DNA from: an uncultured Gammaproteobacteria bacterium | GTDB lineage: Bacteria; Pseudomonadota; Gammaproteobacteria; Pseudomonadales; Azotimanducaceae | Reading direction: 5' to 3' | Length of the DNA stretch: 64,000 nt | Assembly (NCBI GenBank): GCA_963787045.1 | Contig: CAWBBR010000010.1 | Coordinates: 7,742-71,741 of the forward strand | Shown: positions 1-64,000 of the stretch, piece by piece | How positions within the stretch are numbered: position 1 is the first letter of the stretch | Layout: each line of letters starts with the position of its first letter | Translations under genes and position numbers: made by a program | The notes under the pieces: model-generated | The model's database searches: none | The model's input: the letters and a program-made list of their open reading frames with translations, nothing else | What the model was told of the DNA's origin: nothing

Positions 1-126
1 TGACATGCGCTTGCAGGAGTAGTCACGCGCTAGCGGCGAACAATGTGCCGCCGCGTGATCAGGTTGCAGCCGCGGTGGGCGCGACGCGACGCAATCGTTG
101 GGTCCGGGCTGCCCTTGGAGCAATCG

Positions 127-774
127 ATGCGAAGATCCACGAGTATCTGGGGACCGATGCTGTTGATCAGCGTGTACTACGCGCTAGCGATCATGGGCGC
201 GCTATGGCTCTCCAGCGAATTTCCGCTGATCGAACGTTATCTGCCGGTCGGCGGCATCGAAGAACTGGCGCAGCGCAACGCCGACGACTTCGAGACCGTC
301 AGCATGCCAGCAACGGAAATTCCGCTGGGCGGAGAAGAGTCGATCAAGCTCGCGTTCGCGATCGCGTGCACGCTGCTGTTGATGGTGCCGATTTCCTGGG
401 TCTATTTCGTCACGACCAAAGACAAAGAGGTAGATCGGTCGTTCGCGCACACGATCATGGTGTTGCCGGTCATCGTCGCCGGCATCGCGGCGATCGTGCA
501 CGGCAGCCTGCCGCTCGCGTTCAGTCTCGCGGGTGTGGTGGCCGCCGTCCGGTTCCGCTTCACGCTCGACGAACCCGCGCAGGCGCTCTACATCTTCATC
601 GCCATTGCCGTCGGCCTCGGCGCCGGCATCAGCGCGGTTGGTGTCGCATCGGTCGTGTCCATCGCCTTCGTGTACCTGACCCTGGTGCTGTGGAAACTCG
701 ACTACGGCGTCGATCTGAACACCCGCTTCTTCGCGTTCCTGACGGGGCGCGGGCGCGATGACAAAGAGCTGTGA
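127..774 (+). CDS. DUF4956-like polytopic membrane protein
   Basis: ORF 43..774. ATG at 127 gives ~215 aa with several hydrophobic helices and the RFRF / GLGAG segments typical of DUF4956 as I recall it. Family call is from memory only. Confidence 0.65.
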   Translation: MRRSTSIWGPMLLISVYYALAIMGALWLSSEFPLIERYLPVGGIEELAQRNADDFETVSMPATEIPLGGEESIKLAFAIACTLLLMVPISWVYFVTTKDKEVDRSFAHTIMVLPVIVAGIAAIVHGSLPLAFSLAGVVAAVRFRFTLDEPAQALYIFIAIAVGLGAGISAVGVASVVSIAFVYLTLVLWKLDYGVDLNTRFFAFLTGRGRDDKEL

Positions 775-1615
775 CCTCGTCGCGTGGCCGGCGATCGCGA
801 TGGTGCTGATGCTCGGCGCATCAGCGTGCGGAAAGGCCCCGTCGCATTCGTCCGATGCTTCGAGATTGCAAGCGCAGGACGCGGTCCGCTGGAACCTGCC
901 CAAGCGGCTCGACGAGATCTCCGGCCTCGCTCTCAGCGCCGATGACAGATTATTCGCGCACGATGACGAACGCGGCGTCATCTACGAGATCGACTGGCAC
1001 CGCGGTCGCATCGTCAAAGGGTTCGCACTCGGCGATCCACCGGTGAAGGACGACTTCGAAGGCATTGCGATCGCGGGTACGGACTTCTATCTCGTCACGA
1101 GCGGCGGCGTTCTTTATCGCGCCGATGAAGGGAACGACGGCGCGCACGTACCGTACGAACGCATCGACACCCGTAGCGGCCGACGCTGCGAGATCGAAGG
1201 GCTGGCGTACGACACGCGCCGAGCCGTACTGTTGCTCGGCTGTAAGACTCCTCGTGAGGCAGAACTGAAAGACCGCGTCACAGTCTTCGCGTGGTCGCCG
1301 GAACGACGTGCGATGGACGAACCGGCGTCGTTCTCCGTTCCGGAGCAGCCGTTCGCCGCGCCGCTCGAAACGCCGCACTTCAACCCATCCAGCGTCGAGG
1401 TTTCGCGCGATGGATCGCATCTCTATCTGCTCGCGGGGCGGCAACGCGCGCTCGCAGAAGTCGAATTGAACGGGAACGTCGTTGCGGTTACGCGGCTGTC
1501 GGAGAAACAGCATCGACAGCCGGAAGGTCTGGCCATAGGCCCTGAAGGAGAATTGATCATCGCCGACGAAGCCAGCGGCGAGAGGGGGACGCTTGCAGTC
1601 TACCGACGGCACTGA
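758..1615 (+). CDS. SdiA-regulated/YjiK-like beta-propeller lipoprotein
   Basis: 285-aa ORF. Lipoprotein signal with lipobox LGASAC. Repeated motifs (EISGLA, FEGIAI, EIEGLAY, PEGLAI) typical of the SdiA-regulated domain. Overlaps the upstream gene by 17 nt. Confidence 0.7.
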   Translation: MTKSCDLVAWPAIAMVLMLGASACGKAPSHSSDASRLQAQDAVRWNLPKRLDEISGLALSADDRLFAHDDERGVIYEIDWHRGRIVKGFALGDPPVKDDFEGIAIAGTDFYLVTSGGVLYRADEGNDGAHVPYERIDTRSGRRCEIEGLAYDTRRAVLLLGCKTPREAELKDRVTVFAWSPERRAMDEPASFSVPEQPFAAPLETPHFNPSSVEVSRDGSHLYLLAGRQRALAEVELNGNVVAVTRLSEKQHRQPEGLAIGPEGELIIADEASGERGTLAVYRRH

Positions 1616-2579
1616 GCAGGCGCGCGGCAGAACCTTGATTCTGATTCATGGCCGAGGCTTCAAGCCGGCACGCTCCGCTCTCGAAGCGCTATGGCTGAAC
1701 GCGCTGCGCACGGGTCTCGGCCGCGACGCGCCGGACACGCTATCGGAATTCCATCGCTGTCGCTGCGAACTCGTGTACTACGGCGACGAAATCAACGCCG
1801 TACTCGCGGCTCAAGGGCGACGTTACGACCCGTCGCTCGACCTAGCGGACCTGGAAAACACCCTGTCGGCGCTCGCCGTGCTGTCGAAATCCAGACAATT
1901 CCGTCGCGAACATTACGAACGTTTGCCGGGCAAAACCGCGCTCAAAGAGTTTCTCGCCGACGTCGGCGCGCCGGCGCTGTCGGCAATCGGTCTGAAGGAA
2001 CGCGCGCTCGCGCGCTTCATTCCGGAACTCGCAGACTACTGGCACTCCTCGGACAGCCGTCTGCGGCCGGTCGTAACGCGACTATGCGACGCGATCGCGA
2101 ATGCAATGGAACGCGGCGACGACGTTCTGTTGGTATCGCATTGTATCGGCTGCGTGGTTGCCTACGACGCGCTCTGGGCGCTGTCGCGTGGTGGCTACCG
2201 AGACGGTGGATGCGCGAACGGCAAGGTCACTACGTGGTTGACCATGGGCGCGCCGCTCGGTGACGAAAGTGTAAAACGGCGGCTCAATGGCGCCGACGCC
2301 GAAAGCTCCAGGCGGTACCCGAACAACATTCTGTCGTGGTTGAACGTTGCGGCGGAAGACGACTACGTTTGCCACGACGACCGTCTCGCAAATGACTACG
2401 CCGGTATGCTGGAGCAACGGTTGATCAGCCGCATCGAGGATGCGCGCATCTACAATCTGGCCGTTCGATACGGCCGGTCGAATCCGCACAACGCGTACGG
2501 CTATCTGACTCACCCGCGAGTGACGCGCGCCCTAGCAAAATGGTTGGGTCAGCCAATCGCGTCACAAACAGCGCGATGA
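1593..2579 (+). CDS. alpha/beta-hydrolase-fold protein of unknown function
   Basis: 328-aa ORF. LILIHGRGFKP oxyanion-type N-terminus. Nucleophile-elbow-like LVSHCIGCVVAYD. Confidence 0.6.
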   Translation: MQSTDGTEQARGRTLILIHGRGFKPARSALEALWLNALRTGLGRDAPDTLSEFHRCRCELVYYGDEINAVLAAQGRRYDPSLDLADLENTLSALAVLSKSRQFRREHYERLPGKTALKEFLADVGAPALSAIGLKERALARFIPELADYWHSSDSRLRPVVTRLCDAIANAMERGDDVLLVSHCIGCVVAYDALWALSRGGYRDGGCANGKVTTWLTMGAPLGDESVKRRLNGADAESSRRYPNNILSWLNVAAEDDYVCHDDRLANDYAGMLEQRLISRIEDARIYNLAVRYGRSNPHNAYGYLTHPRVTRALAKWLGQPIASQTAR

Positions 2580-3611
2580 CACCTTGCGCTTCAGATTTTC
2601 CGGGCTGTCGATGATCTCGTAGAACTCGTCGAGATAATTCGCGGTGCGTTCGATCGTAGCGGCGTCGAGTCGCGGGTCGTCTCTGAACAACGCATAGATG
2701 TCGGCGCGCGCTTCGCGGAAACGCTCGAGCGTGGCTTGCAGCGCCGCATCGGGCCTGCAGTATCCCCGATACAGACGTTGATGCACGCTGCCGATAGCGA
2801 GCCCTTCGGCCGGCCTGGCATACGGCGCCGCAACGATGCCGGTCGCATCGAAGTCGTACGGCACCGGCAGAACAGCACCGTTGGGAGCCGCGAGCAAGAC
2901 GACGTTGTGGCAACAGTCGTCGCCTTTCGGGCCACGGATCATCGAGAAGTCGGTGTTGCCCAGCAGGAACTCGAACACCTCGGCGAGATTCGCCTGCACC
3001 GGTTCCAGCTGCTCGCGCTCGATGCTATCGACCTTGGCAACCAGCATTTCGCGACGCTTCGCGAGCCACTCTTCCGGCTCGATCAGGAACGCCGCGTGCG
3101 TGCTGCGCTTGCCACTCTTCTCCGTATCGACGTACGTGACCTCGAGCGGCTGCACCCGCAGGCTGGTCGGAGAAATGCGATTGAAAACGCGGTACGCCAG
3201 CAATTCCAGTTCGACCCGGGTCGCGTAACCCGAACTCGTTTCGCCGATGCGGCCGCAGTGGGTGACCAGCTTGATCTTGTCGAGCCCGGAGAACGGTGTG
3301 CCGCTCGGTGCGTCTTTCGGAAAGTTCAGACGTAGTGGAGGAAACTTGCATGCAGCATCGTCGCGTCGCGACTTACCCCGCGGCTTGAGCTTCAGCGAAG
3401 TGCGAACCTCGGTGCCGGATGCATCCTTCCAGATCAGCACGCCGCTTTGATATGCCGGCTCTTCGCTGTCGTCAGACGCAAGGCGGCCCAACGGCGCCTC
3501 GAGGGTGACGGAAATCGCGTTGTCTTCCGCAAAGATCGGAACAGCCGCCCAGGCGGGGCCATACAACAGGACCACCGATAGCGCGAAGGTCTCACCGATC
3601 CGTTTGATCAT
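2562..3611 (-). CDS. secreted hypothetical protein
   Basis: ORF 2562..3662. Internal ATG at 3611 gives the signal peptide MIKRIGETFALSVVLLYGPAWA. Composition is not Arg-rich, so it looks coding. No family recognised. Confidence 0.6.
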   Translation of the reverse strand: MIKRIGETFALSVVLLYGPAWAAVPIFAEDNAISVTLEAPLGRLASDDSEEPAYQSGVLIWKDASGTEVRTSLKLKPRGKSRRDDAACKFPPLRLNFPKDAPSGTPFSGLDKIKLVTHCGRIGETSSGYATRVELELLAYRVFNRISPTSLRVQPLEVTYVDTEKSGKRSTHAAFLIEPEEWLAKRREMLVAKVDSIEREQLEPVQANLAEVFEFLLGNTDFSMIRGPKGDDCCHNVVLLAAPNGAVLPVPYDFDATGIVAAPYARPAEGLAIGSVHQRLYRGYCRPDAALQATLERFREARADIYALFRDDPRLDAATIERTANYLDEFYEIIDSPENLKRKVSSRCL

Positions 3612-3802
3612 GCGCGCGGCCGCTCGTCGACGGCTGAGTGTAGTCTTCGACGAAGTGCCCACACCAATGCTATTGGACTACTCACAGTTGCTCGTCCAAG
3701 GATCGTCGCCGGTGATAATGCTAAGCGTCTCGTCGCACGACTTGCGTCCGCCGTCTGCCCGCTGCACGCTGCGGGGCGATGTCGTAACGAACGAACGTGG
3801 TG

Positions 3803-4297
3803 ATGAGTTCAGACGCCGTACGCGAGTTGGAAGTCGTCCGGGAAGTACTCGCAACGACCACGCCGGACGCGAACCTGCTGCTACCGGCGTTGCTCGAGGT
3901 GCAGCACAGACTGGGGCACGTCTCGAATGCCTGTATCGCGGCAGCGGCGCAACACTTCAACCTGTCGCGCGCCGACGTGTACGGCGTTGCGACCTTCTAT
4001 CACGACCTGCGTGCCGAGCCCGCGGGCGATCATCTGATCCAGATCTGTCAGGCCGAAGCGTGTCAGGCGGTGGGTTGCCGCGCACTCGCGTCGCACGCCG
4101 AACGTCGCCTCGGCGTGACAATGGGAACAACTTCGCCGGACCGGCGGGTGACGCTGGAGAAGGCATATTGCTTCGGCAATTGCGCGTGCGGGCCGACGGT
4201 GCGCATCGACGACGCGATTCACGGTCGAGTCACTCCCGAGCGATTCGACGCGCTCGTCGCCGCGCTCGCCAATGGATTGGACGGCGCTCGACCATGA
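3803..4297 (+). CDS. fdsG: NAD-dependent formate dehydrogenase gamma subunit (NuoE-like 2Fe-2S)
   Basis: ORF 3797..4297. Cys pattern CQAEACQ...CFGNCACGP of the NuoE/FdsG family. Its stop overlaps the next ATG (ATGA at 4294-4297). Confidence 0.85.
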   Translation: MSSDAVRELEVVREVLATTTPDANLLLPALLEVQHRLGHVSNACIAAAAQHFNLSRADVYGVATFYHDLRAEPAGDHLIQICQAEACQAVGCRALASHAERRLGVTMGTTSPDRRVTLEKAYCFGNCACGPTVRIDDAIHGRVTPERFDALVAALANGLDGARP

Positions 4298-5848
4298 CGT
4301 CACGCATCTTCGTACCAAACGACACGAGTGCGTGCTCGCTGGGCGCGGACGCCGTGGCCGTCGCGGTCGAAGCTGCGCTGGCGACCAACGGCATCGACGC
4401 GCGCGTGATCCGCAACGGTTCGCGCGGCGCGTACGCGCTGGAACCGTTGGTGGAAGTGGAGACAGCCGACGGACGTATCGGCTTTCCGCGTGTAATGCCC
4501 AGACAGGTTGCGGAACTGTTTGCCGGCCGCGAGCCGGACCGGCAGTCACGCGTCGTGCATCGGCCTCGTCGACGATGTGCCGTTCCTGAAAAGCCAGATG
4601 CGTCTGACGTTCGCACGCGCCGGCGTGATCGATCCGCTCGATCTCGATGCCTATCGCGCCAACGGTGGGTTCGAGGGGCTGGCGCACGCTCGGGCGCTTA
4701 CGGCGACACAGATCGTGGATGAGGTACGCACGTCCGGATTGCGCGGTCGCGGCGGCGCGGCCTTCCCGGCCGCAGTGAAGTGGCAAACCGTTCTCGACGC
4801 GAAAGATCCGGTGAAGTACGTCGTGTGCAATGCGGACGAGGGCGATTCCGGAACCTTTGCGGACCGGTTGTTGATCGAAGCGGATCCGTTTCAACTGATT
4901 GAAGGCATGCTGATCGCCGCGATCGCTACCGGCGCGGCGCAGGGCTACGTGTACTTGCGTTCCGAGTATCCGCGTGCGCGCGACGTATTCGCGCGCGCGT
5001 TGACCGCGGCTCGCCGCGCGGGCGTGCTCGGTCGCGACGCGTGCGGCGCAGGTCGGCCGTTCGACATCGAGTTGCGGATGGGCGCCGGCGCGTACATATG
5101 CGGCGAAGAGACGTCGCTGCTCGAGAGTCTCGAAGGAAAGCGCGGCCTCGTCCGCTTCAAACCGCCGGTGCCGGCAATCAGCGGGTTGTTCGGCAAACCG
5201 ACGCTGATCCACAACGTGCTCACCCTCGCGGCGGTAACGACCATCCTCAGCCGCGGTGGCAACGCTTACGCGGCGCTCGGCACCGGGCGGTCGCGCGGCA
5301 CGATGCCGTTCCAGCTCGGCGGCAACATCGCAAACGGCGGCATCGTCGAATTGCCGTTCGGTGAGAGTGTGCGCAACGTGCTGCAGGAATTCGGCGGCGG
5401 CAGCCGTTCCGGAAGACCGTTGCGCGCGGTTCAGATCGGCGGACCACTCGGCGCATATCTGCCGCAGTCGCTCTGGGATACGCCGCTCGACTACGAAGCG
5501 TTCGCGGCGCACTCCGCCATGCTCGGGCACGGCGGCATCGTCGCATTCGACGACACCGTCGATCTCGGCGAGCAGGCGCAGTTCGCGATGCAGTTCTGCG
5601 CGCACGAATCGTGCGGCAAGTGCACGCCGTGCCGGATCGGCTCGGTGCGCGGCGTCGAAGTGATCGAGCGGATCCGTCGCGGCGAACGCACCGACGCGAA
5701 CGTTGCATTGCTCGAAGATCTGTGCGAAACGATGGAGACCGGTTCTTTGTGTGCGCTGGGTGGACTCACGCCGATGCCCGTTCGCAGCATTCTCAAACAC
5801 TTTCCCGGCGACATGATCCGCGGTGTGAAAGGTCCTGTTTCGCCATGA
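4294..5848 (+). pseudogene. fdsB: formate dehydrogenase beta subunit (NuoF-like), interrupted by an apparent 1-nt frameshift near 4525-4545
   Basis: The N-terminus MTSRIFVPNDTSACSLGADAV...AELFAG reads in frame 1. From ..HASCIGLVDDVPFLKSQMRLTFARAG onward it reads in frame 2 (ORF 4508..5848), including SGLRGRGGAAFP, GAGAYICGEETSLLESLEG and CGKCTPCR. Confidence 0.85.
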
Positions 5849-8637
5849 ACGCGGCCGATCACGTGCACCGCGACCTCGGCACGCCTGCCACTACGTCTGA
5901 CCGCTCCGTGCGTCTCACCATCGACGGCATCGCCGTCGAAGCCGCCGAAGGTACGTCGGTGTTGCGCGCGGCGTTGGCGGCCGGCATCGGCATTCCGAAA
6001 CTGTGCGCCACCGATTCGCTCGCCCCTTTCGGCTCGTGTCGGGTCTGCCTCGTGGAGATTCAGGGGCGCAAAGGTACGCCTGCGTCGTGCACCACCCCGG
6101 TCGAGGCCGGCATGGTCGTGCGCACCCAAACGGAGACGTTGGCGCGCGTGCGGAAAGGCGTGCTCGAACTGTACATTTCCGACCATCCGCTCGATTGTCT
6201 GACCTGTGCCGCCAATGGCGACTGCGAGTTGCAGGACGTTGCGGGCGAAGTCGGGCTGCGCGACGTGCGCTACGGCATCGCCGGCGCGAATCATCTCGGC
6301 CAGGCGAAGGACGTATCGAATCCGTACTTCGCTTTCGATCCGTCGAAGTGCATCGTCTGCTCGCGTTGCGTGCGCGCGTGCGAAGAGGTGCAAGGAACGT
6401 TTGCGCTCACCGTGGCCGGCCGCGGTTTCGACTCCGCCATTGCCGCGAGCGCGGCCGACCCTTTCATCGACTCCGAATGCGTATCGTGCGGCGCGTGCGT
6501 TCAGGCGTGCCCCACCGCCACGCTGATCGAGAAATCCGTCGTCGAGCACGGCCAGCCCGATCGCGTCGTGAAGACGACGTGCGCTTACTGCGGCGTCGGC
6601 TGTTCGTTCAAAGCGGAGCTGAAAGGCGACCAGCTGATCCGCATGGAGCCCGATCCCGACGGCGGCGCGAACCACGGCCACTCGTGCGTGAAGGGGCGTT
6701 TCGCGTGGGGTTACGCCACGCACCGCGACCGCGTGTTGAAACCGCTGGTACGCGAACACATCGACGAGCCGTGGCGCGAGGCGTCGTGGGACGAAGCGAT
6801 CGGCTTCGCTGCGCAGCGATTCCGCGCAATCGCAGATCGATACGGGCGTCATTCGATCGGCGGCATTTCGTCGTCGCGCTGTACGAACGAAGAAGTGTTC
6901 GTCGTGCAGAAGCTGGTGCGCGCTGCGTTCGGCAACAACAACATCGATACGTGCGCGCGCGTCTGCCACTCGCCGACCGGATATGGACTCAAGCAGACGT
7001 TCGGTACGTCGGCCGGTACGCAGGATTTCCAGTCTGTCGATCAGGCCGACGTCGTCATGGTGATCGGCGCCAATCCCACCGACGCGCATCCGGTGTTCGC
7101 GTCGCGCCTCAAGCGACGGCTGCGCCAAGGGGCGCAATTGATCGTCGCCGATCCGCGCCGCATCGACCTGGTCCGCAGCGCGCACGTCGAAGCGCGCCAT
7201 CATCTGCAGTTGCGTCCCGGCACGAACGTCGCGCTGATCAACGCGCTCGCGCACGTCGTCGTCTCTGAAGGTCTTGTCGATGAAGCCTTCGTCGCCGAAC
7301 GGTGCGAGCGCGAGTCGTTCGAGCGCTGGCGAACGTTCATCGCCGCGCAGGAACACTCGCCGGAAGCATCCGAACCGTTCACCGGCGTGCCGGCCGACGA
7401 ACTGCGGCGCGCGGCGCGCCTCTATGCGAGCGCGCGCAACGCCACCATCTATTACGGCCTCGGCGTTACCGAACACAGCCAGGGCAGCACGATGGTCATG
7501 GGGCTCGCGAACCTCGCGATGGCCACCGGCAACATCGGTCGCGACGGCGTCGGCGTGAATCCGTTGCGCGGCCAGAACAACGTTCAGGGCGCGTGCGACA
7601 TGGGGTCGTTTCCGCACGAGTTTTCCGGGTATCGCCACATTTCCGACGACGCGGTGCGCGGCTCGTTCGAATCGCACTGGCACGTACAACTCGACGCCGA
7701 ACCGGGCTTGCGCATCCCGAACATGCTGTCGCAGGCGATCGGCGGCGAGTTTCGCGGCCTGTTCATCCAGGGCGAGGATCTGGCGCAGTCCGATCCGAAT
7801 ACGCAGCACGTCGCCGATGCGCTGCGATCGCTCGACTGCCTCGTGGTGCAGGACCTGTTCCACAACGAGACGTCGAAGTTCGCCCACGTCTTCCTGCCCG
7901 GCACGTCGTTCCTCGAAAAGGACGGTACGTACACCAACGCCGAACGCCGCATCAACCGCGTGCGTCCGGTGATGGCCGCCAAGGCCGGGCTCAGCGAGTG
8001 GGAAACCGTCGGTCGGCTGGCCACCGCGATGGGCTATCCAATGCACTACGACAACGCCGCGCAGATCATGGACGAGATCGCCGCGCTAACGCCGACGTTC
8101 AGGGGCGTTTCGTTCGAGAAACTCGATCGCGAGGGCGGCATGCAGTGGCCGGTAACCGATGCGTCGTCGCCCGGCACGCGGATTCTGCACGAAGCCGCTT
8201 TCGTACGGGGCAAAGGCAAATTCTTCCTCACGCGCTACGTGCCCACCGACGAACGCGCCAACCGTCGTTATCCGTTGTTGCTGACCACCGGCCGCATCCT
8301 GAGCCAGTACAACGTCGGCACGCAGACGCGGCGCACCGCAAACGTCGCATGGCACGCCCGCGACGTGCTCGAGATGCATCCGCACGATGCCGAACTGCGC
8401 GGTATCGTCGACGGCGATCCGGTGCTGCTGTCGAGCCGCAAAGGTTCTACGACGTTGGCTGCACAGGTGACCGATCGCGTTACGGAAGGCGTGGTCTATA
8501 CGACATTCCACCATCCGGGCACGGCCGCGAACGTGGTCACCACCGAAAACTCCGACTGGGCGACCAACTGTCCCGAATACAAAGTCACCGCCGTCGAAGT
8601 GCGCCCGACGAACGAACCGCTCGGACAAGATGACTGA
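5845..8637 (+). CDS. fdsA: formate dehydrogenase alpha (molybdopterin) subunit
   Basis: ATG at 5845 overlaps the fdsB stop (ATGA). N-terminal 2Fe-2S and 4Fe-4S Cys clusters, then a molybdopterin oxidoreductase body (930 aa) within ORF 5611..8637. Confidence 0.9.
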   Translation: MNAADHVHRDLGTPATTSDRSVRLTIDGIAVEAAEGTSVLRAALAAGIGIPKLCATDSLAPFGSCRVCLVEIQGRKGTPASCTTPVEAGMVVRTQTETLARVRKGVLELYISDHPLDCLTCAANGDCELQDVAGEVGLRDVRYGIAGANHLGQAKDVSNPYFAFDPSKCIVCSRCVRACEEVQGTFALTVAGRGFDSAIAASAADPFIDSECVSCGACVQACPTATLIEKSVVEHGQPDRVVKTTCAYCGVGCSFKAELKGDQLIRMEPDPDGGANHGHSCVKGRFAWGYATHRDRVLKPLVREHIDEPWREASWDEAIGFAAQRFRAIADRYGRHSIGGISSSRCTNEEVFVVQKLVRAAFGNNNIDTCARVCHSPTGYGLKQTFGTSAGTQDFQSVDQADVVMVIGANPTDAHPVFASRLKRRLRQGAQLIVADPRRIDLVRSAHVEARHHLQLRPGTNVALINALAHVVVSEGLVDEAFVAERCERESFERWRTFIAAQEHSPEASEPFTGVPADELRRAARLYASARNATIYYGLGVTEHSQGSTMVMGLANLAMATGNIGRDGVGVNPLRGQNNVQGACDMGSFPHEFSGYRHISDDAVRGSFESHWHVQLDAEPGLRIPNMLSQAIGGEFRGLFIQGEDLAQSDPNTQHVADALRSLDCLVVQDLFHNETSKFAHVFLPGTSFLEKDGTYTNAERRINRVRPVMAAKAGLSEWETVGRLATAMGYPMHYDNAAQIMDEIAALTPTFRGVSFEKLDREGGMQWPVTDASSPGTRILHEAAFVRGKGKFFLTRYVPTDERANRRYPLLLTTGRILSQYNVGTQTRRTANVAWHARDVLEMHPHDAELRGIVDGDPVLLSSRKGSTTLAAQVTDRVTEGVVYTTFHHPGTAANVVTTENSDWATNCPEYKVTAVEVRPTNEPLGQDD

Positions 8638-9424
8638 CAGTCCGCCGCGGCAGCCCGTCGTCGAACGGCGGGTAACCTCCACCGGCAGCGACGTGCAAGC
8701 GTGGGGCATCGCGGTCGAAACGCCGGTCGAGATCGGCATCAACGGCGCGCCGTGGACCGTAATGATGGCGACGCCGACCGATCTCGAAGACCTCGCGATC
8801 GGGCTGGCGCTGACCGAGCGCGTCGTGAGCGACATCAACGCCGTAGAGCGCATCACCGTGTCGAACTACCTCGAAGGCATCGTCGTCGATCTGACCGTTC
8901 CGTTGCACGCGGTGAACGAATCCGCCCGCAACCGCCGCTCGCTCGAAGGCAGGATCGGTTGCGGTCTTTGCGGCGTGGAGGCGCTCGCCGGCCTTCCATC
9001 GCGCCCCACCCGTGTCGTTGGCACGCGCGGCTCGGTCGGCGCAGACGCGGTGCAGCGCGCATTCGCGGAGCTGTCGGCATTGCAACCACTGAACCTGGCG
9101 ACGCATTCCGTGCACGCGGCCGCGTGGTGTCGGACCGATGGTCGCATCGAACTGGTTCGCGAAGACGTGGGACGCCACAACGCGCTGGACAAGCTGATCG
9201 GCGCGCGCGTTCGTGCCGGCCACATCGACGCTCCCGGATTCATCGCGATGACGAGCCGCTGCAGTTTCGAACTGGTGTACAAAGCGGCCGCAACGCGCGC
9301 AGGCGCGCTGGCGACGATCTCCGCCCCGACCAGCCTCGCGCTCGAATGGGCCGAAATGCTCGACCTGCCGCTGATGTGTCGCGGCGCCGGCGATTCCATC
9401 GTGGCGTTTGCGCCGGCCAGGTAG
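8630..9424 (+). CDS. fdhD: formate dehydrogenase accessory sulfurtransferase FdhD
   Basis: 264-aa ORF with MATPxDLEDLAIG, GCGLCG and EDVGRHNALDK motifs. Overlaps fdsA by 8 nt. Confidence 0.9.
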   Translation: MTDSPPRQPVVERRVTSTGSDVQAWGIAVETPVEIGINGAPWTVMMATPTDLEDLAIGLALTERVVSDINAVERITVSNYLEGIVVDLTVPLHAVNESARNRRSLEGRIGCGLCGVEALAGLPSRPTRVVGTRGSVGADAVQRAFAELSALQPLNLATHSVHAAAWCRTDGRIELVREDVGRHNALDKLIGARVRAGHIDAPGFIAMTSRCSFELVYKAAATRAGALATISAPTSLALEWAEMLDLPLMCRGAGDSIVAFAPAR

Positions 9425-9426
9425 CC

Positions 9427-9645
9427 ATGCAGCAGGAAGATCTCGTTCGCATGATCAATCAGATCGCCGATTTCTTCGACGCGTATCCGGAGCCCGAAGC
9501 GGTAGCCGGCGTGGCGGAACATTTACGCAAATTCTGGGATCCGGCGATGCGGCGAGAATTGCTCGACGCGCGCGAAACGCTGCACGATCGGCTGCATCCG
9601 GTGGCGCGCCGGGCGCTGGCCGGACTTGCCGAAACGACGCCGTGA
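9427..9645 (+). CDS. fdsD: formate dehydrogenase delta subunit
   Basis: 72-aa reading frame MQQEDLVRMINQIADFFDAYPEPEAVAGVAEHLRKFWDP, in frame within ORF 8701..9645, directly after fdhD. Confidence 0.8.
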   Translation: MQQEDLVRMINQIADFFDAYPEPEAVAGVAEHLRKFWDPAMRRELLDARETLHDRLHPVARRALAGLAETTP

Positions 9646-10259
9646 TTCGAACCGGCGACGTCACCGGCCTGATTCTCTGCGGCGGCGCCGGCGCGCGTCT
9701 CGGCGGCCTCGACAAACCGTTGGAGCTCCTCGGCGGCGTTCCGCTCGTCGAGCACGTTCGGGAACGGCTGCGCCCGCAGGTCGCCCGGATCCTGATCAGC
9801 TGCAATCGCAATTTCGACGACTACCGTCGCTGGCACGACACGATCGTTGCCGACGAGACCGCCAGCCGCGGTCCGTTGGGCGGAATCCTCGCGGGCCTGA
9901 ATCTCGCCGACACCGACTATCTGTTCGTCTGTCCCGGCGACGCACCTTTTCTATCGACCACGCTCATCGAGCGTCTGACGTCTGCGCTCGACCGCGACGC
10001 GGTCGATATCGCGATGCCGCGCGACGGCACACGCAGGCAACACCTGTTCGCGTTGATGCGGCGTACGCTGGCAGGTGCACTCAGCGACTATCTCGAGTCC
10101 GGCGGGCGTTCGATGCACGAATTCGTCGACCTGCAGCGCACGATCGTCGTCGATGCATCGGACGCGCGCGACGCGTTCTTCAACGTCAATTCACCGGCAG
10201 ATCTGCGCGCCGCCGAAGCGATCCTGCGGCGCAACAGGCTCTCGACTACTCCCGACTGA
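9642..10259 (+). CDS. mobA: molybdenum cofactor guanylyltransferase
   Basis: GTG at 9642 overlaps the fdsD stop (GTGA). LILCGGAGARLGG, GPLGG and CPGDAPF motifs within ORF 9408..10259. Confidence 0.85.
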   Translation: MIRTGDVTGLILCGGAGARLGGLDKPLELLGGVPLVEHVRERLRPQVARILISCNRNFDDYRRWHDTIVADETASRGPLGGILAGLNLADTDYLFVCPGDAPFLSTTLIERLTSALDRDAVDIAMPRDGTRRQHLFALMRRTLAGALSDYLESGGRSMHEFVDLQRTIVVDASDARDAFFNVNSPADLRAAEAILRRNRLSTTPD

Positions 10260-10911
10260 AGCTGGCAATCTCATCGAGTTGGCGCGCCGCGCGCGACAGG
10301 CTGTGTCCCGCCAGATCGTCCATCAGCCCCTGCACGATGCGCGATCCTCGCGGCGAGCGCCCGACGACTCGCGGCAACCACAGCGTCAGCGCGATGCCGA
10401 CGACGCCGATCCCGAGTGCAACGTAAATCCAGGCCGGAGCCGGCGCGTAGATGTCGACGTCGCGCAGCCATTTCGCCCCGATCATCGTGGCGACCACCCA
10501 CAGCATCCACCACGGCAGACCCAGCCAGAGTTGCTGGTTGATGCGAGTTCGACGCAGACACGCGAGATGGCGCTGCAATTCCACCACCGGCGCCGCGTAG
10601 TCGACCGTCGCGATCTGCAGCAATTGCCGCACGCTCAACACGATCGCCGCAACCGCATATGCGTGCATGACCAGACCGGCCACCAACAGGTGCGTCGTGT
10701 CGCGATACTGAATCCAGAACGGCGCGATCACCGTTCCAATCGTTACCGCCCAGAACAGCGCCTGGACGAATTGACCCCAACCGATCGCGCGCAACGTGGA
10801 ACGCGTCTTGTCGAGCCTGCGTTCGCGCAAGAGTTGCACGGTGAGCGAGTTGCCGGCATCGACGCGGCGTTCGAGTTCGTGCCATGCGGTCTTCAGGTCG
10901 TCGAGTTCCAT
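10246..10911 (-). CDS. membrane protein, probable partner of the adjacent ECF sigma factor
   Basis: ATG at 10911 lies 1 nt after the sigma stop. Start MELDDLKTAWHEL, followed by 4-5 hydrophobic helices. Confidence 0.6.
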   Translation of the reverse strand: MELDDLKTAWHELERRVDAGNSLTVQLLRERRLDKTRSTLRAIGWGQFVQALFWAVTIGTVIAPFWIQYRDTTHLLVAGLVMHAYAVAAIVLSVRQLLQIATVDYAAPVVELQRHLACLRRTRINQQLWLGLPWWMLWVVATMIGAKWLRDVDIYAPAPAWIYVALGIGVVGIALTLWLPRVVGRSPRGSRIVQGLMDDLAGHSLSRAARQLDEIASFSRE

Positions 10912-10912
10912 G

Positions 10913-11443
10913 TCAGTTCTCCTTACCTTGATCGGCAGTTCCGGCGTCTGTGAGACCGTCGCGGATGCGCTGTTTGAGTCGATTGAGTTTCGTAGCCACG
11001 TTCGTTTCGGTGATGCCGAGTACATCGGCGATTTCGCGATAGCTGTGCTCGTCGAGGTACAGCAGCATCAGCGCGCGATTGAGGTCGTCGAGGCTGCCGA
11101 TGAACCGCCGCAGCAGTGCAACGCGTTCGTCGGCATCGTCGCCCGTGCTGGCGGGGAGTTCCTGCAGCCAATCGTCGTCGACGGTCTGCGTGTGGCGCAC
11201 GTAGTCGCCGGTACGGCGCAGGAACGAGATCGCGACGTTCAGCGCGATGCGGTACATCCACGTGGAGAATCGCCGGTTCGCGTCGTATTTCGGAAACGCT
11301 CGCCACAGCTGAGTGCAGATTTCCTGCGCGAGATCGCGACGGTCTTCGGCGTTGGCGCAATACGTCGCCGCCACCTTGTAGACGATCTTCCGGTGTTCGT
11401 TCAGTAGAAACAGGAAATGCGTCTGCGAATCGCCCTGTGTCAT
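10913..11443 (-). CDS. RNA polymerase ECF-type sigma-70 factor
   Basis: ATG at 11443 (MTQGDSQ..). Region 2 (DLAQEI..W..F..FSTWMYRIALN) and region 4 (SYREIADVLGITETNVATKLNRLKQR). Confidence 0.85.
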   Translation of the reverse strand: MTQGDSQTHFLFLLNEHRKIVYKVAATYCANAEDRRDLAQEICTQLWRAFPKYDANRRFSTWMYRIALNVAISFLRRTGDYVRHTQTVDDDWLQELPASTGDDADERVALLRRFIGSLDDLNRALMLLYLDEHSYREIADVLGITETNVATKLNRLKQRIRDGLTDAGTADQGKEN

Positions 11444-11617
11444 GACCTGGTGCGCCGCCACCGCTGTCGCTCCGTGCCTATCGTTGCTCACATGATTCGC
11501 GGCGGTAACGGAGAAAATCACAGCGGCTCGGTCTTTTTCCGCTCCACCGATCCTGTCGCGTGTACCTGCGCTGTCGGACCACGTACGCTGGCGGCCGGCA
11601 TCGAACCGGAGACAGCG

Positions 11618-12187
11618 GTGACCGAGGCATCGCAGATTGTAGCCGTCGCGCACGTGATCCAATTGGCCGTCGCGCCGGTTTTCCTTCTGTCGGGCATCGG
11701 CGCAATGCTGGTGGTGATGACGAACCGTCTAGCGCGAGTGGTCGACCGGGCACGCGCGCTCGAGGCAACGTTGTCGATCGACAAACCTACGCCCGCGCCG
11801 ATTCACGCTGAACTGACTACGCTCGCGCGCCGCGCCAAACTCGTCAGCGGATCGATCACGCTGTGCACGGTAACGGCCCTGCTCGTCTGCGCCGTGATCG
11901 CAACGCTGTTTCTCGGCGACTTCGTGCGGTTCGACGTCTCGTTCGTGGTGGCGCTGCTGTTTCTCGCCTCGATGGCGACGTTCTTCGTGGCGCTGGTGCT
12001 GTTCCTGCGAGAAATCCTGATCGCAACCAAGGCAATGCGGATCGGGTCCTCAATAGTCAGCCGACGCGAATTCCATGCGCGGCGAGATGTCCGCTCAGCG
12101 CGTCGGCGCCGGCATTCGCCGGGAAGTGAACGCTCGGAATGCCTACCTGCCGCGCAGAGACGACGTTCGGTTCGACATCGTCGATGA
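11618..12187 (+). CDS. DUF2721-like membrane protein (start and true C-terminus uncertain)
   Basis: ORF 11417..12187. The core QLAVAPVFLLSGIGAMLVVMTNRLARVVDRARAL plus two more helices resembles DUF2721. GTG at 11618 is a plausible start. The Arg-rich tail overlaps the convergent HAD gene by 131 nt. Confidence 0.5.
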   Translation: MTEASQIVAVAHVIQLAVAPVFLLSGIGAMLVVMTNRLARVVDRARALEATLSIDKPTPAPIHAELTTLARRAKLVSGSITLCTVTALLVCAVIATLFLGDFVRFDVSFVVALLFLASMATFFVALVLFLREILIATKAMRIGSSIVSRREFHARRDVRSARRRRHSPGSERSECLPAAQRRRSVRHRR

Positions 12188-12671
12188 ACAGCGCCTGCTC
12201 CGGCGCAAGCTGCAGGTCGGCGAGGATGTACTCGAAGTACGCGGCATCGGGTTTCGCGTGGCCGATGCGACAGGAATAGAACTCGCGGTCGAACAGGCTG
12301 CGATATCCGAGTTCACCCGACATGTAGTGCGCGCGGTGCGCCTGCTGATTGCTCGCGAGGCAACACGTCACGCCCGAACGACGCAGTGCGGAGATGACCT
12401 CGACCACGCCTTTGTCGACTTCGATGTTGGTCCAGATCGTCAGCGCCTGTTCCACGGTAGTGCGACTGCGCCAGCGCCGCAGCACCTCGCCGAGTTGCGT
12501 CGGAAAATCCACGGCACCCGTCAGACACGGTCGTTCCGACGCGAAGATCTCCGCCACGAAAGCATCCAGATGCGTCGCATCGTCGAGCATCTCCGCGAAC
12601 CGCGCGCGCCAATCTCCGGCGGTGCGCTGAATCACACCGTCCGCGTCGAACAGAATTACGCCGATCGTCAT
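12057..12671 (-). CDS. HAD-superfamily hydrolase
   Basis: ATG at 12671 gives MTIGVILFDADGV (DxDG motif I), SNQ (motif II) and FIDD (motif IV). Confidence 0.8.
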   Translation of the reverse strand: MTIGVILFDADGVIQRTAGDWRARFAEMLDDATHLDAFVAEIFASERPCLTGAVDFPTQLGEVLRRWRSRTTVEQALTIWTNIEVDKGVVEVISALRRSGVTCCLASNQQAHRAHYMSGELGYRSLFDREFYSCRIGHAKPDAAYFEYILADLQLAPEQALFIDDVEPNVVSARQVGIPSVHFPANAGADALSGHLAAHGIRVG

Positions 12672-12705
12672 CGGGCCATCGCGCGCGACGGTGCTGCGGT
12701 GATCG

Positions 12706-14112
12706 TCAGGCCGCTTTCCAGTTGCCGTGAAAACCGAACGGCACTCGATGGTCGAGATAGGCCGTCGCCAGCGGACCCGACGCCACGTTTTGCGCGTCGA
12801 GCACAACGAGGTGACTCGCCTTGCGCGCATCGCTGTAGACGTTGGCCAGCAGATAACCGTCCCCCTCTGCAGCGTCGTCTGCGCGAGGCACGAAGATCGG
12901 CTCGTTCGTCGCGCACCCGGCCCCGACATCGTAGACGTCCACCTTGCCGGTGCGGTGATCGATGCGGCCGATGCCGTTGAAGCCACCCACCTTGAACTGC
13001 GGATTCATGTCGCACGCGAAGTACCCGTATCGGTAGCTCAGCCCGGTACGACGTTCGTCGAGCCGCGGAAACTCGCACGCCATGTCGTTCAACCGTTCCA
13101 CTTTGTAGTCGTCCGTGTTGCGCGCCAGATCGAACGTCCAGCGCGTCAACCGCGGCACCGCTTTCGACGCATCGCCGGGCGTGCCGTCGGGGCGCGGGAA
13201 CAGCGGGGCTTCCTCGAATTCGCACACGTCGCAGACGACGGTGTCGCCTTCGGTATGGGCGTTCATCGGATGGAAGACGTACGCCGGATCGCCTTTGAAC
13301 CAGCGCAGATCCTTCACGGACCCGTTGCGCGGCATGATGCCGATCTGCGTACCGAGTTCAGGCTCCCACGCATACACCGGTGCGCCCTGCATCGCGCGCT
13401 CCATCGACCCCGTTAGCGGCATGATCGGAAAGATCACGTGATCGCGGGTCACCATGAAGTCGTGCACCATCGCCGCGTATGGCGCGGTAAACGTCTCGGA
13501 GCGGGTCAACTTGCCGTTGCGGTCGACGACGTGGAACGACATGTCGGGCGAGATGCCGCCCGCGGCGTTGTAGCCGAAGAAGATCATCTCGCCGGTTTCG
13601 GGATCCATCTTCGGATGCGCGGTCATCGGTCCGACGAGCTTGCCGTCGAACGTCCACGCGCCGATCGATTCGAGCGTGTTCGGATCCATCTCGAACGGTG
13701 CGTGGCCTTCTTCGAGCGCCAGTAATTTGCCGCCGTGCCACACGATGTTCGTGTTCGCGATGCCGTCGGTGGGCATGAATCGCACGCGCTCGTCGGAATC
13801 CATCGGGTTGAACGACGCGAACAGCGCTTCGCCGGCCTCGTGCTCGAGCTTCCATTTGATCGTTCGCGCCCATCGGTTGCGATACGACACACGACCCTCG
13901 TGCAGCGTGAACGCGTGCAACATTCCGTCGCCGCCGAACCAGTGATGGTGGCCGCGCGGTGCGAACTGCGGATTCGGCCCGTTGCGATAGAAGGTGCCGT
14001 TCAGGTCACGTGGTAATTCGCCCTCGACGATGAGGTCCGGCGCGTCGCACTCCATCTGAATTGGCGCGAAACCGCCGATCAGGTTCGGGTGATTCGGAAA
14101 CGGTTTGGCCAT
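12706..14112 (-). CDS. carotenoid oxygenase family protein (carotenoid/stilbene cleavage dioxygenase type)
   Basis: 468-aa ORF with FYRNGPNP, HWFDGDGM-like HWFGGDGMLH, NTNIVWHGGKLLALEE and MVHDF motifs (the four-His iron family). Confidence 0.9.
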   Translation of the reverse strand: MAKPFPNHPNLIGGFAPIQMECDAPDLIVEGELPRDLNGTFYRNGPNPQFAPRGHHHWFGGDGMLHAFTLHEGRVSYRNRWARTIKWKLEHEAGEALFASFNPMDSDERVRFMPTDGIANTNIVWHGGKLLALEEGHAPFEMDPNTLESIGAWTFDGKLVGPMTAHPKMDPETGEMIFFGYNAAGGISPDMSFHVVDRNGKLTRSETFTAPYAAMVHDFMVTRDHVIFPIMPLTGSMERAMQGAPVYAWEPELGTQIGIMPRNGSVKDLRWFKGDPAYVFHPMNAHTEGDTVVCDVCEFEEAPLFPRPDGTPGDASKAVPRLTRWTFDLARNTDDYKVERLNDMACEFPRLDERRTGLSYRYGYFACDMNPQFKVGGFNGIGRIDHRTGKVDVYDVGAGCATNEPIFVPRADDAAEGDGYLLANVYSDARKASHLVVLDAQNVASGPLATAYLDHRVPFGFHGNWKAA

Positions 14113-14472
14113 GTCGGAACTCCGGTCGCGGGGCCGGAATCAAAGCATGTTTGATGCGGTTAAAACAGCGAGGGACTTCGGTTGGGGCCCGCTTGGACCC
14201 GCTGCTCTGGGGAGAGAAACAGCGGGTCCTTGCGGATAACCGTGAGATCTCTGGGGAGGGAGATGGCTCATGGTCAGTCGGATCAGCGATGGGGTGGCGC
14301 GTATCCGACGTGGGAGCAGTCTCTCAAACAGATGTTTCGACCTGATTTCCGCATCGGTATCGCACTGCAACAATGTGTAACTCGGTGTGCCTGAATCGTT
14401 CAGCGCGCGATGGGGTTTCCGCTGGGTTCGACCAGCCCTTACACTCTCGCCTCCATTCGACGGACGAGCATC

Positions 14473-15702
14473 GTGGATTTCAACGACACCCCGGCTGAAG
14501 CGGCCTTCCGAAAAGAAGTGCGCGGTTTCCTCGACGCCCACGCACCGAAGCGAACCGACCCCACCGAGTCGGCATTTCCCGAAGGGCGCGAAGACGGCGA
14601 CGCCGTCAAAGTTGCCAAAGCATGGCAAGCGACGTTGTTCGACGCCGGCTGGGCATGCCTCAGCTGGCCGAAGGAATTCGGCGGCCGCGGCGCGGCGCCG
14701 ATCGAGCGGGTGATCTGGAGCCAGGAAGTCAGCCGCTACGTGACCCCCGACGGCTTCTTCGTGATCGGCCAGGGTATGTGCGGGCCGACGCTGATGGCCT
14801 ACGCCACCGACGAACAGAAGCGCCATTACCTGCCCGCGCTGGCCCGCGGCGACGACATCTGGTGTCAGCTGTTCAGCGAGCCGGTCGCCGGTTCGGACCT
14901 GGCCGGCATCAAGACGCGCGCGGATCGCGACGGCGACGACTGGGTGTTGAACGGCCAGAAGATCTGGACCAGCGGCGCGCACTATTCCGACTTCGGCATC
15001 ATCGTCACCCGAACCGATCCGAACGTGCCGAAACACAAAGGGCTGACCATGTTCTTCATCGACATGAAGAGCCCCGGCATCGAGATCCGTCCGATCAAGC
15101 AGATCAACGGCGATCGCGCTTTCAACGAAGTGTTCTTCACCAACGTGCGCGTTCCCGACAGTCAGCGGCTCGGCGCCGTCGGTAGTGGCTGGCAGGTATC
15201 GCTCGTGACGCTGATGAACGAGCGGCTCGCCGTCGGCGGCAGCCTTGCAACCAGCGTCGACCCGATGCTCGAACTCGCCGCCGCGATGAAGATCGACGGC
15301 AAACCGGCGCTCCAGAACGAAGCAGTGCGCGAGAAAATCGCCTCGTGGTACGCGCAACTGGCTGGGCTGAAATACACCGGCTTCAGAATGGTGTCGGCAT
15401 TGTCGCGCGGCGCCACACCGGGTCCCGAAGCTTCGATCAGCAAAGTAGTGGTCGCGCGGATGAATCAGGACATGGCGAACTTCGCGCTCGACTTGCAAAG
15501 CCACGGCGGCGTGCTCGACTCGCCGAAACTGAGCGCGATGCACAATCAGTTCCAGCGCCAGTTCATGCGTTCGCCGGCCAACCGCATCGAGGGCGGCTCC
15601 GACGAGATTCTCCGCAACATCATTGCGGAGCGGGTGCTCGGACTTCCGGCGGACATCCGCGTCGACAAAGACCTGCCGTTTCGCGACGTTCCGAAGAACT
15701 GA
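14473..15702 (+). CDS. acyl-CoA dehydrogenase
   Basis: ORF 14410..15702. GTG at 14473 gives the VDFNDTPAEAAFRKEV typical N-terminus. GQKIWTSGA, and C-terminal IEGGSDEILRNIIAERVLGLP. Confidence 0.85.
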   Translation: MDFNDTPAEAAFRKEVRGFLDAHAPKRTDPTESAFPEGREDGDAVKVAKAWQATLFDAGWACLSWPKEFGGRGAAPIERVIWSQEVSRYVTPDGFFVIGQGMCGPTLMAYATDEQKRHYLPALARGDDIWCQLFSEPVAGSDLAGIKTRADRDGDDWVLNGQKIWTSGAHYSDFGIIVTRTDPNVPKHKGLTMFFIDMKSPGIEIRPIKQINGDRAFNEVFFTNVRVPDSQRLGAVGSGWQVSLVTLMNERLAVGGSLATSVDPMLELAAAMKIDGKPALQNEAVREKIASWYAQLAGLKYTGFRMVSALSRGATPGPEASISKVVVARMNQDMANFALDLQSHGGVLDSPKLSAMHNQFQRQFMRSPANRIEGGSDEILRNIIAERVLGLPADIRVDKDLPFRDVPKN

Positions 15703-15828
15703 CCGGGTCTGAAAACCGTGCGCAGCGCACAGTTCGCTGCGCCGATCGTTCTCCTTTGTGTGAAGAGATGGGCAGAACGCGCGCCGCAACACCGTCACCG
15801 TGACAGCACTGCCTCGGGGGACGCTGTC

Positions 15829-16203
15829 ATGGCTACGGTCATCGGTTCACGTGTGCTGTTCCTAATCGCGGTCGCGGCCCTGGCCGGTTGCACCACATCG
15901 CCTCACGTTGGCGAAGACCGCCAACTGTTCGTCGTCGAAAACCAGGTCTCCCAACTCGAACATGCGATCGGCAAGCGATCGGCGCGCATGCAAGGGCTGC
16001 ATCAGGAGATGCTGCAGGTCGTCGACGCGTTGACGGCGCCCGACACCGACACGACGAACCGGCTGTTTCTGATGGAGCGGACCCGGTCGATCGTTGAAGA
16101 ACAGGCGCGATTGCAGGCCGACATCGAACGTTTGAACGCTGAGATGGCGGTCAAACGCGCCGAGCTGGAAACGTTGCGGCATCCGCTGACCGCCAGTTCC
16201 TGA
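15829..16203 (+). CDS. coiled-coil lipoprotein, unknown function
   Basis: ATG at 15829 gives a signal with lipobox (LFLIAVAALAGC), then heptad-like Q/E/L-rich sequence. Confidence 0.6.
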   Translation: MATVIGSRVLFLIAVAALAGCTTSPHVGEDRQLFVVENQVSQLEHAIGKRSARMQGLHQEMLQVVDALTAPDTDTTNRLFLMERTRSIVEEQARLQADIERLNAEMAVKRAELETLRHPLTASS

Positions 16204-16261
16204 CCCGAGCGGTTCGCGACCTGAAGCCAGCGCCGAGGGGTCTCCGGCGTCACGCCAAACC

Positions 16262-16630
16262 TTACATGCAGAAGGCGACCAGCTTGTTGCCGTCGGGATC
16301 CCTGAAATAGCCGCCGTGGAACCCACCGTCGCCGCGCGGCCCCGGCGCGCCTTCGTCTTTCGCCCCGAGTTGCATTGCCTTCGCGTGGACTTTCTTGACC
16401 GCCTCCGGCGAACCGACATTGAGCGCGATCATCGTGCCGTTACCGACGCTCGCCTTCTTGTCGTCGAATGGCTTGCATACCGCGAGCATCGGCTGATCGG
16501 GCTGGGTGCCCCAGCCCACCATGCGGTCGCTGTCCATGAAGCGGCGCGCGCCGACTTCGGCGAGCAACGCGTCATAGAACGCAGCGCTGCGCTTCAGATC
16601 GTTCGTCCCCAGTGTCACGTAACCAATCAT
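16262..16630 (-). CDS. VOC (glyoxalase/bleomycin-resistance fold) family protein
   Basis: 122-aa ORF MIGYVTLGTNDL..FYDALL..GYFRDPDGNKL. Confidence 0.85.
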   Translation of the reverse strand: MIGYVTLGTNDLKRSAAFYDALLAEVGARRFMDSDRMVGWGTQPDQPMLAVCKPFDDKKASVGNGTMIALNVGSPEAVKKVHAKAMQLGAKDEGAPGPRGDGGFHGGYFRDPDGNKLVAFCM

Positions 16631-16679
16631 GATGAGTCTCCCTTTCGTGGCTTCGTCGCGTTTCGGATTGTAGTGCAGA

Positions 16680-17231
16680 TCAACGCCGATCCAACGCGTT
16701 CAGCACCGCGTCGGCCCATTCCGCGCTCGGCGCGTCGTATTCGATGCGCATCAGCTTGCACGGCAACGACTTCATCCAGAACGCGTGCAGCATGTGGCTG
16801 CGCTGTTCGAGTCCGGCGGTGTCGTAACGCCGCGCCCATTCGATGAACGTCTGGCTCTGATCGCGCATGTCGCCGCCGACTTCTATACGCGCACCATAGC
16901 GTTCTCGTTCGCGTTCGAGAATCCGCTGCATGCGCAGGTCCGGATCGATTCGCAGGTACACGGCCAGCGAAAACTCGTTCACGAGTGCATCGCCCCAACC
17001 GACCATCGAACCCGACAACACCCACTCGTCCGCACCGTTGACGTCGCGCAACAGCAACGCTGTACGCTCGTCGCGAGGCCGCACCACGGTGAACGGCGGT
17101 TCCGTCGGCTCCCAGAAATAGTCGTCGCTGTCGAAAAAACGTACGCCTAGACGCTCGGCAAGCGTGCGCCCCAGTGTCGTCGTGCCTGAACCCGACGCAC
17201 CGAAGATATGGATCCTAACGGGTAACGCCAT
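16680..17231 (-). CDS. P-loop NTPase/kinase (adenylate-kinase-like AAA family)
   Basis: 183-aa ORF with Walker A IFGASGSGTTTLGR. Confidence 0.75.
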   Translation of the reverse strand: MALPVRIHIFGASGSGTTTLGRTLAERLGVRFFDSDDYFWEPTEPPFTVVRPRDERTALLLRDVNGADEWVLSGSMVGWGDALVNEFSLAVYLRIDPDLRMQRILERERERYGARIEVGGDMRDQSQTFIEWARRYDTAGLEQRSHMLHAFWMKSLPCKLMRIEYDAPSAEWADAVLNALDRR

Positions 17232-17241
17232 GGTTGGTTCG

Positions 17242-17995
17242 TTAGATCTTCAAAATGCCCCGACGCGGAGTCGCGGTGCCGTACGTGTCCGCCATGATCG
17301 GCGCACCGGCAGCCCGTAGCGCGTCGCGATGCCGGTCGATCGGAGTACGACACGACAGATCTTCGAATGCGCGCAGCGCCATGAACGCCGGTAGGTCCAA
17401 CACGCGCGTCACGATACGCGGCCAGCTTCGGCCACCGTTGCGGATCGATCGCGTACTTCGCGAACATCGCGTTTCGGAAGAAGACCGCGATCGAAATGTC
17501 TGCGATCGACAGCGCACCGAAAAGGAATGTTTCCGCAGGCGCCATCGGCTCGAGATAGTCGAGAATGCTGGGGATCTCTTCGTCGATCGCACGATCGACG
17601 ATTGCCTGATCGGTCTGCTCGCCCCACACGAACCGGTTGATGACACGTTGATTGAACAGCCGCCAGATGAAGACTTCACCCATCCGCGTATCGGCGAACT
17701 CCTCCAACCAGCGCGCTCGGGCGCGGTCCGCAACATCCGCGGGATATAGCGCCGGCTCTGGATAGCGATCGTCGAGGTATTGGCATATCACAGACGAATC
17801 GGCCAACGTCACGCGATCGTCGATCAGCACCGGAATGCGTCTGACAGGACTGAGGCGCGAAAACCGATCGTCGCCCATGAACGGAATGATCGGGTCGATC
17901 TGATAAGGAATTTGCTTCAGATTCAAAACCACGAGCGCCTTGCGGACATACGGCGATATGAACGAGCCGATGATTTGAACGGGCTTCGCTGCCAT
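17242..17995 (-). pseudogene. glutathione S-transferase, apparent 1-nt insertion near 17413
   Basis: From ATG 17995, MAAKPVQIIGSFISPYVRK...QRWPKLAAY reads in the frame of ORF 17147..18067. The normal GST C-terminus VTRVLDLPAFMALRAFEDL...RRGILKI* is in the frame of ORF 17242..17736. Junction: gcg tat (c) gtg acg. Confidence 0.8.
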
Positions 17996-18117
17996 CACTT
18001 TTCCCCTTCGAGCGCGCGTGGCCGCGAAGCCTATCACGCACCGCATCGATCGAGAGCGCACTGGCAAACTCTGCGTCGTTGCCGCAGGCTACCGCGGTCT
18101 CGGTAGCGGATCGATGG

Positions 18118-18531
18118 ATGAAACTCGCAGTCAGATTGATCGGCGCATTGGTGGCGGTCGTGGTCGTTCTGTTCGTCGTTCAGATTCTCGCGTCGGAGAG
18201 CGGCGAGGTCGTCGTCATCACCACTACCGACGCCACCGGGGCGCAACACGAAACGCATGTGTGGATCGTCGACAACGACGGCCACGCGTGGCTGCGATCC
18301 GGCTCTCCGAAATCGGCGTGGTATGCGCGTTTGAAGGAAACGCCAACGCTCGAGCTCGAGCGCGCCGGCACGCGGTCCGAATACACCGTGACCGCGGTGC
18401 CGGCCAAGCGCGCGGAACTGAATGCGCTGATGCGTGAGAAGTACGGCTGGGCGGACGCCTACATCGGCTTCTTCATCTCCCGCGCCGAAGCAGTGCCGAT
18501 CCGGCTCGATCCGCGTCCGTCCGAGGCTTAG
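18118..18531 (+). CDS. membrane-anchored hypothetical protein (possibly split-barrel/DDN-like)
   Basis: ATG at 18118 (MKLAVRLIGALVAVVVVLFVV), then a soluble domain. The fold assignment is only a weak impression. Confidence 0.5.
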   Translation: MKLAVRLIGALVAVVVVLFVVQILASESGEVVVITTTDATGAQHETHVWIVDNDGHAWLRSGSPKSAWYARLKETPTLELERAGTRSEYTVTAVPAKRAELNALMREKYGWADAYIGFFISRAEAVPIRLDPRPSEA

Positions 18532-19157
18532 TCGCCGTTGCCGATCCGTTCGAGGATCCATGCGTCGACCTGCTGCGCGGTGCGCTCGGGCGCGACGCTG
18601 GACGTGTCGAGAATGTCGATCTGCGGCGATCCTGTGTAGCTCTTGAACCACGCGTTGAATCGCAACTGTGCGGTTACGAACGCTGCCTGCCCTGAACCAC
18701 GCCATTCCGGACGCGCGTGCAACCGCTCGCGAAGATCTTCGTCGGTGCACGTCAGCGCGAGGTAATGCACCGCAGAGAAGTACCTGCGCTCTATGCACGG
18801 TTCGATGTTGCCCGGCACGCCGAAGCCGGCACCGAAAAGCACCACCGGACGCCGCGACTGCGCGATGTTCTTGGCCATCCGCAACCAGGTCTCGAAGAAA
18901 TGCGCGTGGTTCGACGGATCGACGAATTCGCGTCGCCACAGGATGTCGACATCTAACAACACCGCTCGGGTGACGACGCCGGTCAACAGGCCGCACACGC
19001 GCGTCTTGCCGGCACCGCTCGCGCCCGACACGATCAACAGCGGCGAGCACACGAAACGATGCGCGTGTCCGCAGTCGGGGCAGATTGCAGCGGGGCCGGA
19101 AAGCTCGATGCGCTTGTCGGCCCGATACGATCCGCAGTGCTCGCATACGTTGATCAC
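18528..19157 (-). CDS. zinc-ribbon-fused P-loop NTPase/kinase
   Basis: CEHCG...CPDCG ribbon at the N-terminus, then Walker A VSGASGAGKT. 209 aa. Confidence 0.65.
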   Translation of the reverse strand: MINVCEHCGSYRADKRIELSGPAAICPDCGHAHRFVCSPLLIVSGASGAGKTRVCGLLTGVVTRAVLLDVDILWRREFVDPSNHAHFFETWLRMAKNIAQSRRPVVLFGAGFGVPGNIEPCIERRYFSAVHYLALTCTDEDLRERLHARPEWRGSGQAAFVTAQLRFNAWFKSYTGSPQIDILDTSSVAPERTAQQVDAWILERIGNGD

Positions 19158-19744
19158 GGGTTCACGCCGCCCACGAACGCAACGAGTTCATCGACGATCG
19201 CGTGCGGGTCCTTCCGATCGGTGTCGATACGGTGCGCGAACGCATCGCTTGCCGAATGATCGCGACATGCGGCGGACGCGCGCGGGTACACCCACTCACC
19301 TTCACTGCTCGTTGGCGACACGCCGCGCGTCGCCAAGCGTGCGTGGACGGTAGTCTCAGGCGCCACCAGGCAGACATGGACGACGCGACATCCGCTCGCC
19401 GTCAGCGCGCTGCGAAGAACATCGAGCAGTCCGAGATCGAGCGACATCGGCACGATCAGCGGACGAGCCACGACCGCGCAAACGCGTATTGCGTGCACGG
19501 TCAGCGCGCGCCAAAGGCGCGACTCCCGATAGTCGTCGAGCATCGCGGTCGATCCCGGGAACCAGCGCGGCAATCGGCGCAGCACGTAGCCGATCCGCTC
19601 CGGGTCGTACAAACGGCTGCCTTTCACACGGTTTCGGAAGATGCGGGCCACCGACGACTTGCCGACGCCGAACGCTCCGTTGATCAGAACGACGCAGCGA
19701 CCGCTCGCTGCGCCGCCGTACGATTGACGCGACGCGCTAGACAT
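19154..19744 (-). CDS. P-loop NTPase/kinase (small-molecule kinase-like)
   Basis: Walker A INGAFGVGKSS. 4-nt overlap with the downstream P-loop gene. Confidence 0.65.
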   Translation of the reverse strand: MSSASRQSYGGAASGRCVVLINGAFGVGKSSVARIFRNRVKGSRLYDPERIGYVLRRLPRWFPGSTAMLDDYRESRLWRALTVHAIRVCAVVARPLIVPMSLDLGLLDVLRSALTASGCRVVHVCLVAPETTVHARLATRGVSPTSSEGEWVYPRASAACRDHSASDAFAHRIDTDRKDPHAIVDELVAFVGGVNP

Positions 19745-19930
19745 CTATCACCACGACCTGCCCGTTCCGCTTCCGAAATGCGGTTGCGAGCCGAATTTGC
19801 GACCGAACGCGACGTCGGTGGCGTTGAAGTCCAAATGGCCGCACACCAGTGTTCATGCGGCCTGCCGCCCGATTCGACCGCCATTGTTGCGATCTACTCG
19901 AGAAATTTTGCTGCGATGCAAAAAAAGTGA

Positions 19931-19959
19931 TTGACGAGGTCAATTCGAGCCGGTATCGT
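19931..19959 (+). promoter_or_regulatory. candidate sigma70 promoter of the phasin gene
   Basis: TTGACG (19931-36), a 17-nt spacer, then TATCGT (19954-59), about 45 nt upstream of the phasin ATG. AGGAG RBS at 19991-95. Confidence 0.4.
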
Positions 19960-20001
19960 CGCGTTCGTTTATTGCAGTGCACCAAAGCACAGGAGCCCCA
20001 A

Positions 20002-20319
20002 ATGAGTGTTATCGAGCGCAGCCAGTCCTTCGTCAAAGAGATGAACGAACTGAACGTCAAAGCCGTTACCAAGTACTTCGAGATCCAGCGCGAAGCCATC
20101 GAAGAATTCGTCGGCGCGAACCGTGCCCGCTTCACCGCTCTGCGCGAAGTGAAAGGTCTCGAAGACGTGATCAGCGCACAGCGCGAATACTACGCCGCCG
20201 TTCAGAAGAACGTGGCCGACAGCGTGAAGAAGCAAGCCGAGCTCGTCCGCGAGAACTTCACGACGTCCGGCAAGCTGGTACGCGAACTGTTCAATCGCGA
20301 CACGGTCAGCCAGGCCTAA
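20002..20319 (+). CDS. phasin family protein
   Basis: 105 aa, MSVIERSQSFVKEMNELNVKAVTKYFEIQREAIEEF.., amphipathic helical, with a strong RBS. Lies within ORF 19849..20319. Confidence 0.85.
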   Translation: MSVIERSQSFVKEMNELNVKAVTKYFEIQREAIEEFVGANRARFTALREVKGLEDVISAQREYYAAVQKNVADSVKKQAELVRENFTTSGKLVRELFNRDTVSQA

Positions 20320-20360
20320 TCGGCCCGTCTGATCCGACTCGACCCCGGTCGGGTTGTCAC

Positions 20361-20393
20361 GGCGGGCGGAGCAATCCGCCCGCCGTTTTTTTT
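20361..20393 (+). terminator. rho-independent terminator after phasin
   Basis: GGCGGGCGGA-gcaa-TCCGCCCGCC perfect 10-bp stem, followed by G and T8. Confidence 0.8.
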
Positions 20394-20480
20394 GGGCGCT
20401 CGCCCGAGCATGGCTCGCGCGTTACGCTTCGATAAAGGCCGCGGGCCATGTACCCCGGCCACCACTGGGAGGGCACGACC

Positions 20481-21927
20481 ATGCAGCAACTCACCGGAAT
20501 GGATGCGTCGTTTCTGTATTTCGAAACGCCGCGCACGCCGATGCACATCGGCAGCATTCAGATCTACGACCAGGCTTCCTTGCCGGGAGGCGTGCAGGGC
20601 TTCAAGACGATTCTGCGTCACATCGAAGAGCGGCTGCACGGCGCCCGCACATTCCGTCAGAAACTCGTCGACGTACCGTTCGGCCTCGATCATCCGTATT
20701 GGATCGAAGACAAAGACTTCGACCTCGAGTTTCACGTCCGCCACATTCGTTTGCCGCAGCCGGGCGACTGGCGCCAACTCTGCATTCAAACGGCGCGCCT
20801 GCATTCGCGCCCGCTCGATCTGTCGAAGCCGCTGTGGGAATTCACGGTCATCGAAGGTCTCGAGAACATTCCCGGTCTGCCGAAGGACTGCTACGCCATC
20901 GTCAGCAAGGTGCATCACGCATGCGTCGACGGCGTTTCCGGCATCGACATGACTCAGGCGATCCACGATCTCGACCCGAACAACCCCACCATCCGTCCGA
21001 ACACGACGCCGTGGCGCGGTGAAGACGAACCGAACCCGCTCGAACTGCTCGCGCGCGCGTCCATCAACAATGCGCTGCAACCGTTCCGCTTCGCCGAAGT
21101 GGTGGCGCGCACGGTGCCGGCGATGGGTCGGCTGACACAAGGCGTCGCGCAACGCCGTTTCAATACCAACAAGCCGGTGCCGCGTACGCGCTTCAACGGC
21201 ACCGTTACCGCGCATCGCACGGTGGAAGGTCGCAGCTTCGATCTGAAGGAAGTCCGCGCGGTCAAGTCGAGCGTGCCCGGTGCCACGATCAACGACGTCG
21301 TATTGTCCGTGTGCGGCGGCGCGCTGCGCGCCTATCTATTGTCGAAGAACGAGCTGCCGCAGGACTCGCTGGTCGCGATGGCACCGATCTCGGTGCGCAG
21401 TACCGATCAGCGCGGCGCGATGGGCAACCAGGTTGCCGCCATGAACGTCGCGATCGGCACGCACATCGCCGATCCGATCGAGCGCCTCAATGCGGTTCAC
21501 GCCGACGCGATGGCGTCGAAAGAGATGACGCAGGCGGTCGGCGCCAAGTTGATGACCGACTACTCGCAGTTCATTCCGTCGACCACGGCCGCACTCGCCG
21601 CGCGTCTGTACACGAATCTCGGCATGGCGAATCGAACGAATCCCGGCGTTCAACTGCGTGATCACGAACGTACCGGGTCCGCAGGTGCCGTTGTTCTGCG
21701 CCGGCGCGAAGATGGTCGCGCAATACGGTCTGGGTCCGGTTTTCGACGGCATGGGTTTGATCTTCCCGGTCGTTAGCTATTGCGGCCGCATCACCATCTC
21801 CGCCACGTCGTGCCGGGAAATGTTGCCCGACCCGGAGTTCTTCGCTGAGTGCATCCAACAAAGCTACGACGATCTGAAAGCCGCAACGCTGGGCAAGATG
21901 TCGCAGGCGGTCGCCGCGGAGGCTTGA
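20481..21927 (+). pseudogene. wax ester synthase/diacylglycerol acyltransferase (WS/DGAT), apparent 1-nt insertion near 21642-21648
   Basis: MQQLTGMDASFLYFE.., HHACVDG active-site motif. Reads in frame 3 to ..LGMANRTNP, then the conserved FNCVITNVPGPQVPLFCAGAKM.. C-terminus continues in frame 1 (ORF 21658..21927). Confidence 0.85.
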
Positions 21928-21932
21928 GCATC

Positions 21933-22724
21933 ATGGCGCGTCCACGCGTTCTGATTACCGGCGCTTCTTCTGGCATCGGCGCCGAGTTTGCGCGGCGCTT
22001 CGCCGCGAACGGGTACGACCTGATCCTCGTCGCGAGACGCCAGGAACTGCTCAACGCACTGCGCGACGAACTCGCTACCGATGGCGCAGAGGTGCTCGTC
22101 ATCGCAAAAGACCTGTCGCTCAAGACCTCTGCGAAATCGCTGTACCAGGACGTCAAGAGCTGCAATCTGACGGTCGACGTGCTGGTCAACAACGCCGGCG
22201 TCGCCTACGGCGGCGCCTTCACCGAGATGGAAGCCGAAGCGGTTCCGCGGATGGTGCTGTTGAACGCCGCAACGCTCGCGACGCTCACGCGATTGTTCGT
22301 CACCGACATGGTCGCGCGCGGTTCCGGTCGCATTCTGAACATCTCGTCGCTGTCGGCATTCCAGGCGGTGCCGAGCATGACGCTTTATGCGGCAACCAAG
22401 GCGTTCGTTCTGTCGTTCACCGAAGGGCTCGCCGAAGAGTTGCGCGGTACCGGCGTAACCGTCACCGCGTTGTGTCCCGGGCTGACCAATACCGACATGG
22501 TTCACGACATCGCGGGCGGCGGGTCTCTGCCCGAAGTGCCGTCGTTCATGATCAGCGACGTGAAAACGGTGGTGAAAGAAGGCTACGACGCCTGCGTGAA
22601 CGGCGAAGTGGTTCGCGTGCCCGGCCTCGCCAATCAGATCTCGGCGATGTGGAGCCAGACGCAACCGCGTTGGCTGGTGCGTACGCTGGGCGGAATGATC
22701 GGCCGGCAACTGCTGCGGCCGTAG
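21933..22724 (+). CDS. SDR family oxidoreductase
   Basis: ATG at 21933. TGASSGIG, NNAG and YAATK motifs. Confidence 0.85.
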   Translation: MARPRVLITGASSGIGAEFARRFAANGYDLILVARRQELLNALRDELATDGAEVLVIAKDLSLKTSAKSLYQDVKSCNLTVDVLVNNAGVAYGGAFTEMEAEAVPRMVLLNAATLATLTRLFVTDMVARGSGRILNISSLSAFQAVPSMTLYAATKAFVLSFTEGLAEELRGTGVTVTALCPGLTNTDMVHDIAGGGSLPEVPSFMISDVKTVVKEGYDACVNGEVVRVPGLANQISAMWSQTQPRWLVRTLGGMIGRQLLRP

Positions 22725-22731
22725 GCACTCG

Positions 22732-23511
22732 TTAGAGATCGATCCAGCCGAACCCGTCGCGCTGGGTCGCGAAGCGCAACCGCGGCAACCGGCGCCGCAA
22801 ATCGGCAAACGCACGGCCTAAGCTCTGCGCGCAGTTGTTCTGTTCGCTGATGTGCCCCACCACGACCTCGCGCAGCGATTCGGAGCCGATCTGTTCCAGT
22901 AGCGCCACTGTCTGCTCGTTAGAGAGGTGACCCAGCTCGCTCGCAATGCGGCGTTTGAGCTGCGGCGGATAGGTACCGCTCCACAGCATCTGGCGATCGT
23001 GATTCGCCTCTACCAGCAGCGCATTGCAACGCCCGTAGACCTCGCTCACATAGGGCGTGATGTGTCCGAGGTCGGTCAACACCCCGATGCGCACACCGGC
23101 GCCGTCGAATACGAATTGGGTAGGCTCGCGCGCATCGTGCGGCACCGGCACGGGTGTGACGGAAATACCGTCGATCTGGAAACTCGTCTGCGAGTTGAAC
23201 AGGCGCAAGTCGAGATCGTCCCAGCCGCTCACCCCGCGGCGCGTCCCATGCGACAGATAGACAGGCACGCGATGGCGTCGCGCCAGCACCGCGACGCCCT
23301 GCATGTGATCGCTGTGTTCGTGCGTGACGAGGATGGCCGAGAGGTCTTCAGGCTGCAGACCCAGGCGTGCGAGCCGCGTGCGCGTCTGCCGCAGCGTGAA
23401 ACCGCAATCGACCAACAGGTGGACGCCGTCGAGAGAAACCACGGTACCGTTGCCGCGACTGCCGCTGCCGAGCGACGCGAGAGCCGCGCCTCGCGCCGGC
23501 GCGAGAAGAAT
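22732..23511 (-). CDS. MBL-fold metallo-hydrolase (start codon unresolved)
   Basis: LGSGSRGNG, LLVDCGF and THEHSDH motifs. No ATG/GTG/TTG in any frame just upstream of ..ALASLGSGS. ATT at 23511 is the only nearby candidate start. Confidence 0.7.
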   Translation of the reverse strand: MLLAPARGAALASLGSGSRGNGTVVSLDGVHLLVDCGFTLRQTRTRLARLGLQPEDLSAILVTHEHSDHMQGVAVLARRHRVPVYLSHGTRRGVSGWDDLDLRLFNSQTSFQIDGISVTPVPVPHDAREPTQFVFDGAGVRIGVLTDLGHITPYVSEVYGRCNALLVEANHDRQMLWSGTYPPQLKRRIASELGHLSNEQTVALLEQIGSESLREVVVGHISEQNNCAQSLGRAFADLRRRLPRLRFATQRDGFGWIDL

Positions 23512-23531
23512 GGGTAGCTGTTCGGCGGCCG

Positions 23532-24632
23532 CTATGTCGCGAACTCGCGAATCATGATGAGGATCTGCTCTGCCAGGTCCGACGGGGCGCGTTGACCGTT
23601 GTCGTCGAACACGGTCAGATCGAAGCCGGGCGTCTTCGGCTCCATCAGAATCGTTACCTTGCGCTTGTGCTCGCTGCGGAACCAGCGCGTCCAGATCGAC
23701 GGCTTTTCTTCCTGGTTCAGCATCTGGTCGGTGACGGTCACGTAGAACACGCCGGCGGAACGGTCGACGTCGGTGACGTCGAGCTTCGCTTCGTGCAGCG
23801 CCTGATTCACGGTGGCCCACGCGCGATCGAAATCGAGATTGAGGCGCAGAAACGGCAGGTCCGACGCATCGCGTTGCAGGTCTGCCTTGCTCTGCGTGCT
23901 GATGTTGCGCGCGACGTACGAGATGCTCGCGTCCGCGACGTTCGCGGCGATGTAGCCGCCGAGTTCGTTCAGCAGCTGCGTCTCCACCTCGGCGACGTCG
24001 GACTGCGCCGGCATGGTGTCTTCGTGCGGCATCGACTTGCTGTCGTTCTCGTAGCGCAGATGGATCTCGGTGCTGCGGTCGCGAATGCCCGGTTCGATCA
24101 GCACTCGCACGCGGTCGCGACCGGTCGTGATACCCGCGGTCTGTTTCCCGTCGCTGATCGACAATCGAACAACGTCGCGCGCGGCTTTGCTCGAAACCGT
24201 CAGCCATTCCGTATCGATCCGGCCGGTTTGCGGCTGCTCGAGTTCGATCGCAACGCCGTTGTCGGCGAAGAACTGTTTCACTTTCGGCCACACCACAGCC
24301 GGCGCTTGCGGAACCAGCAGCCAGCGCTGATCGCCGAGCTTCTGGATCTTCACGCCCTCGGCTTCCTCGCGCGCGTAGATCGCTTCGGGTCGCGGCGCGC
24401 CGCCTTCGAAGTTGACGTGGCGCTGCGTCGACGACACCTGCGGAATCGCCATCGTGCTCTGAATCGCAGCGCTCGACAGATCCTCCGGAACGACGAGCGG
24501 CGGGCCTTCCGTCGCCTTTAGATAATCGTTAGATCGATCGACGAAGAACCCTTTGTCGTCGCTCATCCATCCACAGCCGACGAGCAACGTCGCGCATATC
24601 GCCAGTGCCGAACGGAGACCGGGTCGTATCAC
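23532..24632 (-). CDS. bamC: outer membrane protein assembly factor BamC
   Basis: GTG at 24632 overlaps the dapA stop (GTGA). Lipobox LLVGC. Position immediately downstream of dapA. 366 aa. Confidence 0.8.
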   Translation of the reverse strand: MIRPGLRSALAICATLLVGCGWMSDDKGFFVDRSNDYLKATEGPPLVVPEDLSSAAIQSTMAIPQVSSTQRHVNFEGGAPRPEAIYAREEAEGVKIQKLGDQRWLLVPQAPAVVWPKVKQFFADNGVAIELEQPQTGRIDTEWLTVSSKAARDVVRLSISDGKQTAGITTGRDRVRVLIEPGIRDRSTEIHLRYENDSKSMPHEDTMPAQSDVAEVETQLLNELGGYIAANVADASISYVARNISTQSKADLQRDASDLPFLRLNLDFDRAWATVNQALHEAKLDVTDVDRSAGVFYVTVTDQMLNQEEKPSIWTRWFRSEHKRKVTILMEPKTPGFDLTVFDDNGQRAPSDLAEQILIMIREFAT

Positions 24633-25507
24633 GCGATCGCTCCGACCGTGCGCAGCCGGCGCTCGAGCTCCGGTCGATGCACCTCGGACATCGGCAGCAG
24701 CGGCAACCGGATGCCGGTGTCGATCTTGCCCATCAGATGCAACGCCCATTTCGTCGGTTGCGGGCTCGATTCGACGAATAGAATCTGGTGGATCGGCTGC
24801 AATCGCGCGTCGATCTCCTTTGCGGCGGCTTCGTCGCCGTCGATGTACGCCGAAACGAACTGCGCCATTTCGTGCGGCAGAACGTTGGCCGTGACCGAGA
24901 TGGTGCCCACCGCGCCGCGTCGCATCATGTCGAACGTCTGCGCATCTTCGCCGGACAGGATGACGAAGTCCGGCGGACAGCACGCGCGAATCTGCGTAAC
25001 GCGTTCGACGTCGCCGCACGCTTCCTTGATGCCGATGATGTTGTCGATCGCGGACAATCGGCCGACCGTTTCGGCTTTCATGTCGCAGGCGGTTCTCGCG
25101 GGCACGTTGTACAGCACCTGCGGCACGTCCACCGCCGCCGCGATCGCCTTGTAGTGCTGGTACAGCCCTTCCTGCGTCGGCCGGTTGTAGTACGGCGTCA
25201 CCAGGAGGCACGCGTCCGCGCCGACGGCAGCGGACTTGCGCGTCAACTCGATTGCTTCCGACGTGGAGTTGGCACCCGTTCCGGCGATCACCGGAATCTG
25301 TTTGCCGACGCGAACGACCGTGCGTTCCACCACCTTTATGTGTTCTTCGACGCTGAGCGTCGCGGATTCGCCGGTCGTGCCGACCGGCACGATGCCATGC
25401 GTGCCCGACTCCACGTGCCAGTCGATCAGTCGGTCGAGCGCCGCCCAATCGACTTCGCCGGAACGGTGCATCGGCGTCACGAGAGCGACAATGCTGCCCG
25501 CGAGCAT
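24629..25507 (-). CDS. dapA: 4-hydroxy-tetrahydrodipicolinate synthase
   Basis: 292-aa ORF with VGTTGES, TPYYN, YNVP and GIKEA motifs. Confidence 0.95.
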   Translation of the reverse strand: MLAGSIVALVTPMHRSGEVDWAALDRLIDWHVESGTHGIVPVGTTGESATLSVEEHIKVVERTVVRVGKQIPVIAGTGANSTSEAIELTRKSAAVGADACLLVTPYYNRPTQEGLYQHYKAIAAAVDVPQVLYNVPARTACDMKAETVGRLSAIDNIIGIKEACGDVERVTQIRACCPPDFVILSGEDAQTFDMMRRGAVGTISVTANVLPHEMAQFVSAYIDGDEAAAKEIDARLQPIHQILFVESSPQPTKWALHLMGKIDTGIRLPLLPMSEVHRPELERRLRTVGAIA

Positions 25508-25560
25508 GGTGAATCCCTGAAAAAAAGTCGGCTAAGGATACTGACGGGTTCGTTCGATCA

Positions 25561-25809
25561 CTAGGCTTTCTTGCGCAGCAGATATTCGAAGCGGCCGTCT
25601 GCCTGTTTCGACTCCAGCAGCGCGTTTCCGCTCTGTTGCGAGAACACTTCGAAATCGCGCGCAGACGCAGGATCGGTGGCGATGACGCGCAGCAGCGCGC
25701 CGGCCGACATGCCGTTCAGCGCCTTCTTCGCTTTCAGCAGCGGCATCGGACAGTTGAGCCCGGACACGTCGAGCACAACGGGCTGTACGTCGGAAGTGGA
25801 TGCGGCCAT
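25561..25809 (-). CDS. TusA-family sulfurtransferase
   Basis: 82 aa from ATG 25809. LDVSGLNCPMPLLKAKKAL (CPxP motif). Confidence 0.8.
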   Translation of the reverse strand: MAASTSDVQPVVLDVSGLNCPMPLLKAKKALNGMSAGALLRVIATDPASARDFEVFSQQSGNALLESKQADGRFEYLLRKKA

Positions 25810-25953
25810 TTGCACATCGCCGGATTGGACCGGTTCAGAGTATTGCACAACGCCACCCGCCCCCTGCGACGGAACTTTTCGGCGCAGTCGTATCACTATG
25901 CTTAGCCAAAGCCGATTTAACGGCGACTCGGCCAATTTCAGTATCATGCACAC

Positions 25954-27402
25954 ATGCGCCTCAGCCCCCACATGCGCTTGTTGATCGTCGCCGCCCTGAG
26001 CTGGTCGATCAGCGCAGCCGCGACCGTGAGCAGCGAGTTGCCGGAACTCGGCGACAGCTCGTCGGCGGTGGTGTCGCTCGAGATGGAACAGGAGATCGGC
26101 AAACAGCTGCTGCGCCAGGTACACGCCGAAGTCCCGACGATCAGCGACCCGCTGCTGAAGTACTACACGGAGACGCAGCTATACAGCCTCGCCGAACACT
26201 CCGAGCTGAAGCGCAAGCAGCTGTTTCCGGTGCTGATCGACTCGCAGGAAGTGAACGCATTCGCGGCGCCGGGCGGCGTCGTCGGCATCAATCTGGGGCT
26301 GTATCTGGCCGCCGAAGACGTCAACGAATACTCGGCGGTGCTCGCGCACGAACTCGCGCACCTGAGCCAACGCCACTTCGCGCGTCAGATCGAGATGCAG
26401 CAGCAGTCGGCAATTCCGTATCTGGCGGCGATGCTCGCGTCGATCGTCATTGCCGCCACCGCCGGCGGCAACGCCGGGCTCGCGGCGATGTCGGGCACTC
26501 AGGCACTCGCGCAACAGAGCCAACTGCAGTTTTCGCGCGAACGCGAAGCCGAAGCGGACCGTATCGGCATCAACACGCTCGCGGCGGCGAACCTCGATCC
26601 GGCGGCAATGGCGAAGATGTTCGAGCAGATGCAGCGCGCCTACCGCTTCAGCAAGCGCCCGCCGGAATTTCTGCTCACCCACCCGGTCACCGAAGCGCGC
26701 ATCTCCGACGCGCGTAACCAGGCGTCGGAATACCCGGCGAAGAACTATCCCGACTCCGAAGACTTCCAGATGATGCGCGCGCGCGCGATGGTGCATTACG
26801 CGCCGTCGCCGCAGCAGGCCGTCGCGGAATTCAAAGCACTCGTCGAACGCACCGACGGCGCGGACTGGGCTTACTACGGCTTGATCGTCGCGCTGTCGCG
26901 CGCCGGCGATCACGACGGCGCGCTCGACACCGCGAAGCCGCTGATGGCGAAGCACCCGGATTCGCTGCTCTACATGGCGACCGAAGCCGAGTTGCTCACC
27001 GCCGCGGGACGCTACGACGATGCGATCAAGTTGCTCACGGCGCAGCTCGTGATCAACCCCGACAACAAGCCGCTATCGGTTCTGTATGCCGATGCATTGA
27101 ACGGCGCCCGCCGCTACCACGACGCCGAGGCCGTGCTGGTGAAACAGTCGGTGCGCTCTCCGGACGACATCGACGTGTGGTACGAACTCGCCGAAACGGC
27201 CGGGCTCGCCGGCGACATCGTGCAGGTGCACCTCGCGCGCGCCGAGTATTTCGCGCGCGTGGGCAATCTGCAGAAGAGCATTCAGCACCTCGAATACGCG
27301 CGTGGACTGGTGAGCAGCGACAACTATCGCCTCACCGCGATGCTCGATCAGCGCATCCGCGATCTGAGCGCCGAACTGGCGGAGAGCCAGAAACGCAGCT
27401 GA
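25954..27402 (+). CDS. bepA: M48 metalloprotease with TPR domain (BepA/YfgC-like)
   Basis: Signal peptide, HELAHLSQRH zinc motif and EREADR, with a TPR-like C-terminal half. Confidence 0.85.
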   Translation: MRLSPHMRLLIVAALSWSISAAATVSSELPELGDSSSAVVSLEMEQEIGKQLLRQVHAEVPTISDPLLKYYTETQLYSLAEHSELKRKQLFPVLIDSQEVNAFAAPGGVVGINLGLYLAAEDVNEYSAVLAHELAHLSQRHFARQIEMQQQSAIPYLAAMLASIVIAATAGGNAGLAAMSGTQALAQQSQLQFSREREAEADRIGINTLAAANLDPAAMAKMFEQMQRAYRFSKRPPEFLLTHPVTEARISDARNQASEYPAKNYPDSEDFQMMRARAMVHYAPSPQQAVAEFKALVERTDGADWAYYGLIVALSRAGDHDGALDTAKPLMAKHPDSLLYMATEAELLTAAGRYDDAIKLLTAQLVINPDNKPLSVLYADALNGARRYHDAEAVLVKQSVRSPDDIDVWYELAETAGLAGDIVQVHLARAEYFARVGNLQKSIQHLEYARGLVSSDNYRLTAMLDQRIRDLSAELAESQKRS

Positions 27403-27405
27403 GGC

Positions 27406-28449
27406 TCAAGCGGGCTTCGGGAAATCCAGCATCCGTTGCAGCGGGACCATCGCGCGCCGCCCGATTTCGGGATCGACGTGAATTTCGTTGCTCCCGCGCG
27501 CCAACGATTCCTTCAGTTCGCGCAGCTGATTCATCGCCATCCACGGGCAGTGCGCGCAACTGCGGCACGTTGCACCGTCGCCTGCGGTCGGCGCTTCGAT
27601 GAAGCGCTTGTTCGGCGCTTCCTTGCGCATTTTGTGGAAGATGCCGCGGTCGGTCGCGACGATGAACATCTTGTGCGGCAGCGTCTTGGCCGCTTTGACG
27701 AGCGCACTGGTAGAGCCCACCGCGTCGGCGAGTTCGATCACTTGCGCCGGACTTTCCGGATGCACCAGCACGCCGGCGTCCGGGTAGATCGCCTTGAGGT
27801 CGGCCAGCGCCTTGAACTTGAACTCTTCGTGCACCACGCACGCGCCGTTCCACAGCAGCATGTCGGCGCCGGTCTGGCTTTGAATGTAGCGGCCGAGGTA
27901 CTTGTCCGGCGCCCACAACACTTTCTCGCCCTTTGCCGCGAGGTGTTCGACGATCGGCAGCGCAATGCTCGACGTCACCACCCAGTCCGACAACGCTTTC
28001 ACCTGCACCGACGTGTTCGCATACACCACCACGGTGCGGTCGCTGTTCGCTTTGCAGAACGCTTCGAATTCGTCCGGCGGGCAGCCGAGATCGAGCGAGC
28101 ACTCCGCCTTCAACGTCGGCATCAGCACGCGTTTGTCGGGCGAGAGAATCTTCGCGGTTTCGCCCATGAAGCGGACGCCGGCCACCACCAGCGTGGTCGC
28201 CGGATGGTCGCGACCGAAGCGCGCCATCTCCAGCGAATCGGCGACGCAACCGCCGGTCTCCTCGGCGAGATCCTGAATGTCGCCGTCGACGTAGTAGTGC
28301 GCCACGATCGCCGCGTTCTTCGCGGCGAGCAGCGCTTTGATCTCGTCCTTCAACCGGCGTCGATCCGCGGTATCGACAACCGGCGGCTCGAAAACCGGCA
28401 CCCGTTCGCGGGGCAGTGCGTGGTCGGCGAGTGTGGTCATGACGCGCAT
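27406..28449 (-). CDS. nadA: quinolinate synthase
   Basis: 347-aa ORF with [22 protein letters not shown] and [10 protein letters not shown] motifs. Confidence 0.95.
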
Positions 28450-28508
28450 TCTGGTTGCGGGAGGGCGAGTCTACCATGTAGAACACGCACCTCTTTCGCG
28501 AGCCGACC

Positions 28509-29390
28509 ATGCCGAGCATCTGCTTCCTGACGAGTACGCGGGGCGCGCCGCGTAACGACAATCACAGTCGCCTGCCCGACGCGTGGAGCGTCGCCGGCTG
28601 GGGCGTGACGCGCGCCGATCACGACGACGTGCGGCTCGACCGAAGCGGAATCTGCGTCGGCGAAACGTCGTTGGAGAAATTCGATCTGATCTGGCCGGTG
28701 GGCCTCGGCGTACGGGAGTCGTTCCTCGATCGCATGCAGCTGCTTTCGACGATCGACGAACAGCGTTTCGTAACGAGCCCGCGTGCGTTGCTGATGCACC
28801 ACGCCAAATACTCGATCGCGCTCGGCGACCTCGCAGCGCATCACCCCGAGACCTTCGCGAGTCGCGATCCGCGTTGGTTGAAGCAGCGGGTGCTCGGTGG
28901 CGGCGACTGGATTGCCAAGCCGTCGGCGGCGAGCTTCGGTCGCGACGTGTATCGGTTGCGCGCGGACGATCCGAATCTCGACGTGATCCTCGACGCGCTC
29001 ACCGGCTACGACGCGTCGCGCTATTGTCTGCTGCAGCGTTACGTCCCTGAAATCGAGCGCGGCGAAACACGCGTTTTGTTGGCTGCAGGCGAATACATCG
29101 GCGCCTATCTACGGCGGCCCGGTACCGACCACCGCGTGAATCTATCGGGCGGCGGTCGCGCCGACCCGGTCACGCCGTCGAATGCTGAACTGGAACTCGC
29201 AACGTCCGCCGCACGCAGCCTGCTCGCGCACGGCGTTCGGTTCGTTGCGATCGACATCGCTTATCCGTGGATCATCGAGTTCAACATCGCCAACCCGGGC
29301 GGGCTCGAGACGATCGAACGGTTGACGGGCGAAGACCTCACGCCGCGCGTCGTCGCCGCGATCGAGCGGAGTAGTAGAACTTGCAGGTAA
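28509..29390 (+). CDS. ATP-grasp protein (glutathione-synthetase-like)
   Basis: 293-aa ORF. WIAKPSAASFGRDV, LLQRYVPEI, TRVLL and EFNIANPGG resemble the GshB-type ATP-grasp C-terminal domain. Confidence 0.65.
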   Translation: MPSICFLTSTRGAPRNDNHSRLPDAWSVAGWGVTRADHDDVRLDRSGICVGETSLEKFDLIWPVGLGVRESFLDRMQLLSTIDEQRFVTSPRALLMHHAKYSIALGDLAAHHPETFASRDPRWLKQRVLGGGDWIAKPSAASFGRDVYRLRADDPNLDVILDALTGYDASRYCLLQRYVPEIERGETRVLLAAGEYIGAYLRRPGTDHRVNLSGGGRADPVTPSNAELELATSAARSLLAHGVRFVAIDIAYPWIIEFNIANPGGLETIERLTGEDLTPRVVAAIERSSRTCR

Positions 29391-29413
29391 CTCTGAGCTA
29401 GACCGGGTCGCCT

Positions 29414-32400
29414 TCAGAACGTCGACTCGGTCCTTTCGGACGCTGCCAGGATCGGGCGCAGCGATTCGTGGTCCGCCGGTTTGACGATGTACGCATCGAA
29501 GAGCTCTGCGGTCTCGGGTTCCCACGACTCGTGAGGATCGTAGCCGCTCAACGCGACGATCCGCATTTTGGCGAGTTGCGGATTCGACCGCAGCCGCTTG
29601 GCCACCTCGTACCCATCGATCTGCGGCAAGCCGATATCGAGCAGAACCACGTCCGGTCGAGTGCGCGTGGCCACTTCGATGGCCTCCGTGGCGTCGTAAA
29701 CGACGTCGACGTCGTGTTCATCCAGGCGCAACAGCATGGCGAGCGCATCGGCCGCGTCAGCGTTGTCGTCGACCACGAGGACGCGCCGACGCGGGATGTC
29801 GACGCTGCCGGATTCCGTGCCGCGCGCGGAATCCGACACCGCAACCCGCGGCAGGCGGATGGTGAACGTCGACCCGGCGCCTGCGCCGGCGCTTCGAGCG
29901 TCGATGCTGCCACCGTGCATTTCAATCAGGCGCTTGACGATGGACAACCCGAGACCGAGGCCGCCTTGTGCGCGGTCGAGCGTGCGTTCGCTCTGCACGA
30001 ACGGGTCGAAGATATGCGGCATCAGGTCCGCCGCAATGCCGGCGCCGTTGTCCGTCACGCTGATCGCCACGTCGCCGCCGTCGCATTCGTTCACGTCAAC
30101 TCGCAACGTGCCGCCGGAATCCGTGTATTTCGCGGCGTTGTGCAGCACGTTACCGAGCGCCTGCACGAGCCGCACGCGATCGCCCCGAACGTAGAACGGC
30201 CCTGCGTGGATATCGACCGTTAGGATTTGGTGCTTGCCGAGGATCAACGGTTCGGCGCTTTCGACCGCGTGAGCGACGATCGCGGCGACATCGATGTCCT
30301 CTTCGTGCAGCGTAATTCGACCCTGCGTGATGCGCGAGACGTCGAGCAGATCGTCGACCAGCCGATTCAGCTGCCCCGACTGCCGTCGCAGCATCGCGAG
30401 CAACCCGCTCGCATCCTCGTTCGCCGGCGAGGTGAGTGTCAGCAGCTCGATTCCGTTTCTAATGGCCGCGAGCGGATTACGCAGCTCGTGCGCGAGCATC
30501 GCCATGAATTCGTCCTTCTGCCGGTCCGCCTCGTGCAACGCGGCTTCGTAGTGGTGCCGCTCGGTCACGTCGCGAATTGTGCCGCGCATCACCTGGCCAC
30601 TTCCGGTCCGCTCCACGCGACCGCGCGCCTCGAGCCACACGATCTCGCCGCCCGGATGCACGACGCGGAACTCGTCGGAGTAGCTCGCCCCGGCGAGCGC
30701 CTGGCTGACGGTGCGCGCCACTCGTTCGCGGTCGTCGGGATGAATCACCTTGAGCGAGCGCTCATACGTCACGTCGCCCGAGCCGCCGGGTTCGAAGAGT
30801 TCCCAGGCTTCGGCCGACCAGTTGGCTTCGTCTGTCGTCGCGTTCCATTCCCACGTGCCGACACCGCCGGCCGCTTGCGCCAGCCGCAGCCGCTCCCCGG
30901 TCTCGCGCAGGGCCTCCTCCGCCATCCTGCGGGTGGTCACGTCGCCGACGACACCGATGAAGCGTGCGGCGTGTCGGTTCGCGCCGACACCCTCGAAGAA
31001 CGTGCGACCGCGGTTGTACAACCAGCGTATCTCACCCGTATCGGCTCGTACGATTCGGTACTCCTGAACGAACTCTCCGGTTCCGTCCGGCGCGAGCGAA
31101 TCGCGCATGGCGCTCATGGTGCGTTCACGATCGTCGGAATGGATGAGCCGCTCGATGATCTCTGTCGTGATCGCGTCGGCGGCGCTCATGCCGTGCATCG
31201 CCGCGAGCTCCGCCGTCCAGTGCACATCGTTGCGAACAGGATCGTAGTCATAGAAACCATAGCCGGAGGTCTGCGTTGCAAGTCGCAACCGTTCCTCCGA
31301 TTCGCGAAGGCGGATCTCGGCCCGCGCGCGTTCGATGTGCGTACCGGTGCGCGTCGCCAATTCCTGGACCAATTCGATCTCGTGGAGCCGCCAGGGGTAG
31401 ACGTCGGCTTTATCGACGGCGAGAACGAAGCGTACGCGGCCCGCGAGAACGCACGGCGCGCTCAGCAGCGCATGGGTGCGAAACTCCTGCAGCGCCACTG
31501 CGAAGGGTGCCGTACGAGGGTCCGTCGCCGTGTCGTCGATGGCGATCGGTTTACCTTGCAGGAACTCACTGTGGACTTCCGCCGTTTGGAACGTGGCCAA
31601 CGGGAAGGCACGACTCGCGTCCGGTAGTTCGGCGGAACCGTGCGCGTACAGATTCGTCGCGGACCGGCCTTCTGCGTCGATTTCGATGAACAGGACGCGC
31701 TGAACCTGCAGATACTCGGCGAGGCGTTCGCCGACGCAGCGCATGATCGCGGCGTCGTTCGATGCCATCGCGACTTCGTCGACGAGTTCGGACAACAGTC
31801 GAGCGTTGCCTTCGCGCCGTTTGGCTCGCGTGATGTCGGTGACCACACCATCCCAGACGATGCGTCCGCTCGTCTCCCGATACGGACGCGAACGCAGATG
31901 CAGCCAGCGTAGCTTGCCGTCCGGTCGATGCATCGGCAGTTCGAGGTCGAGGTCGACCAACTCCCGTTCGCTGCGGTCGACAACGCGCAGGAGCTGCTCT
32001 CGGTACTCGGTTGGAACCAGGTCGACGATGTTCCGTGCATCGCGCAACACGTCCTCGACGAGGACCCCATTGATCTCGCGGATGCCACCGCTCAACGACA
32101 GAAAATGCCGCTCGCCGTCCGGCTCCTTCGCGAAGCGGAAGAGCGCGCTGCCCGGCAGGTGGTCGGCGATGCTGCGTAGCTGACGCTCGCTTTCGTTCCG
32201 TAGGTCTTCTGCTTGCTTGCGCTCGGTGATGTCGCTGGCGGTGCCGATGACCTGCAGCGGCTGCCCGTTCGAATCGCGGCGGAAGACCGTCTCGTAACAC
32301 AGGAACCATCGCCAGCGTCCGTCGCGATGACGCAGGCGATATTCGCGGCGCACGATCGCGTCGTCGGCGAGCATTGCGAGTTCACGCTCGTAGTCGGCGA

Positions 32401-34139
32401 GCCCAACGACGTCGTCCGGGTGCACCAGCTTGGGGATGAAGTCGCCACGGAGCCCTATGACCTCGTCCGGTGTGTAGCCGATCACCTCCGCGACGTGGCG
32501 ATTGACGAAGACGAGGCTGCGATCACGCAGATCGCGCACGTAGACGACGCTCGGGACGACTTCGAGCACATGCGTAACGAACTGTCTTTCGTCGAGCAGT
32601 GCGGCCGCCGCGTTCTTCTCTTCAGTGATGTCTACGTTGATGCCCGACACGCGCACGGCGGTCCCGTCGGTCGCGTGCGTGACGCGGCCGACCGCCAGCA
32701 GCCACACCGTACCGCGCTCGGGATGACGGATGCGGAATTCCGCGCGGAATTCGGGAAAGTCGCCGCTGAGCGCTTTCCACATCCCTCGATTCATGCGCTC
32801 GATATCCGCCGGGTCGACATAGCCTGTCGCTTCTTCGAACGACAACGGCTCCGGGCGCGGCGGCATTCCGTAGAGCACGAAATTTTCGATCGACCAGTAC
32901 ACGGTGCCGTCGACGATGTCCCATTCCCAGACCCCAGCGTTCGAGGCGGCCAGCGAGAGTCGAAGTCGTTCTTCTGTCTGGCGCAGTTCGGTGATTTCGT
33001 TGGCGGCCGTCCTGACGCCCTCGATCGATCCGTCAGGCGCCGTGAGCGGTGCGGCAATCACGTCATAGAAACGCTCGTTGCCCGGCTCGCCGATGCGAAG
33101 CTGCCGCCGTGTCAGCACGCCGGTCTGCAGCACCCACCGCTTCAGCGCGAGGAGTTCGGCGACGGACTGCGGCGACGCGAGTTCGTCGTCACGCTTGCCG
33201 ATCACGTCGACCTCCCCAAAGGTACGTTCCGCGTTGTAGGCCCACTGATAGCGGAGATCGCGATCGGCGACGGAAAGGACGATCGGTAAATAGTCGAGCG
33301 CCAGACCAAGGCGCGCCTCGCCGTCGTGCAATTGGTCGAACAGCTGAGGATCGCTGCGTTCCATCAGCCGCAGATCCGGTTGTGCGATGCGCAGCGCGGT
33401 GCCCACGGCGATCGCACAACTCGCGGCGAACAGCAGCGATCGAGCTGATGCGTCGTACAGGTCGATGTATTCGCCGAGTGCGACGACAAGGGCAACGGCG
33501 AGCGGTGTGGCGAGGAGGACCGCCACGAGTGCCCGAATCCCGCGCCTCGGCTCGGGACTCGTCAACAGCATGGCCAGCCACCGGTACGGCGTGATCAGCG
33601 CCCAGCCGATGGCGAGTATCGACTAGCGCGGCCGTCGTGCCGAGTTCCCCGCCAAGCAGGGTCGCGGCGCGCGACGAAACGCCGAGTGCATACGCAAGCA
33701 AACTCGTCATCGCAACGATCAGAGCCGCCGTGACGGGCGCTACGCGTTCGACCGAACTGCGAGACGGGCTCGCCGCCGCGGCCAGGGCCAGGATGCCGAT
33801 GCAAAGCATGGGGCCGGGCGGTGCGTCTGCTGCGGCGACGTCGATCGCTTCGACTCCGTACGTGGCGCCGCTCACGCGCCCGAGCAGCACGATCGCACAC
33901 GTTACGACCAGCATCCACGCACTTGCGCGCACCGTGGTGTCCCACCGTTCGCTGCTGCGCACCCGCGAGAGCAGCAGCAGACCACTCGCGACGAGGCCGG
34001 CTTGAACCAGCGGAAGCGCTGACTCCACGTTGAGCAGCGCGCTGCCGGCTGCCACGAGTATCACGATCACTGCGCACGCGTGCGACGCGTGCATGGCTGT
34101 CGCGGAGGGTTGCCAGATCGTCTGTTTCCGAGCCTTCAT
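29414..34139 (-). pseudogene. hybrid sensor histidine kinase (membrane N-domain, multiple PAS/GAF, HisKA, HATPase, receiver) with apparent 1-nt frameshift near 33600-33623
   Basis: The 1385-aa ORF 29414..33571 has repeated PAS-like blocks, H-box FMAMLAHELRNPL, N/G boxes and a C-terminal receiver (VLVVDDN..DIGLP..K). ORF 33189..34139 encodes ~170 aa of TM helices. These continue, after a shift at gcc gcg cta (g) tcg ata ctc, into the hydrophobic SILAIGWALITPYRWLAMLL.. of the kinase frame. Confidence 0.75.
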
Positions 34140-34399
34140 GCGAACGCTCCGACTATTTGCGCGGCCAGACGATCGACGTTCCGCCCTGACCCATGGACTC
34201 GCCGCCGAACGTGCGATCGAACGAAGCTCGCCGCAATCCGCCGGCCGGATTCGTTCTCAGATCGATCAACGAACTCGCGGTGCGACATTTTCGACCGATC
34301 GCTGTCCCGCTGCGGGTATCCATATCATTCTCGCGCGCCGATACCAAGGAGGCTGTGGTACGCACTTATACGTACAACTGCTCGGTCCGATCGTGAGTT

Positions 34400-34415
34400 T
34401 GTGACCGGTGTCACA
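34400..34415. promoter_or_regulatory. CRP/Vfr/Clp-type palindromic site TGTGA-N6-TCACA
   Basis: TGTGACCGGTGTCACA, with both half-sites perfect. Lies in a 420-bp non-coding gap, 261 nt upstream of the ATG at 34139. Confidence 0.4.
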
Positions 34416-34561
34416 GGTTCGGTTCAATGCCTCGATCGGTTTTTCCGCCCCTCAGCGAGCGCGTTGGGACGAACGAAGCTGTGCCGGCAATGTAGTACGG
34501 TGTCGCGCGAAGTCGCCGACCGAAATCGGCTGCCGATGAACACGCGACGGCGGCGATCCAA

Positions 34562-34795
34562 CTAATCTGCGGGCGGCTTCGCCGGCGCTGCGAGCAGCAA
34601 CGCCTTCATCTGATCGAGCGCATCCTGCCGTTCGTCGAGCGTGCGGATGTGCCAGCGGATCAACTCGGCGCGTTCGGGGTGGTTCGACAAGCGGATGGTC
34701 TCGAGCGACAGCTGCAGACGTTCGATCTCGCGCTCGAGCAGCACGATGACGTCGTCCAGCGAATTGTTGATCAGCTCGTCTGCCACAGTCGCCAT
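34562..34795 (-). CDS. small helical hypothetical protein (77 aa)
   Basis: ORF with balanced, non-Arg-rich composition (MATVADELINNSLDDVIVLLEREIERLQL..). No clear RBS and no family recognised. Confidence 0.4.
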   Translation of the reverse strand: MATVADELINNSLDDVIVLLEREIERLQLSLETIRLSNHPERAELIRWHIRTLDERQDALDQMKALLLAAPAKPPAD

Positions 34796-34878
34796 CGTCG
34801 CGTTGGGTCTCGATCTCGAACGTCTTTGTAGACTAGCAGCCCCATGGAGGACGCACCGTCGTCAAAGCCGAATTTTGT

Positions 34879-35632
34879 TTACGGTGTCCCACCGTCGACA
34901 CGAACCAGCGTGCCGGTCGTGAAACTCGCCGACGGACTCGCGAGGAACAACGCCGCACCGACGATTTCGTTCGGCTCGCCGCCGCGTTTCATCGCGAGAC
35001 GCGGCGCCTGCAGTTTGCGGAACGATTCCATGTCCCACGCTTTCGATATGTCGGTGAGAAACGGGCCGGCGACGATGCAGTTGACCCGCACCTTCGGTCC
35101 GTACGCGAACGCGAACGACCGCGTGATCGAGTTGAGTCCGGCTTTCGCCGCGCCGTACGGCTCCGACGTCGGCGATCGGATTCAGCGACGCGGTGCTCGA
35201 GATGTTGATGATCGAGCCGCCGTCGCCTTTCGCCATCCGGCTGCCGACGAGCGCCGACAGACGGAACGGTCCCTTGAAATTCAGCCCGACGACTTTGTCG
35301 AACAGATCTTCGGAGATGTCTTCCAGCGCCGGATACAGCGGCGACATGCCGGCGTTGTTGACCAGCACGTCGACGCGGCCGAACCGTTCGTACGCCGCAT
35401 CGGCGAGCTTGCCGACTTCGTCCCAGCGGCCGACGTGACAGGCGATCGGCAACGCTTTGCGACCTTTTTTCTCGGCCTCGCGCGCCACTTCCTCGCAGGC
35501 CTGCAGCTTGCGGCTGGCGATCACGACGTCGGCGCCGCGTTCGGCAAACGCCAACACCATCTCGCGGCCGAGACCGCGGCTGCCGCCGGTGACCAGAACC
35601 ACCTTGCCGGTGAAATCGAACAACGGATCCAT
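34879..35632 (-). pseudogene. SDR family oxidoreductase, apparent 1-nt insertion near 35175-35182
   Basis: MDPLFDFTGKVVLVTGGSRGLG..NNAG..IINISSTASLNP reads in the frame of ORF 34862..35752. SPTSEPYGAAKAGLNSITRSFAFAYGPKVRVNCIVAGP..VDGG reads in the frame of ORF 34879..35091. Confidence 0.8.
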
Positions 35633-35660
35633 CGCACTTCCCCCTGAATATTTTCGCTGA

Positions 35661-37302
35661 TTAATTCTTAGCCGAACCGGTCGCCTGTTCCTTCGCCCAC
35701 CGATAGTCGGCCTTGCCGCTCGGGCTGCGCACGATCGCGTCGCGAAAGACATAGGCCTTCGGCAACTTGTAGCGCGCGATGTGTTTCGCGCACTCGTCGC
35801 TCAATTCGGCATCTGTCACCCGCACGCCGTCGCGCAACTGCACGACCGCCACTACCTCCTGACCCCAGCGTTCGCTCGGCCGTCCGGCGACCACCGCGTC
35901 GTAAACCGCGGGATGGTGTTTCAGCGCGTGTTCGACTTCTTCGGCGAAGATCTTTTCGCCGCCCGAGTTGATCGTCACCGAGTCGCGGCCGTGCAGCTCG
36001 ATGCTGCCGTCGGCGAGATGTCGCGCGCGATCGCCGGGCACCGAGAAACGCGTGCCGCCGATCATCACGAACGTACGCTCGGTCTTCGCCGCGTCGTCGA
36101 GGTAGCCGAGCGGCACGAATCCCCGCTTCGCCCACCAGCCCATGCCCTCGTGTCCGGGCGGCAATACCGTGGTCAATGCTTCGTCGACGACGACGTTGTC
36201 GGGACCCGGCACGAACTTGCCGGTGCTCGCGCCGGTCATCTTGTTGCTGATCTGCGAGCCCTGTCCGCCCGCCTCCGACGAACCGAGCCCGTCGATGATC
36301 ATCACGTGCGGCAGCAGTTCGAGAATTTCGGCCTTGATCGACGCGTTCAGCGGCGCACCGCCCGACAGAATGATGCCGAGACACGACAGGTCGTAGTTGC
36401 CGTTGCGGATGGCATCGACGATCGGCCGCGCGAACGCATCGCCGACGATCTGCAGGAAGTTGATCTTCTCGCGCTCGATCAACGACAGGATGTCGGCCGG
36501 ATCGAGCCGCTCCACGTCGCTCTGAATGAACACCGTGTTGCCCTGGTGCAGCGCGGACAGTGCGATCCAATGCCCGGCGCCGTGCATATAAGGCGCGGCC
36601 GGGAACATCTTCATGCTGACGGTCTTCGCGCGTTCGACGAACTCGTCGAGCGACTCGATGATCTTGCCGTCGGCCGCGCGTCCGCCCAGCGCCGCAACGA
36701 GAATGTCGGCCTGACGCCATAGCACGCCTTTCGGCATGCCGGTGGTGCCGCCGGTATAGAGGATGTAGAGATCGTCCGGCGACGGTTCCGTTTTCGGCAC
36801 GTCCGGCGAGCTCTGCGCGAGTGCGGTCTCGTAATCGACGGCGCCCGGCAGCAGCGCGTTGCCGGATTCGTCCGCCACCTGGATGAACACTTCCAACGAC
36901 GGAACTTTGGCGCGCACCGCGGCGACGCGCGGCGCGAAATTCGCGTGATAGATGATCGCGCGTGCGCGCGCGTTGTTCAGCAGGTACACCAGCTCTTCTT
37001 CGACGTAGCGGTAGTTGACGTTGAACGGCGCGACGCGCGCCTTGTAACCGCCGAGCATGCCTTCGAGGTACTCGTTGCCGTTGAAGAGATACAGCGCGAG
37101 CTGGTCCTGCCCCGATTCCCACGGCTCCAGCGCCGAGCGCGGCGTTCGCACGCCGAGGCCGCGCGACACCAGATAGTTGGCCGAGCCGCCGCGTCCGCTC
37201 GTTGAGCTGGCCGAACGTGATGCGGCGATCGCGAAACACGATTGCTTCCTGATCCGGAAATGCCGCCGCAATGGCTTCGCTGACTGCGCCCAGATTGAAC
37301 AT
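35661..37302 (-). pseudogene. acyl-CoA synthetase (AMP-binding), apparent 1-nt insertion near 37179-37185
   Basis: MFNLGAVSEAIAAAFPDQEAIVFRDRRITFGQLNERTRRL (frame of ORF 35668..37302), then ANYLVSRGLGV...YTGGTTGMPKGV...GDRAR..DGSIELHGRDS (frame of ORF 35661..38141). Confidence 0.85.
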
Positions 37303-37439
37303 GATCCCTGCCGTGATCGAAGTGAGGGGCCATGCTGCCCTGCGCTCCTGCCCATGTAAACCGAGTCGCCGTCGCGCGGCTGGCTTCGCCGCCGGGCCGT
37401 CGCTAGGCTTGCGCGCGTCACCTCACGCAGACGACCTCC

Positions 37440-38024
37440 ATGGAACTGATCCTCGTCCGTCACGCGCTGCCGGAACGCCAGCAGGTCGCATCCGGCACCG
37501 CCGATCCGCCACTCTCGACGACCGGACTCGAACAGGCGGCCAAGGTTGCGCGGTGGCTCGCGGCCGAGACGATCGACACGGTGTTCTCGAGTCCGATGCG
37601 CCGCGCAAAGGAAACCGCACAGGCCTACGTCGCCCTCAGCGGACATCCGATCCAGTTCCACGAAGGCATCGTCGAATTCGACCGGCACACGTCGAGCTAC
37701 ATTCCGATGGAGGAACTGAAACGCACCGACTACGCCGCCTGGAAAGCGTTCGTCGACGGCCGCTACAACGAGGAGGTCGACATCCTGGCTTTTCAGGACA
37801 CGGTCGTTCGCGCGCTGGAATCGATCATCGCCCGCCACCAGGGCCAACGCGTGGTCGTCTTCTGCCATGGCGGCGTCATCAACGTCTGGGCCGCCCACGT
37901 CCTGCGCATGGTGCCGCGCCTCTTCTTCGAACCGAACTACACCAGCATTCACCGCTTCCTGTGCGCACGGTCCGGCGAACGGAACGTCGTCAGCCTCAAC
38001 GAGACGGCCCATTTGAGGGACTGA
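37440..38024 (+). CDS. histidine phosphatase (phosphoglycerate-mutase-like) family protein
   Basis: LILVRHA (RHG-type motif), SSPMRRAKETA and CHGGVI. Confidence 0.85.
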   Translation: MELILVRHALPERQQVASGTADPPLSTTGLEQAAKVARWLAAETIDTVFSSPMRRAKETAQAYVALSGHPIQFHEGIVEFDRHTSSYIPMEELKRTDYAAWKAFVDGRYNEEVDILAFQDTVVRALESIIARHQGQRVVVFCHGGVINVWAAHVLRMVPRLFFEPNYTSIHRFLCARSGERNVVSLNETAHLRD

Positions 38025-38049
38025 GGCGGTGGGACGAGCTTCGATTTGC

Positions 38050-38163
38050 GGTGGAGGCGGGTGATCGGTGCTCCGGACTCGCTCGAGCCATCCCTGGGCG
38101 CTCCTTTCGCGACATCCATGTCGCTCAAGGGTCCGGCACACCGATCACCCGCCACCTTCCGCC
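38050..38163. repeat. ~113-bp intergenic repeat element, copy A (has its own terminal inverted repeats GGCGGGTGATCGGTG / CACCGATCACCCGCC)
   Basis: Direct reading. The reverse complement of 38050-38163 aligns by eye with 38270-38382, with most positions matching and the arm ends nearly perfect. Confidence 0.75.
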
Positions 38164-38203
38164 ATCGAAGTCGCGCCTCCATCGCTCAGTCGTGTGTCGA
38201 GCG

Positions 38204-38227
38204 TGAACGCGCGCTAGCGCGCGTTCA
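38204..38227. repeat. perfect 24-nt palindrome at the centre of the composite inverted repeat
   Basis: TGAACGCGCGC TA GCGCGCGTTCA. Confidence 0.8.
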
Positions 38228-38269
38228 TGCACGACACCGACGAGCGAAGCGCGTGAGCTCGGACCGCAG

Positions 38270-38382
38270 GACGGTGGCGGGTGAATCGGTGTGCCGGACC
38301 CTTGAGCGCCAGGGATGTCGCGAAAGGAGCGACCAGGGATGGCTCGAGCGCGTCCGAAGCAGCGATTCACCCACCTCCGCCG
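38270..38382. repeat. ~113-bp intergenic repeat element, copy B (inverted relative to copy A)
   Basis: GGTGGCGGGTGAATCGGTGTGCCGGACCCTTGAGCG..CGAAAGGAGCG..CAGGGATGGCTCGAGCG.. matches the reverse complement of copy A. Confidence 0.75.
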
Positions 38383-38496
38383 CGAACTCGAAGCTCGCAC
38401 CTCCTCCGCTTGCCTTCATCTCGCGTTTCCATAGACTGTTGCGTCGCACAATTTGCAGCTCATAACTACACGATACCTATATAGGGAGGTTTTCTG

Positions 38497-39375
38497 ATGG
38501 GAATGCTCGATGGCAAGGTCGCTCTGGTGACGGGTGCGGGTGGCGGTCTGGGCCGCGCCCACGCGCTGTTGTTGGCGAAGGAAGGCGCGTCTGTCGTCGT
38601 GAACGACCTGGGCGGTTCGCGTGACGGCACCGGCGCCGGCCACAACATGGCCGATCAGGTCGTCAATGAAATCAAAGCGGCCGGCGGCAAGGCCGTGGCC
38701 GACTACGGTTCGGTCGCGGATCCGGCGCAGGCCAAGGCCATGGTGCAAACCGCCGTTTCGAACTTCGGCAAGCTCGACATCTGCATCAACAACGCCGGCA
38801 TCCTGCGCGACAAGTCGTTCAAGAACATGACCGACGATCTGTGGGACATCATCATCAACGTGCACCTGCGCGGCACGTATCTGGTCACGAAAGCGGCGTA
38901 CGACCAGATGATCGCGCAGGGCCACGGCGGCCGGATCATCATGACGAGTTCGACGTCGGGTCTGCTCGGCAACTTCGGCCAGACGAATTACGGCGCGGCG
39001 AAAGCGGCAACCGCCGGCTTCATGCGCTGCCTGTGGCTCGAAGGCGTGAAGTACGGCATCACCGTCAACATTCTCGCGCCCACCGCGATGTCGCGGCTCA
39101 CCGAAGACGTCCTGCCGGAACAGGCGAAGGACGCGTTCCCGCCGGAGAAGGTCTCGCCTGCGGTCGTGTGGTTGTGCACCGACGAAGCGAAGGAAGTCAG
39201 CGGCCGGCAGTTCCTGGTCGCCGGCAACAACGTGTCGCTGCTGTCGTGGCAGATCACGCCGATCGCGTCGAAGGATCAGAAAGACGCACCGTGGGGCGTG
39301 AAGACCATCGGTGAAAAGATCCTCGCCAGCAAAGACGAGTGGCCGCCGATCAATCCGATGCGCGGCTTCATGTGA
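38497..39375 (+). CDS. SDR family oxidoreductase (hydroxyacyl-CoA dehydrogenase-like)
   Basis: TGAGGGLG, NNAG and YGAAK. RBS GGGAGG upstream. Confidence 0.9.
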   Translation: MGMLDGKVALVTGAGGGLGRAHALLLAKEGASVVVNDLGGSRDGTGAGHNMADQVVNEIKAAGGKAVADYGSVADPAQAKAMVQTAVSNFGKLDICINNAGILRDKSFKNMTDDLWDIIINVHLRGTYLVTKAAYDQMIAQGHGGRIIMTSSTSGLLGNFGQTNYGAAKAATAGFMRCLWLEGVKYGITVNILAPTAMSRLTEDVLPEQAKDAFPPEKVSPAVVWLCTDEAKEVSGRQFLVAGNNVSLLSWQITPIASKDQKDAPWGVKTIGEKILASKDEWPPINPMRGFM

Positions 39376-40586
39376 CCGACATGCCCGGTCCACTGGCCGG
39401 CTTTTCGGTACTCGATCTGTCGGCCATCGTTTCGGGGCCGCTGACCGGCGCGTTGCTGGCCGATCAAGGCGCTTCCGTCATCAAGGTGGAGCGCCTGGTC
39501 GGCGACATTCAGCGCCACGTCGGCAGCAGCCGGAACGGCTTTTCGGGTTTCTTTCACGTCATCAACCGCGGCAAGCGGTCGATTGCGCTCGACCTCGCTA
39601 CGGACGAAGGTCGCGGCATCGTGGAAGCGTTGGCGCAACGCGCCGACGTGGTGATCCAGAACTTCCGGCCGGGCGTGATCACGCGCCTCGGCCTCGGCTA
39701 CGAACGACTGAGCGCACTGAACCCGAAGCTCGTGTATCTGTCGATCAGCGGCTTCGGTCAGACCGGCCCGCGCGCCGGCGAGCGCGCCTACGATCCGATC
39801 ATCCAGTTCTACTCGGGCATCGCCGCCACGCAAGGCCGCATCCATCTCGAACATCCGGATCAGCCCGAGCAGGTGAATCAGCTGATTCTCGACAAGCTGA
39901 CGGCGTACACCGGCTTCCAGGCAATTACCGCCGCGCTGCTGGAGCGATCGAAGAGCGGCGCCGGCCAGCACATCGAGCTGTCGATGCTCGATACCGCGAT
40001 CGCGTTTCTGTGGCCCGATACGGCCGCCGATCTCATCCTGCAGGGCGACGGCGTCGATGCACGTCCACCGGTCGGGGCATCGGGCAACGTCGCGGAGTAT
40101 CGCGACGGATGGGCCACCACCATGACGCTGTCGGACGACGAGTTCCACGGCATGTGCCGCGCGCTCGGTTGCGACCACGTCGGCGACGATCCGCGCTTCG
40201 CGACTTTGACGGCTCGTCAGCGGAACCGTCCGGCGCTGATCGAAGTGTTGCGCGGCGAGATGGCAGCGGCATCGAGAAAGCTCTCGCTCGCCGAAGCGGC
40301 CGAGCGATTCGCGGCCGAAGACGTGCCGTTCGCCCGGGCGCGACGTCTGACCGAGCTGCACGAAGATCCGCAGATCGCACACAATCAGGTGTTCAGCACG
40401 CTCGAGCATCCAACCGCCGGCACGCTCCGCCACGCGCGGCCCGCGCCGCGATTCGGTCGAACGCCGGCGGCGCCCGGCGGTCCCGCACCGGTGTCGGGCC
40501 AGCATACGCGCGAGATCCTCGCCGAACTCGGTCTCGGCGATCGCACCGAAGACTGGCTCGCGCGCGGCATCGTCGCAGCGCCATGA
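39372..40586 (+). CDS. family III CoA-transferase (CaiB/BaiF type)
   Basis: GTG at 39372 overlaps the SDR stop (GTGA); ATG at 39381 is an alternative. LAGFSVLDLS..GP, VIKVE, NRGKRSI and QNFRPG motifs. Confidence 0.85.
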   Translation: MTDMPGPLAGFSVLDLSAIVSGPLTGALLADQGASVIKVERLVGDIQRHVGSSRNGFSGFFHVINRGKRSIALDLATDEGRGIVEALAQRADVVIQNFRPGVITRLGLGYERLSALNPKLVYLSISGFGQTGPRAGERAYDPIIQFYSGIAATQGRIHLEHPDQPEQVNQLILDKLTAYTGFQAITAALLERSKSGAGQHIELSMLDTAIAFLWPDTAADLILQGDGVDARPPVGASGNVAEYRDGWATTMTLSDDEFHGMCRALGCDHVGDDPRFATLTARQRNRPALIEVLRGEMAAASRKLSLAEAAERFAAEDVPFARARRLTELHEDPQIAHNQVFSTLEHPTAGTLRHARPAPRFGRTPAAPGGPAPVSGQHTREILAELGLGDRTEDWLARGIVAAP

Positions 40587-40626
40587 ACGCGCCAGTGCAC
40601 ATGGCATTCGAGAATCAGGAGTCATC

Positions 40627-41721
40627 ATGAATTTCGGCTTTACCGAAGAACAGGAGCTGCTGCGCGATCAGGTGCGGCGCTTCATGCAGGACGCGTGTCC
40701 GATGAGCGAAGTGCGGACGCTGATGAAGAGCGCCACCGGGACCTCCCCTTCGTTGTGGCGTCAGGCCGCGGAGCTCGGCTGGCTGGGTCTCATCATTCCC
40801 GAACGGTTCGGCGGCATCGGTCTCAAGTGGGTCGACCTTACCGTGGTACTCGAGGAAACCGGACGCGGGCTGTGTCCGCTGCCGATCATTTCGCAGACGC
40901 TCGCCGCGGCAGCGCTGTTGCGCTGCGGTAGCGACGCGCAGAAACAGAAATTACTGCCTGCGCTCGGCGATGGCAGCCGCGTCGGCACGCTCGCGCTGTA
41001 CGACGAACCGAACTGGGTACATCCCGATGCGGTGAAGCTGACGCTGGACGGTGGGCGCCTCAAAGGAACCAAGCCGTTCGTGGCCGACGCCGGCGCCGCG
41101 GATCTGTTCATCGTCGCGTGTCGCAGTGGCGACGAATTCAAGCTGGCGATCGTCGATCGCAACGCGCCCGGCGTCAGCGTGGCGGTGCAGCCGATGATGG
41201 ACGAGACGAAGCGCATCGGTACGTTGACGCTCGACGTCGCGTTGACCGACGCGCAGCTGATGCCGCTCACGGTGGACGATCTCGCGTTCTTGTCCGATTG
41301 CGGCGCCGTCGCGGTGACGGCCGAGTCGGTCGGCGCCGCGGAAGCGGCACTCGCGATCACCACCGCGTACGCGAAGGATCGCATCCAGTTCGGCAGCCCG
41401 ATCGGAAAGTACCAGGGCGTAAAGCACCGGCTGGCCGAGATGTTCGTCGACATCGAGTCGTTCAAGTCTTTGTCGTATTACGCGGCGTGGACGGTGGACG
41501 ATGCACCGGCCGAACTCCCCCGCGCCGCGTCGTTGGCGAAGGCATACGCGAGCGACGCGTTCGCGCGGATCGGCATCGACGGCGTGCAGTTGCATGGCGC
41601 CATCGGCTTTACCGCCGAGTACGACATTCAACTGTTTCTGAAACGATCGAAATGGGCGCGCCCGATGTTCGGCGATTCCGACCACCACTACGAACGCGTC
41701 GCAGCGTTGGGAGGCTTGTAA
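40627..41721 (+). CDS. acyl-CoA dehydrogenase family protein (short, lacks the C-terminal EG..E motif)
   Basis: 364-aa ORF MNFGFTEEQELLRDQVRRF... The C-terminus ..HGAIGFTAEYDIQLFLKRS.. has no xEGxxEI block. Confidence 0.85.
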   Translation: MNFGFTEEQELLRDQVRRFMQDACPMSEVRTLMKSATGTSPSLWRQAAELGWLGLIIPERFGGIGLKWVDLTVVLEETGRGLCPLPIISQTLAAAALLRCGSDAQKQKLLPALGDGSRVGTLALYDEPNWVHPDAVKLTLDGGRLKGTKPFVADAGAADLFIVACRSGDEFKLAIVDRNAPGVSVAVQPMMDETKRIGTLTLDVALTDAQLMPLTVDDLAFLSDCGAVAVTAESVGAAEAALAITTAYAKDRIQFGSPIGKYQGVKHRLAEMFVDIESFKSLSYYAAWTVDDAPAELPRAASLAKAYASDAFARIGIDGVQLHGAIGFTAEYDIQLFLKRSKWARPMFGDSDHHYERVAALGGL

Positions 41722-42899
41722 TGGATTTCGAATTTTCGACGAAAGAGCAGGCGTTTCGCGACGAAGTGCGCGCGTTCATCAAGGACAACCTGCCGCCTGC
41801 GAAGCAGCGCAACAGCGACTTCCTCACCAACTGGCTGACCAAGGTGCGCGAGAAGCGCTGGGTGGGATTCGCGTGGCCGAAGGACGTCGGCGGTGCCGAC
41901 GGCTCCATCGCGGAGCAGGCGATCCTCAAAGAGGAGATGGCACTGGCGAAAGCGCCGCCGCTCGGTACGTCGTTCATGGGTCTCGCGTGGGTCGGCCCGG
42001 GAATCATTCAATACGGCACTCCGGAACAGAAGAAGCGCTTCATCCCCGACATCCTCGATTCGAAAGTCAGCTGGTGCACCGGCTATTCCGAACCGAACTA
42101 CGGCAGCGACCTCGCATCGATCCAGACGAAAGGCGTGCGTCAGGGCGACCATTACCTGGTCAATGGACAGAAGATCTGGACCACCGGCGCGCCGTGGGCC
42201 GACTGGATCATCCTGCTGGTGCGCACCGACTTCGCGCCGAAAGTGAAACACGACGGCATCACCTGCCTGCTCGTGGACATGAAGACGCCCGGCGTGGAAG
42301 TGCGCCCGATCGAGAACATGGCCGGCGACCGCCACTTCGCCGAGGTGTTCTTCACCGACGTCAAGGTGCCGGTTGCGAATCGTCTCGGCGAGGAAGGCAA
42401 AGGCTGGTCGGTAACCGTTTCGGCGCTGGCGAACGAACGCTCCAGCATCGGTGAAGTGACGCAGATGTTCGAAAAGCTCGACACGCTGAAAGCGCTGGTG
42501 AAGAACACACGGCGCAACGGCAAGCCGGCGGCGCAGCACCCGGCGGTACGCCGGAAAATCGCCGAGTTCGACGTGAAGATCGCCGCGATGAAATACAACG
42601 GCTTGCGCTATCTGACGAAACAGCTGAAAGGCGAACCGCTATCGAGCGAGACGTCAGTCAACAAGATGCACCGCGCCAGCCTCGAAGTGGAGATGGACGA
42701 CTTTGCGGTGTCGCTGACGGGTCAGGCCGGTCTCGAACTGAAAGACGGTGCCGAAGCAGTCGATCGCGGCAAATGGGCGAAAGCTTCGCTCAACTGGCCG
42801 AACGTCGTCATCGGCGGCGGCACGCCGAACATTCAGCGCAACATCATCGCGGAGCGAATTCTGGGATTGCCGAAAGACGCCAGCGACAATTCGTTTTAA
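41721..42899 (+). CDS. acyl-CoA dehydrogenase family protein
   Basis: ATG at 41721 shares 1 nt with the previous stop (TAATG). MDFEFSTKEQAFRDEV.., GQKIWTTGA, C-terminal IGGGTPNIQRNIIAERILGLP. Confidence 0.9.
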   Translation: MDFEFSTKEQAFRDEVRAFIKDNLPPAKQRNSDFLTNWLTKVREKRWVGFAWPKDVGGADGSIAEQAILKEEMALAKAPPLGTSFMGLAWVGPGIIQYGTPEQKKRFIPDILDSKVSWCTGYSEPNYGSDLASIQTKGVRQGDHYLVNGQKIWTTGAPWADWIILLVRTDFAPKVKHDGITCLLVDMKTPGVEVRPIENMAGDRHFAEVFFTDVKVPVANRLGEEGKGWSVTVSALANERSSIGEVTQMFEKLDTLKALVKNTRRNGKPAAQHPAVRRKIAEFDVKIAAMKYNGLRYLTKQLKGEPLSSETSVNKMHRASLEVEMDDFAVSLTGQAGLELKDGAEAVDRGKWAKASLNWPNVVIGGGTPNIQRNIIAERILGLPKDASDNSF

Positions 42900-43648
42900 C
42901 GAGCTGGTTCCACCAATTCGGATGAGGGGAGCATCTTCTCGGCGTTCGCGCATCGCGACTGAACGTCGTGCGCTTCCAGATACGGCAACAGTTCCGCGTA
43001 GTTTTCGATCAGTTCACCGTATCCTCGATCGACTGTCTTTCTGAGACTGATACTGCGGGGCTCGAATGGTCCCAGGCCGAGGAACCTCGACAGCTTTTCT
43101 GCCGTCGATGCCCAGTTTCCCTCGTGCTCGAGATCGTCTTCGTAGCACACGTCTAGATGGCGAATGTGCTTGATCAGATCCATTTCCCTCGACCGCCACC
43201 GATCTCGAATCGCGATCTCGCGCTGCAGTTGTGCCACGCTGACAACGATACGATTCGCGGGCGACGCATCGTCACCGCGGCGATGCCAACGTTGCGTGCG
43301 TTCGGCGATGATGTTCGACAGCGACTGACGCGCGATATTCCTCCGGTAAACGTGTATGAACTTCCACCCGCCGAATGCCATGACCTTCATCATCAGGCGC
43401 GCGCGCGGCAGGTGATAGAACAGCAGTTTGAATCCGTAGGCCTTCCTCGCCACGCGACGCCGAAGATAGTTGAGATACGGTATAGGAAACATCTTGACGA
43501 ACTTGGACAACGCACCGTGGCCGATTCGACCGGCCTCTTCGTTGAACAGTTCTCCGTCACAGTGGACGTCCGGGTGTGTATTGATCAACTCCACGAGAAG
43601 CGTGCTGCCCGACCGTGATTGTCCATAGATTACGAACTTTCCAGACAT
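42896..43648 (-). CDS. sulfotransferase family protein
   Basis: ATG at 43648 (1-nt overlap, TGATG, with the upstream stop). MSGKFVIYGQSRSGSTLLVELI matches a PAPS 5'-phosphosulfate-binding-loop-like motif. 250 aa. Confidence 0.7.
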   Translation of the reverse strand: MSGKFVIYGQSRSGSTLLVELINTHPDVHCDGELFNEEAGRIGHGALSKFVKMFPIPYLNYLRRRVARKAYGFKLLFYHLPRARLMMKVMAFGGWKFIHVYRRNIARQSLSNIIAERTQRWHRRGDDASPANRIVVSVAQLQREIAIRDRWRSREMDLIKHIRHLDVCYEDDLEHEGNWASTAEKLSRFLGLGPFEPRSISLRKTVDRGYGELIENYAELLPYLEAHDVQSRCANAEKMLPSSELVEPAR

Positions 43649-44868
43649 CACTTCGTCCAGGGAATAGCAGTCCGACGTGCCAGCTTCCAAGCTGGAATCA
43701 AAAGGTAGTCGTGAAGGGGCACGGCCACGCGATAAAGCGGGTGCAACCACTTGGGCAGCGGCAGGCGCTCCATATGCAGTACAGACGGTGTAGTAGTGGT
43801 GCGCCAGAAATAGCGCCAACGATCGATGAGGCGCTCGCGCTGGCGAAACAGCATCGGCGAGAAGATGCTCGGAGAATCCGGCAAAAAGCGTCGCTGTCCA
43901 GGTGCGATTCTCCACGAGTTCACAACCGCGAGTGAGAGACGTGCAACGTCGCGGTCCGATCGAATCGTCGCACACAGATCGCTCGGTACATCGGCGCCCA
44001 ACAGTTCGGCCGCGAGAAATAGGCCAAGGTGAAGGATGCGGACTGTGCCCGTCTTCCGGGCCATTTCAGTCACCGCGGACCAATCGACGTCACGATGTGT
44101 CCTCATGCACTCCGCAACGTCGCACACCATCTGCAACCGCTCCCAACGGCCTTTTGCACCGACGAGGCAATGCACCAGCAATGCATCTTCGGGGCCGAAC
44201 ACTCTCAGTGCGACACCGTTGAAGTTCCAGCGACCTGAACGTTGCCAGAATCCTTCGTAGTCCACCTCGAATGGATAGCGCTTCCCAGTCAACGACCAGT
44301 GAGGCTCCAGCGAAAATGCGCCGCGATGCAGCACGAACTCCTTGAACTCGGCGACGAAGTGATCGAACTGATCTGTCGTGAATTCACTCGAGTTGGCGTA
44401 GCCATCATCCTCCAACAGATCCAGGATCCGGGCCACATCACGGCGCCGTACCAGGAAGTCGAGGTCATTGAAGTTTCGCAGCGCAACCGAGCCGTAGAAT
44501 TGTCCCGCAGCCACGGCACCCTTGTAGTTGATTATCTCGATCGATTGACTTTCGAACAGCTGAAACAGCCGCACGAGTTCGATCGCGAAAAGCTCGCTCT
44601 TCCAGGTGGTGATGCGCGAGCGAACGCGCATCGTCTCCATCACTCTCGTCGGAACGTCTGCGACTTTGATGGAGTTCAAGCTACGCAACACGAGCGGCGC
44701 GACATAGTGTCGCTCCAGCCGCGCGAGAAAATCCGGCCAGTCGAAGCCTCCGCGAATCAGCGACTCGATTCGCGCGGACTCTTCCGATCCAAACGTCGAT
44801 CGGGCGGCCAGGCAAATGCAGGCGAGTTCAGGCCCACACTCGGTAATCAGCAGACCCAAGGAACTCAC
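43648..44868 (-). CDS. uncharacterised nucleotidyltransferase (NTP_transf_5-like)
   Basis: 406 aa; GTG start overlaps the upstream stop (GTGA). INYKGAVAAGQFYG...RNFNDLDFLV...LEDDGY resembles the PF14907-type core as I remember it. Confidence 0.65.
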   Translation of the reverse strand: MSSLGLLITECGPELACICLAARSTFGSEESARIESLIRGGFDWPDFLARLERHYVAPLVLRSLNSIKVADVPTRVMETMRVRSRITTWKSELFAIELVRLFQLFESQSIEIINYKGAVAAGQFYGSVALRNFNDLDFLVRRRDVARILDLLEDDGYANSSEFTTDQFDHFVAEFKEFVLHRGAFSLEPHWSLTGKRYPFEVDYEGFWQRSGRWNFNGVALRVFGPEDALLVHCLVGAKGRWERLQMVCDVAECMRTHRDVDWSAVTEMARKTGTVRILHLGLFLAAELLGADVPSDLCATIRSDRDVARLSLAVVNSWRIAPGQRRFLPDSPSIFSPMLFRQRERLIDRWRYFWRTTTTPSVLHMERLPLPKWLHPLYRVAVPLHDYLLIPAWKLARRTAIPWTK

Positions 44869-46097
44869 CTCTCCGCGTTACCGTTTGCGATCGCGCGATT
44901 CCGCCATCGTGTAAGCGAACGGCTCAGCATCGACGCGCCGAAATTCAGCGCGCGCGTCAGATAGTAGTGCGGCAATTTCCACAGCGGTGCGTTGTACCTC
45001 CAGCTCATGTATCGGGACGAAGGCAGCACCATGAATCTCACGAAACCGAGCGCAGTACTCCAGTTCGCCTGCGCCCATCCGTATGCCTTGCGCGGTGAAG
45101 CCGAGGTGTGAAGGATCGCTCCAAAGAGAGCCTCTCTTTGAACCGCATTCAAGGGACTACGATCGGCAAGTTCACTCAGCGTAGTTTCAGGTATTCGCGC
45201 ACCCAGGTTCTGCTTCATCCAGCGAAGGAACACCAGGAGTGGCAGCCCCAACCCCGAGCGCGTCGCCGTTTGCACGACAACGTTCCATGCGATAGCGGGG
45301 TTACGCTCGACAAGGTAGAACGCATCGCAGGCCCAACGCAAATTGGATCGAGACCGCGAGTAGATTGCATGGCCGAGCACGTGCACCAGACAGTCTTCAG
45401 GCGACAATATCTGTGCGCCACGCGCACCAAGCCCTACGGTTCGGAGCCTCCCGACGAACTCCTCGAGGGGCAGATCGAAATGCGGCAGATACAAAGGCTT
45501 CGAGTGCAACGCCAACGGGAGGCCGGTGACGTGACGAAGGGATCTATGCCAGGCATCGCCGGAGCCTGCTTGTTCAGCTGCGAATCGTCCTGACGACAGC
45601 ACCGTGCCCGCATGCCGCATCTGTGATGCCTCGATCCACAGATCGATCGCGTGGTTGTGTCGGCGTGAAGGCTGCGGATATGCACTTGCGGATACCGCGC
45701 CGCCCTTCAGCAATACACACGATACTCCGCTCCCATCGAGAGCATCGAGCGCCTCGCAAAGTATCTCCAGATAGATCCGGTTGCGCAGAGCTTCTCGTAC
45801 CGAAGCGACTCGAGCGTACGTATGGAAACTCCGGCCCGCATCGATGCCCAGTTCGGTCAATCGTGATTCGACGAGCGGGAGCATTCCCTTGAGCCCGGTG
45901 CCATTGAGTTCGAAGAATCGCTTCGGATCGCCAACGGCAGCGACGAAGTCGCGCCACGCCTCCGATGCGGTGTCTGGCACACACATGCATGCTGCCAACA
46001 ACAAACCGTGGGTGTGGGGGGGCAGCGCGTTCCGCAGCATGATGTCGTAGCGGGACGTTTCGGAAGACTTTGGGGACGAGCGTCGCCTCTTATTCAT
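44865..46097 (-). CDS. uncharacterised nucleotidyltransferase (NTP_transf_5-like), divergent paralogue
   Basis: 410 aa; ATG overlaps the GT2 stop (ATGA). VLLKGGAVSASAYP...HAIDLWI... has the same architecture as the neighbour but a degenerate core motif. Confidence 0.6.
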   Translation of the reverse strand: MNKRRRSSPKSSETSRYDIMLRNALPPHTHGLLLAACMCVPDTASEAWRDFVAAVGDPKRFFELNGTGLKGMLPLVESRLTELGIDAGRSFHTYARVASVREALRNRIYLEILCEALDALDGSGVSCVLLKGGAVSASAYPQPSRRHNHAIDLWIEASQMRHAGTVLSSGRFAAEQAGSGDAWHRSLRHVTGLPLALHSKPLYLPHFDLPLEEFVGRLRTVGLGARGAQILSPEDCLVHVLGHAIYSRSRSNLRWACDAFYLVERNPAIAWNVVVQTATRSGLGLPLLVFLRWMKQNLGARIPETTLSELADRSPLNAVQREALFGAILHTSASPRKAYGWAQANWSTALGFVRFMVLPSSRYMSWRYNAPLWKLPHYYLTRALNFGASMLSRSLTRWRNRAIANGNAER

Positions 46098-46774
46098 GTT
46101 CTAGATTGCCGGCGACGTGCAATACGCGCTCGTGCAATCGCGAGCAGTTCGAGTTCACCTTCGGCATTGCGATAGTGGCTCATGTTCGCGTCATGAATGC
46201 GCCGATCCACGAGGACATCTGGCAGTGATTCGACCACGCGACCCGCGTCCGTGGCTCGGAGCACGAATTCATGAAGATCGCGGTGCCTCAACGATGGGTC
46301 AAGCAAGCCGATCTCGGCAAACAGCGACCGGCGCGCGACAAACGACGAACCAAGGTTGGGCTCTGGTGCAGCGTTAAATGGAAGACTGGCGTCTGCATCG
46401 GTAGAAACGAAATTGCACATATGCCCGGAGCAGATCGACAACGTCGGGTTCGCATCGAACCGTGCAACCTGTACCGCGATTTTGTCCGGTCGCCATATGT
46501 CGTCCGCGTCGAGAAAAGCGACCAAGTCGCCTGACGAACGATTCACTCCTGCATTCCGTGCGCTCGATGGCCCCGCGTTGGGTTGATATACATATACGAC
46601 ACGCGAGCCGAAAGTCTCCGCGACACCTTTGGTCGCATCAGTCGATCCGTCGTCGACGATGATGATTTCGAATACTGGGTAACCCTGCGAACACGCGGAC
46701 GAGATCGCTTCTGCGAGATACCGTTCGCCGTTGAAGACGGGGATGACACAGCTCACGCGAGTGGTTGTTCGCAT
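46094..46774 (-). CDS. family 2 glycosyltransferase
   Basis: ATG at 46774 gives MRTTTRVSCVIPVFNGERYLAEAISS...IIVDDGSTD...FLDADD. 226 aa. Confidence 0.85.
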   Translation of the reverse strand: MRTTTRVSCVIPVFNGERYLAEAISSACSQGYPVFEIIIVDDGSTDATKGVAETFGSRVVYVYQPNAGPSSARNAGVNRSSGDLVAFLDADDIWRPDKIAVQVARFDANPTLSICSGHMCNFVSTDADASLPFNAAPEPNLGSSFVARRSLFAEIGLLDPSLRHRDLHEFVLRATDAGRVVESLPDVLVDRRIHDANMSHYRNAEGELELLAIARARIARRRQSRT

Positions 46775-46796
46775 GCGTGGTACTGTGCCGCACCAG

Positions 46797-46825
46797 TTAC
46801 AGGAAAGACGAGAAGTCTTTGTAAT
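46797..46825 (+). promoter_or_regulatory. weak candidate promoter in the 63-bp divergent intergenic region
   Basis: TTACAG, 17 nt, then TGTAAT. This would leave almost no leader before ATG 46838, so it is doubtful. Confidence 0.2.
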
Positions 46826-46837
46826 GTGTTGGTAATC

Positions 46838-48029
46838 ATGGGGGACCGCCGGTTCCGTTTTGTGACAGACTCCCGTTGGACTATCAACGGGTCCTTCGCG
46901 ATGCCTCCCGTGGCGCATGATCCAAATGGCCAGATTCTCGCGCCCGCGCAGGTCCCCTTTATGGGATTGGTCAGTTGCTTCGAGCGCGCGGCGGCAGCGC
47001 AACGCATTGATCAGTTTTGCCTGGCGATCGCAGGGCACGCAGTACGCGTGCGCGTCGTTGGTCAGGAGTGGGCGCACATCGTTGCGGCCGCGATGGGTCA
47101 TCTGCGAACCGACGATCGTTACTTTCGGCCCGATCTCACCATCGACGTCTGGGATGTCCACGCGACCGGCGTGCGCACCCTCGTCACAACGCGCATCTCG
47201 TGCACCGGCGCCACCAGTGCTGATGAAGAGTTCCGAAGACGGTTTCTTCATTGGTGAAGAACGACATCACGGTATGACGTGGCTGGATCGGCGCGGCAAC
47301 CGAATCGTCGGCTTTGCCGATAGCGTCTCGCGCCTCAACCTGGATGAAAGGGCGAGGCCGTTCCACAAGATGCTCTCTGCATGGCTCGAAGACCGCGGCG
47401 CACAATTCATTCATGCGGGCCTCGTCCGGCATCGCGACAAAGGCATCCTCTTCGTAGGAAACGGGGGCGCAGGAAAGTCCACGTCCTCGATCGCCTGCCT
47501 GCGCGCCGGAATGGGATATCTTGGCGATGACTTCATCGGGCTTGGCGCCGAGGATGGCCACTTCATCGGTCATGGCCTCTATGCGTCGTGTTTGCTCGAC
47601 ATGCACCACATCACTCGCTTCCCGGATCTTCGACGTCTCGGACACGCGCCGAACTACCCACATGAAGAAAAGTACGTGCTTTACCTAACCGAAGCGTTTT
47701 CCGACCGGCTTCTCACCCGCAGCGGCATCGATGCAATCGCGCTGCCGCGCGTTGTCAATTCCGAACTCACCACGTTTCGACCGGCCACCCAAGCTGAAAC
47801 ACTGAGGGCTATTGCGCCGACATCGGTCATGTATCTGCCACGGCCCACTCGTGCTGCTTTCGAGCGCCTGGTCAAGCTCGTGCAGGTCACGCCGAGTTAC
47901 TGGCTGGAACTGGGCCGTCGCGTCGATCTCATTCCGGATGTGGTGCGCGACCTCGCGGATCGCATCGACGACCATCGGAGCGAAACACACTCCCCAGGTA
48001 TCCCTTCCACCGCATTGCGAGAGGCGTAG
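46838..48029 (+). pseudogene. HPr-kinase-like P-loop protein (HprK-related kinase), apparent 1-nt frameshift at ~47170-47235, or alternatively two overlapping ORFs
   Basis: The C-terminal part (ORF 46917..48029 frame) has GILFVGNGGAGKSTSSIACLRAGMGYLGDDF, like the HprK P-loop/DD region. An N-domain-like 130 aa (MGDRRFRFVTDSRW..LAIAGHAVRVRV..PDLTIDVWDV) reads in the frame of ORF 46583..47257. Confidence 0.65.
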
Positions 48030-48031
48030 CC

Positions 48032-48466
48032 ATGCTGTCGTTATCGAGCTATCTGGCACCCAATGAACAACAGGTAGCCGCAAAGGTCATGGATGGGGAA
48101 GCCATCCTCATCAACCTTGCGACGGGCACGTACTACAGTATGCCCGGGACCGGTGGCTTCATCTGGTCCTTGATCGAACGAAAGATATCCCTCAACGATA
48201 TCGTTAGTGCACTGGCGACCAAGTACGATGCCGACCGCCAACAACTCGAAGCCGACGCAGCACGGCTGTGCCAGGAACTCAGTGACGAAGGATTGTTGAC
48301 CATCGCCTCGATAGGGAACAGCGACGAACCGTTCGTTTCGGATTCAGACGGTCGTGAGCCCTATCAGTCTCCGACGCTCGAGAAATTCACCGACATGGCG
48401 GAAATGTTTGCACTGGACCCACCGCTCCCTGGGCTTGGTGCCAACGGTCCGGCGAAACGCACTTGA
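48032..48466 (+). CDS. PqqD-family (RRE-like) protein with 54-aa C-terminal extension
   Basis: Residues ~8-90 (VAAKVMDGEAILINLATGTYYSMPGTGGFIWSLIE...IVSALATKYD..QLEADAARLCQELSDEGLL) match the PqqD/RRE pattern. The ATG lies 2 nt after the kinase stop. Confidence 0.8.
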   Translation: MLSLSSYLAPNEQQVAAKVMDGEAILINLATGTYYSMPGTGGFIWSLIERKISLNDIVSALATKYDADRQQLEADAARLCQELSDEGLLTIASIGNSDEPFVSDSDGREPYQSPTLEKFTDMAEMFALDPPLPGLGANGPAKRT

Positions 48467-48484
48467 GCCGCGCCCGCGCGAAGC

Positions 48485-49186
48485 ATGATGCGACCTAAGA
48501 TCAGCTGCATCATTCCCGTCTACAACGCGGCGGAGTATCTCGCCGAAGCATTGGACAGCGTACTTGCGCAAACCGTTGTTCCTGACGAGATCATTCTTAT
48601 CGACGACGGTTCCACCGACGACCCGCAGAAGGTCGTTAACCCGTATCAAAGGCACGTCCACCTGGTGCATCAGGAAAACCGCGGGCCTGCCGCGGCGCGC
48701 AACCATGGTCTACGGTTGGCGACGGGAGATCTGATCACGTTCCTGGATGCAGACGACGTATGGGCGCCAGAGAAGACGGCGCGCCAATGCGAAGCCTTGG
48801 CGAACGGGCCGGAACTCTCGATCTGCATCACTCACGCACAGAACTTCTGGCAACCCGAATTGGCGCATGAGCGGGAACATCTGGATCAGCGATACGCGGA
48901 ACCGCACCCCGGTTACGTATGTCAATGCCTGATGGCGCGGCGTGGCGTGTTCGATCGGATTGGCGTGTTCGACGAGTCGCTACGGGTCAGCGAAGATACG
49001 GATTGGTTTGCGCGGGCAGAGCGCGCAGGCATCGACAAATTGATCCTGCCGGACGTGCTGGTACACCGTCGCTTGCACAGTACCAACACTAGCTACGCAC
49101 TCTACGATTCGGCGGCCGCACGCGAGAGCATCCTCGAAGTGGCACTTCGCAATCTGCGCCACAAGCGAGGAAACGAGTCGACCTGA
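48485..49186 (+). CDS. family 2 glycosyltransferase (paralogue of 46094..46774)
   Basis: MMRPKISCIIPVYNAAEYLAEALDS..ILIDDGSTD..FLDADD..ED. 233 aa. Confidence 0.9.
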   Translation: MMRPKISCIIPVYNAAEYLAEALDSVLAQTVVPDEIILIDDGSTDDPQKVVNPYQRHVHLVHQENRGPAAARNHGLRLATGDLITFLDADDVWAPEKTARQCEALANGPELSICITHAQNFWQPELAHEREHLDQRYAEPHPGYVCQCLMARRGVFDRIGVFDESLRVSEDTDWFARAERAGIDKLILPDVLVHRRLHSTNTSYALYDSAAARESILEVALRNLRHKRGNEST

Positions 49187-49268
49187 TCGTCGGGTGTCTG
49201 CCGATGATCGCGTGCTTCGGTGCTGACAACTCATCCAGATAGAGTCCTCGAGCCTTCTCTCGCGTATT

Positions 49269-49387
49269 CTATCGATACGTGAATCGCCACAATTTCGATC
49301 CCGATGCCGGTACCCGCAGGAATAGACCACGCTCTTCGTAGCGCTTGCCCGGGACCTGTACGCCCTCACCTGCGCGTCTGTCAGCAT
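49269..49387 (-). mobile_element. decayed P4-type (DUF4102-bearing) tyrosine integrase N-terminal remnant
   Basis: MLTDAQVRA (from ATG 49387) and, one frame over, PGKRYEERGLFLRVPASGSKLWRFTYR* match the LTDxxVR...GLYLxVxPSGSKxWRxxYR signature. No catalytic domain follows; GT2 ends at 49186. Confidence 0.65.
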
Positions 49388-49430
49388 GATTGGCTCCGAA
49401 GGCCAAAAGACGGCAGCGACTAACGCGCCA

Positions 49431-50642
49431 ATGAAGGCGCGCTGGATACTCGTCGCTCTGATCACTCTGATCGCGTCCCCTACATGGGGCGCCGCGCCGT
49501 TGGTGATCGTGATGTCCTGGGACGGAATGCGATACGACTATCCGGATCGCGCCGCATTTCCCGGTCTCTCGCGCATGCAGCGGGAGGGCGTGCGCGCGGA
49601 ACGGCTGGTCGCCGGCTGGCCGTCGTCGACATTCCCGGGCCACGTGACGCTCGCAACGGGTACGTGGGCGGGTACGCACGGCATCGTCGACAACGAATTC
49701 CTCGATCGGAAGCGGGGCCGTTTTGCGTATTCGAGCGACGCGAGCTGGCTCGAAGCCGAACCGCTATGGATCACCGCAGAGCGCCAGGGCGTGCATGCAG
49801 CGACGTATTTCTGGGTCGGTTCCGAAACCGACTGGCACGGTCAACACCAGCAGTATCGAATCGCGCCGTTCAATGGCGAGACGCCTGAGAGCGTGAAAGT
49901 CGATCAGATGCTCGCGTGGATCGACTTGCCCGCGGATCAGCGGCCGGGTCTGATCATGGCGTACTGGCACGGCGCCGACACCGTGGGCCATCGCCGCGGG
50001 CCTGAAAGCGACGCGGTAGTCGATCAGATTTTCGAACAGGACGCGCAGCTCGTCCGGCTGCTCGACGGTATCGACGCGAGACATTTGTGGGACGACACGA
50101 CGCTGATCCTCGTCAGCGATCACGGCATGACCGAACTGCACGGTTTCTTCGACCTGGCGGGATATCTCACCGAGCACGGTTACCACGCGCGCGTGTTCGG
50201 CGGCCCGGGTGTCGCGCACGTGTTTCTCAACGACGCATCCCAACTCGATGGCGCCTTTGCGCTGTTGTCAGCGCGTAAGCCGCTCGAGGTTTATCGCGGT
50301 ACCGAGTTGCCGGAGCGTTTTCACCTCAGCGCCAAGGATCGCGTCGGCGATCTGGTCGTGATCAGCGATCCATCATTACCGTTGGCGTATCCGGCGTGGT
50401 GGATACGCGCTTTGTATGCCGCGCTCGGACCGATCGCAGGCGTCTATCCCGGCAGTCATGGCTTCGATCCGAATCTTCCGGAGATGGGCGCCACACTGTT
50501 GATGATGGGGCGCGGGATACCGAAAGGCGTGCGCATCGGCGCGATACCGATGATCGACATTGCACCGACCGCCGCCCGGTTACTGCACATCGAGCCGCCA
50601 TTGCAGTCGGAAGGAAAACCGCTGCCGGAAATCGGTAACTGA
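49431..50642 (+). CDS. nucleotide pyrophosphatase/phosphodiesterase (alkaline-phosphatase superfamily)
   Basis: ATG at 49431 gives the signal peptide MKARWILVALITLIASPTWG. SWDGMRYDY, TFPGHVTLATG, SDHGM and GSHGFDP motifs. Confidence 0.85.
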   Translation: MKARWILVALITLIASPTWGAAPLVIVMSWDGMRYDYPDRAAFPGLSRMQREGVRAERLVAGWPSSTFPGHVTLATGTWAGTHGIVDNEFLDRKRGRFAYSSDASWLEAEPLWITAERQGVHAATYFWVGSETDWHGQHQQYRIAPFNGETPESVKVDQMLAWIDLPADQRPGLIMAYWHGADTVGHRRGPESDAVVDQIFEQDAQLVRLLDGIDARHLWDDTTLILVSDHGMTELHGFFDLAGYLTEHGYHARVFGGPGVAHVFLNDASQLDGAFALLSARKPLEVYRGTELPERFHLSAKDRVGDLVVISDPSLPLAYPAWWIRALYAALGPIAGVYPGSHGFDPNLPEMGATLLMMGRGIPKGVRIGAIPMIDIAPTAARLLHIEPPLQSEGKPLPEIGN

Positions 50643-50713
50643 CGCCACCTGAACGGTGCGCACGCTGCCTCCGCTGTGAAGCGAAGTTGGACCCAGCATG
50701 CCTGCAAAGGCGC

Positions 50714-51934
50714 TTACGAACGCGTGGTCGATCGATAGATCAGCACGCGGTCGCGCTCCTGACGCCAGGAATCTTCGTCGGCCGCGGCGATCGTCTCCAG
50801 ATCGCCGACGCCAGCGTGCGGATCGTCCACCCATTCGCGCAGCAACGGGCTGCCGTTGATCAGGTCGATCGCGAGACGCCCCACTTCGTACTCGTATGGA
50901 AAATCGCGCCACAGCGGGTAGTCGGGCTGCAGCGAACGCAGCGCTTTGAACGCCAGCGCCACGAGCCGCCACGGCCGGAATGCCGCGTGATCGTAATGCG
51001 CGTCGTCGACGTGGATCTGCAGCCCCGAACACAGCGTGCCTTTGTGTTTGTGGAACGTCGGTTCGAACCAGCACTCCCGCAACCGGCAACCCTCCAGCCA
51101 CTGCGGCGCCAGCTCGTACATCCTGGCGCGCAGCGCGCGCGCGTCGATGTCCGGTGCACCGAGCACTTCTAACGGCCGTGTCGTGCCGCGCCCTTCCGAA
51201 AGCGTCGTACCTTCCAGCATCACGGTGCCGGCATAACAGCGCGCCATCGACAGATTCGCCGCGTTCGGGCTGGGATTGACCCACGTGCGTTCGTCGTGCG
51301 GCCAGCCGAAGCCGGGCGCCGCTTCGGGTTGCCATCCGCGCATCGGAATCACGTCGTAGTCCATGTCGAGGCGCAGCGTGTCGACGAACCAGTGACCGAG
51401 TTCGCCCAACGTCAGTCCGTGCCGCATCGGCAACGGTCCGGCGCCGACGAAACTCTCCCAGCCGTCGCGCAACCGCAATCCTTCGATCGGTCGGCCCGCC
51501 GGATTCGGCCGATCCAGCACCCAGACCGCCCTGCCGTGCCGGGCAGCTTCCTCCAGCACATAGCGCAACGTGGTGATGAACGTGTAGATGCGGCAACCCA
51601 CGTCCTGCAGGTCTACCAACAACACGTCGAAGGTGCTCATCATCGAAGCATCGGGCCGGCGCGTTTGACCGTAGAGGCTGAACACCGGAATGCCGTGGAC
51701 GGGATCGTGAAAGTCGGGAGACTCGACCATGTTGTCCTGTTTGTCGCCGCGCAAGCCGTGTTGCGGACCGAACGCGGCGGTGATCTCGACGCTGTCGATC
51801 GCACTGAGCGCGTCCAACGAGTGCACGAGGTTGCGCGTCACCGACGCCGGATGCGCGAGCAACGCGGCGCGTCGGCCACGCAACGCCGAATGCAATGCGC
51901 TTTCTTCCGTCAATCGATCGATGCCGAACAGCAT
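50714..51934 (-). CDS. DUF1343 family protein (exo-N-acetylmuramidase NamZ-like)
   Basis: 406-aa ORF with FGPQHG, DLQDVG.R.YT, LDRPNP and GTTLSEGRGTT motifs. Confidence 0.85.
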   Translation of the reverse strand: MLFGIDRLTEESALHSALRGRRAALLAHPASVTRNLVHSLDALSAIDSVEITAAFGPQHGLRGDKQDNMVESPDFHDPVHGIPVFSLYGQTRRPDASMMSTFDVLLVDLQDVGCRIYTFITTLRYVLEEAARHGRAVWVLDRPNPAGRPIEGLRLRDGWESFVGAGPLPMRHGLTLGELGHWFVDTLRLDMDYDVIPMRGWQPEAAPGFGWPHDERTWVNPSPNAANLSMARCYAGTVMLEGTTLSEGRGTTRPLEVLGAPDIDARALRARMYELAPQWLEGCRLRECWFEPTFHKHKGTLCSGLQIHVDDAHYDHAAFRPWRLVALAFKALRSLQPDYPLWRDFPYEYEVGRLAIDLINGSPLLREWVDDPHAGVGDLETIAAADEDSWRQERDRVLIYRSTTRS

Positions 51935-51952
51935 GTCGTCACTCCTTTCGAA

Positions 51953-53143
51953 TCATTTGCGCCACTCGTCGCCCGGCATGATCCGCCGCATGAACTCGTC
52001 GAACAGCGGTACCGTGAACGCGGTGTCGCCGTGGTTCGGGCTCCAGATCATCCCTTTCGCGATCAGCTGATTGCGCGTGGGTCCCAACGACGTCACCTTG
52101 CGACCGAGTTGGTCGGCGATGTCGCCGGACCGATGCGGGCCCGGCCCGAGTTCCGCCATCGCGCGCAGGTAAACCTTCTCGGTCGGCGTGAGCCGGTCGA
52201 AGCGCACCCGGAAGAAACTCTCGTCCAGCGCCGCTACCGCTCCGGCCGATGCGCGCTTCACGTCGGCCGCGGTGATCGGCGACTTCGTCGCGGTATCCCA
52301 CGCGTGCTTGCCCCACTCCTGCAGGAAATACGGATAGCCCTGCGTCTTTCTGACGATACTGCGCAACGCGTCTGCGTTGATGTCGACGCCTTCGTCTTTC
52401 GCCGGTTTCGCGATCGCGATGCTCGCGTCGACTTCGTTCAACGGACCGATCTCCGGGAAATCGAACAACCGTTCCGCGTACGACTTCGCAAGCCCCATCT
52501 GCCCGCGCAACTGCGGCAGTCCCGCGCCGAGCAGCACGATCGGCAGGCGCCGTTGCGCGGCGCGATGCAGCGCTGTGATCAGCGCCGCGAGTTGTGTCTC
52601 CTCGACGTACTGCAGTTCGTCGACGAACAGCACGAGCGCGGTGCCGGCTTTCTTTGCCGCTGCGCCCACGGCTTCGAGCAGCGCCTGCAGATCGTGTTCG
52701 AGGTCGCCGTTGTCGGCCAGACCGGGTTCCGGATCGAGGTCCACGCCCACTTCGATGTCGTGGTACTTCACTTTCAGCGCTTTCGCGAATCCCGCCAGCG
52801 CCCGCAGCGCGCGCTGCGACAACGCCTTCGCCTGCGCGTTGCGCGACAGTCGCAACAGCGCCTGTCGCAACTGCGGCGCAAGCATCGCGGGCAGCGAGCG
52901 CCCTTCAGGCGCCTCGATGCGCACCGTCTGGATGCCTTCGCCTTCGGCGTCGTCGCGCATGCGATCGAGCAGCACGGTCTTGCCGACGCCGCGCAACCCG
53001 ATCATCAGAATGCTCTTGGTCGGCAGCCCGAGCCGCACCCGCTCCAGCGCGATGCGCACCGTTTCGCGCAACGCGTCGCGGCCGGCGAGCTCCGGCGGCG
53101 GGGTGCCGGCGCCGGGGGCGAAAGGGTTTCTAACGGGATCCAT
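51953..53143 (-). CDS. AAA-type ATP-binding protein with C-terminal winged-helix-like domain
   Basis: ATG at 53143. NPFAPG..PPELAGRD, Walker A GLRGVGKT and Walker B LFVDELQ. Confidence 0.75.
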   Translation of the reverse strand: MDPVRNPFAPGAGTPPPELAGRDALRETVRIALERVRLGLPTKSILMIGLRGVGKTVLLDRMRDDAEGEGIQTVRIEAPEGRSLPAMLAPQLRQALLRLSRNAQAKALSQRALRALAGFAKALKVKYHDIEVGVDLDPEPGLADNGDLEHDLQALLEAVGAAAKKAGTALVLFVDELQYVEETQLAALITALHRAAQRRLPIVLLGAGLPQLRGQMGLAKSYAERLFDFPEIGPLNEVDASIAIAKPAKDEGVDINADALRSIVRKTQGYPYFLQEWGKHAWDTATKSPITAADVKRASAGAVAALDESFFRVRFDRLTPTEKVYLRAMAELGPGPHRSGDIADQLGRKVTSLGPTRNQLIAKGMIWSPNHGDTAFTVPLFDEFMRRIMPGDEWRK

Positions 53144-53283
53144 GTGGCAAGTTATACAGTAATTAGGAGATTTATGACAAATCCATAAATCTGCTAATTT
53201 CAATCAAACCGATTGGCGACGACAGGGCGTACGCCGCGCGCGGCTCGAACCGGGCCATGCCATCGCTCGTCAGTGGGTCGAAT

Positions 53284-54888
53284 TCACAACGTACGCCGCG
53301 TGCGCGAACGCGACAAGTCGGAATCCGGCTGAGGCTCGGCGGCACATACGAAATTCGCTGCGTCGTCCGTGCTGCCTTCGCCGCGATAGATCGCGACTTT
53401 CGGATACGGACACAGCGGCCGGGTGCGTTCGACGACGCCGTCCTTCATCCGCGCTGCAATGATCGAGTCCGGCGGCTTGCCGGTTTCCACCCACGCATCG
53501 AGCGCTTTCAGCGCGTCGAACCGGTCGGGACCGTCGCCGCCTGCGCAGTGGTCCATTCCCGGCACCATGAACAACCGATAGCTGTTGTCGAATTCGGCGC
53601 GGTCGATATCGGAGCCGACCACGGCCGCGCGCACGCTCTCGTAGTAACCGATGCTGTTCAGCGGCGGAATACCCGGGTCGCCCCAACCGTGGTACTGCAG
53701 CAGTTTGCCGCCGCGGTCGAAGAACGGTCCGAGGTTCGGGTCGATCGCATCGAGAAAAGGTCCCGCGCTGTCTTCCGCGACCGGCAGGTCGCGCGCGACG
53801 TCGAACGTTCGATAGTCCCAACCCTTCTTCTTGAAGACGATGAACTCGAAGATGCCGGTCGCGAGCGTAGACAACGTCGGCACCATCGCGCCGACTCCGC
53901 CGTTCCAGCCGAGTTCGCTGCCGGGAGACACACCCGGAAACAGCGCCACTTGCGTGCGGGGATTCAGCATCGGCTGATACAACGCCCGCGCGCTGGCGAC
54001 CTGCGCGGCGGTGAGGCACGTCGGCTGATCGGAATCGGCGCACTGCACCGACGCCGGATCGAAATTGCAGCGCAGCGGATTCTCGATGACACCGTCTTTC
54101 ACGCCGTCGAGCGAATCGCACGCGGCTAGCGCGGCCGCGTGCAGCGTCTTCAGCTTGTCTTCCGGCACGAAGTTGTCCGGTTCCTTGTGGATCACCTGGC
54201 TCGCGACGACGTATTTGGCCGACAGTCGCGTCATGTAGTTCGCCGGCGCGCCGGCGACGATGCCGTCGAAGTCGGTCGGATAGCGCTGTGCTTCGGTGAG
54301 CCCTTGCCTGCCGCCGGTCGAGCAACCGTTCCAATAGGCGCGTCGCGGCGGGCTGCCGTAAAACGCGACGCTGATCGCTTTCGCTTTCGACGCGAGTTCG
54401 TGCACGGCGCGATAACCGAAATCGACGACTTTCTCCGGATGATTCAGCGCGAAGCTCGCGTCCACCGGCGAGCTTTCGTGACCGGTGTCGGTCGATGCGG
54501 CGACATAGCCGGCGGCGAGCGGCGGCGCCATGAACGGAAACCAGATCTCGCCGGAGTAGCCGCCGTTGCCCACCGCGACGAGTTTGCCGTTCCAGCCCGC
54601 CACCGGCAGCCAGACTTCGAACGCGATGTTCGAATCCGCCGTGGGCGTCATGCGACCGGCGACGCGACAGAACGCAGGCAGTTGCGCGTACGGCGCCGGC
54701 ATCGGTATGAAGAACGGTTTTGCCGGCTTGTACGCACCGGCCGCTACCACCTCGGCCGCGGTGATCCGCGTGTCTTTCAACTCGAGCGACGCGAGCGTTT
54801 CGCAGGTATCGGCCGCTGCGTGCGATGCAAGCGCAGGCAGCAGCACAACGCAAAGACCGGCGGCATACCGAACTAATGCAGAACGCAT
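53284..54888 (-). CDS. tannase/feruloyl esterase family alpha/beta hydrolase
   Basis: ATG at 54888 with a GGGGGAA RBS. Signal peptide, GNGG, YWNGCSTGGRQG nucleophile block, and a PGMDHCAGG-like PGMDHCAGGDGP. Confidence 0.85.
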   Translation of the reverse strand: MRSALVRYAAGLCVVLLPALASHAAADTCETLASLELKDTRITAAEVVAAGAYKPAKPFFIPMPAPYAQLPAFCRVAGRMTPTADSNIAFEVWLPVAGWNGKLVAVGNGGYSGEIWFPFMAPPLAAGYVAASTDTGHESSPVDASFALNHPEKVVDFGYRAVHELASKAKAISVAFYGSPPRRAYWNGCSTGGRQGLTEAQRYPTDFDGIVAGAPANYMTRLSAKYVVASQVIHKEPDNFVPEDKLKTLHAAALAACDSLDGVKDGVIENPLRCNFDPASVQCADSDQPTCLTAAQVASARALYQPMLNPRTQVALFPGVSPGSELGWNGGVGAMVPTLSTLATGIFEFIVFKKKGWDYRTFDVARDLPVAEDSAGPFLDAIDPNLGPFFDRGGKLLQYHGWGDPGIPPLNSIGYYESVRAAVVGSDIDRAEFDNSYRLFMVPGMDHCAGGDGPDRFDALKALDAWVETGKPPDSIIAARMKDGVVERTRPLCPYPKVAIYRGEGSTDDAANFVCAAEPQPDSDLSRSRTRRTL

Positions 54889-54960
54889 GTTTTCCCCCAA
54901 CTGGATCCCCTTCCGGAATTCTCACACGAAACGCTTCGGTGCGACTCACGCGCGCACCAA

Positions 54961-56352
54961 TCATGCACGCACCAGTCGCGCCAGCGTCGCGACCGCACCG
55001 GGCATCGCGTCGGGCGCTGCGGTGGCAAACGACAAACGCAGGAACACGCCGGTCGGTTCCGCCGGGAACCACTGTCGTCCGGCGCTCACGATCACGCCGG
55101 CCGCGTGGGCGCGCGCCGCGACATCGACGTCGACGGCGCGATCGGGCAAACGCGTCCACAGATGCAGACCGCCGGCTGGTATCAGCGGCAACGACGCGGG
55201 ACCCAGCTCGGCGCGCAACGCGCTGACGAGCGTGTCACGCCGCAAGCGCAATGCGACGCGCAACGCTTTCAGATGACGCGGCCAGGCCGGCGAAGTCACC
55301 AGTTCGAGCGCGGCCTCCTGGATCGGGCCCGCAATGAAGAAGTCGGCGATGGTGCGCGCCGACAGCAATCGCGCCAGCGCCGCGCCTTTCGCCACGATCG
55401 CACCGATTCGAAGACCGGGCGCGGCCGACTTCGTCAGCGAACGCAGGTAAACGACGTGACCATTCGTATCGGCCGGGGCCAACGGCGGCAACGGCACGGC
55501 GTCGATCGCGAAGTCGCGGCCCCAATCGTCCTCGATCAGAAACGCCCCCGCTTTGGCGACGACGTCGAGCACCTCTGCGCGGCGCGCGGCGCCCAGCGTG
55601 GCGCCGGACGGGTTTGCGAACGTCGGCTGTGAATAGAACACGCGCGCGCCGGTGCGCGCGAATGCCGCCGCCAACGCGTCCGGCACTACGCCCTCGGCGT
55701 CGGTGGTCACCGGCACTAACGGCAACCTCAAGGCGCGCGCCACGACGATCGCGCCGACATACGTCGGCGACTCGACGAGCAGCGGCGCACCGGGTGAGAC
55801 GAGCGCGCGCAGCACCACGCTGATTGCGGCCTGGCTTCCCGGCGACACGATGACGTCGTGCGCGCCGATGCCGCCACCGAGCTGCTGCGCGAACCACAGC
55901 CGCAGCGGCTCGAGACCTTGCGACGGCATGCGACCCCACACACCGGGACGTCGCGCGACCCGGGTCATGACGGCGCTCAGCTGCGGCAGCGCCTGCAGAT
56001 CGTCCGGCAGATAGCCGCCGCCGAGATTGACCGCGCCGGCGCTCGGCGCGGCGAGCAACGCCCGAATCGCGTCGTCGCTCACGTCGGCCGCGCCGAGCGC
56101 GAGACTCTGCCAACCGAAGTCGCCTGCCGCGATCGGCGCGCGCCGATCAGCTACGAACGTGCCGTGACCCGGACGCGCGTCGATCAATCCCGAGGCCACC
56201 AGTTGCTGCACGGCGCGACGGACGGTGAGCGGACTCACGCCGAGTTCGGCCATCAATTCGCGCACCGACGGCAGGCGTTCGCCCGCTGCGGACGCGGCTA
56301 CCCGCGTGCGCAGGTGTTGTGCTACCCGTTGACTGCTGTTATCGTCTTTCAT
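54961..56352 (-). CDS. MocR/GabR-type regulator (GntR HTH fused to aminotransferase-like domain)
   Basis: ATG at 56352. LPSVRELMAELGVSPLTVRRAVQQL HTH, then a fold-type I PLP domain (SLTKS..PGLRIG). Confidence 0.85.
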   Translation of the reverse strand: MKDDNSSQRVAQHLRTRVAASAAGERLPSVRELMAELGVSPLTVRRAVQQLVASGLIDARPGHGTFVADRRAPIAAGDFGWQSLALGAADVSDDAIRALLAAPSAGAVNLGGGYLPDDLQALPQLSAVMTRVARRPGVWGRMPSQGLEPLRLWFAQQLGGGIGAHDVIVSPGSQAAISVVLRALVSPGAPLLVESPTYVGAIVVARALRLPLVPVTTDAEGVVPDALAAAFARTGARVFYSQPTFANPSGATLGAARRAEVLDVVAKAGAFLIEDDWGRDFAIDAVPLPPLAPADTNGHVVYLRSLTKSAAPGLRIGAIVAKGAALARLLSARTIADFFIAGPIQEAALELVTSPAWPRHLKALRVALRLRRDTLVSALRAELGPASLPLIPAGGLHLWTRLPDRAVDVDVAARAHAAGVIVSAGRQWFPAEPTGVFLRLSFATAAPDAMPGAVATLARLVRA

Positions 56353-56451
56353 GAAAATATACGATAACGCTATCCGATTCCGAGCGAAAGTGCTTTCGCA
56401 CCGCAACCGCGTTCCGTTCCGCTCTTTTCCTTTCTTTTCCCGGAGTGCCCC

Positions 56452-57801
56452 ATGGACGATCTGCTGATCGACGCCGCGCGTCGCGGCATCCGTTATCGCG
56501 CGTCGCTCGCCGAGCGAGGCGTGGCACCTACACTCGCGGCCGTCGCCGAACTCGCGCGCTTCCGCGAGCCCATGCCCGAGCGCGGCTGCTCCGCCGACGC
56601 CGTGCTCGCGTTGCTCGATCAGACCGGCTCCCCTGCAACCGTTGCCACCGCCGGCGGTCGCTACTTCGGCTTCGTCAACGGCAGTTCGCTGCCGGTCACC
56701 GTCGCGGCGAACTGGCTTGCAACTGCATGGGATCAGAACGTCGCGCTCGGCGTCATGTCGCCGGTCGCTGCTACGTTGGAAGACGTGACGCTCGGCTGGC
56801 TCGCTGACCTGTTCGAGTTGCCGAAGGGAACGACCGGCACCTTCGTCACCGGGGCGACGCTTGCGAGTTTCACCGCGCTGGCGACCGCTCGGCATGAATT
56901 GCTGAAGCGTTGCGGGTGGGACGCCGGGGCGGACGGTCTGTTCGGCGCGCCGCCGGTCACCGTCGTCATCGGCGAGGAAGCGCACGCATCCATCGGCCGC
57001 GCGCTGGCGCTGCTCGGCCTGGGCAGAGAGCGGGTACTGCGTGTGCCAACGGATCGACACGGCCGCATGCGCGCCGATGCATTACCGAGTCTCGGCGCCG
57101 GGCCGACGCTCGTCTGCACGCAGGCCGGCAACGTCAACACCGGCGCGTTCGATCCGTTCGACGCCGTATGCGACTGGGCGCAGCGCCACGACGCGTGGGT
57201 TCACGTCGACGGTGCATTCGGGCTGTGGGCCGCGGTCGCACCGCAATACGCCCACCTGACGGCTGGGCTCAACCGCGCGCACTCGTGGGCTACCGACGGT
57301 CACAAATGGCTGAACGTGCCATACGACTGCGGCATCGCGCTGGTTCGCGACGCCGACGCATTGCGCGCCGCCATGGCAATGAGCGCAGCTTATCTGCCGC
57401 CGTCGGAGCTGCGCGACCCGATGCACTTCGGACCCGATGCGTCGCAGCGCGCCCGCGCCGTGGACGTGTGGGCGGCGTTGAAATTCCTCGGTCGCACCGG
57501 CGTCGCCGATCTGGTGGCGCGCTGTTGCGCACACGCGGCGCGATTCGCGAGAGAGATTCGCGCCGCCGGACACGAAGTACTCAACGACGTCGTCCTGAAC
57601 CAGGTGCTGGTCGCCTTCGGCGACGAGGCTCGCACCCTGCGTGTGATCGACGCGTTGCAGCGCGACGGCACGTGCTGGTGCGGCGTCAGCCGCTGGCAGG
57701 GTCGAACGGTGATGCGGATCAGCGTGTCGTCGTGGGCGACGTCCGACGACGATGTCGATCGCGCACTCGCCGCGATGTTACGGTGCGCTCGAGACGTTTG
57801 A
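56452..57801 (+). CDS. PLP-dependent (group II-like) decarboxylase
   Basis: 449-aa ORF with HVDGAFG and the DGHKWLNVPYDCG PLP-lysine block. Divergent from the MocR gene. Confidence 0.85.
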   Translation: MDDLLIDAARRGIRYRASLAERGVAPTLAAVAELARFREPMPERGCSADAVLALLDQTGSPATVATAGGRYFGFVNGSSLPVTVAANWLATAWDQNVALGVMSPVAATLEDVTLGWLADLFELPKGTTGTFVTGATLASFTALATARHELLKRCGWDAGADGLFGAPPVTVVIGEEAHASIGRALALLGLGRERVLRVPTDRHGRMRADALPSLGAGPTLVCTQAGNVNTGAFDPFDAVCDWAQRHDAWVHVDGAFGLWAAVAPQYAHLTAGLNRAHSWATDGHKWLNVPYDCGIALVRDADALRAAMAMSAAYLPPSELRDPMHFGPDASQRARAVDVWAALKFLGRTGVADLVARCCAHAARFAREIRAAGHEVLNDVVLNQVLVAFGDEARTLRVIDALQRDGTCWCGVSRWQGRTVMRISVSSWATSDDDVDRALAAMLRCARDV

Positions 57802-57815
57802 CCGCAGGATTCCAC

Positions 57816-58068
57816 ATGGCAACCGTCGAATACCGCCGCGGCGAATATCGGATCAGCACCGACGCGGCACGACGTATTCGTCGTCGAGGCCCATCGCAAC
57901 CGCGGCCTCAGCAAGTGGCTGCTTGAATACGTGATCGCGCATCCGGATCTGCAGGGCGTCGGACGCATCGTTCTGGAGACGCGCGACGCGCACGAGCTGT
58001 ACCGGAAATACGGCGACTTCGAGGCGCTGCCGAATCCGGAAATGTGGATGGCCCGCAAGCGGCGGTGA
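57816..58068 (+). pseudogene. GNAT acetyltransferase remnant (internal deletion plus frameshift)
   Basis: MATVEYRRGEYRISTDAA is joined out of frame (around 57865-57871) to DVFVVEAHRNRGLSKWLLEYVIAHPDLQGVGRIVLETRDAHELYRKYGDFEALPNPEMWMARKRR*. The remnant is 253 nt, and the central ~60 aa expected for this GNAT type are missing. Confidence 0.7.
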
Positions 58069-58127
58069 ATGCGCGCCGCATCAGGACGTGTTCTGATGCG
58101 CCCCAACGAATCCTCTGGGGCGAGACG

Positions 58128-59641
58128 ATGCAGCGCGCGGCGCACGCGACCGGTCTGTCTTTCGGTCCTTCCTGTCGGCCCTGGTGGTGTTCGCGGCGCT
58201 CGCTGCATCGGCGCCGGCCATCGCCGAGCCGGACTTCGCCGCGATCGGCGAGTACATCGAGGCGCAGCGCGTCGCGGAACACATCCCGGGAATGGCGGTT
58301 GCGGTGGTCGGCGGCGACGGCACGGTGTACGTGTCCGGATTCGGCCAGGCCGATGAAGCGGGTCGCGCGGTGGCCAGCAACACGCCGTTCATTCTCGGTT
58401 CTACGAGCAAATCCTTCACCGCACTAGCCGTGATGCAACTCGTGGAGACGGGACGGGTCGATCTCGACGCGCCGGTACAACGCTATTTGCCGTGGTTCCG
58501 CGTCGCCGACGAGACGGCGTCGGCGGCAATCACGGTTCGCCAGCTGCTGAATCAGACCAGCGGTCTTTCCACCGCTGCCGGGCGCGCGACGCTAACGGAA
58601 TTCTCGAGCGGCGACGACGCGCTCGAGAATCGGGTCAGAAGCCTGCGCGACGTCGAGCTGACGGCGCCGGTCGGCGCGATGTACCAGTACAGCAACTGCA
58701 ACTATCAGACGCTCGGTTTGATCATTCAGCAGGTGTCGGGCCAGAGCTACGAGGCGTACATGGCCGAACACGTATTCGCGCCGCTGGCGATGAATCACAC
58801 GTACACCTCGAAAGAGGCCGCACTTCAAGCCGGGCTCGCGGCCGGGCACCGCACGTGGTTCGGTCGTCCGCAGCCGTTCGACGAGCCCTTGCCGCGCGGC
58901 AGCGTGCCGCAGGGTTTCATCATCTCGACGGCGCAGGATCTGGCCCACTACCTCGGTGCACAGCTGAACGGCGGCCGTTACGGCAATGCGACGGTCTTGT
59001 CGAGCGCAGGGATGGCGGAACTGCACCACGGCACCGCGCGCATCGGCGACAGCGACGTCTATTACGCAATGGGCTGGAATTCCGGCGTCGTGGACGGCCA
59101 GAAGGCGGTTTGGCACGAAGGGGACACGTTCGGGTTCCAGTCCTTTCTGCTCGTGCTAACGGACGCACACTGGGGCGTGGCGCTCATGTCGAACAAGAGC
59201 GACATTCCGGCGAACAGCAGGTTCGAGGAAATCGCGTTCGGCGTGGCGCGCCTCGTAGTGGGCAGCGCTCCGAAAACCGAACACGTTCACGACGCGATGC
59301 TCGTGTATGCCGCGTTTGTCGGCATCGTCGTTCTGCAGTTTTTCGGCATGGCGCGCTCGATCGTGTTGTTGCGTCGATGGCGCCGCGAGCCGGCGACGCG
59401 GCCACGCAGCGTGGCGGCCAACTTATCGCGCGTCGCGCTGCCGTCGACGCTGAACCTGTTGTGGGCAGCGGTCGTTTTCGTTGCGTTGCCGGCCACGTTC
59501 GCGTCGATCGGTACAGTGACGTGGATCGCTCCCGACATCGGTTATCTGCTGCTCGTGAGCGGCGCCGTCGCGCTGGTGTGGGGCGCAGCCCGGCTGCTGT
59601 TGATTCGTCGACTGCCTTCGGCTCCTAGACCTCGACGCTGA
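58128..59641 (+). pseudogene. serine hydrolase (beta-lactamase/PBP family) with C-terminal TM segments; apparent 1-nt deletion near 58146-58151
   Basis: STSK (SxxK) and YSN motifs in ORF 58184..59641. The only ATG with an upstream G-rich RBS is 58128 (MQRAAHA) in another frame. Upstream of the GTG at 58184, the body frame encodes a signal peptide (RSVFRSFLSALVVFAALAASAPAIA) that has no start codon. Confidence 0.75.
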
Positions 59642-59927
59642 TACTCAATAGCCACAGCGCGGCGGCGCTGACACACAATGCCGTCACGTTGATCGCCGAG
59701 GCGCCGGCCAGATGCGTCCACGGCGCGGCCGCGGCGAGCGCCTGAATCGCCTGCCACAACGCGGGTACCGCTACAGCCGCACCGACCGCCGCCGCGCTAC
59801 CCAGCACCACGCGTCTGCGGCTGCGCAGACGATCGACGCGCTGCATGACATCGCGCGTGAAGCCGTTGTCGGAAACGTCGCTCTGCGCCTCGCGGAACAA
59901 CTGCCGTAGCGCGTCTTCGTCAGACAT
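59625..59927 (-). CDS. small membrane protein, putative anti-sigma factor
   Basis: 100 aa. Cytoplasmic N-terminus followed by two hydrophobic segments. Overlaps the ECF sigma stop by 8 nt. Confidence 0.55.
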   Translation of the reverse strand: MSDEDALRQLFREAQSDVSDNGFTRDVMQRVDRLRSRRRVVLGSAAAVGAAVAVPALWQAIQALAAAAPWTHLAGASAINVTALCVSAAALWLLSISVEV

Positions 59928-60456
59928 GTTGGCTCACCGTTGGATTCATGCGCTCGAGGATTCTCGCTTTCGCGCGGTTGAGTTTCGACTTCACGGTACC
60001 GATCGGCAATCCGGTCACGACCGAAATTTCGCTGTGCGAATAGCCGTACGCATAGCTCAGCAGCATCGCGGCTCTCTCCTCTTCCTCCAGCCATGCGAGC
60101 AGCTTCGGCAGATCGTGCACCTCTACTGGCGCCTCTGCATCGCTGTCCTGCTCCTCCAGTCGGAGCGCTGAGACGACCTTTTGCTGTTGCATCCGTCGCC
60201 GCTGCATCTGCCGCATCTCGTTGTAGGCGATCGCGATCAGCCAGGTCGAGAACTTCGAATCGCCGCGGAAGTGCGCCAGCCGCCGATACGCCTTGAGAAA
60301 CGTCTCCTGTGCAACGTCGTCCGCGTCCGCGGTGAGGTGGTGCAGAAAGCCGCGCACCACCGACTGATGTCGGAGCACGAGCTGTTCGAACGCCCGCGCG
60401 TCGTCGGCCGCGACGACGCGCGCGATCAGTTCGGTGTCAGACAGCGGCGCTGTCAC
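59920..60456 (-). CDS. RNA polymerase ECF-type sigma-70 factor
   Basis: ORF 59920..60492; GTG 60456 or ATG 60492 as start. AQETFLKAYR..FSTWLIAIAYN (region 2) and SHSEISVVTGLPIGTVKSKLNRAK (region 4). Confidence 0.8.
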   Translation of the reverse strand: MTAPLSDTELIARVVAADDARAFEQLVLRHQSVVRGFLHHLTADADDVAQETFLKAYRRLAHFRGDSKFSTWLIAIAYNEMRQMQRRRMQQQKVVSALRLEEQDSDAEAPVEVHDLPKLLAWLEEEERAAMLLSYAYGYSHSEISVVTGLPIGTVKSKLNRAKARILERMNPTVSQHV

Positions 60457-60811
60457 CCTTTCCCGAGAACCGATGTAAGCCGAGGTATGCAACGCCCAGC
60501 AGGAACGGAAACGCCGCGATTCCGGTCAACGGTCCGACCGCGTCGTCCTCGCCTACCGCAAAGGCAAATGCGCCGATGCCGATTGCGATCGCAATCGAGA
60601 TCACGCCGCGTCGCAGGTCCCCGTCGCCAGGGTCGTGACCGACGAGTTGCGCGACCAGTTCGGGCGTAAGCGGCTGGCCGCGATCGATGGCACCGCGAAT
60701 GGTCTCCTGCGCGGCGAGGCGATCGAGATGGCGATAGCGCAATCGCAGGCAGAAGAATCCGGCAATCGCCAGCAGGAACACGATCGGAACGAGGAAGCTG
60801 AAGTCATCCAC
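60437..60811 (-). CDS. small membrane protein co-operonic with the ECF sigma factor
   Basis: 124 aa, with an N-terminal TM helix and two C-terminal TM helices. Confidence 0.55.
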   Translation of the reverse strand: MDDFSFLVPIVFLLAIAGFFCLRLRYRHLDRLAAQETIRGAIDRGQPLTPELVAQLVGHDPGDGDLRRGVISIAIAIGIGAFAFAVGEDDAVGPLTGIAAFPFLLGVAYLGLHRFSGKGDSAAV

Positions 60812-60879
60812 TCAAGCGGTCTCCGCACGTATACGGCGAATGAGATGCCGCACAGGCCCGTTTGGATGCAGTCACGGTG

Positions 60880-60902
60880 AAAAAAAGCGGCGCTTACCGC
60901 CG
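60880..60902 (-). terminator. weak candidate intrinsic terminator after the GNAT gene
   Basis: On the minus strand, a CGGCG-gtaag-CGCCG 5-bp stem overlaps the stop codon, followed by C and T7. Confidence 0.3.
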
Positions 60903-61337
60903 GTATTGCACGAACGGCGTCTTCGTCGCCATCTGATCGTAAAGCCCGCGCGCGCGATAGTTGAACTCCTGCGTCATCCAGTACGTTCGGGAACAGCCGC
61001 GCGCGTCGGCTTCGCGGTACACCGCCTCGATCAGGGCACGCCCGATTCCGCCGGCGCGTAGCGTCGGCTCGACGAACAGATCCTCGAGGTAGCAATAGTG
61101 CGTCTTCGACCAGGTCGAGCTATGGAACAGGATGTGTGCGATGCCGACCGGACGATCAGCGTCGTTCACCGCGACCAGACCGATGTGAAAATCAGGCTCC
61201 CCGGCGATCATCCGCTGCCACGTCGCCTCGATGATGTCGTCGGCAACTGTCGCTTTGTAAAACGCGATGTACCCTTTGAACAGCGGCAACCAATCGGCTT
61301 TGTCGCGCGCCGCGAGCGCCCGGATGCGTGTCTTCAT
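60894..61337 (-). CDS. GNAT family N-acetyltransferase
   Basis: 147 aa with LEDLFVEPTLRAGGIGRALIEAV (acetyl-CoA binding motif A). Confidence 0.85.
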   Translation of the reverse strand: MKTRIRALAARDKADWLPLFKGYIAFYKATVADDIIEATWQRMIAGEPDFHIGLVAVNDADRPVGIAHILFHSSTWSKTHYCYLEDLFVEPTLRAGGIGRALIEAVYREADARGCSRTYWMTQEFNYRARGLYDQMATKTPFVQYRR

Positions 61338-61368
61338 GTCGTCCTCGTCAGGTTCGCTGCGAGAGCGA

Positions 61369-61989
61369 TTATGGCGACGCGAGCAAGTTGCGGTCGAGCA
61401 GCGTTGCGCGCAATTCGACGGTGCCTGCGCAACGCTCCGCCTGCATGCCGAACGTGCGGGCCGCGTCCACGTTGATCTGATTGTCGTCGACGAACAGGAT
61501 TTCGCGCGGCGCGAAGCCGACTACCTTCGCGACGTGCTCGAAGGCATCGTGATCGGGTTTGATGCGATCGATCAGGTGCGACGCGAACGGATGATCGAAA
61601 TGTCTCTCGAAATCCATCTCGCGCATGATCCGCGGCCAATGCAGCGCGTTGCTGTTGCTCAGCGTCGCACGCACGATGCCGGGCCGTACCTGCCGCAACA
61701 GTTCGTGCGCGCCGGGCAGCGGCGCATTCGCCCATCCGGCAAAACCCCGCAGGAATTCCTCGGTGCCCACGGTCAACTCGAATTCCGCGACCAGCCGCGC
61801 GCCAAACGTCTGTTCGTCGATGCGGCCGCGCTCGAAGTCGCGCACTGCGGCCGAGTGCAACCACGCGCGCCACAGCCCTTCGACATCGGTGGCATTGCGC
61901 ATCCACCGCAACATCGGCGCGACGCCGCCGATCTCGACGAGCACGCCGCCGACATCGAAAACGACGCATCGAATGGGCGCACTATCCAA
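61369..61989 (-). CDS. HAD-superfamily hydrolase
   Basis: VVFDVGGVL (motif I), SNS and FVDD. Confidence 0.8.
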   Translation of the reverse strand: MDSAPIRCVVFDVGGVLVEIGGVAPMLRWMRNATDVEGLWRAWLHSAAVRDFERGRIDEQTFGARLVAEFELTVGTEEFLRGFAGWANAPLPGAHELLRQVRPGIVRATLSNSNALHWPRIMREMDFERHFDHPFASHLIDRIKPDHDAFEHVAKVVGFAPREILFVDDNQINVDAARTFGMQAERCAGTVELRATLLDRNLLASP

Positions 61990-61992
61990 ACG

Positions 61993-62569
61993 TCACAACC
62001 ACTTGCGGCCCCACTCGAACGGCGCGATGCCGTCTGCAGTGAGCTGCCAGACCTGCGCGTCCGCATGACCCGCATTGAGATCGAGAAAGCCGATGGTGCC
62101 GAGTTGCGTATCGTAGTTGTGCGGATACGTGGCCGATCCCGGGTTCACGCACAGAATGCCGTGTAGTCGAGTAATGCGTTCGACGTGCGTATCGCCGGAC
62201 ACGATCACGTCGGGACGCTCGTCCGGAAAGAACCGCTGCAGCCATTTCGCCAGCGTGAAGTTCGGCGGCCGTTCCGGCACCGGCACATAGTGCGTCAGCC
62301 CCACCTTCACGCCTTCGAACTCGAGCAACCACGCGTATTTCACGCGCGGGTCTTCCGGCTGAACAGGGCGACCGCCGGATCCGTCTTCGCCGTTGCCGCG
62401 CGCCGAGTACACCGGGCGCCACGCGCTGCAATTCGTCGAGCACCGAAAATTCGTGCACGTCGCCGGCGTGGAAGATGCAGTCGACGCCTTTGAACGCCTC
62501 GAGCACCTGGGGCCACAAACGCGCGCACGCTTCAGGGATGTGCGTGTCCGAGATCAGACCGATACGCAA
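61993..62569 (-). pseudogene. metallophosphoesterase (YfcE/MJ0936-like), apparent 1-nt insertion at 62412-62416
   Basis: From the TTG start at 62569, (M)RIGLISDTHIP...IFHAGDV...LQRVAP reads in the frame of ORF 61982..62569. VYSARGNGED...VSGDTHV...NPGS reads in the frame of ORF 61993..62412. Junction: gcg ccc (g) gtg tac. Confidence 0.8.
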
Positions 62570-62579
62570 CGAAAACTCC

Positions 62580-63095
62580 TCAATGCGGAAATGCCACGTG
62601 CTGCGGGGGCGGCGGTGGTTCCAGTGGCGGCTTTCCGTTCATCGGCGGTCGCGGCCACGGGCGATGTCCCGGTGGCCGTGGTCCGTAACCCCAGAATGGT
62701 ACGTAAAGCGGGTAATAATCCTCGTACTCCGGCTCCCGCGCTTCGCGCTGTTGCTGCAGCGCCGCTTCCGTTCGCACGTAGTCGAGATCGAGTTGCTGCC
62801 GTTCGAGATCTTCCTTGGCGCGCGCGTGGCGGCTCGTTTCCAGAATCTCCAGCAGGGCGAGTTGCTGCTCGAACAGCTCGTTCGCGCGCTCTACGTCTTC
62901 GCGCAACGGCGTCGGCGGCGGCAGCACTTCGACGGGAACCGCAGACGGATGCGGTGCGTCGCTGAACGAAACCACCCCGTCGGCGTCGACCGATCGATAT
63001 ACCGTCGTCGAAGCCCCCTCCTCGGCCCACGCAAGGATCGGTATCAGGCAGCACGCGGCCCCTGCGTAGAGTCGTTGGCGAACGGCGCGTTTCAT
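62580..63095 (-). CDS. DUF4124-like secreted protein with Pro-rich C-terminus
   Basis: Signal peptide, then VYRSVDADGVVSFSDAP, typical of DUF4124. Confidence 0.7.
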   Translation of the reverse strand: MKRAVRQRLYAGAACCLIPILAWAEEGASTTVYRSVDADGVVSFSDAPHPSAVPVEVLPPPTPLREDVERANELFEQQLALLEILETSRHARAKEDLERQQLDLDYVRTEAALQQQREAREPEYEDYYPLYVPFWGYGPRPPGHRPWPRPPMNGKPPLEPPPPPQHVAFPH

Positions 63096-63171
63096 GCGAT
63101 TTCTTCGGGCTGTTCCACTACCGGATTTCGGTCGATACTACCGCAGCCTGAGCACATCCGGGGAGAGACGT

Positions 63172-63570
63172 ATGGCGGTCCTGCTGGATTTCTCGAAACT
63201 ACCGGCGCGTGCGAACGCCGACGGTGAGTTCGCGCTGCACGCGCGGTTCTGGAACGCCACCGTGAAGCTGCGGGTCGGACCGTCGAACTACCGCGTAGCC
63301 GTGCGCGACGGAAAGCTGACGGAATGCGCGCCGTGGTTCGGCGGCATGGCCTGCGATCTCGCCATAGAGGCGGACGAAGGCGAATGGGTGAACCTGCTGG
63401 AACCGATGCCGAAGCCGTTCTATCAGGACCTCTACGCCGCGACCATCCATCACGGTTTTTCGGTAGCCGGCGATACCCTCGACTACTGTGCCTACTATCC
63501 GGCGCTGCGGCGGCTGGTCGAACTGATGCGGGCGGAGCGTCAGCTGACGCCTGTGGTGCGCCATGACTGA
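63172..63570 (+). CDS. hypothetical protein
   Basis: ATG at 63172 with a GGGGAGAG RBS. 132 aa, non-Arg-rich. Overlaps the next gene by 8 nt. Confidence 0.55.
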   Translation: MAVLLDFSKLPARANADGEFALHARFWNATVKLRVGPSNYRVAVRDGKLTECAPWFGGMACDLAIEADEGEWVNLLEPMPKPFYQDLYAATIHHGFSVAGDTLDYCAYYPALRRLVELMRAERQLTPVVRHD

Positions 63571-64000
63571 TGCTCGATTCGACAGCGCAGTGGGCCGCTA
63601 CGTGCACCTGAATCTCGGCGGCGTCAGCCATCGCGTGTACTTCGAAGAAAGCGGTTCCGGCATCCCGTTGCTGCTGCAGCACACCGCCGGCGCGGACGGT
63701 CGCCAATGGCGCCACGTGCTCGAAGACGCCGAGCTGCGCAAACGCTTCCGGATGGTGGCATACGACCTGCCGTACCACGGCAAATCGGTGCCGCCAACGA
63801 CCGAACAATGGTGGAGCACGCCGTACAAACTGACGCGCCAGTTCCTGGTCAGCGTACCGGTGACGCTGGCAGCCGCGCTCGACATGCGCAAACCCGTGTA
63901 CATGGGCAGCTCGATCGGCGGACATCTCGCGATCGACCTCGCCATCGAACACCCGGAAACGTTCCGCGCCGTCGTCGGACTCGAAGCATCCGCGCACACG
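63563..64000 (+). CDS. alpha/beta hydrolase, partial (runs off the window)
   Basis: Open frame from ATG 63563: MTDARFDSAVGRYVHLNLGGVSHRVYFEESGSGIPLLLQHTAG...YMGSSIGGHLAIDLA (nucleophile elbow). No stop before 64000, so it is absent from the ORF track. Confidence 0.7.
   Translation, partial: MTDARFDSAVGRYVHLNLGGVSHRVYFEESGSGIPLLLQHTAGADGRQWRHVLEDAELRKRFRMVAYDLPYHGKSVPPTTEQWWSTPYKLTRQFLVSVPVTLAAALDMRKPVYMGSSIGGHLAIDLAIEHPETFRAVVGLEASAHT

Follow-up and report, generated by a model that had tools for sequence, protein, structure and literature searches.

Genes and features of the cassette

The window analysed here, a 64,000-nucleotide stretch of DNA from an uncultured gammaproteobacterium, holds a block of seven genes (42896-49186) in two divergent, tightly packed operons. 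The genes of the minus-strand operon (42896-43651, 43648-44868, 44865-46097 and 46094-46774) overlap one another at TGATG/GTGA, GTGA and ATGA, and the plus-strand operon runs from a kinase gene ending at 48029 through a PqqD gene (48032-48466) to a glycosyltransferase gene (48485-49186), with gaps of 2 nt and 18 nt. The initial annotation had the order, overlaps and gaps right but placed the kinase start at ATG 46838, which is not conserved among relatives; the conserved start is ATG 46901, and the divergent spacer is therefore 126 bp, not 63 bp. Alignment of this control region (46775..46900) with loci L001, L005, L006, L008 and L012 revealed two conserved non-coding blocks, at 46816-46837 (TCTTTGTAATGTGTTGGTAATC) and 46858-46873 (TTTTGTGACAGACTCC), and a search of the region for a sigma-70 consensus gave no match.

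The domain assignments proposed earlier were upheld by Pfam (Sulfotransfer_3/Stf0, PF14907 twice, PF00535 twice and PF05402), the exception in strength being the P-loop kinase of PEPCK/HprK fold, which matches Hpr_kinase_C weakly. On the minus strand, the 251-aa sulfotransferase (42896..43651, starting at GTG 43651 or ATG 43648; Sulfotransfer_3 37.9 bits, Stf0 Sulphotransf 29.1 bits) has a PAPS-loop-like motif, YGQSRSGST, and is limited to the closest relatives, the same loci that share the control-region blocks. The first NTP_transf_5 protein, NT5a (43648..44868, 406 aa; PF14907, E 5.9e-52), has the canonical GS...DLD (DxD) within a motif, YG[SA]..LRNFNDLDFLV, that 14 loci share; the lasso peptide enzyme PsmN cannot do without the DxD aspartates (PMC6993621). 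In its paralogue NT5b (44865..46097, 410 aa; PF14907, E 2.1e-28) an atypical RHNHAIDLW replaces the DxD, and this is the type present in 28 related loci, with RHxHx[IL][DE]L conserved. The two GT2 enzymes are GT2a, of soluble size (46094..46774, minus strand, 226 aa; PF00535, E 9.4e-35), and GT2b (48485..49186, plus strand, 233 aa; PF00535, E 5.6e-36). The best NCBIfam matches of GT2a are generic GT2 families (MftF, TuaG and EpsD), all far under cut-off, and MftF is among the best matches of both enzymes at 64-83 bits, far under its cut-off of 280. GT2s of the GT2b family (41-51% identity) also adjoin PqqD-tail genes in a distant subfamily.

As first reported, the GC content of the block (58.5%) lies below that of its flanks (64-65%). 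The integrase remnant described earlier at its right edge amounts to a 25-residue Arm-DNA-bind_3-like N-terminal fragment (49269..49343, minus strand) that scores 21.1 bits, below the gathering score of 27, and neither a tRNA gene nor flanking direct repeats were found at the block. The GC dip, together with flanks that are not shared between loci, makes horizontal transfer reasonable, the integrase fragment adding little to this, and the block was probably acquired in this way. Among the scanned ORFs of at least 200 aa between 29.4 and 59.6 kb, several of which gave no Pfam family, we found no Asn_synthase, transglutaminase-like protease or ABC exporter, in agreement with the initial annotation for the region scanned.

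The kinase

The kinase gene (46901..48029, plus strand) was taken at first to be intact, but the ORF as listed, 46838 to 48029, is 1192 nt long and not divisible by three. One frame matches homologues through ...DVWDVHATGV and a second matches from APSSQRASRAPAPPVLMK on, and because the sister-strain kinase P0389 reads through uninterrupted, one extra base can be placed at ~47174; the repaired product is ~375 aa. The source assembly annotates just a 251-aa fragment (P0002); on a Logan contig, an intact 396-aa gene lies upstream of one that encodes an identical PqqD protein. The frameshift in the present assembly has two possible sources, an error in sequencing or a gene inactivated recently.

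The family retains an invariant Walker A motif (GNGGAGKST) and LGDDF, the latter with the DD pair that the lasso kinase PsmK requires (PMC6993621). Scores against Hpr_kinase_C (17 bits) and TIGR04352 (28 bits) are far under cut-off, homologues carry matches to the Pfam ScmC family (PF27840) that are weak in neighbourhood tables, and a family profile searched against the PDB matched the stretch from P-loop to DD of the HprK C-domain (E 2e-4). The AlphaFold2 model of the homologue P0003 is confident (pLDDT 91) and PEPCK-like, with PEP carboxykinases as its best Foldseek matches (E 1e-11, TMq 0.53-0.56).

A leader-like tail fused to the RRE protein

The PqqD/RRE protein (48032..48466, plus strand, 144 aa; PF05402, E 5e-17) consists of an RRE domain (residues ~1-92), a variable linker (93-108) and a leader-like tail from residue 111. 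The tail motif (48362..48433, plus strand), Y111-QS-P114-T-L116-EKFT-D121-MAEMFAL-D129-PPLPG134, joins YxxPxL, the recognition motif of lasso leaders, to a near-invariant DMxxΦΦALDPPxPG. The spacing of its start, Yx2Px[LIMV], agrees with that of the leader residues Tyr-17/Pro-14/Leu-12 recognised by lasso B1 proteins (PMC6784204, PMC10368454). The nearest NCBIfam model is lasso_PqqD_Bac (58.9 bits, cut-off 80), and Foldseek searches of the PDB with the AlphaFold2 model (pLDDT 83) returned as the top six matches the lasso B1 proteins TbiB1 and TfuB1 (TM 0.82-0.91, identity 20-34%), both of whose structures were solved with leader peptides. Along the monomer model, pLDDT is 70-74 in the linker, rises to 92 over residues 111-120, and then falls to 61 and finally below 50. 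This suggests that the RRE may bind its own leader-like tail and offer either that tail or a partner to the modifying enzymes.

The tail motif is conserved across phyla in all 31 loci, its span is fixed at 23 residues in 233 of 238 full-length members of two subfamilies, and residues 121-133 account for 7 of the 21 columns that are invariant over the full length of the protein. A tail-profile search of 1.84e9 proteins gave 309 matches at E<=1e-3; among the best 150, most have the motif near the C-terminus of proteins of 130-210 aa. All five of the matches that were read are PqqD-type, and the short matches inspected (n=26) look like fragments. The tail has no invariant Ser/Thr, so the conserved phospho-acceptor of the lasso kind, a C-terminal Ser, is missing: alphaproteobacterial tails finish ...DPPLPAAPR with no hydroxyl after the motif, and Ser/Thr is absent downstream of it in 15 of 233 motif-bearing proteins. 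The earlier statement that the block lacks a precursor thus stands for a separate gene, no small ORF with a leader motif having been found elsewhere in the window, and has to be amended for the leader-like peptide fused to the PqqD protein.

Recurrence in other genomes

The core of kinase, PqqD protein and GT2 (with or without NTP_transf_5, sulfotransferase and GT4) occurs at 30 other loci, which come from no fewer than three groups of phylum or class rank (Gammaproteobacteria, Alphaproteobacteria and Gemmatimonadota), with proteins of 40-97% identity and flanks that differ at every locus. None of these loci has, in the cassette or its conserved neighbours, a recognisable gene for a lasso cyclase, protease or precursor, and no Asn_synthase or transglutaminase family recurs in the neighbourhoods, which bears out the view of the block as an autonomous unit and not a broken lasso cluster. 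The neighbourhood comparison suggested earlier, for a conserved co-occurring small ORF, turned up no stand-alone leader-bearing candidate at any of the loci, the comparison reaching 10 kb from the kinase gene. A larger sister subfamily occupies 20-kb clusters that look like polysaccharide loci, rich in sugar-nucleotide enzymes, with many glycosyltransferases, AsnB-type amidotransferases and an ABC exporter, and also containing peptide-type radical SAM/SPASM genes.

Relationship to known systems

The resemblance first noticed to the tailoring sets of phosphorylated and phosphoglycosylated lasso peptides, namely paeninodin PadeK, pseudomycoidin PsmK/PsmN/PsmB1 and Bradymonas BsfK/BsfB1/BsfN, is real (PMC8498205, PMC6993621, PMC10368454). 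The cassette and the lasso sets share an HprK-type P-loop kinase with the DD pair, a PqqD/B1 RRE as a discrete protein, a DxD-bearing NTP_transf_5 enzyme and, in some lasso clusters, a sulfotransferase. In the lasso systems, B1 recognises YxxPxL, phosphorylation of the peptide by BsfK requires BsfB1 (PMC10368454), and PsmN, whose DxD is essential as is the DD of PsmK, is required for hexose addition to phospho-Ser (PMC6993621). Unlike these sets, the cassette does without a B2 protease, a C cyclase, a separate precursor and, in the window, an exporter; its leader-like motif is carried by the RRE protein itself, which scores under the lasso_PqqD_Bac cut-off (59 vs 80 bits); it lacks the conserved C-terminal Ser acceptor; and it adds two GT2s and a second NT5 paralogue without DxD.

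Other pairings of a kinase with a PqqD-like protein are more distant. Membership of the TIGRFAM class of HprK-related kinases A/B and PqqD-related partners, raised in the initial annotation, did not hold. The uncharacterised HPr-rel-A pairing (TIGR04352 HprK-related kinase A with the TIGR04353 PqqD family chaperone) is similar in kind, and its kinase model and that of GAK-system kinase B (TIGR04355) are the weak best NCBIfam matches of the cassette kinase, but scores are far under cut-off (TIGR04352 14-34 bits against 200, TIGR04355 12-26 against 200, TIGR04353 15-16 against 35) and the matches cover just the P-loop stretch. SynChlorMet likewise pairs an HprK-like ScmC with a PqqD-like ScmD, and its radical SAM/SPASM genes (ScmE/F) have counterparts in the larger sister clusters; however, the cassette of the window has no radical SAM gene, and TIGR04249 (12-22 bits, cut-off 125) and TIGR04248 (16-25 bits, cut-off 100) fall short. 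To our knowledge, GT2, NT5 and sulfotransferase genes are not part of the SCM cassette. With mycofactocin (MftB/MftF) and PQQ (PqqD) the cassette shares a discrete PqqD-family RRE, a very strongly conserved peptide segment and an MftF-like GT2, but it lacks their radical SAM enzyme, its peptide is fused to the RRE, and its kinase, NT5 and sulfotransferase have no counterpart there. No curated family thus covers the cassette, TIGR04352/04353, ScmC/D and lasso B1 all being under cut-off.

A proposed mechanism and its alternatives

We tentatively favor, at somewhat less than even confidence, a reading in which the block is one of a large group of uncharacterised RRE-centred phospho/glyco-modification cassettes. 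The core consists of the PEPCK/HprK-fold P-loop kinase, a lasso-B1-like RRE with its own tail after a flexible linker, and soluble GT2s, to which the sub-type of the window adds two NTP_transf_5 enzymes and the sulfotransferase. In the lasso systems, the B1 RRE brings in the kinase while bound to YxxPxL, and NTP_transf_5 puts a hexose on the phosphate. By analogy, the RRE domain here would take up YxxPxL from its own tail or from that of a neighbouring copy, holding the invariant segment and variable C-terminal end at the active sites of partner enzymes; docking in cis is read from one source, the pLDDT pattern of the monomer model. The kinase would then add phosphate to the tail, the NT5 and GT2 enzymes would extend it into a short (phospho)glycan, and the sulfotransferase would decorate this, an order and a product that we propose by the same analogy. 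The PqqD protein would thus be a chaperone as well as a scaffold or substrate.

Several observations speak against this reading. The tail has no invariant Ser/Thr, its near-invariance is unlike typical hypervariable RiPP cores and also fits a pure protein-protein docking element, NT5b, the universal paralogue, lacks the DxD, the kinase fold suits small-molecule kinases (PEPCK) too, and the larger sister subfamily sits in polysaccharide-looking clusters without NT5.

A possible but less probable alternative is that the cis tail serves as a built-in pseudo-leader and docking peptide, occupying the RRE and bringing kinase, glycosyltransferase and NT5 together in a complex, the true substrate being a peptide or protein encoded elsewhere or a non-peptide acceptor. 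The invariant DMxxΦΦALDPPxPG suits an interaction surface more than a core peptide, as does the lack of an invariant Ser/Thr; RREs are known from RiPP pathways both to bring in partner enzymes and to boost their activity (PMC10368454; PMC12710340); and low pLDDT at residues 121-144 in the monomer model is to be expected where a segment needs a partner in order to fold. Against this, no candidate trans substrate was found in the 64-kb window or, at the 30 loci, up to 10 kb from the kinase gene, and we found no precedent in the literature consulted for an adaptor never separated from its 'leader'.

We regard it as unlikely that the locus makes a sulfated or phosphorylated exopolysaccharide or surface glycan, with the PqqD-like protein as an accessory chaperone without peptide chemistry. 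Relatives do have NAD epimerases, SGL lactonase, GlcNAc 2-epimerase, PIG-L, WbqC and AsnB-type amidotransferases, with many GT2/GT4 enzymes, a polytopic membrane protein and an ABC exporter, and at the level of families the GT2s are similar to those of EPS and teichuronic-acid type. Yet no priming phosphoglycosyltransferase, Wzx/Wzy/Wza or Wzm/Wzt gene was seen in the window or the annotated relatives, the cassette of the window is conserved as a unit with no sugar-nucleotide or export genes, the larger clusters hold the peptide-type radical SAM/SPASM genes, and the leader-like motif on the RRE would be left to explain. Decay of a paeninodin- or pseudomycoidin-type cluster, through loss of the cyclase, protease, precursor and exporter, down to its tailoring half would suit the K, B1, N and sulfotransferase gene content (PMC8498205), the lasso-B1-like RRE, the frameshifted gene, and the low GC and integrase fragment at the block edge, but is effectively refuted by the recurrence across phyla of the same core without recognisable B2, C or A genes amid differing flanks, by the intact sister-strain kinase and by the strong constraint on the tail motif.

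A peptide- or protein-directed decoration system, as first proposed, is still the best reading of this block. Our findings place it in a cassette that is widespread in uncultured soil bacteria and has never been studied, and in which the PqqD protein may serve as chaperone and as scaffold or substrate at once.

Organization and distribution of the cassette

The seven genes of the cassette (window 42896-49186) form two divergent operons. ORF listing and translation place the sulfotransferase (42896-43651), the NTP_transf_5 paralogues NT5a (43648-44868) and NT5b (44865-46097), and the glycosyltransferase GT2a (46094-46774) on the minus strand, and the kinase, the PqqD-type protein and a second glycosyltransferase, GT2b, ending at 48029, 48466 and 49186, respectively, on the plus strand. 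Minus-strand genes are joined by TGATG/GTGA, GTGA and ATGA overlaps, and plus-strand genes are separated by gaps of 2 and 18 nt. These junctions, the seven genes and a dip in GC content (58.5% in the block versus 64-65% on either side) stand as the initial annotation gave them; its kinase frame, spacer length and integrase remnant do not. The features that would suggest an island are the clear GC dip and flanking DNA that is shared with none of the relatives. The supposed integrase at the block edge is a sub-threshold Arm-DNA-bind_3 fragment of only 25 aa, and searches for tRNAs, Rfam elements and repeats bounding the block found none. The left flank encodes acyl-CoA dehydrogenases, an AMP-binding enzyme, SDRs and a sensor kinase, and the right flank a PF01663 phosphodiesterase, NamZ, an AAA_16 ATPase, a GntR-aminotransferase, a decarboxylase and a beta-lactamase. 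An acyl-CoA dehydrogenase gene (plus strand, ending at 42899) and the sulfotransferase gene (minus strand, ending at 42896) converge with overlapping stop codons (42896-42899), so the left edge of the low-GC block lacks any intergenic DNA. The right-flank phosphodiesterase gene (49386-50642, plus strand), just beyond the cassette, encodes a type I phosphodiesterase/nucleotide pyrophosphatase (E = 1e-71) with a signal-peptide-like N-terminus, and a different PF01663-like gene of ~505 aa lies near the cassette in seven other loci (e.g., 7093-8610 in locus L023); this proximity may be a coincidence, or the enzyme may be a phosphodiester-processing partner.

The divergent spacer, previously taken as 63 bp, is 126 bp long when the kinase start is placed at ATG 46901, which is conserved in an alignment with five relatives, and not at ATG 46838, which is not. 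It contains two conserved non-coding blocks, TCTTTGTAATGTGTTGGTAATC at 46816-46837 and TTTTGTGACAGACTCC at 46858-46873, both kept in relatives whose cassette DNA is overall just 67-72% identical. The blocks are probably an operator or promoter serving both operons; they show no match to the sigma-70 consensus, and a sigma-70/terminator scan was uninformative.

A profile scan for the kinase across one genome per GTDB species returned 30 loci, all from MAGs, in Gammaproteobacteria (Steroidobacteraceae, Pseudomonadales, Arenicellales and Methylococcaceae), Alphaproteobacteria (Sphingomonadales and Geminicoccaceae) and Gemmatimonadota. Based on tblastn maps and annotated neighborhoods, essentially every locus with enough flank combines the kinase and PqqD genes with at least one GT2 and one or two NTP_transf_5 genes. 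In the nearest relatives (L001, L005, L006, L008 and L012) the seven-gene order is identical to that of the window, and the sulfotransferase is restricted to this clade; the alphaproteobacterial group carries a GT4 gene between the kinase and PqqD genes. Recurrent accessory genes encode an NAD epimerase (11 loci), an SGL lactonase (8), an HD_4/DUF6817 protein (7), a PF01663 phosphodiesterase (7) and a fused ABC exporter (6). The cassette is an autonomous unit that has been conserved. A 58-aa ORF in locus L004 (17433-17609, minus strand), which weakly matches the RiPP leader family Nif11, is found among Rieske dioxygenase genes at a distance of ~6 kb and is probably unrelated to the cassette.

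The kinase and the transferases

The kinase ORF as first delimited (46838-48029) spans 1192 nt, and its homologues match one frame as far as ...DVWDVHATGV and the other from ...APPVLMK on. The sister-strain protein P0389, from a 253,877-bp contig, reads ...ATGVAPSSQRASRAPAPPVLMK... and equals window frame A to 47173 followed by frame B from 47175, which places one surplus base at ~47174 in the window. The source assembly annotates the kinase only as a 251-aa fragment (P0002), whereas a Logan contig with an identical PqqD protein carries an intact 396-aa gene upstream of it. In L012 (CAWGGQ010000002.1, 6049-12279), an MFD-series MAG, tblastn recovers six of the seven cassette genes in two pieces each, so frameshifts in such assemblies, possibly including that of the window, may be sequencing artefacts. 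On these three lines of evidence, an assembly error is as likely as a true pseudogene.

Pfam and NCBIfam models give the kinase weak matches in the P-loop region only (TIGR04352, 28 bits against a cut-off of 200; Hpr_kinase_C, 17 bits against a gathering score of 33), and the repaired window kinase matches no Pfam family at E<=0.001. The P-loop and catalytic DD pair of an HprK-like kinase are nonetheless present, in the window in a frameshifted copy: GNGGAGKST and LGDDF are invariant across 29 homologues, and the family profile can be aligned with the HprK C-domain over the stretch between P-loop and DD motif (E = 2e-4). In the pseudomycoidin kinase PsmK, the corresponding DD pair is essential (PMC6993621). 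When compared along its full length, an AF2 model of the homologue P0003 (pLDDT 91) comes nearest to PEP carboxykinases (E = 1e-11, TMq 0.53-0.56). The P-loop fold is common to HprK and PEPCK. The model for bona fide HPr kinase/phosphorylase, TIGR00679, scores 15-44 bits against a cut-off of 240 and aligns with the P-loop stretch alone. The family, of ~355-378 aa, comprises at least 183 database clusters.

Both NT5 proteins belong to NTP_transf_5 (PF14907; E = 6e-52 for NT5a, with a DLD motif, and 2e-28 for NT5b). NT5a, which has no sequence relative in the PDB, keeps the GS...DxD signature, the aspartates of which are essential in PsmN, the pseudomycoidin enzyme of this family (PMC6993621). 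In NT5b (44865-46097, minus strand) and its orthologues in 28 loci, RHxHx[IL][DE]L replaces DxD (RHNHAIDLW in the window), which suggests a different chemistry or a non-catalytic role; NT5b is also the more universal of the two among the loci. Pfam detects Sulfotransfer_3/Stf0 once and Glycos_transf_2 twice in the cassette.

An RRE fused to a leader-like tail

The PqqD-type protein (48032-48466; PF05402/PqqD, E = 5e-17) has 144 aa, ~50 more than a plain RRE. Its alignment across 31 loci resolves a conserved RRE domain, a linker of variable sequence rich in Ala/Pro/Gly/Ser and a tail that is near-invariant across phyla, with the consensus Y-x-x-P-x-[LIMV]-x-x-[FYW]-x-D-M-x-x-Φ-Φ-A-L-D-P-P-x-P-G. 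Of the 21 columns that are invariant over the full protein, seven fall within residues 121-133, and the 23-residue motif span is fixed in 233 of 238 full-length sequences examined. According to PMC6784204 and PMC10368454 (citing Chekan 2019 and Sumida 2019), Tyr-17 and Pro-14 together with Leu-12 of Y-x-x-P-x-L constitute the leader motif read by discrete lasso B1 RREs. What had been reported as a locus without a precursor thus has a leader-like peptide and an invariant segment fused to its RRE.

Foldseek searches of the PDB with the AF2 model returned lasso B1 structures as the top six matches, TbiB1 (5v1v, 5v1u) and TfuB1 (6jx3), with PqqD itself next; the B1 matches have TM scores of 0.82-0.91 on the target at 20-34% identity, and all were solved with leader peptides. 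The nearest NCBIfam model is lasso_PqqD_Bac (58.9 bits for the window protein and 58-64 bits overall, against a cut-off of 80). Leader recognition of the lasso B1 type would fit this fold and the YxxPxL in cis, though less so the sub-cut-off NCBIfam score. The AF2 model, built from the window protein and 45 homologues, has a mean pLDDT of 83, with 70-74 in the linker, 92 over residues 111-120 (YQSPTLEKFT), which form short strand elements, then 61 and finally <50. Such a pattern is, as indirect evidence, what packing of the YxxPxL stretch against the RRE would produce, with the downstream segment awaiting a partner.

Proteins of the window type form 240 database clusters, the best 120 of which (125-176 aa) have a query coverage of at least 85% and therefore include the tail. 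A second subfamily (...LNIYRDMGDLLALDPPTPGL.DIPW...) accounts for 987 clusters. A tail-only profile searched against 1.84 billion representative proteins gave 309 matches at E<=1e-3; among the best 150, the motif lies mostly near the C-terminus of proteins of 130-210 aa, and all five of these that were read are PqqD-type. Against PDB chains the profile made only chance matches; the leader peptides in the PDB are too short. Twenty-six short matches were inspected as candidate free precursors and look like contig-end fragments or miscalled starts; they were not counted, and some start inside the PqqD domain or with adaptor-derived MCIRDR/MCFG sequence. Several short 'proteins' (P0313, P0256, P0303 and P0345) begin in the latter way, which we read as adaptor-derived contig-end artefacts of public metagenome gene calls.

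Discussion

We tentatively favor, as the best reading of these data, a model in which the RRE would dock its own leader-like tail and offer the kinase, the NT5 and GT2 enzymes and the sulfotransferase the downstream segment together with the C-terminal end, so that the PqqD-tail protein would serve as both chaperone and scaffold. One main objection is that no Ser/Thr is invariant in or after the motif, so that neither a C-terminal nor a ring Ser is conserved as an acceptor, and no Ser/Thr follows the motif in 15 of 233 motif-bearing proteins and in all alphaproteobacterial tails, which end ...DPPLPAAPR. We also considered the variable residue of [FY]xDM as a phospho-site and rejected it, as it is mostly T in the window type, sometimes S, D or E, but also V, R or Q, and is R in 111 of 118 members of the second subfamily. 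As a second objection, a pure docking element would also account for the invariance of the tail, and it is possible, if on balance unlikely, that the tail is an adaptor that nucleates the enzyme complex while the substrate lies elsewhere. We consider it unlikely that the PqqD-tail protein is a self-recognizing carrier, namely an RRE that has its own leader and an invariant acceptor segment as permanent fusion partners, the latter of which would bear a phospho-, glyco- or sulfo-conjugate, yielding a protein-primed glycan or a later-released peptide-derived metabolite.

The second subfamily sits in ~20-kb clusters that encode kinases (one to three) and GT2s (three or four, with 41-51% identity to window GT2b), both of the same families as in the window, GT4s, one or two sulfotransferases, epimerases, GlcNAc 2-epimerase, PIG-L, WbqC, HD_4/DUF6817, AsnB-type amidotransferases, radical SAM/SPASM proteins, a polytopic membrane protein and an ABC exporter. 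No NTP_transf_5 gene was found in these sister clusters, so the deepest common core is the PqqD-tail protein with GT2 (and the kinase); within this wider PqqD-tail class, the window cassette is a pared-down variant. The forest-soil contig L037 carries three paralogous kinases (1-1156, 17633-18781 and 18785-19891) around one PqqD-tail gene, along with four GT2s, two GT4s, two sulfotransferases and a SPASM protein. The gene content of the sister clusters pulls towards glycan chemistry, whereas the SPASM enzymes and the RRE pull towards a peptide substrate. That the cassette is an ordinary glycan locus, with the PqqD-like protein as an accessory chaperone, seems to us quite improbable. Between 29.4 and 59.6 kb in the window there is no priming phosphoglycosyltransferase, flippase/polymerase, Wzm/Wzt or export component, of such components the relatives have only a fused TMD-NBD ABC exporter in some loci, and the locus fits no recognized EPS operon type.

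The HprK homologue of paeninodin-type clusters phosphorylates the linear precursor on a Ser, the B1 RRE of Bradymonas is required for precursor phosphorylation, the NTP_transf_5 enzyme of pseudomycoidin is required for the addition of one or two hexoses to the phosphate, and some phosphorylated-lasso clusters are accompanied by sulfotransferase genes (PMC8498205, PMC10368454, PMC6993621). The cassette has this same set of kinase, B1-like RRE, NTP_transf_5 enzyme and sulfotransferase; it differs in lacking lasso-forming enzymes, in having two GT2s and in the transfer of the leader motif onto the RRE. Among the scanned window ORFs of at least 200 aa (29.4-59.6 kb, several without any Pfam family) there is neither a PF00733 lasso cyclase nor an ABC exporter. 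PF00733 is likewise absent from L001, L003 and L004 and from the neighbors conserved in at least five loci, and AsnB-type proteins with GATase domains are confined to the distant sister clusters. The PF13471 transglutaminase-like B2 peptidase is absent from every Pfam-annotated gene of the window and relatives, no intergenic small ORF with Yx2Px[LIMV] occurs in the window or the 30 loci, and the only conserved small-ORF families near the cassettes are shadow ORFs of neighboring genes. A decayed lasso cluster, for which the initial annotation had proposed looking for a cyclase, protease and precursor in orthologous loci, is extremely improbable, as no such family recurs in the 30 related loci.

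No curated family covers the cassette. Scores fall far below the cut-offs for the HprK-related kinases A (TIGR04352, 14-34 against 200 bits) and B (TIGR04355, 12-26 against 200) and for PqqD of the HPr-rel-A system (TIGR04353, 14.7-16.2 against 35), as well as for ScmC (TIGR04249, 12-22 against 125) and ScmD (TIGR04248, 16-25 against 100); SynChlorMet has radical SAM/SPASM partners, whereas the window cassette has no radical SAM gene. In the full-text literature searched on PF14907/NTP_transf_5, HprK-related proteins, SynChlorMet and RREs with HPr kinase, we found no description of the cassette or its architecture, and the RRE-Finder papers mention RRE-GT fusions but not an RRE with its own leader tail. 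The initial interpretation was partly right: the block fits neither of the readings that it named as refuting, a broken lasso cluster or part of a known EPS operon. It went astray in suggesting the TIGRFAM HprK-related class and in missing the fused leader motif.

In summary, the cassette belongs to a large, unnamed and uncharacterized class whose distinctive feature, as read from sequence, is the fusion of an RRE with a leader motif of the lasso type and an invariant peptide. Class-independent mining of genomes for RiPPs relies mainly on RREs, on the assumption that the precursor they bind is encoded by a separate gene. In this cassette the lasso-type leader motif is part of the RRE protein's own tail; the protein is encoded beside a kinase and glycosyl-, nucleotidyl- and sulfo-transferases, without a class-defining RiPP enzyme, and the tail flags ~1,200 database proteins now labelled just 'PqqD family'. 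If the self-recognizing carrier were true, it would represent a new class of RiPP-like or protein-primed glycan pathway with more than 1,000 members in soil Proteobacteria, Gemmatimonadota and other groups, none of them cultured to date. A substrate role of the tail would make this a new organization of peptide modification and a candidate way for bacteria to make phosphoglycosylated or sulfated peptides or proteins; an adaptor role would show that lasso tailoring enzymes have been re-used for other chemistry. In either case, the as yet unexplained NTP_transf_5 'glycosylation' activity known from pseudomycoidin could be tested concretely on this cassette.
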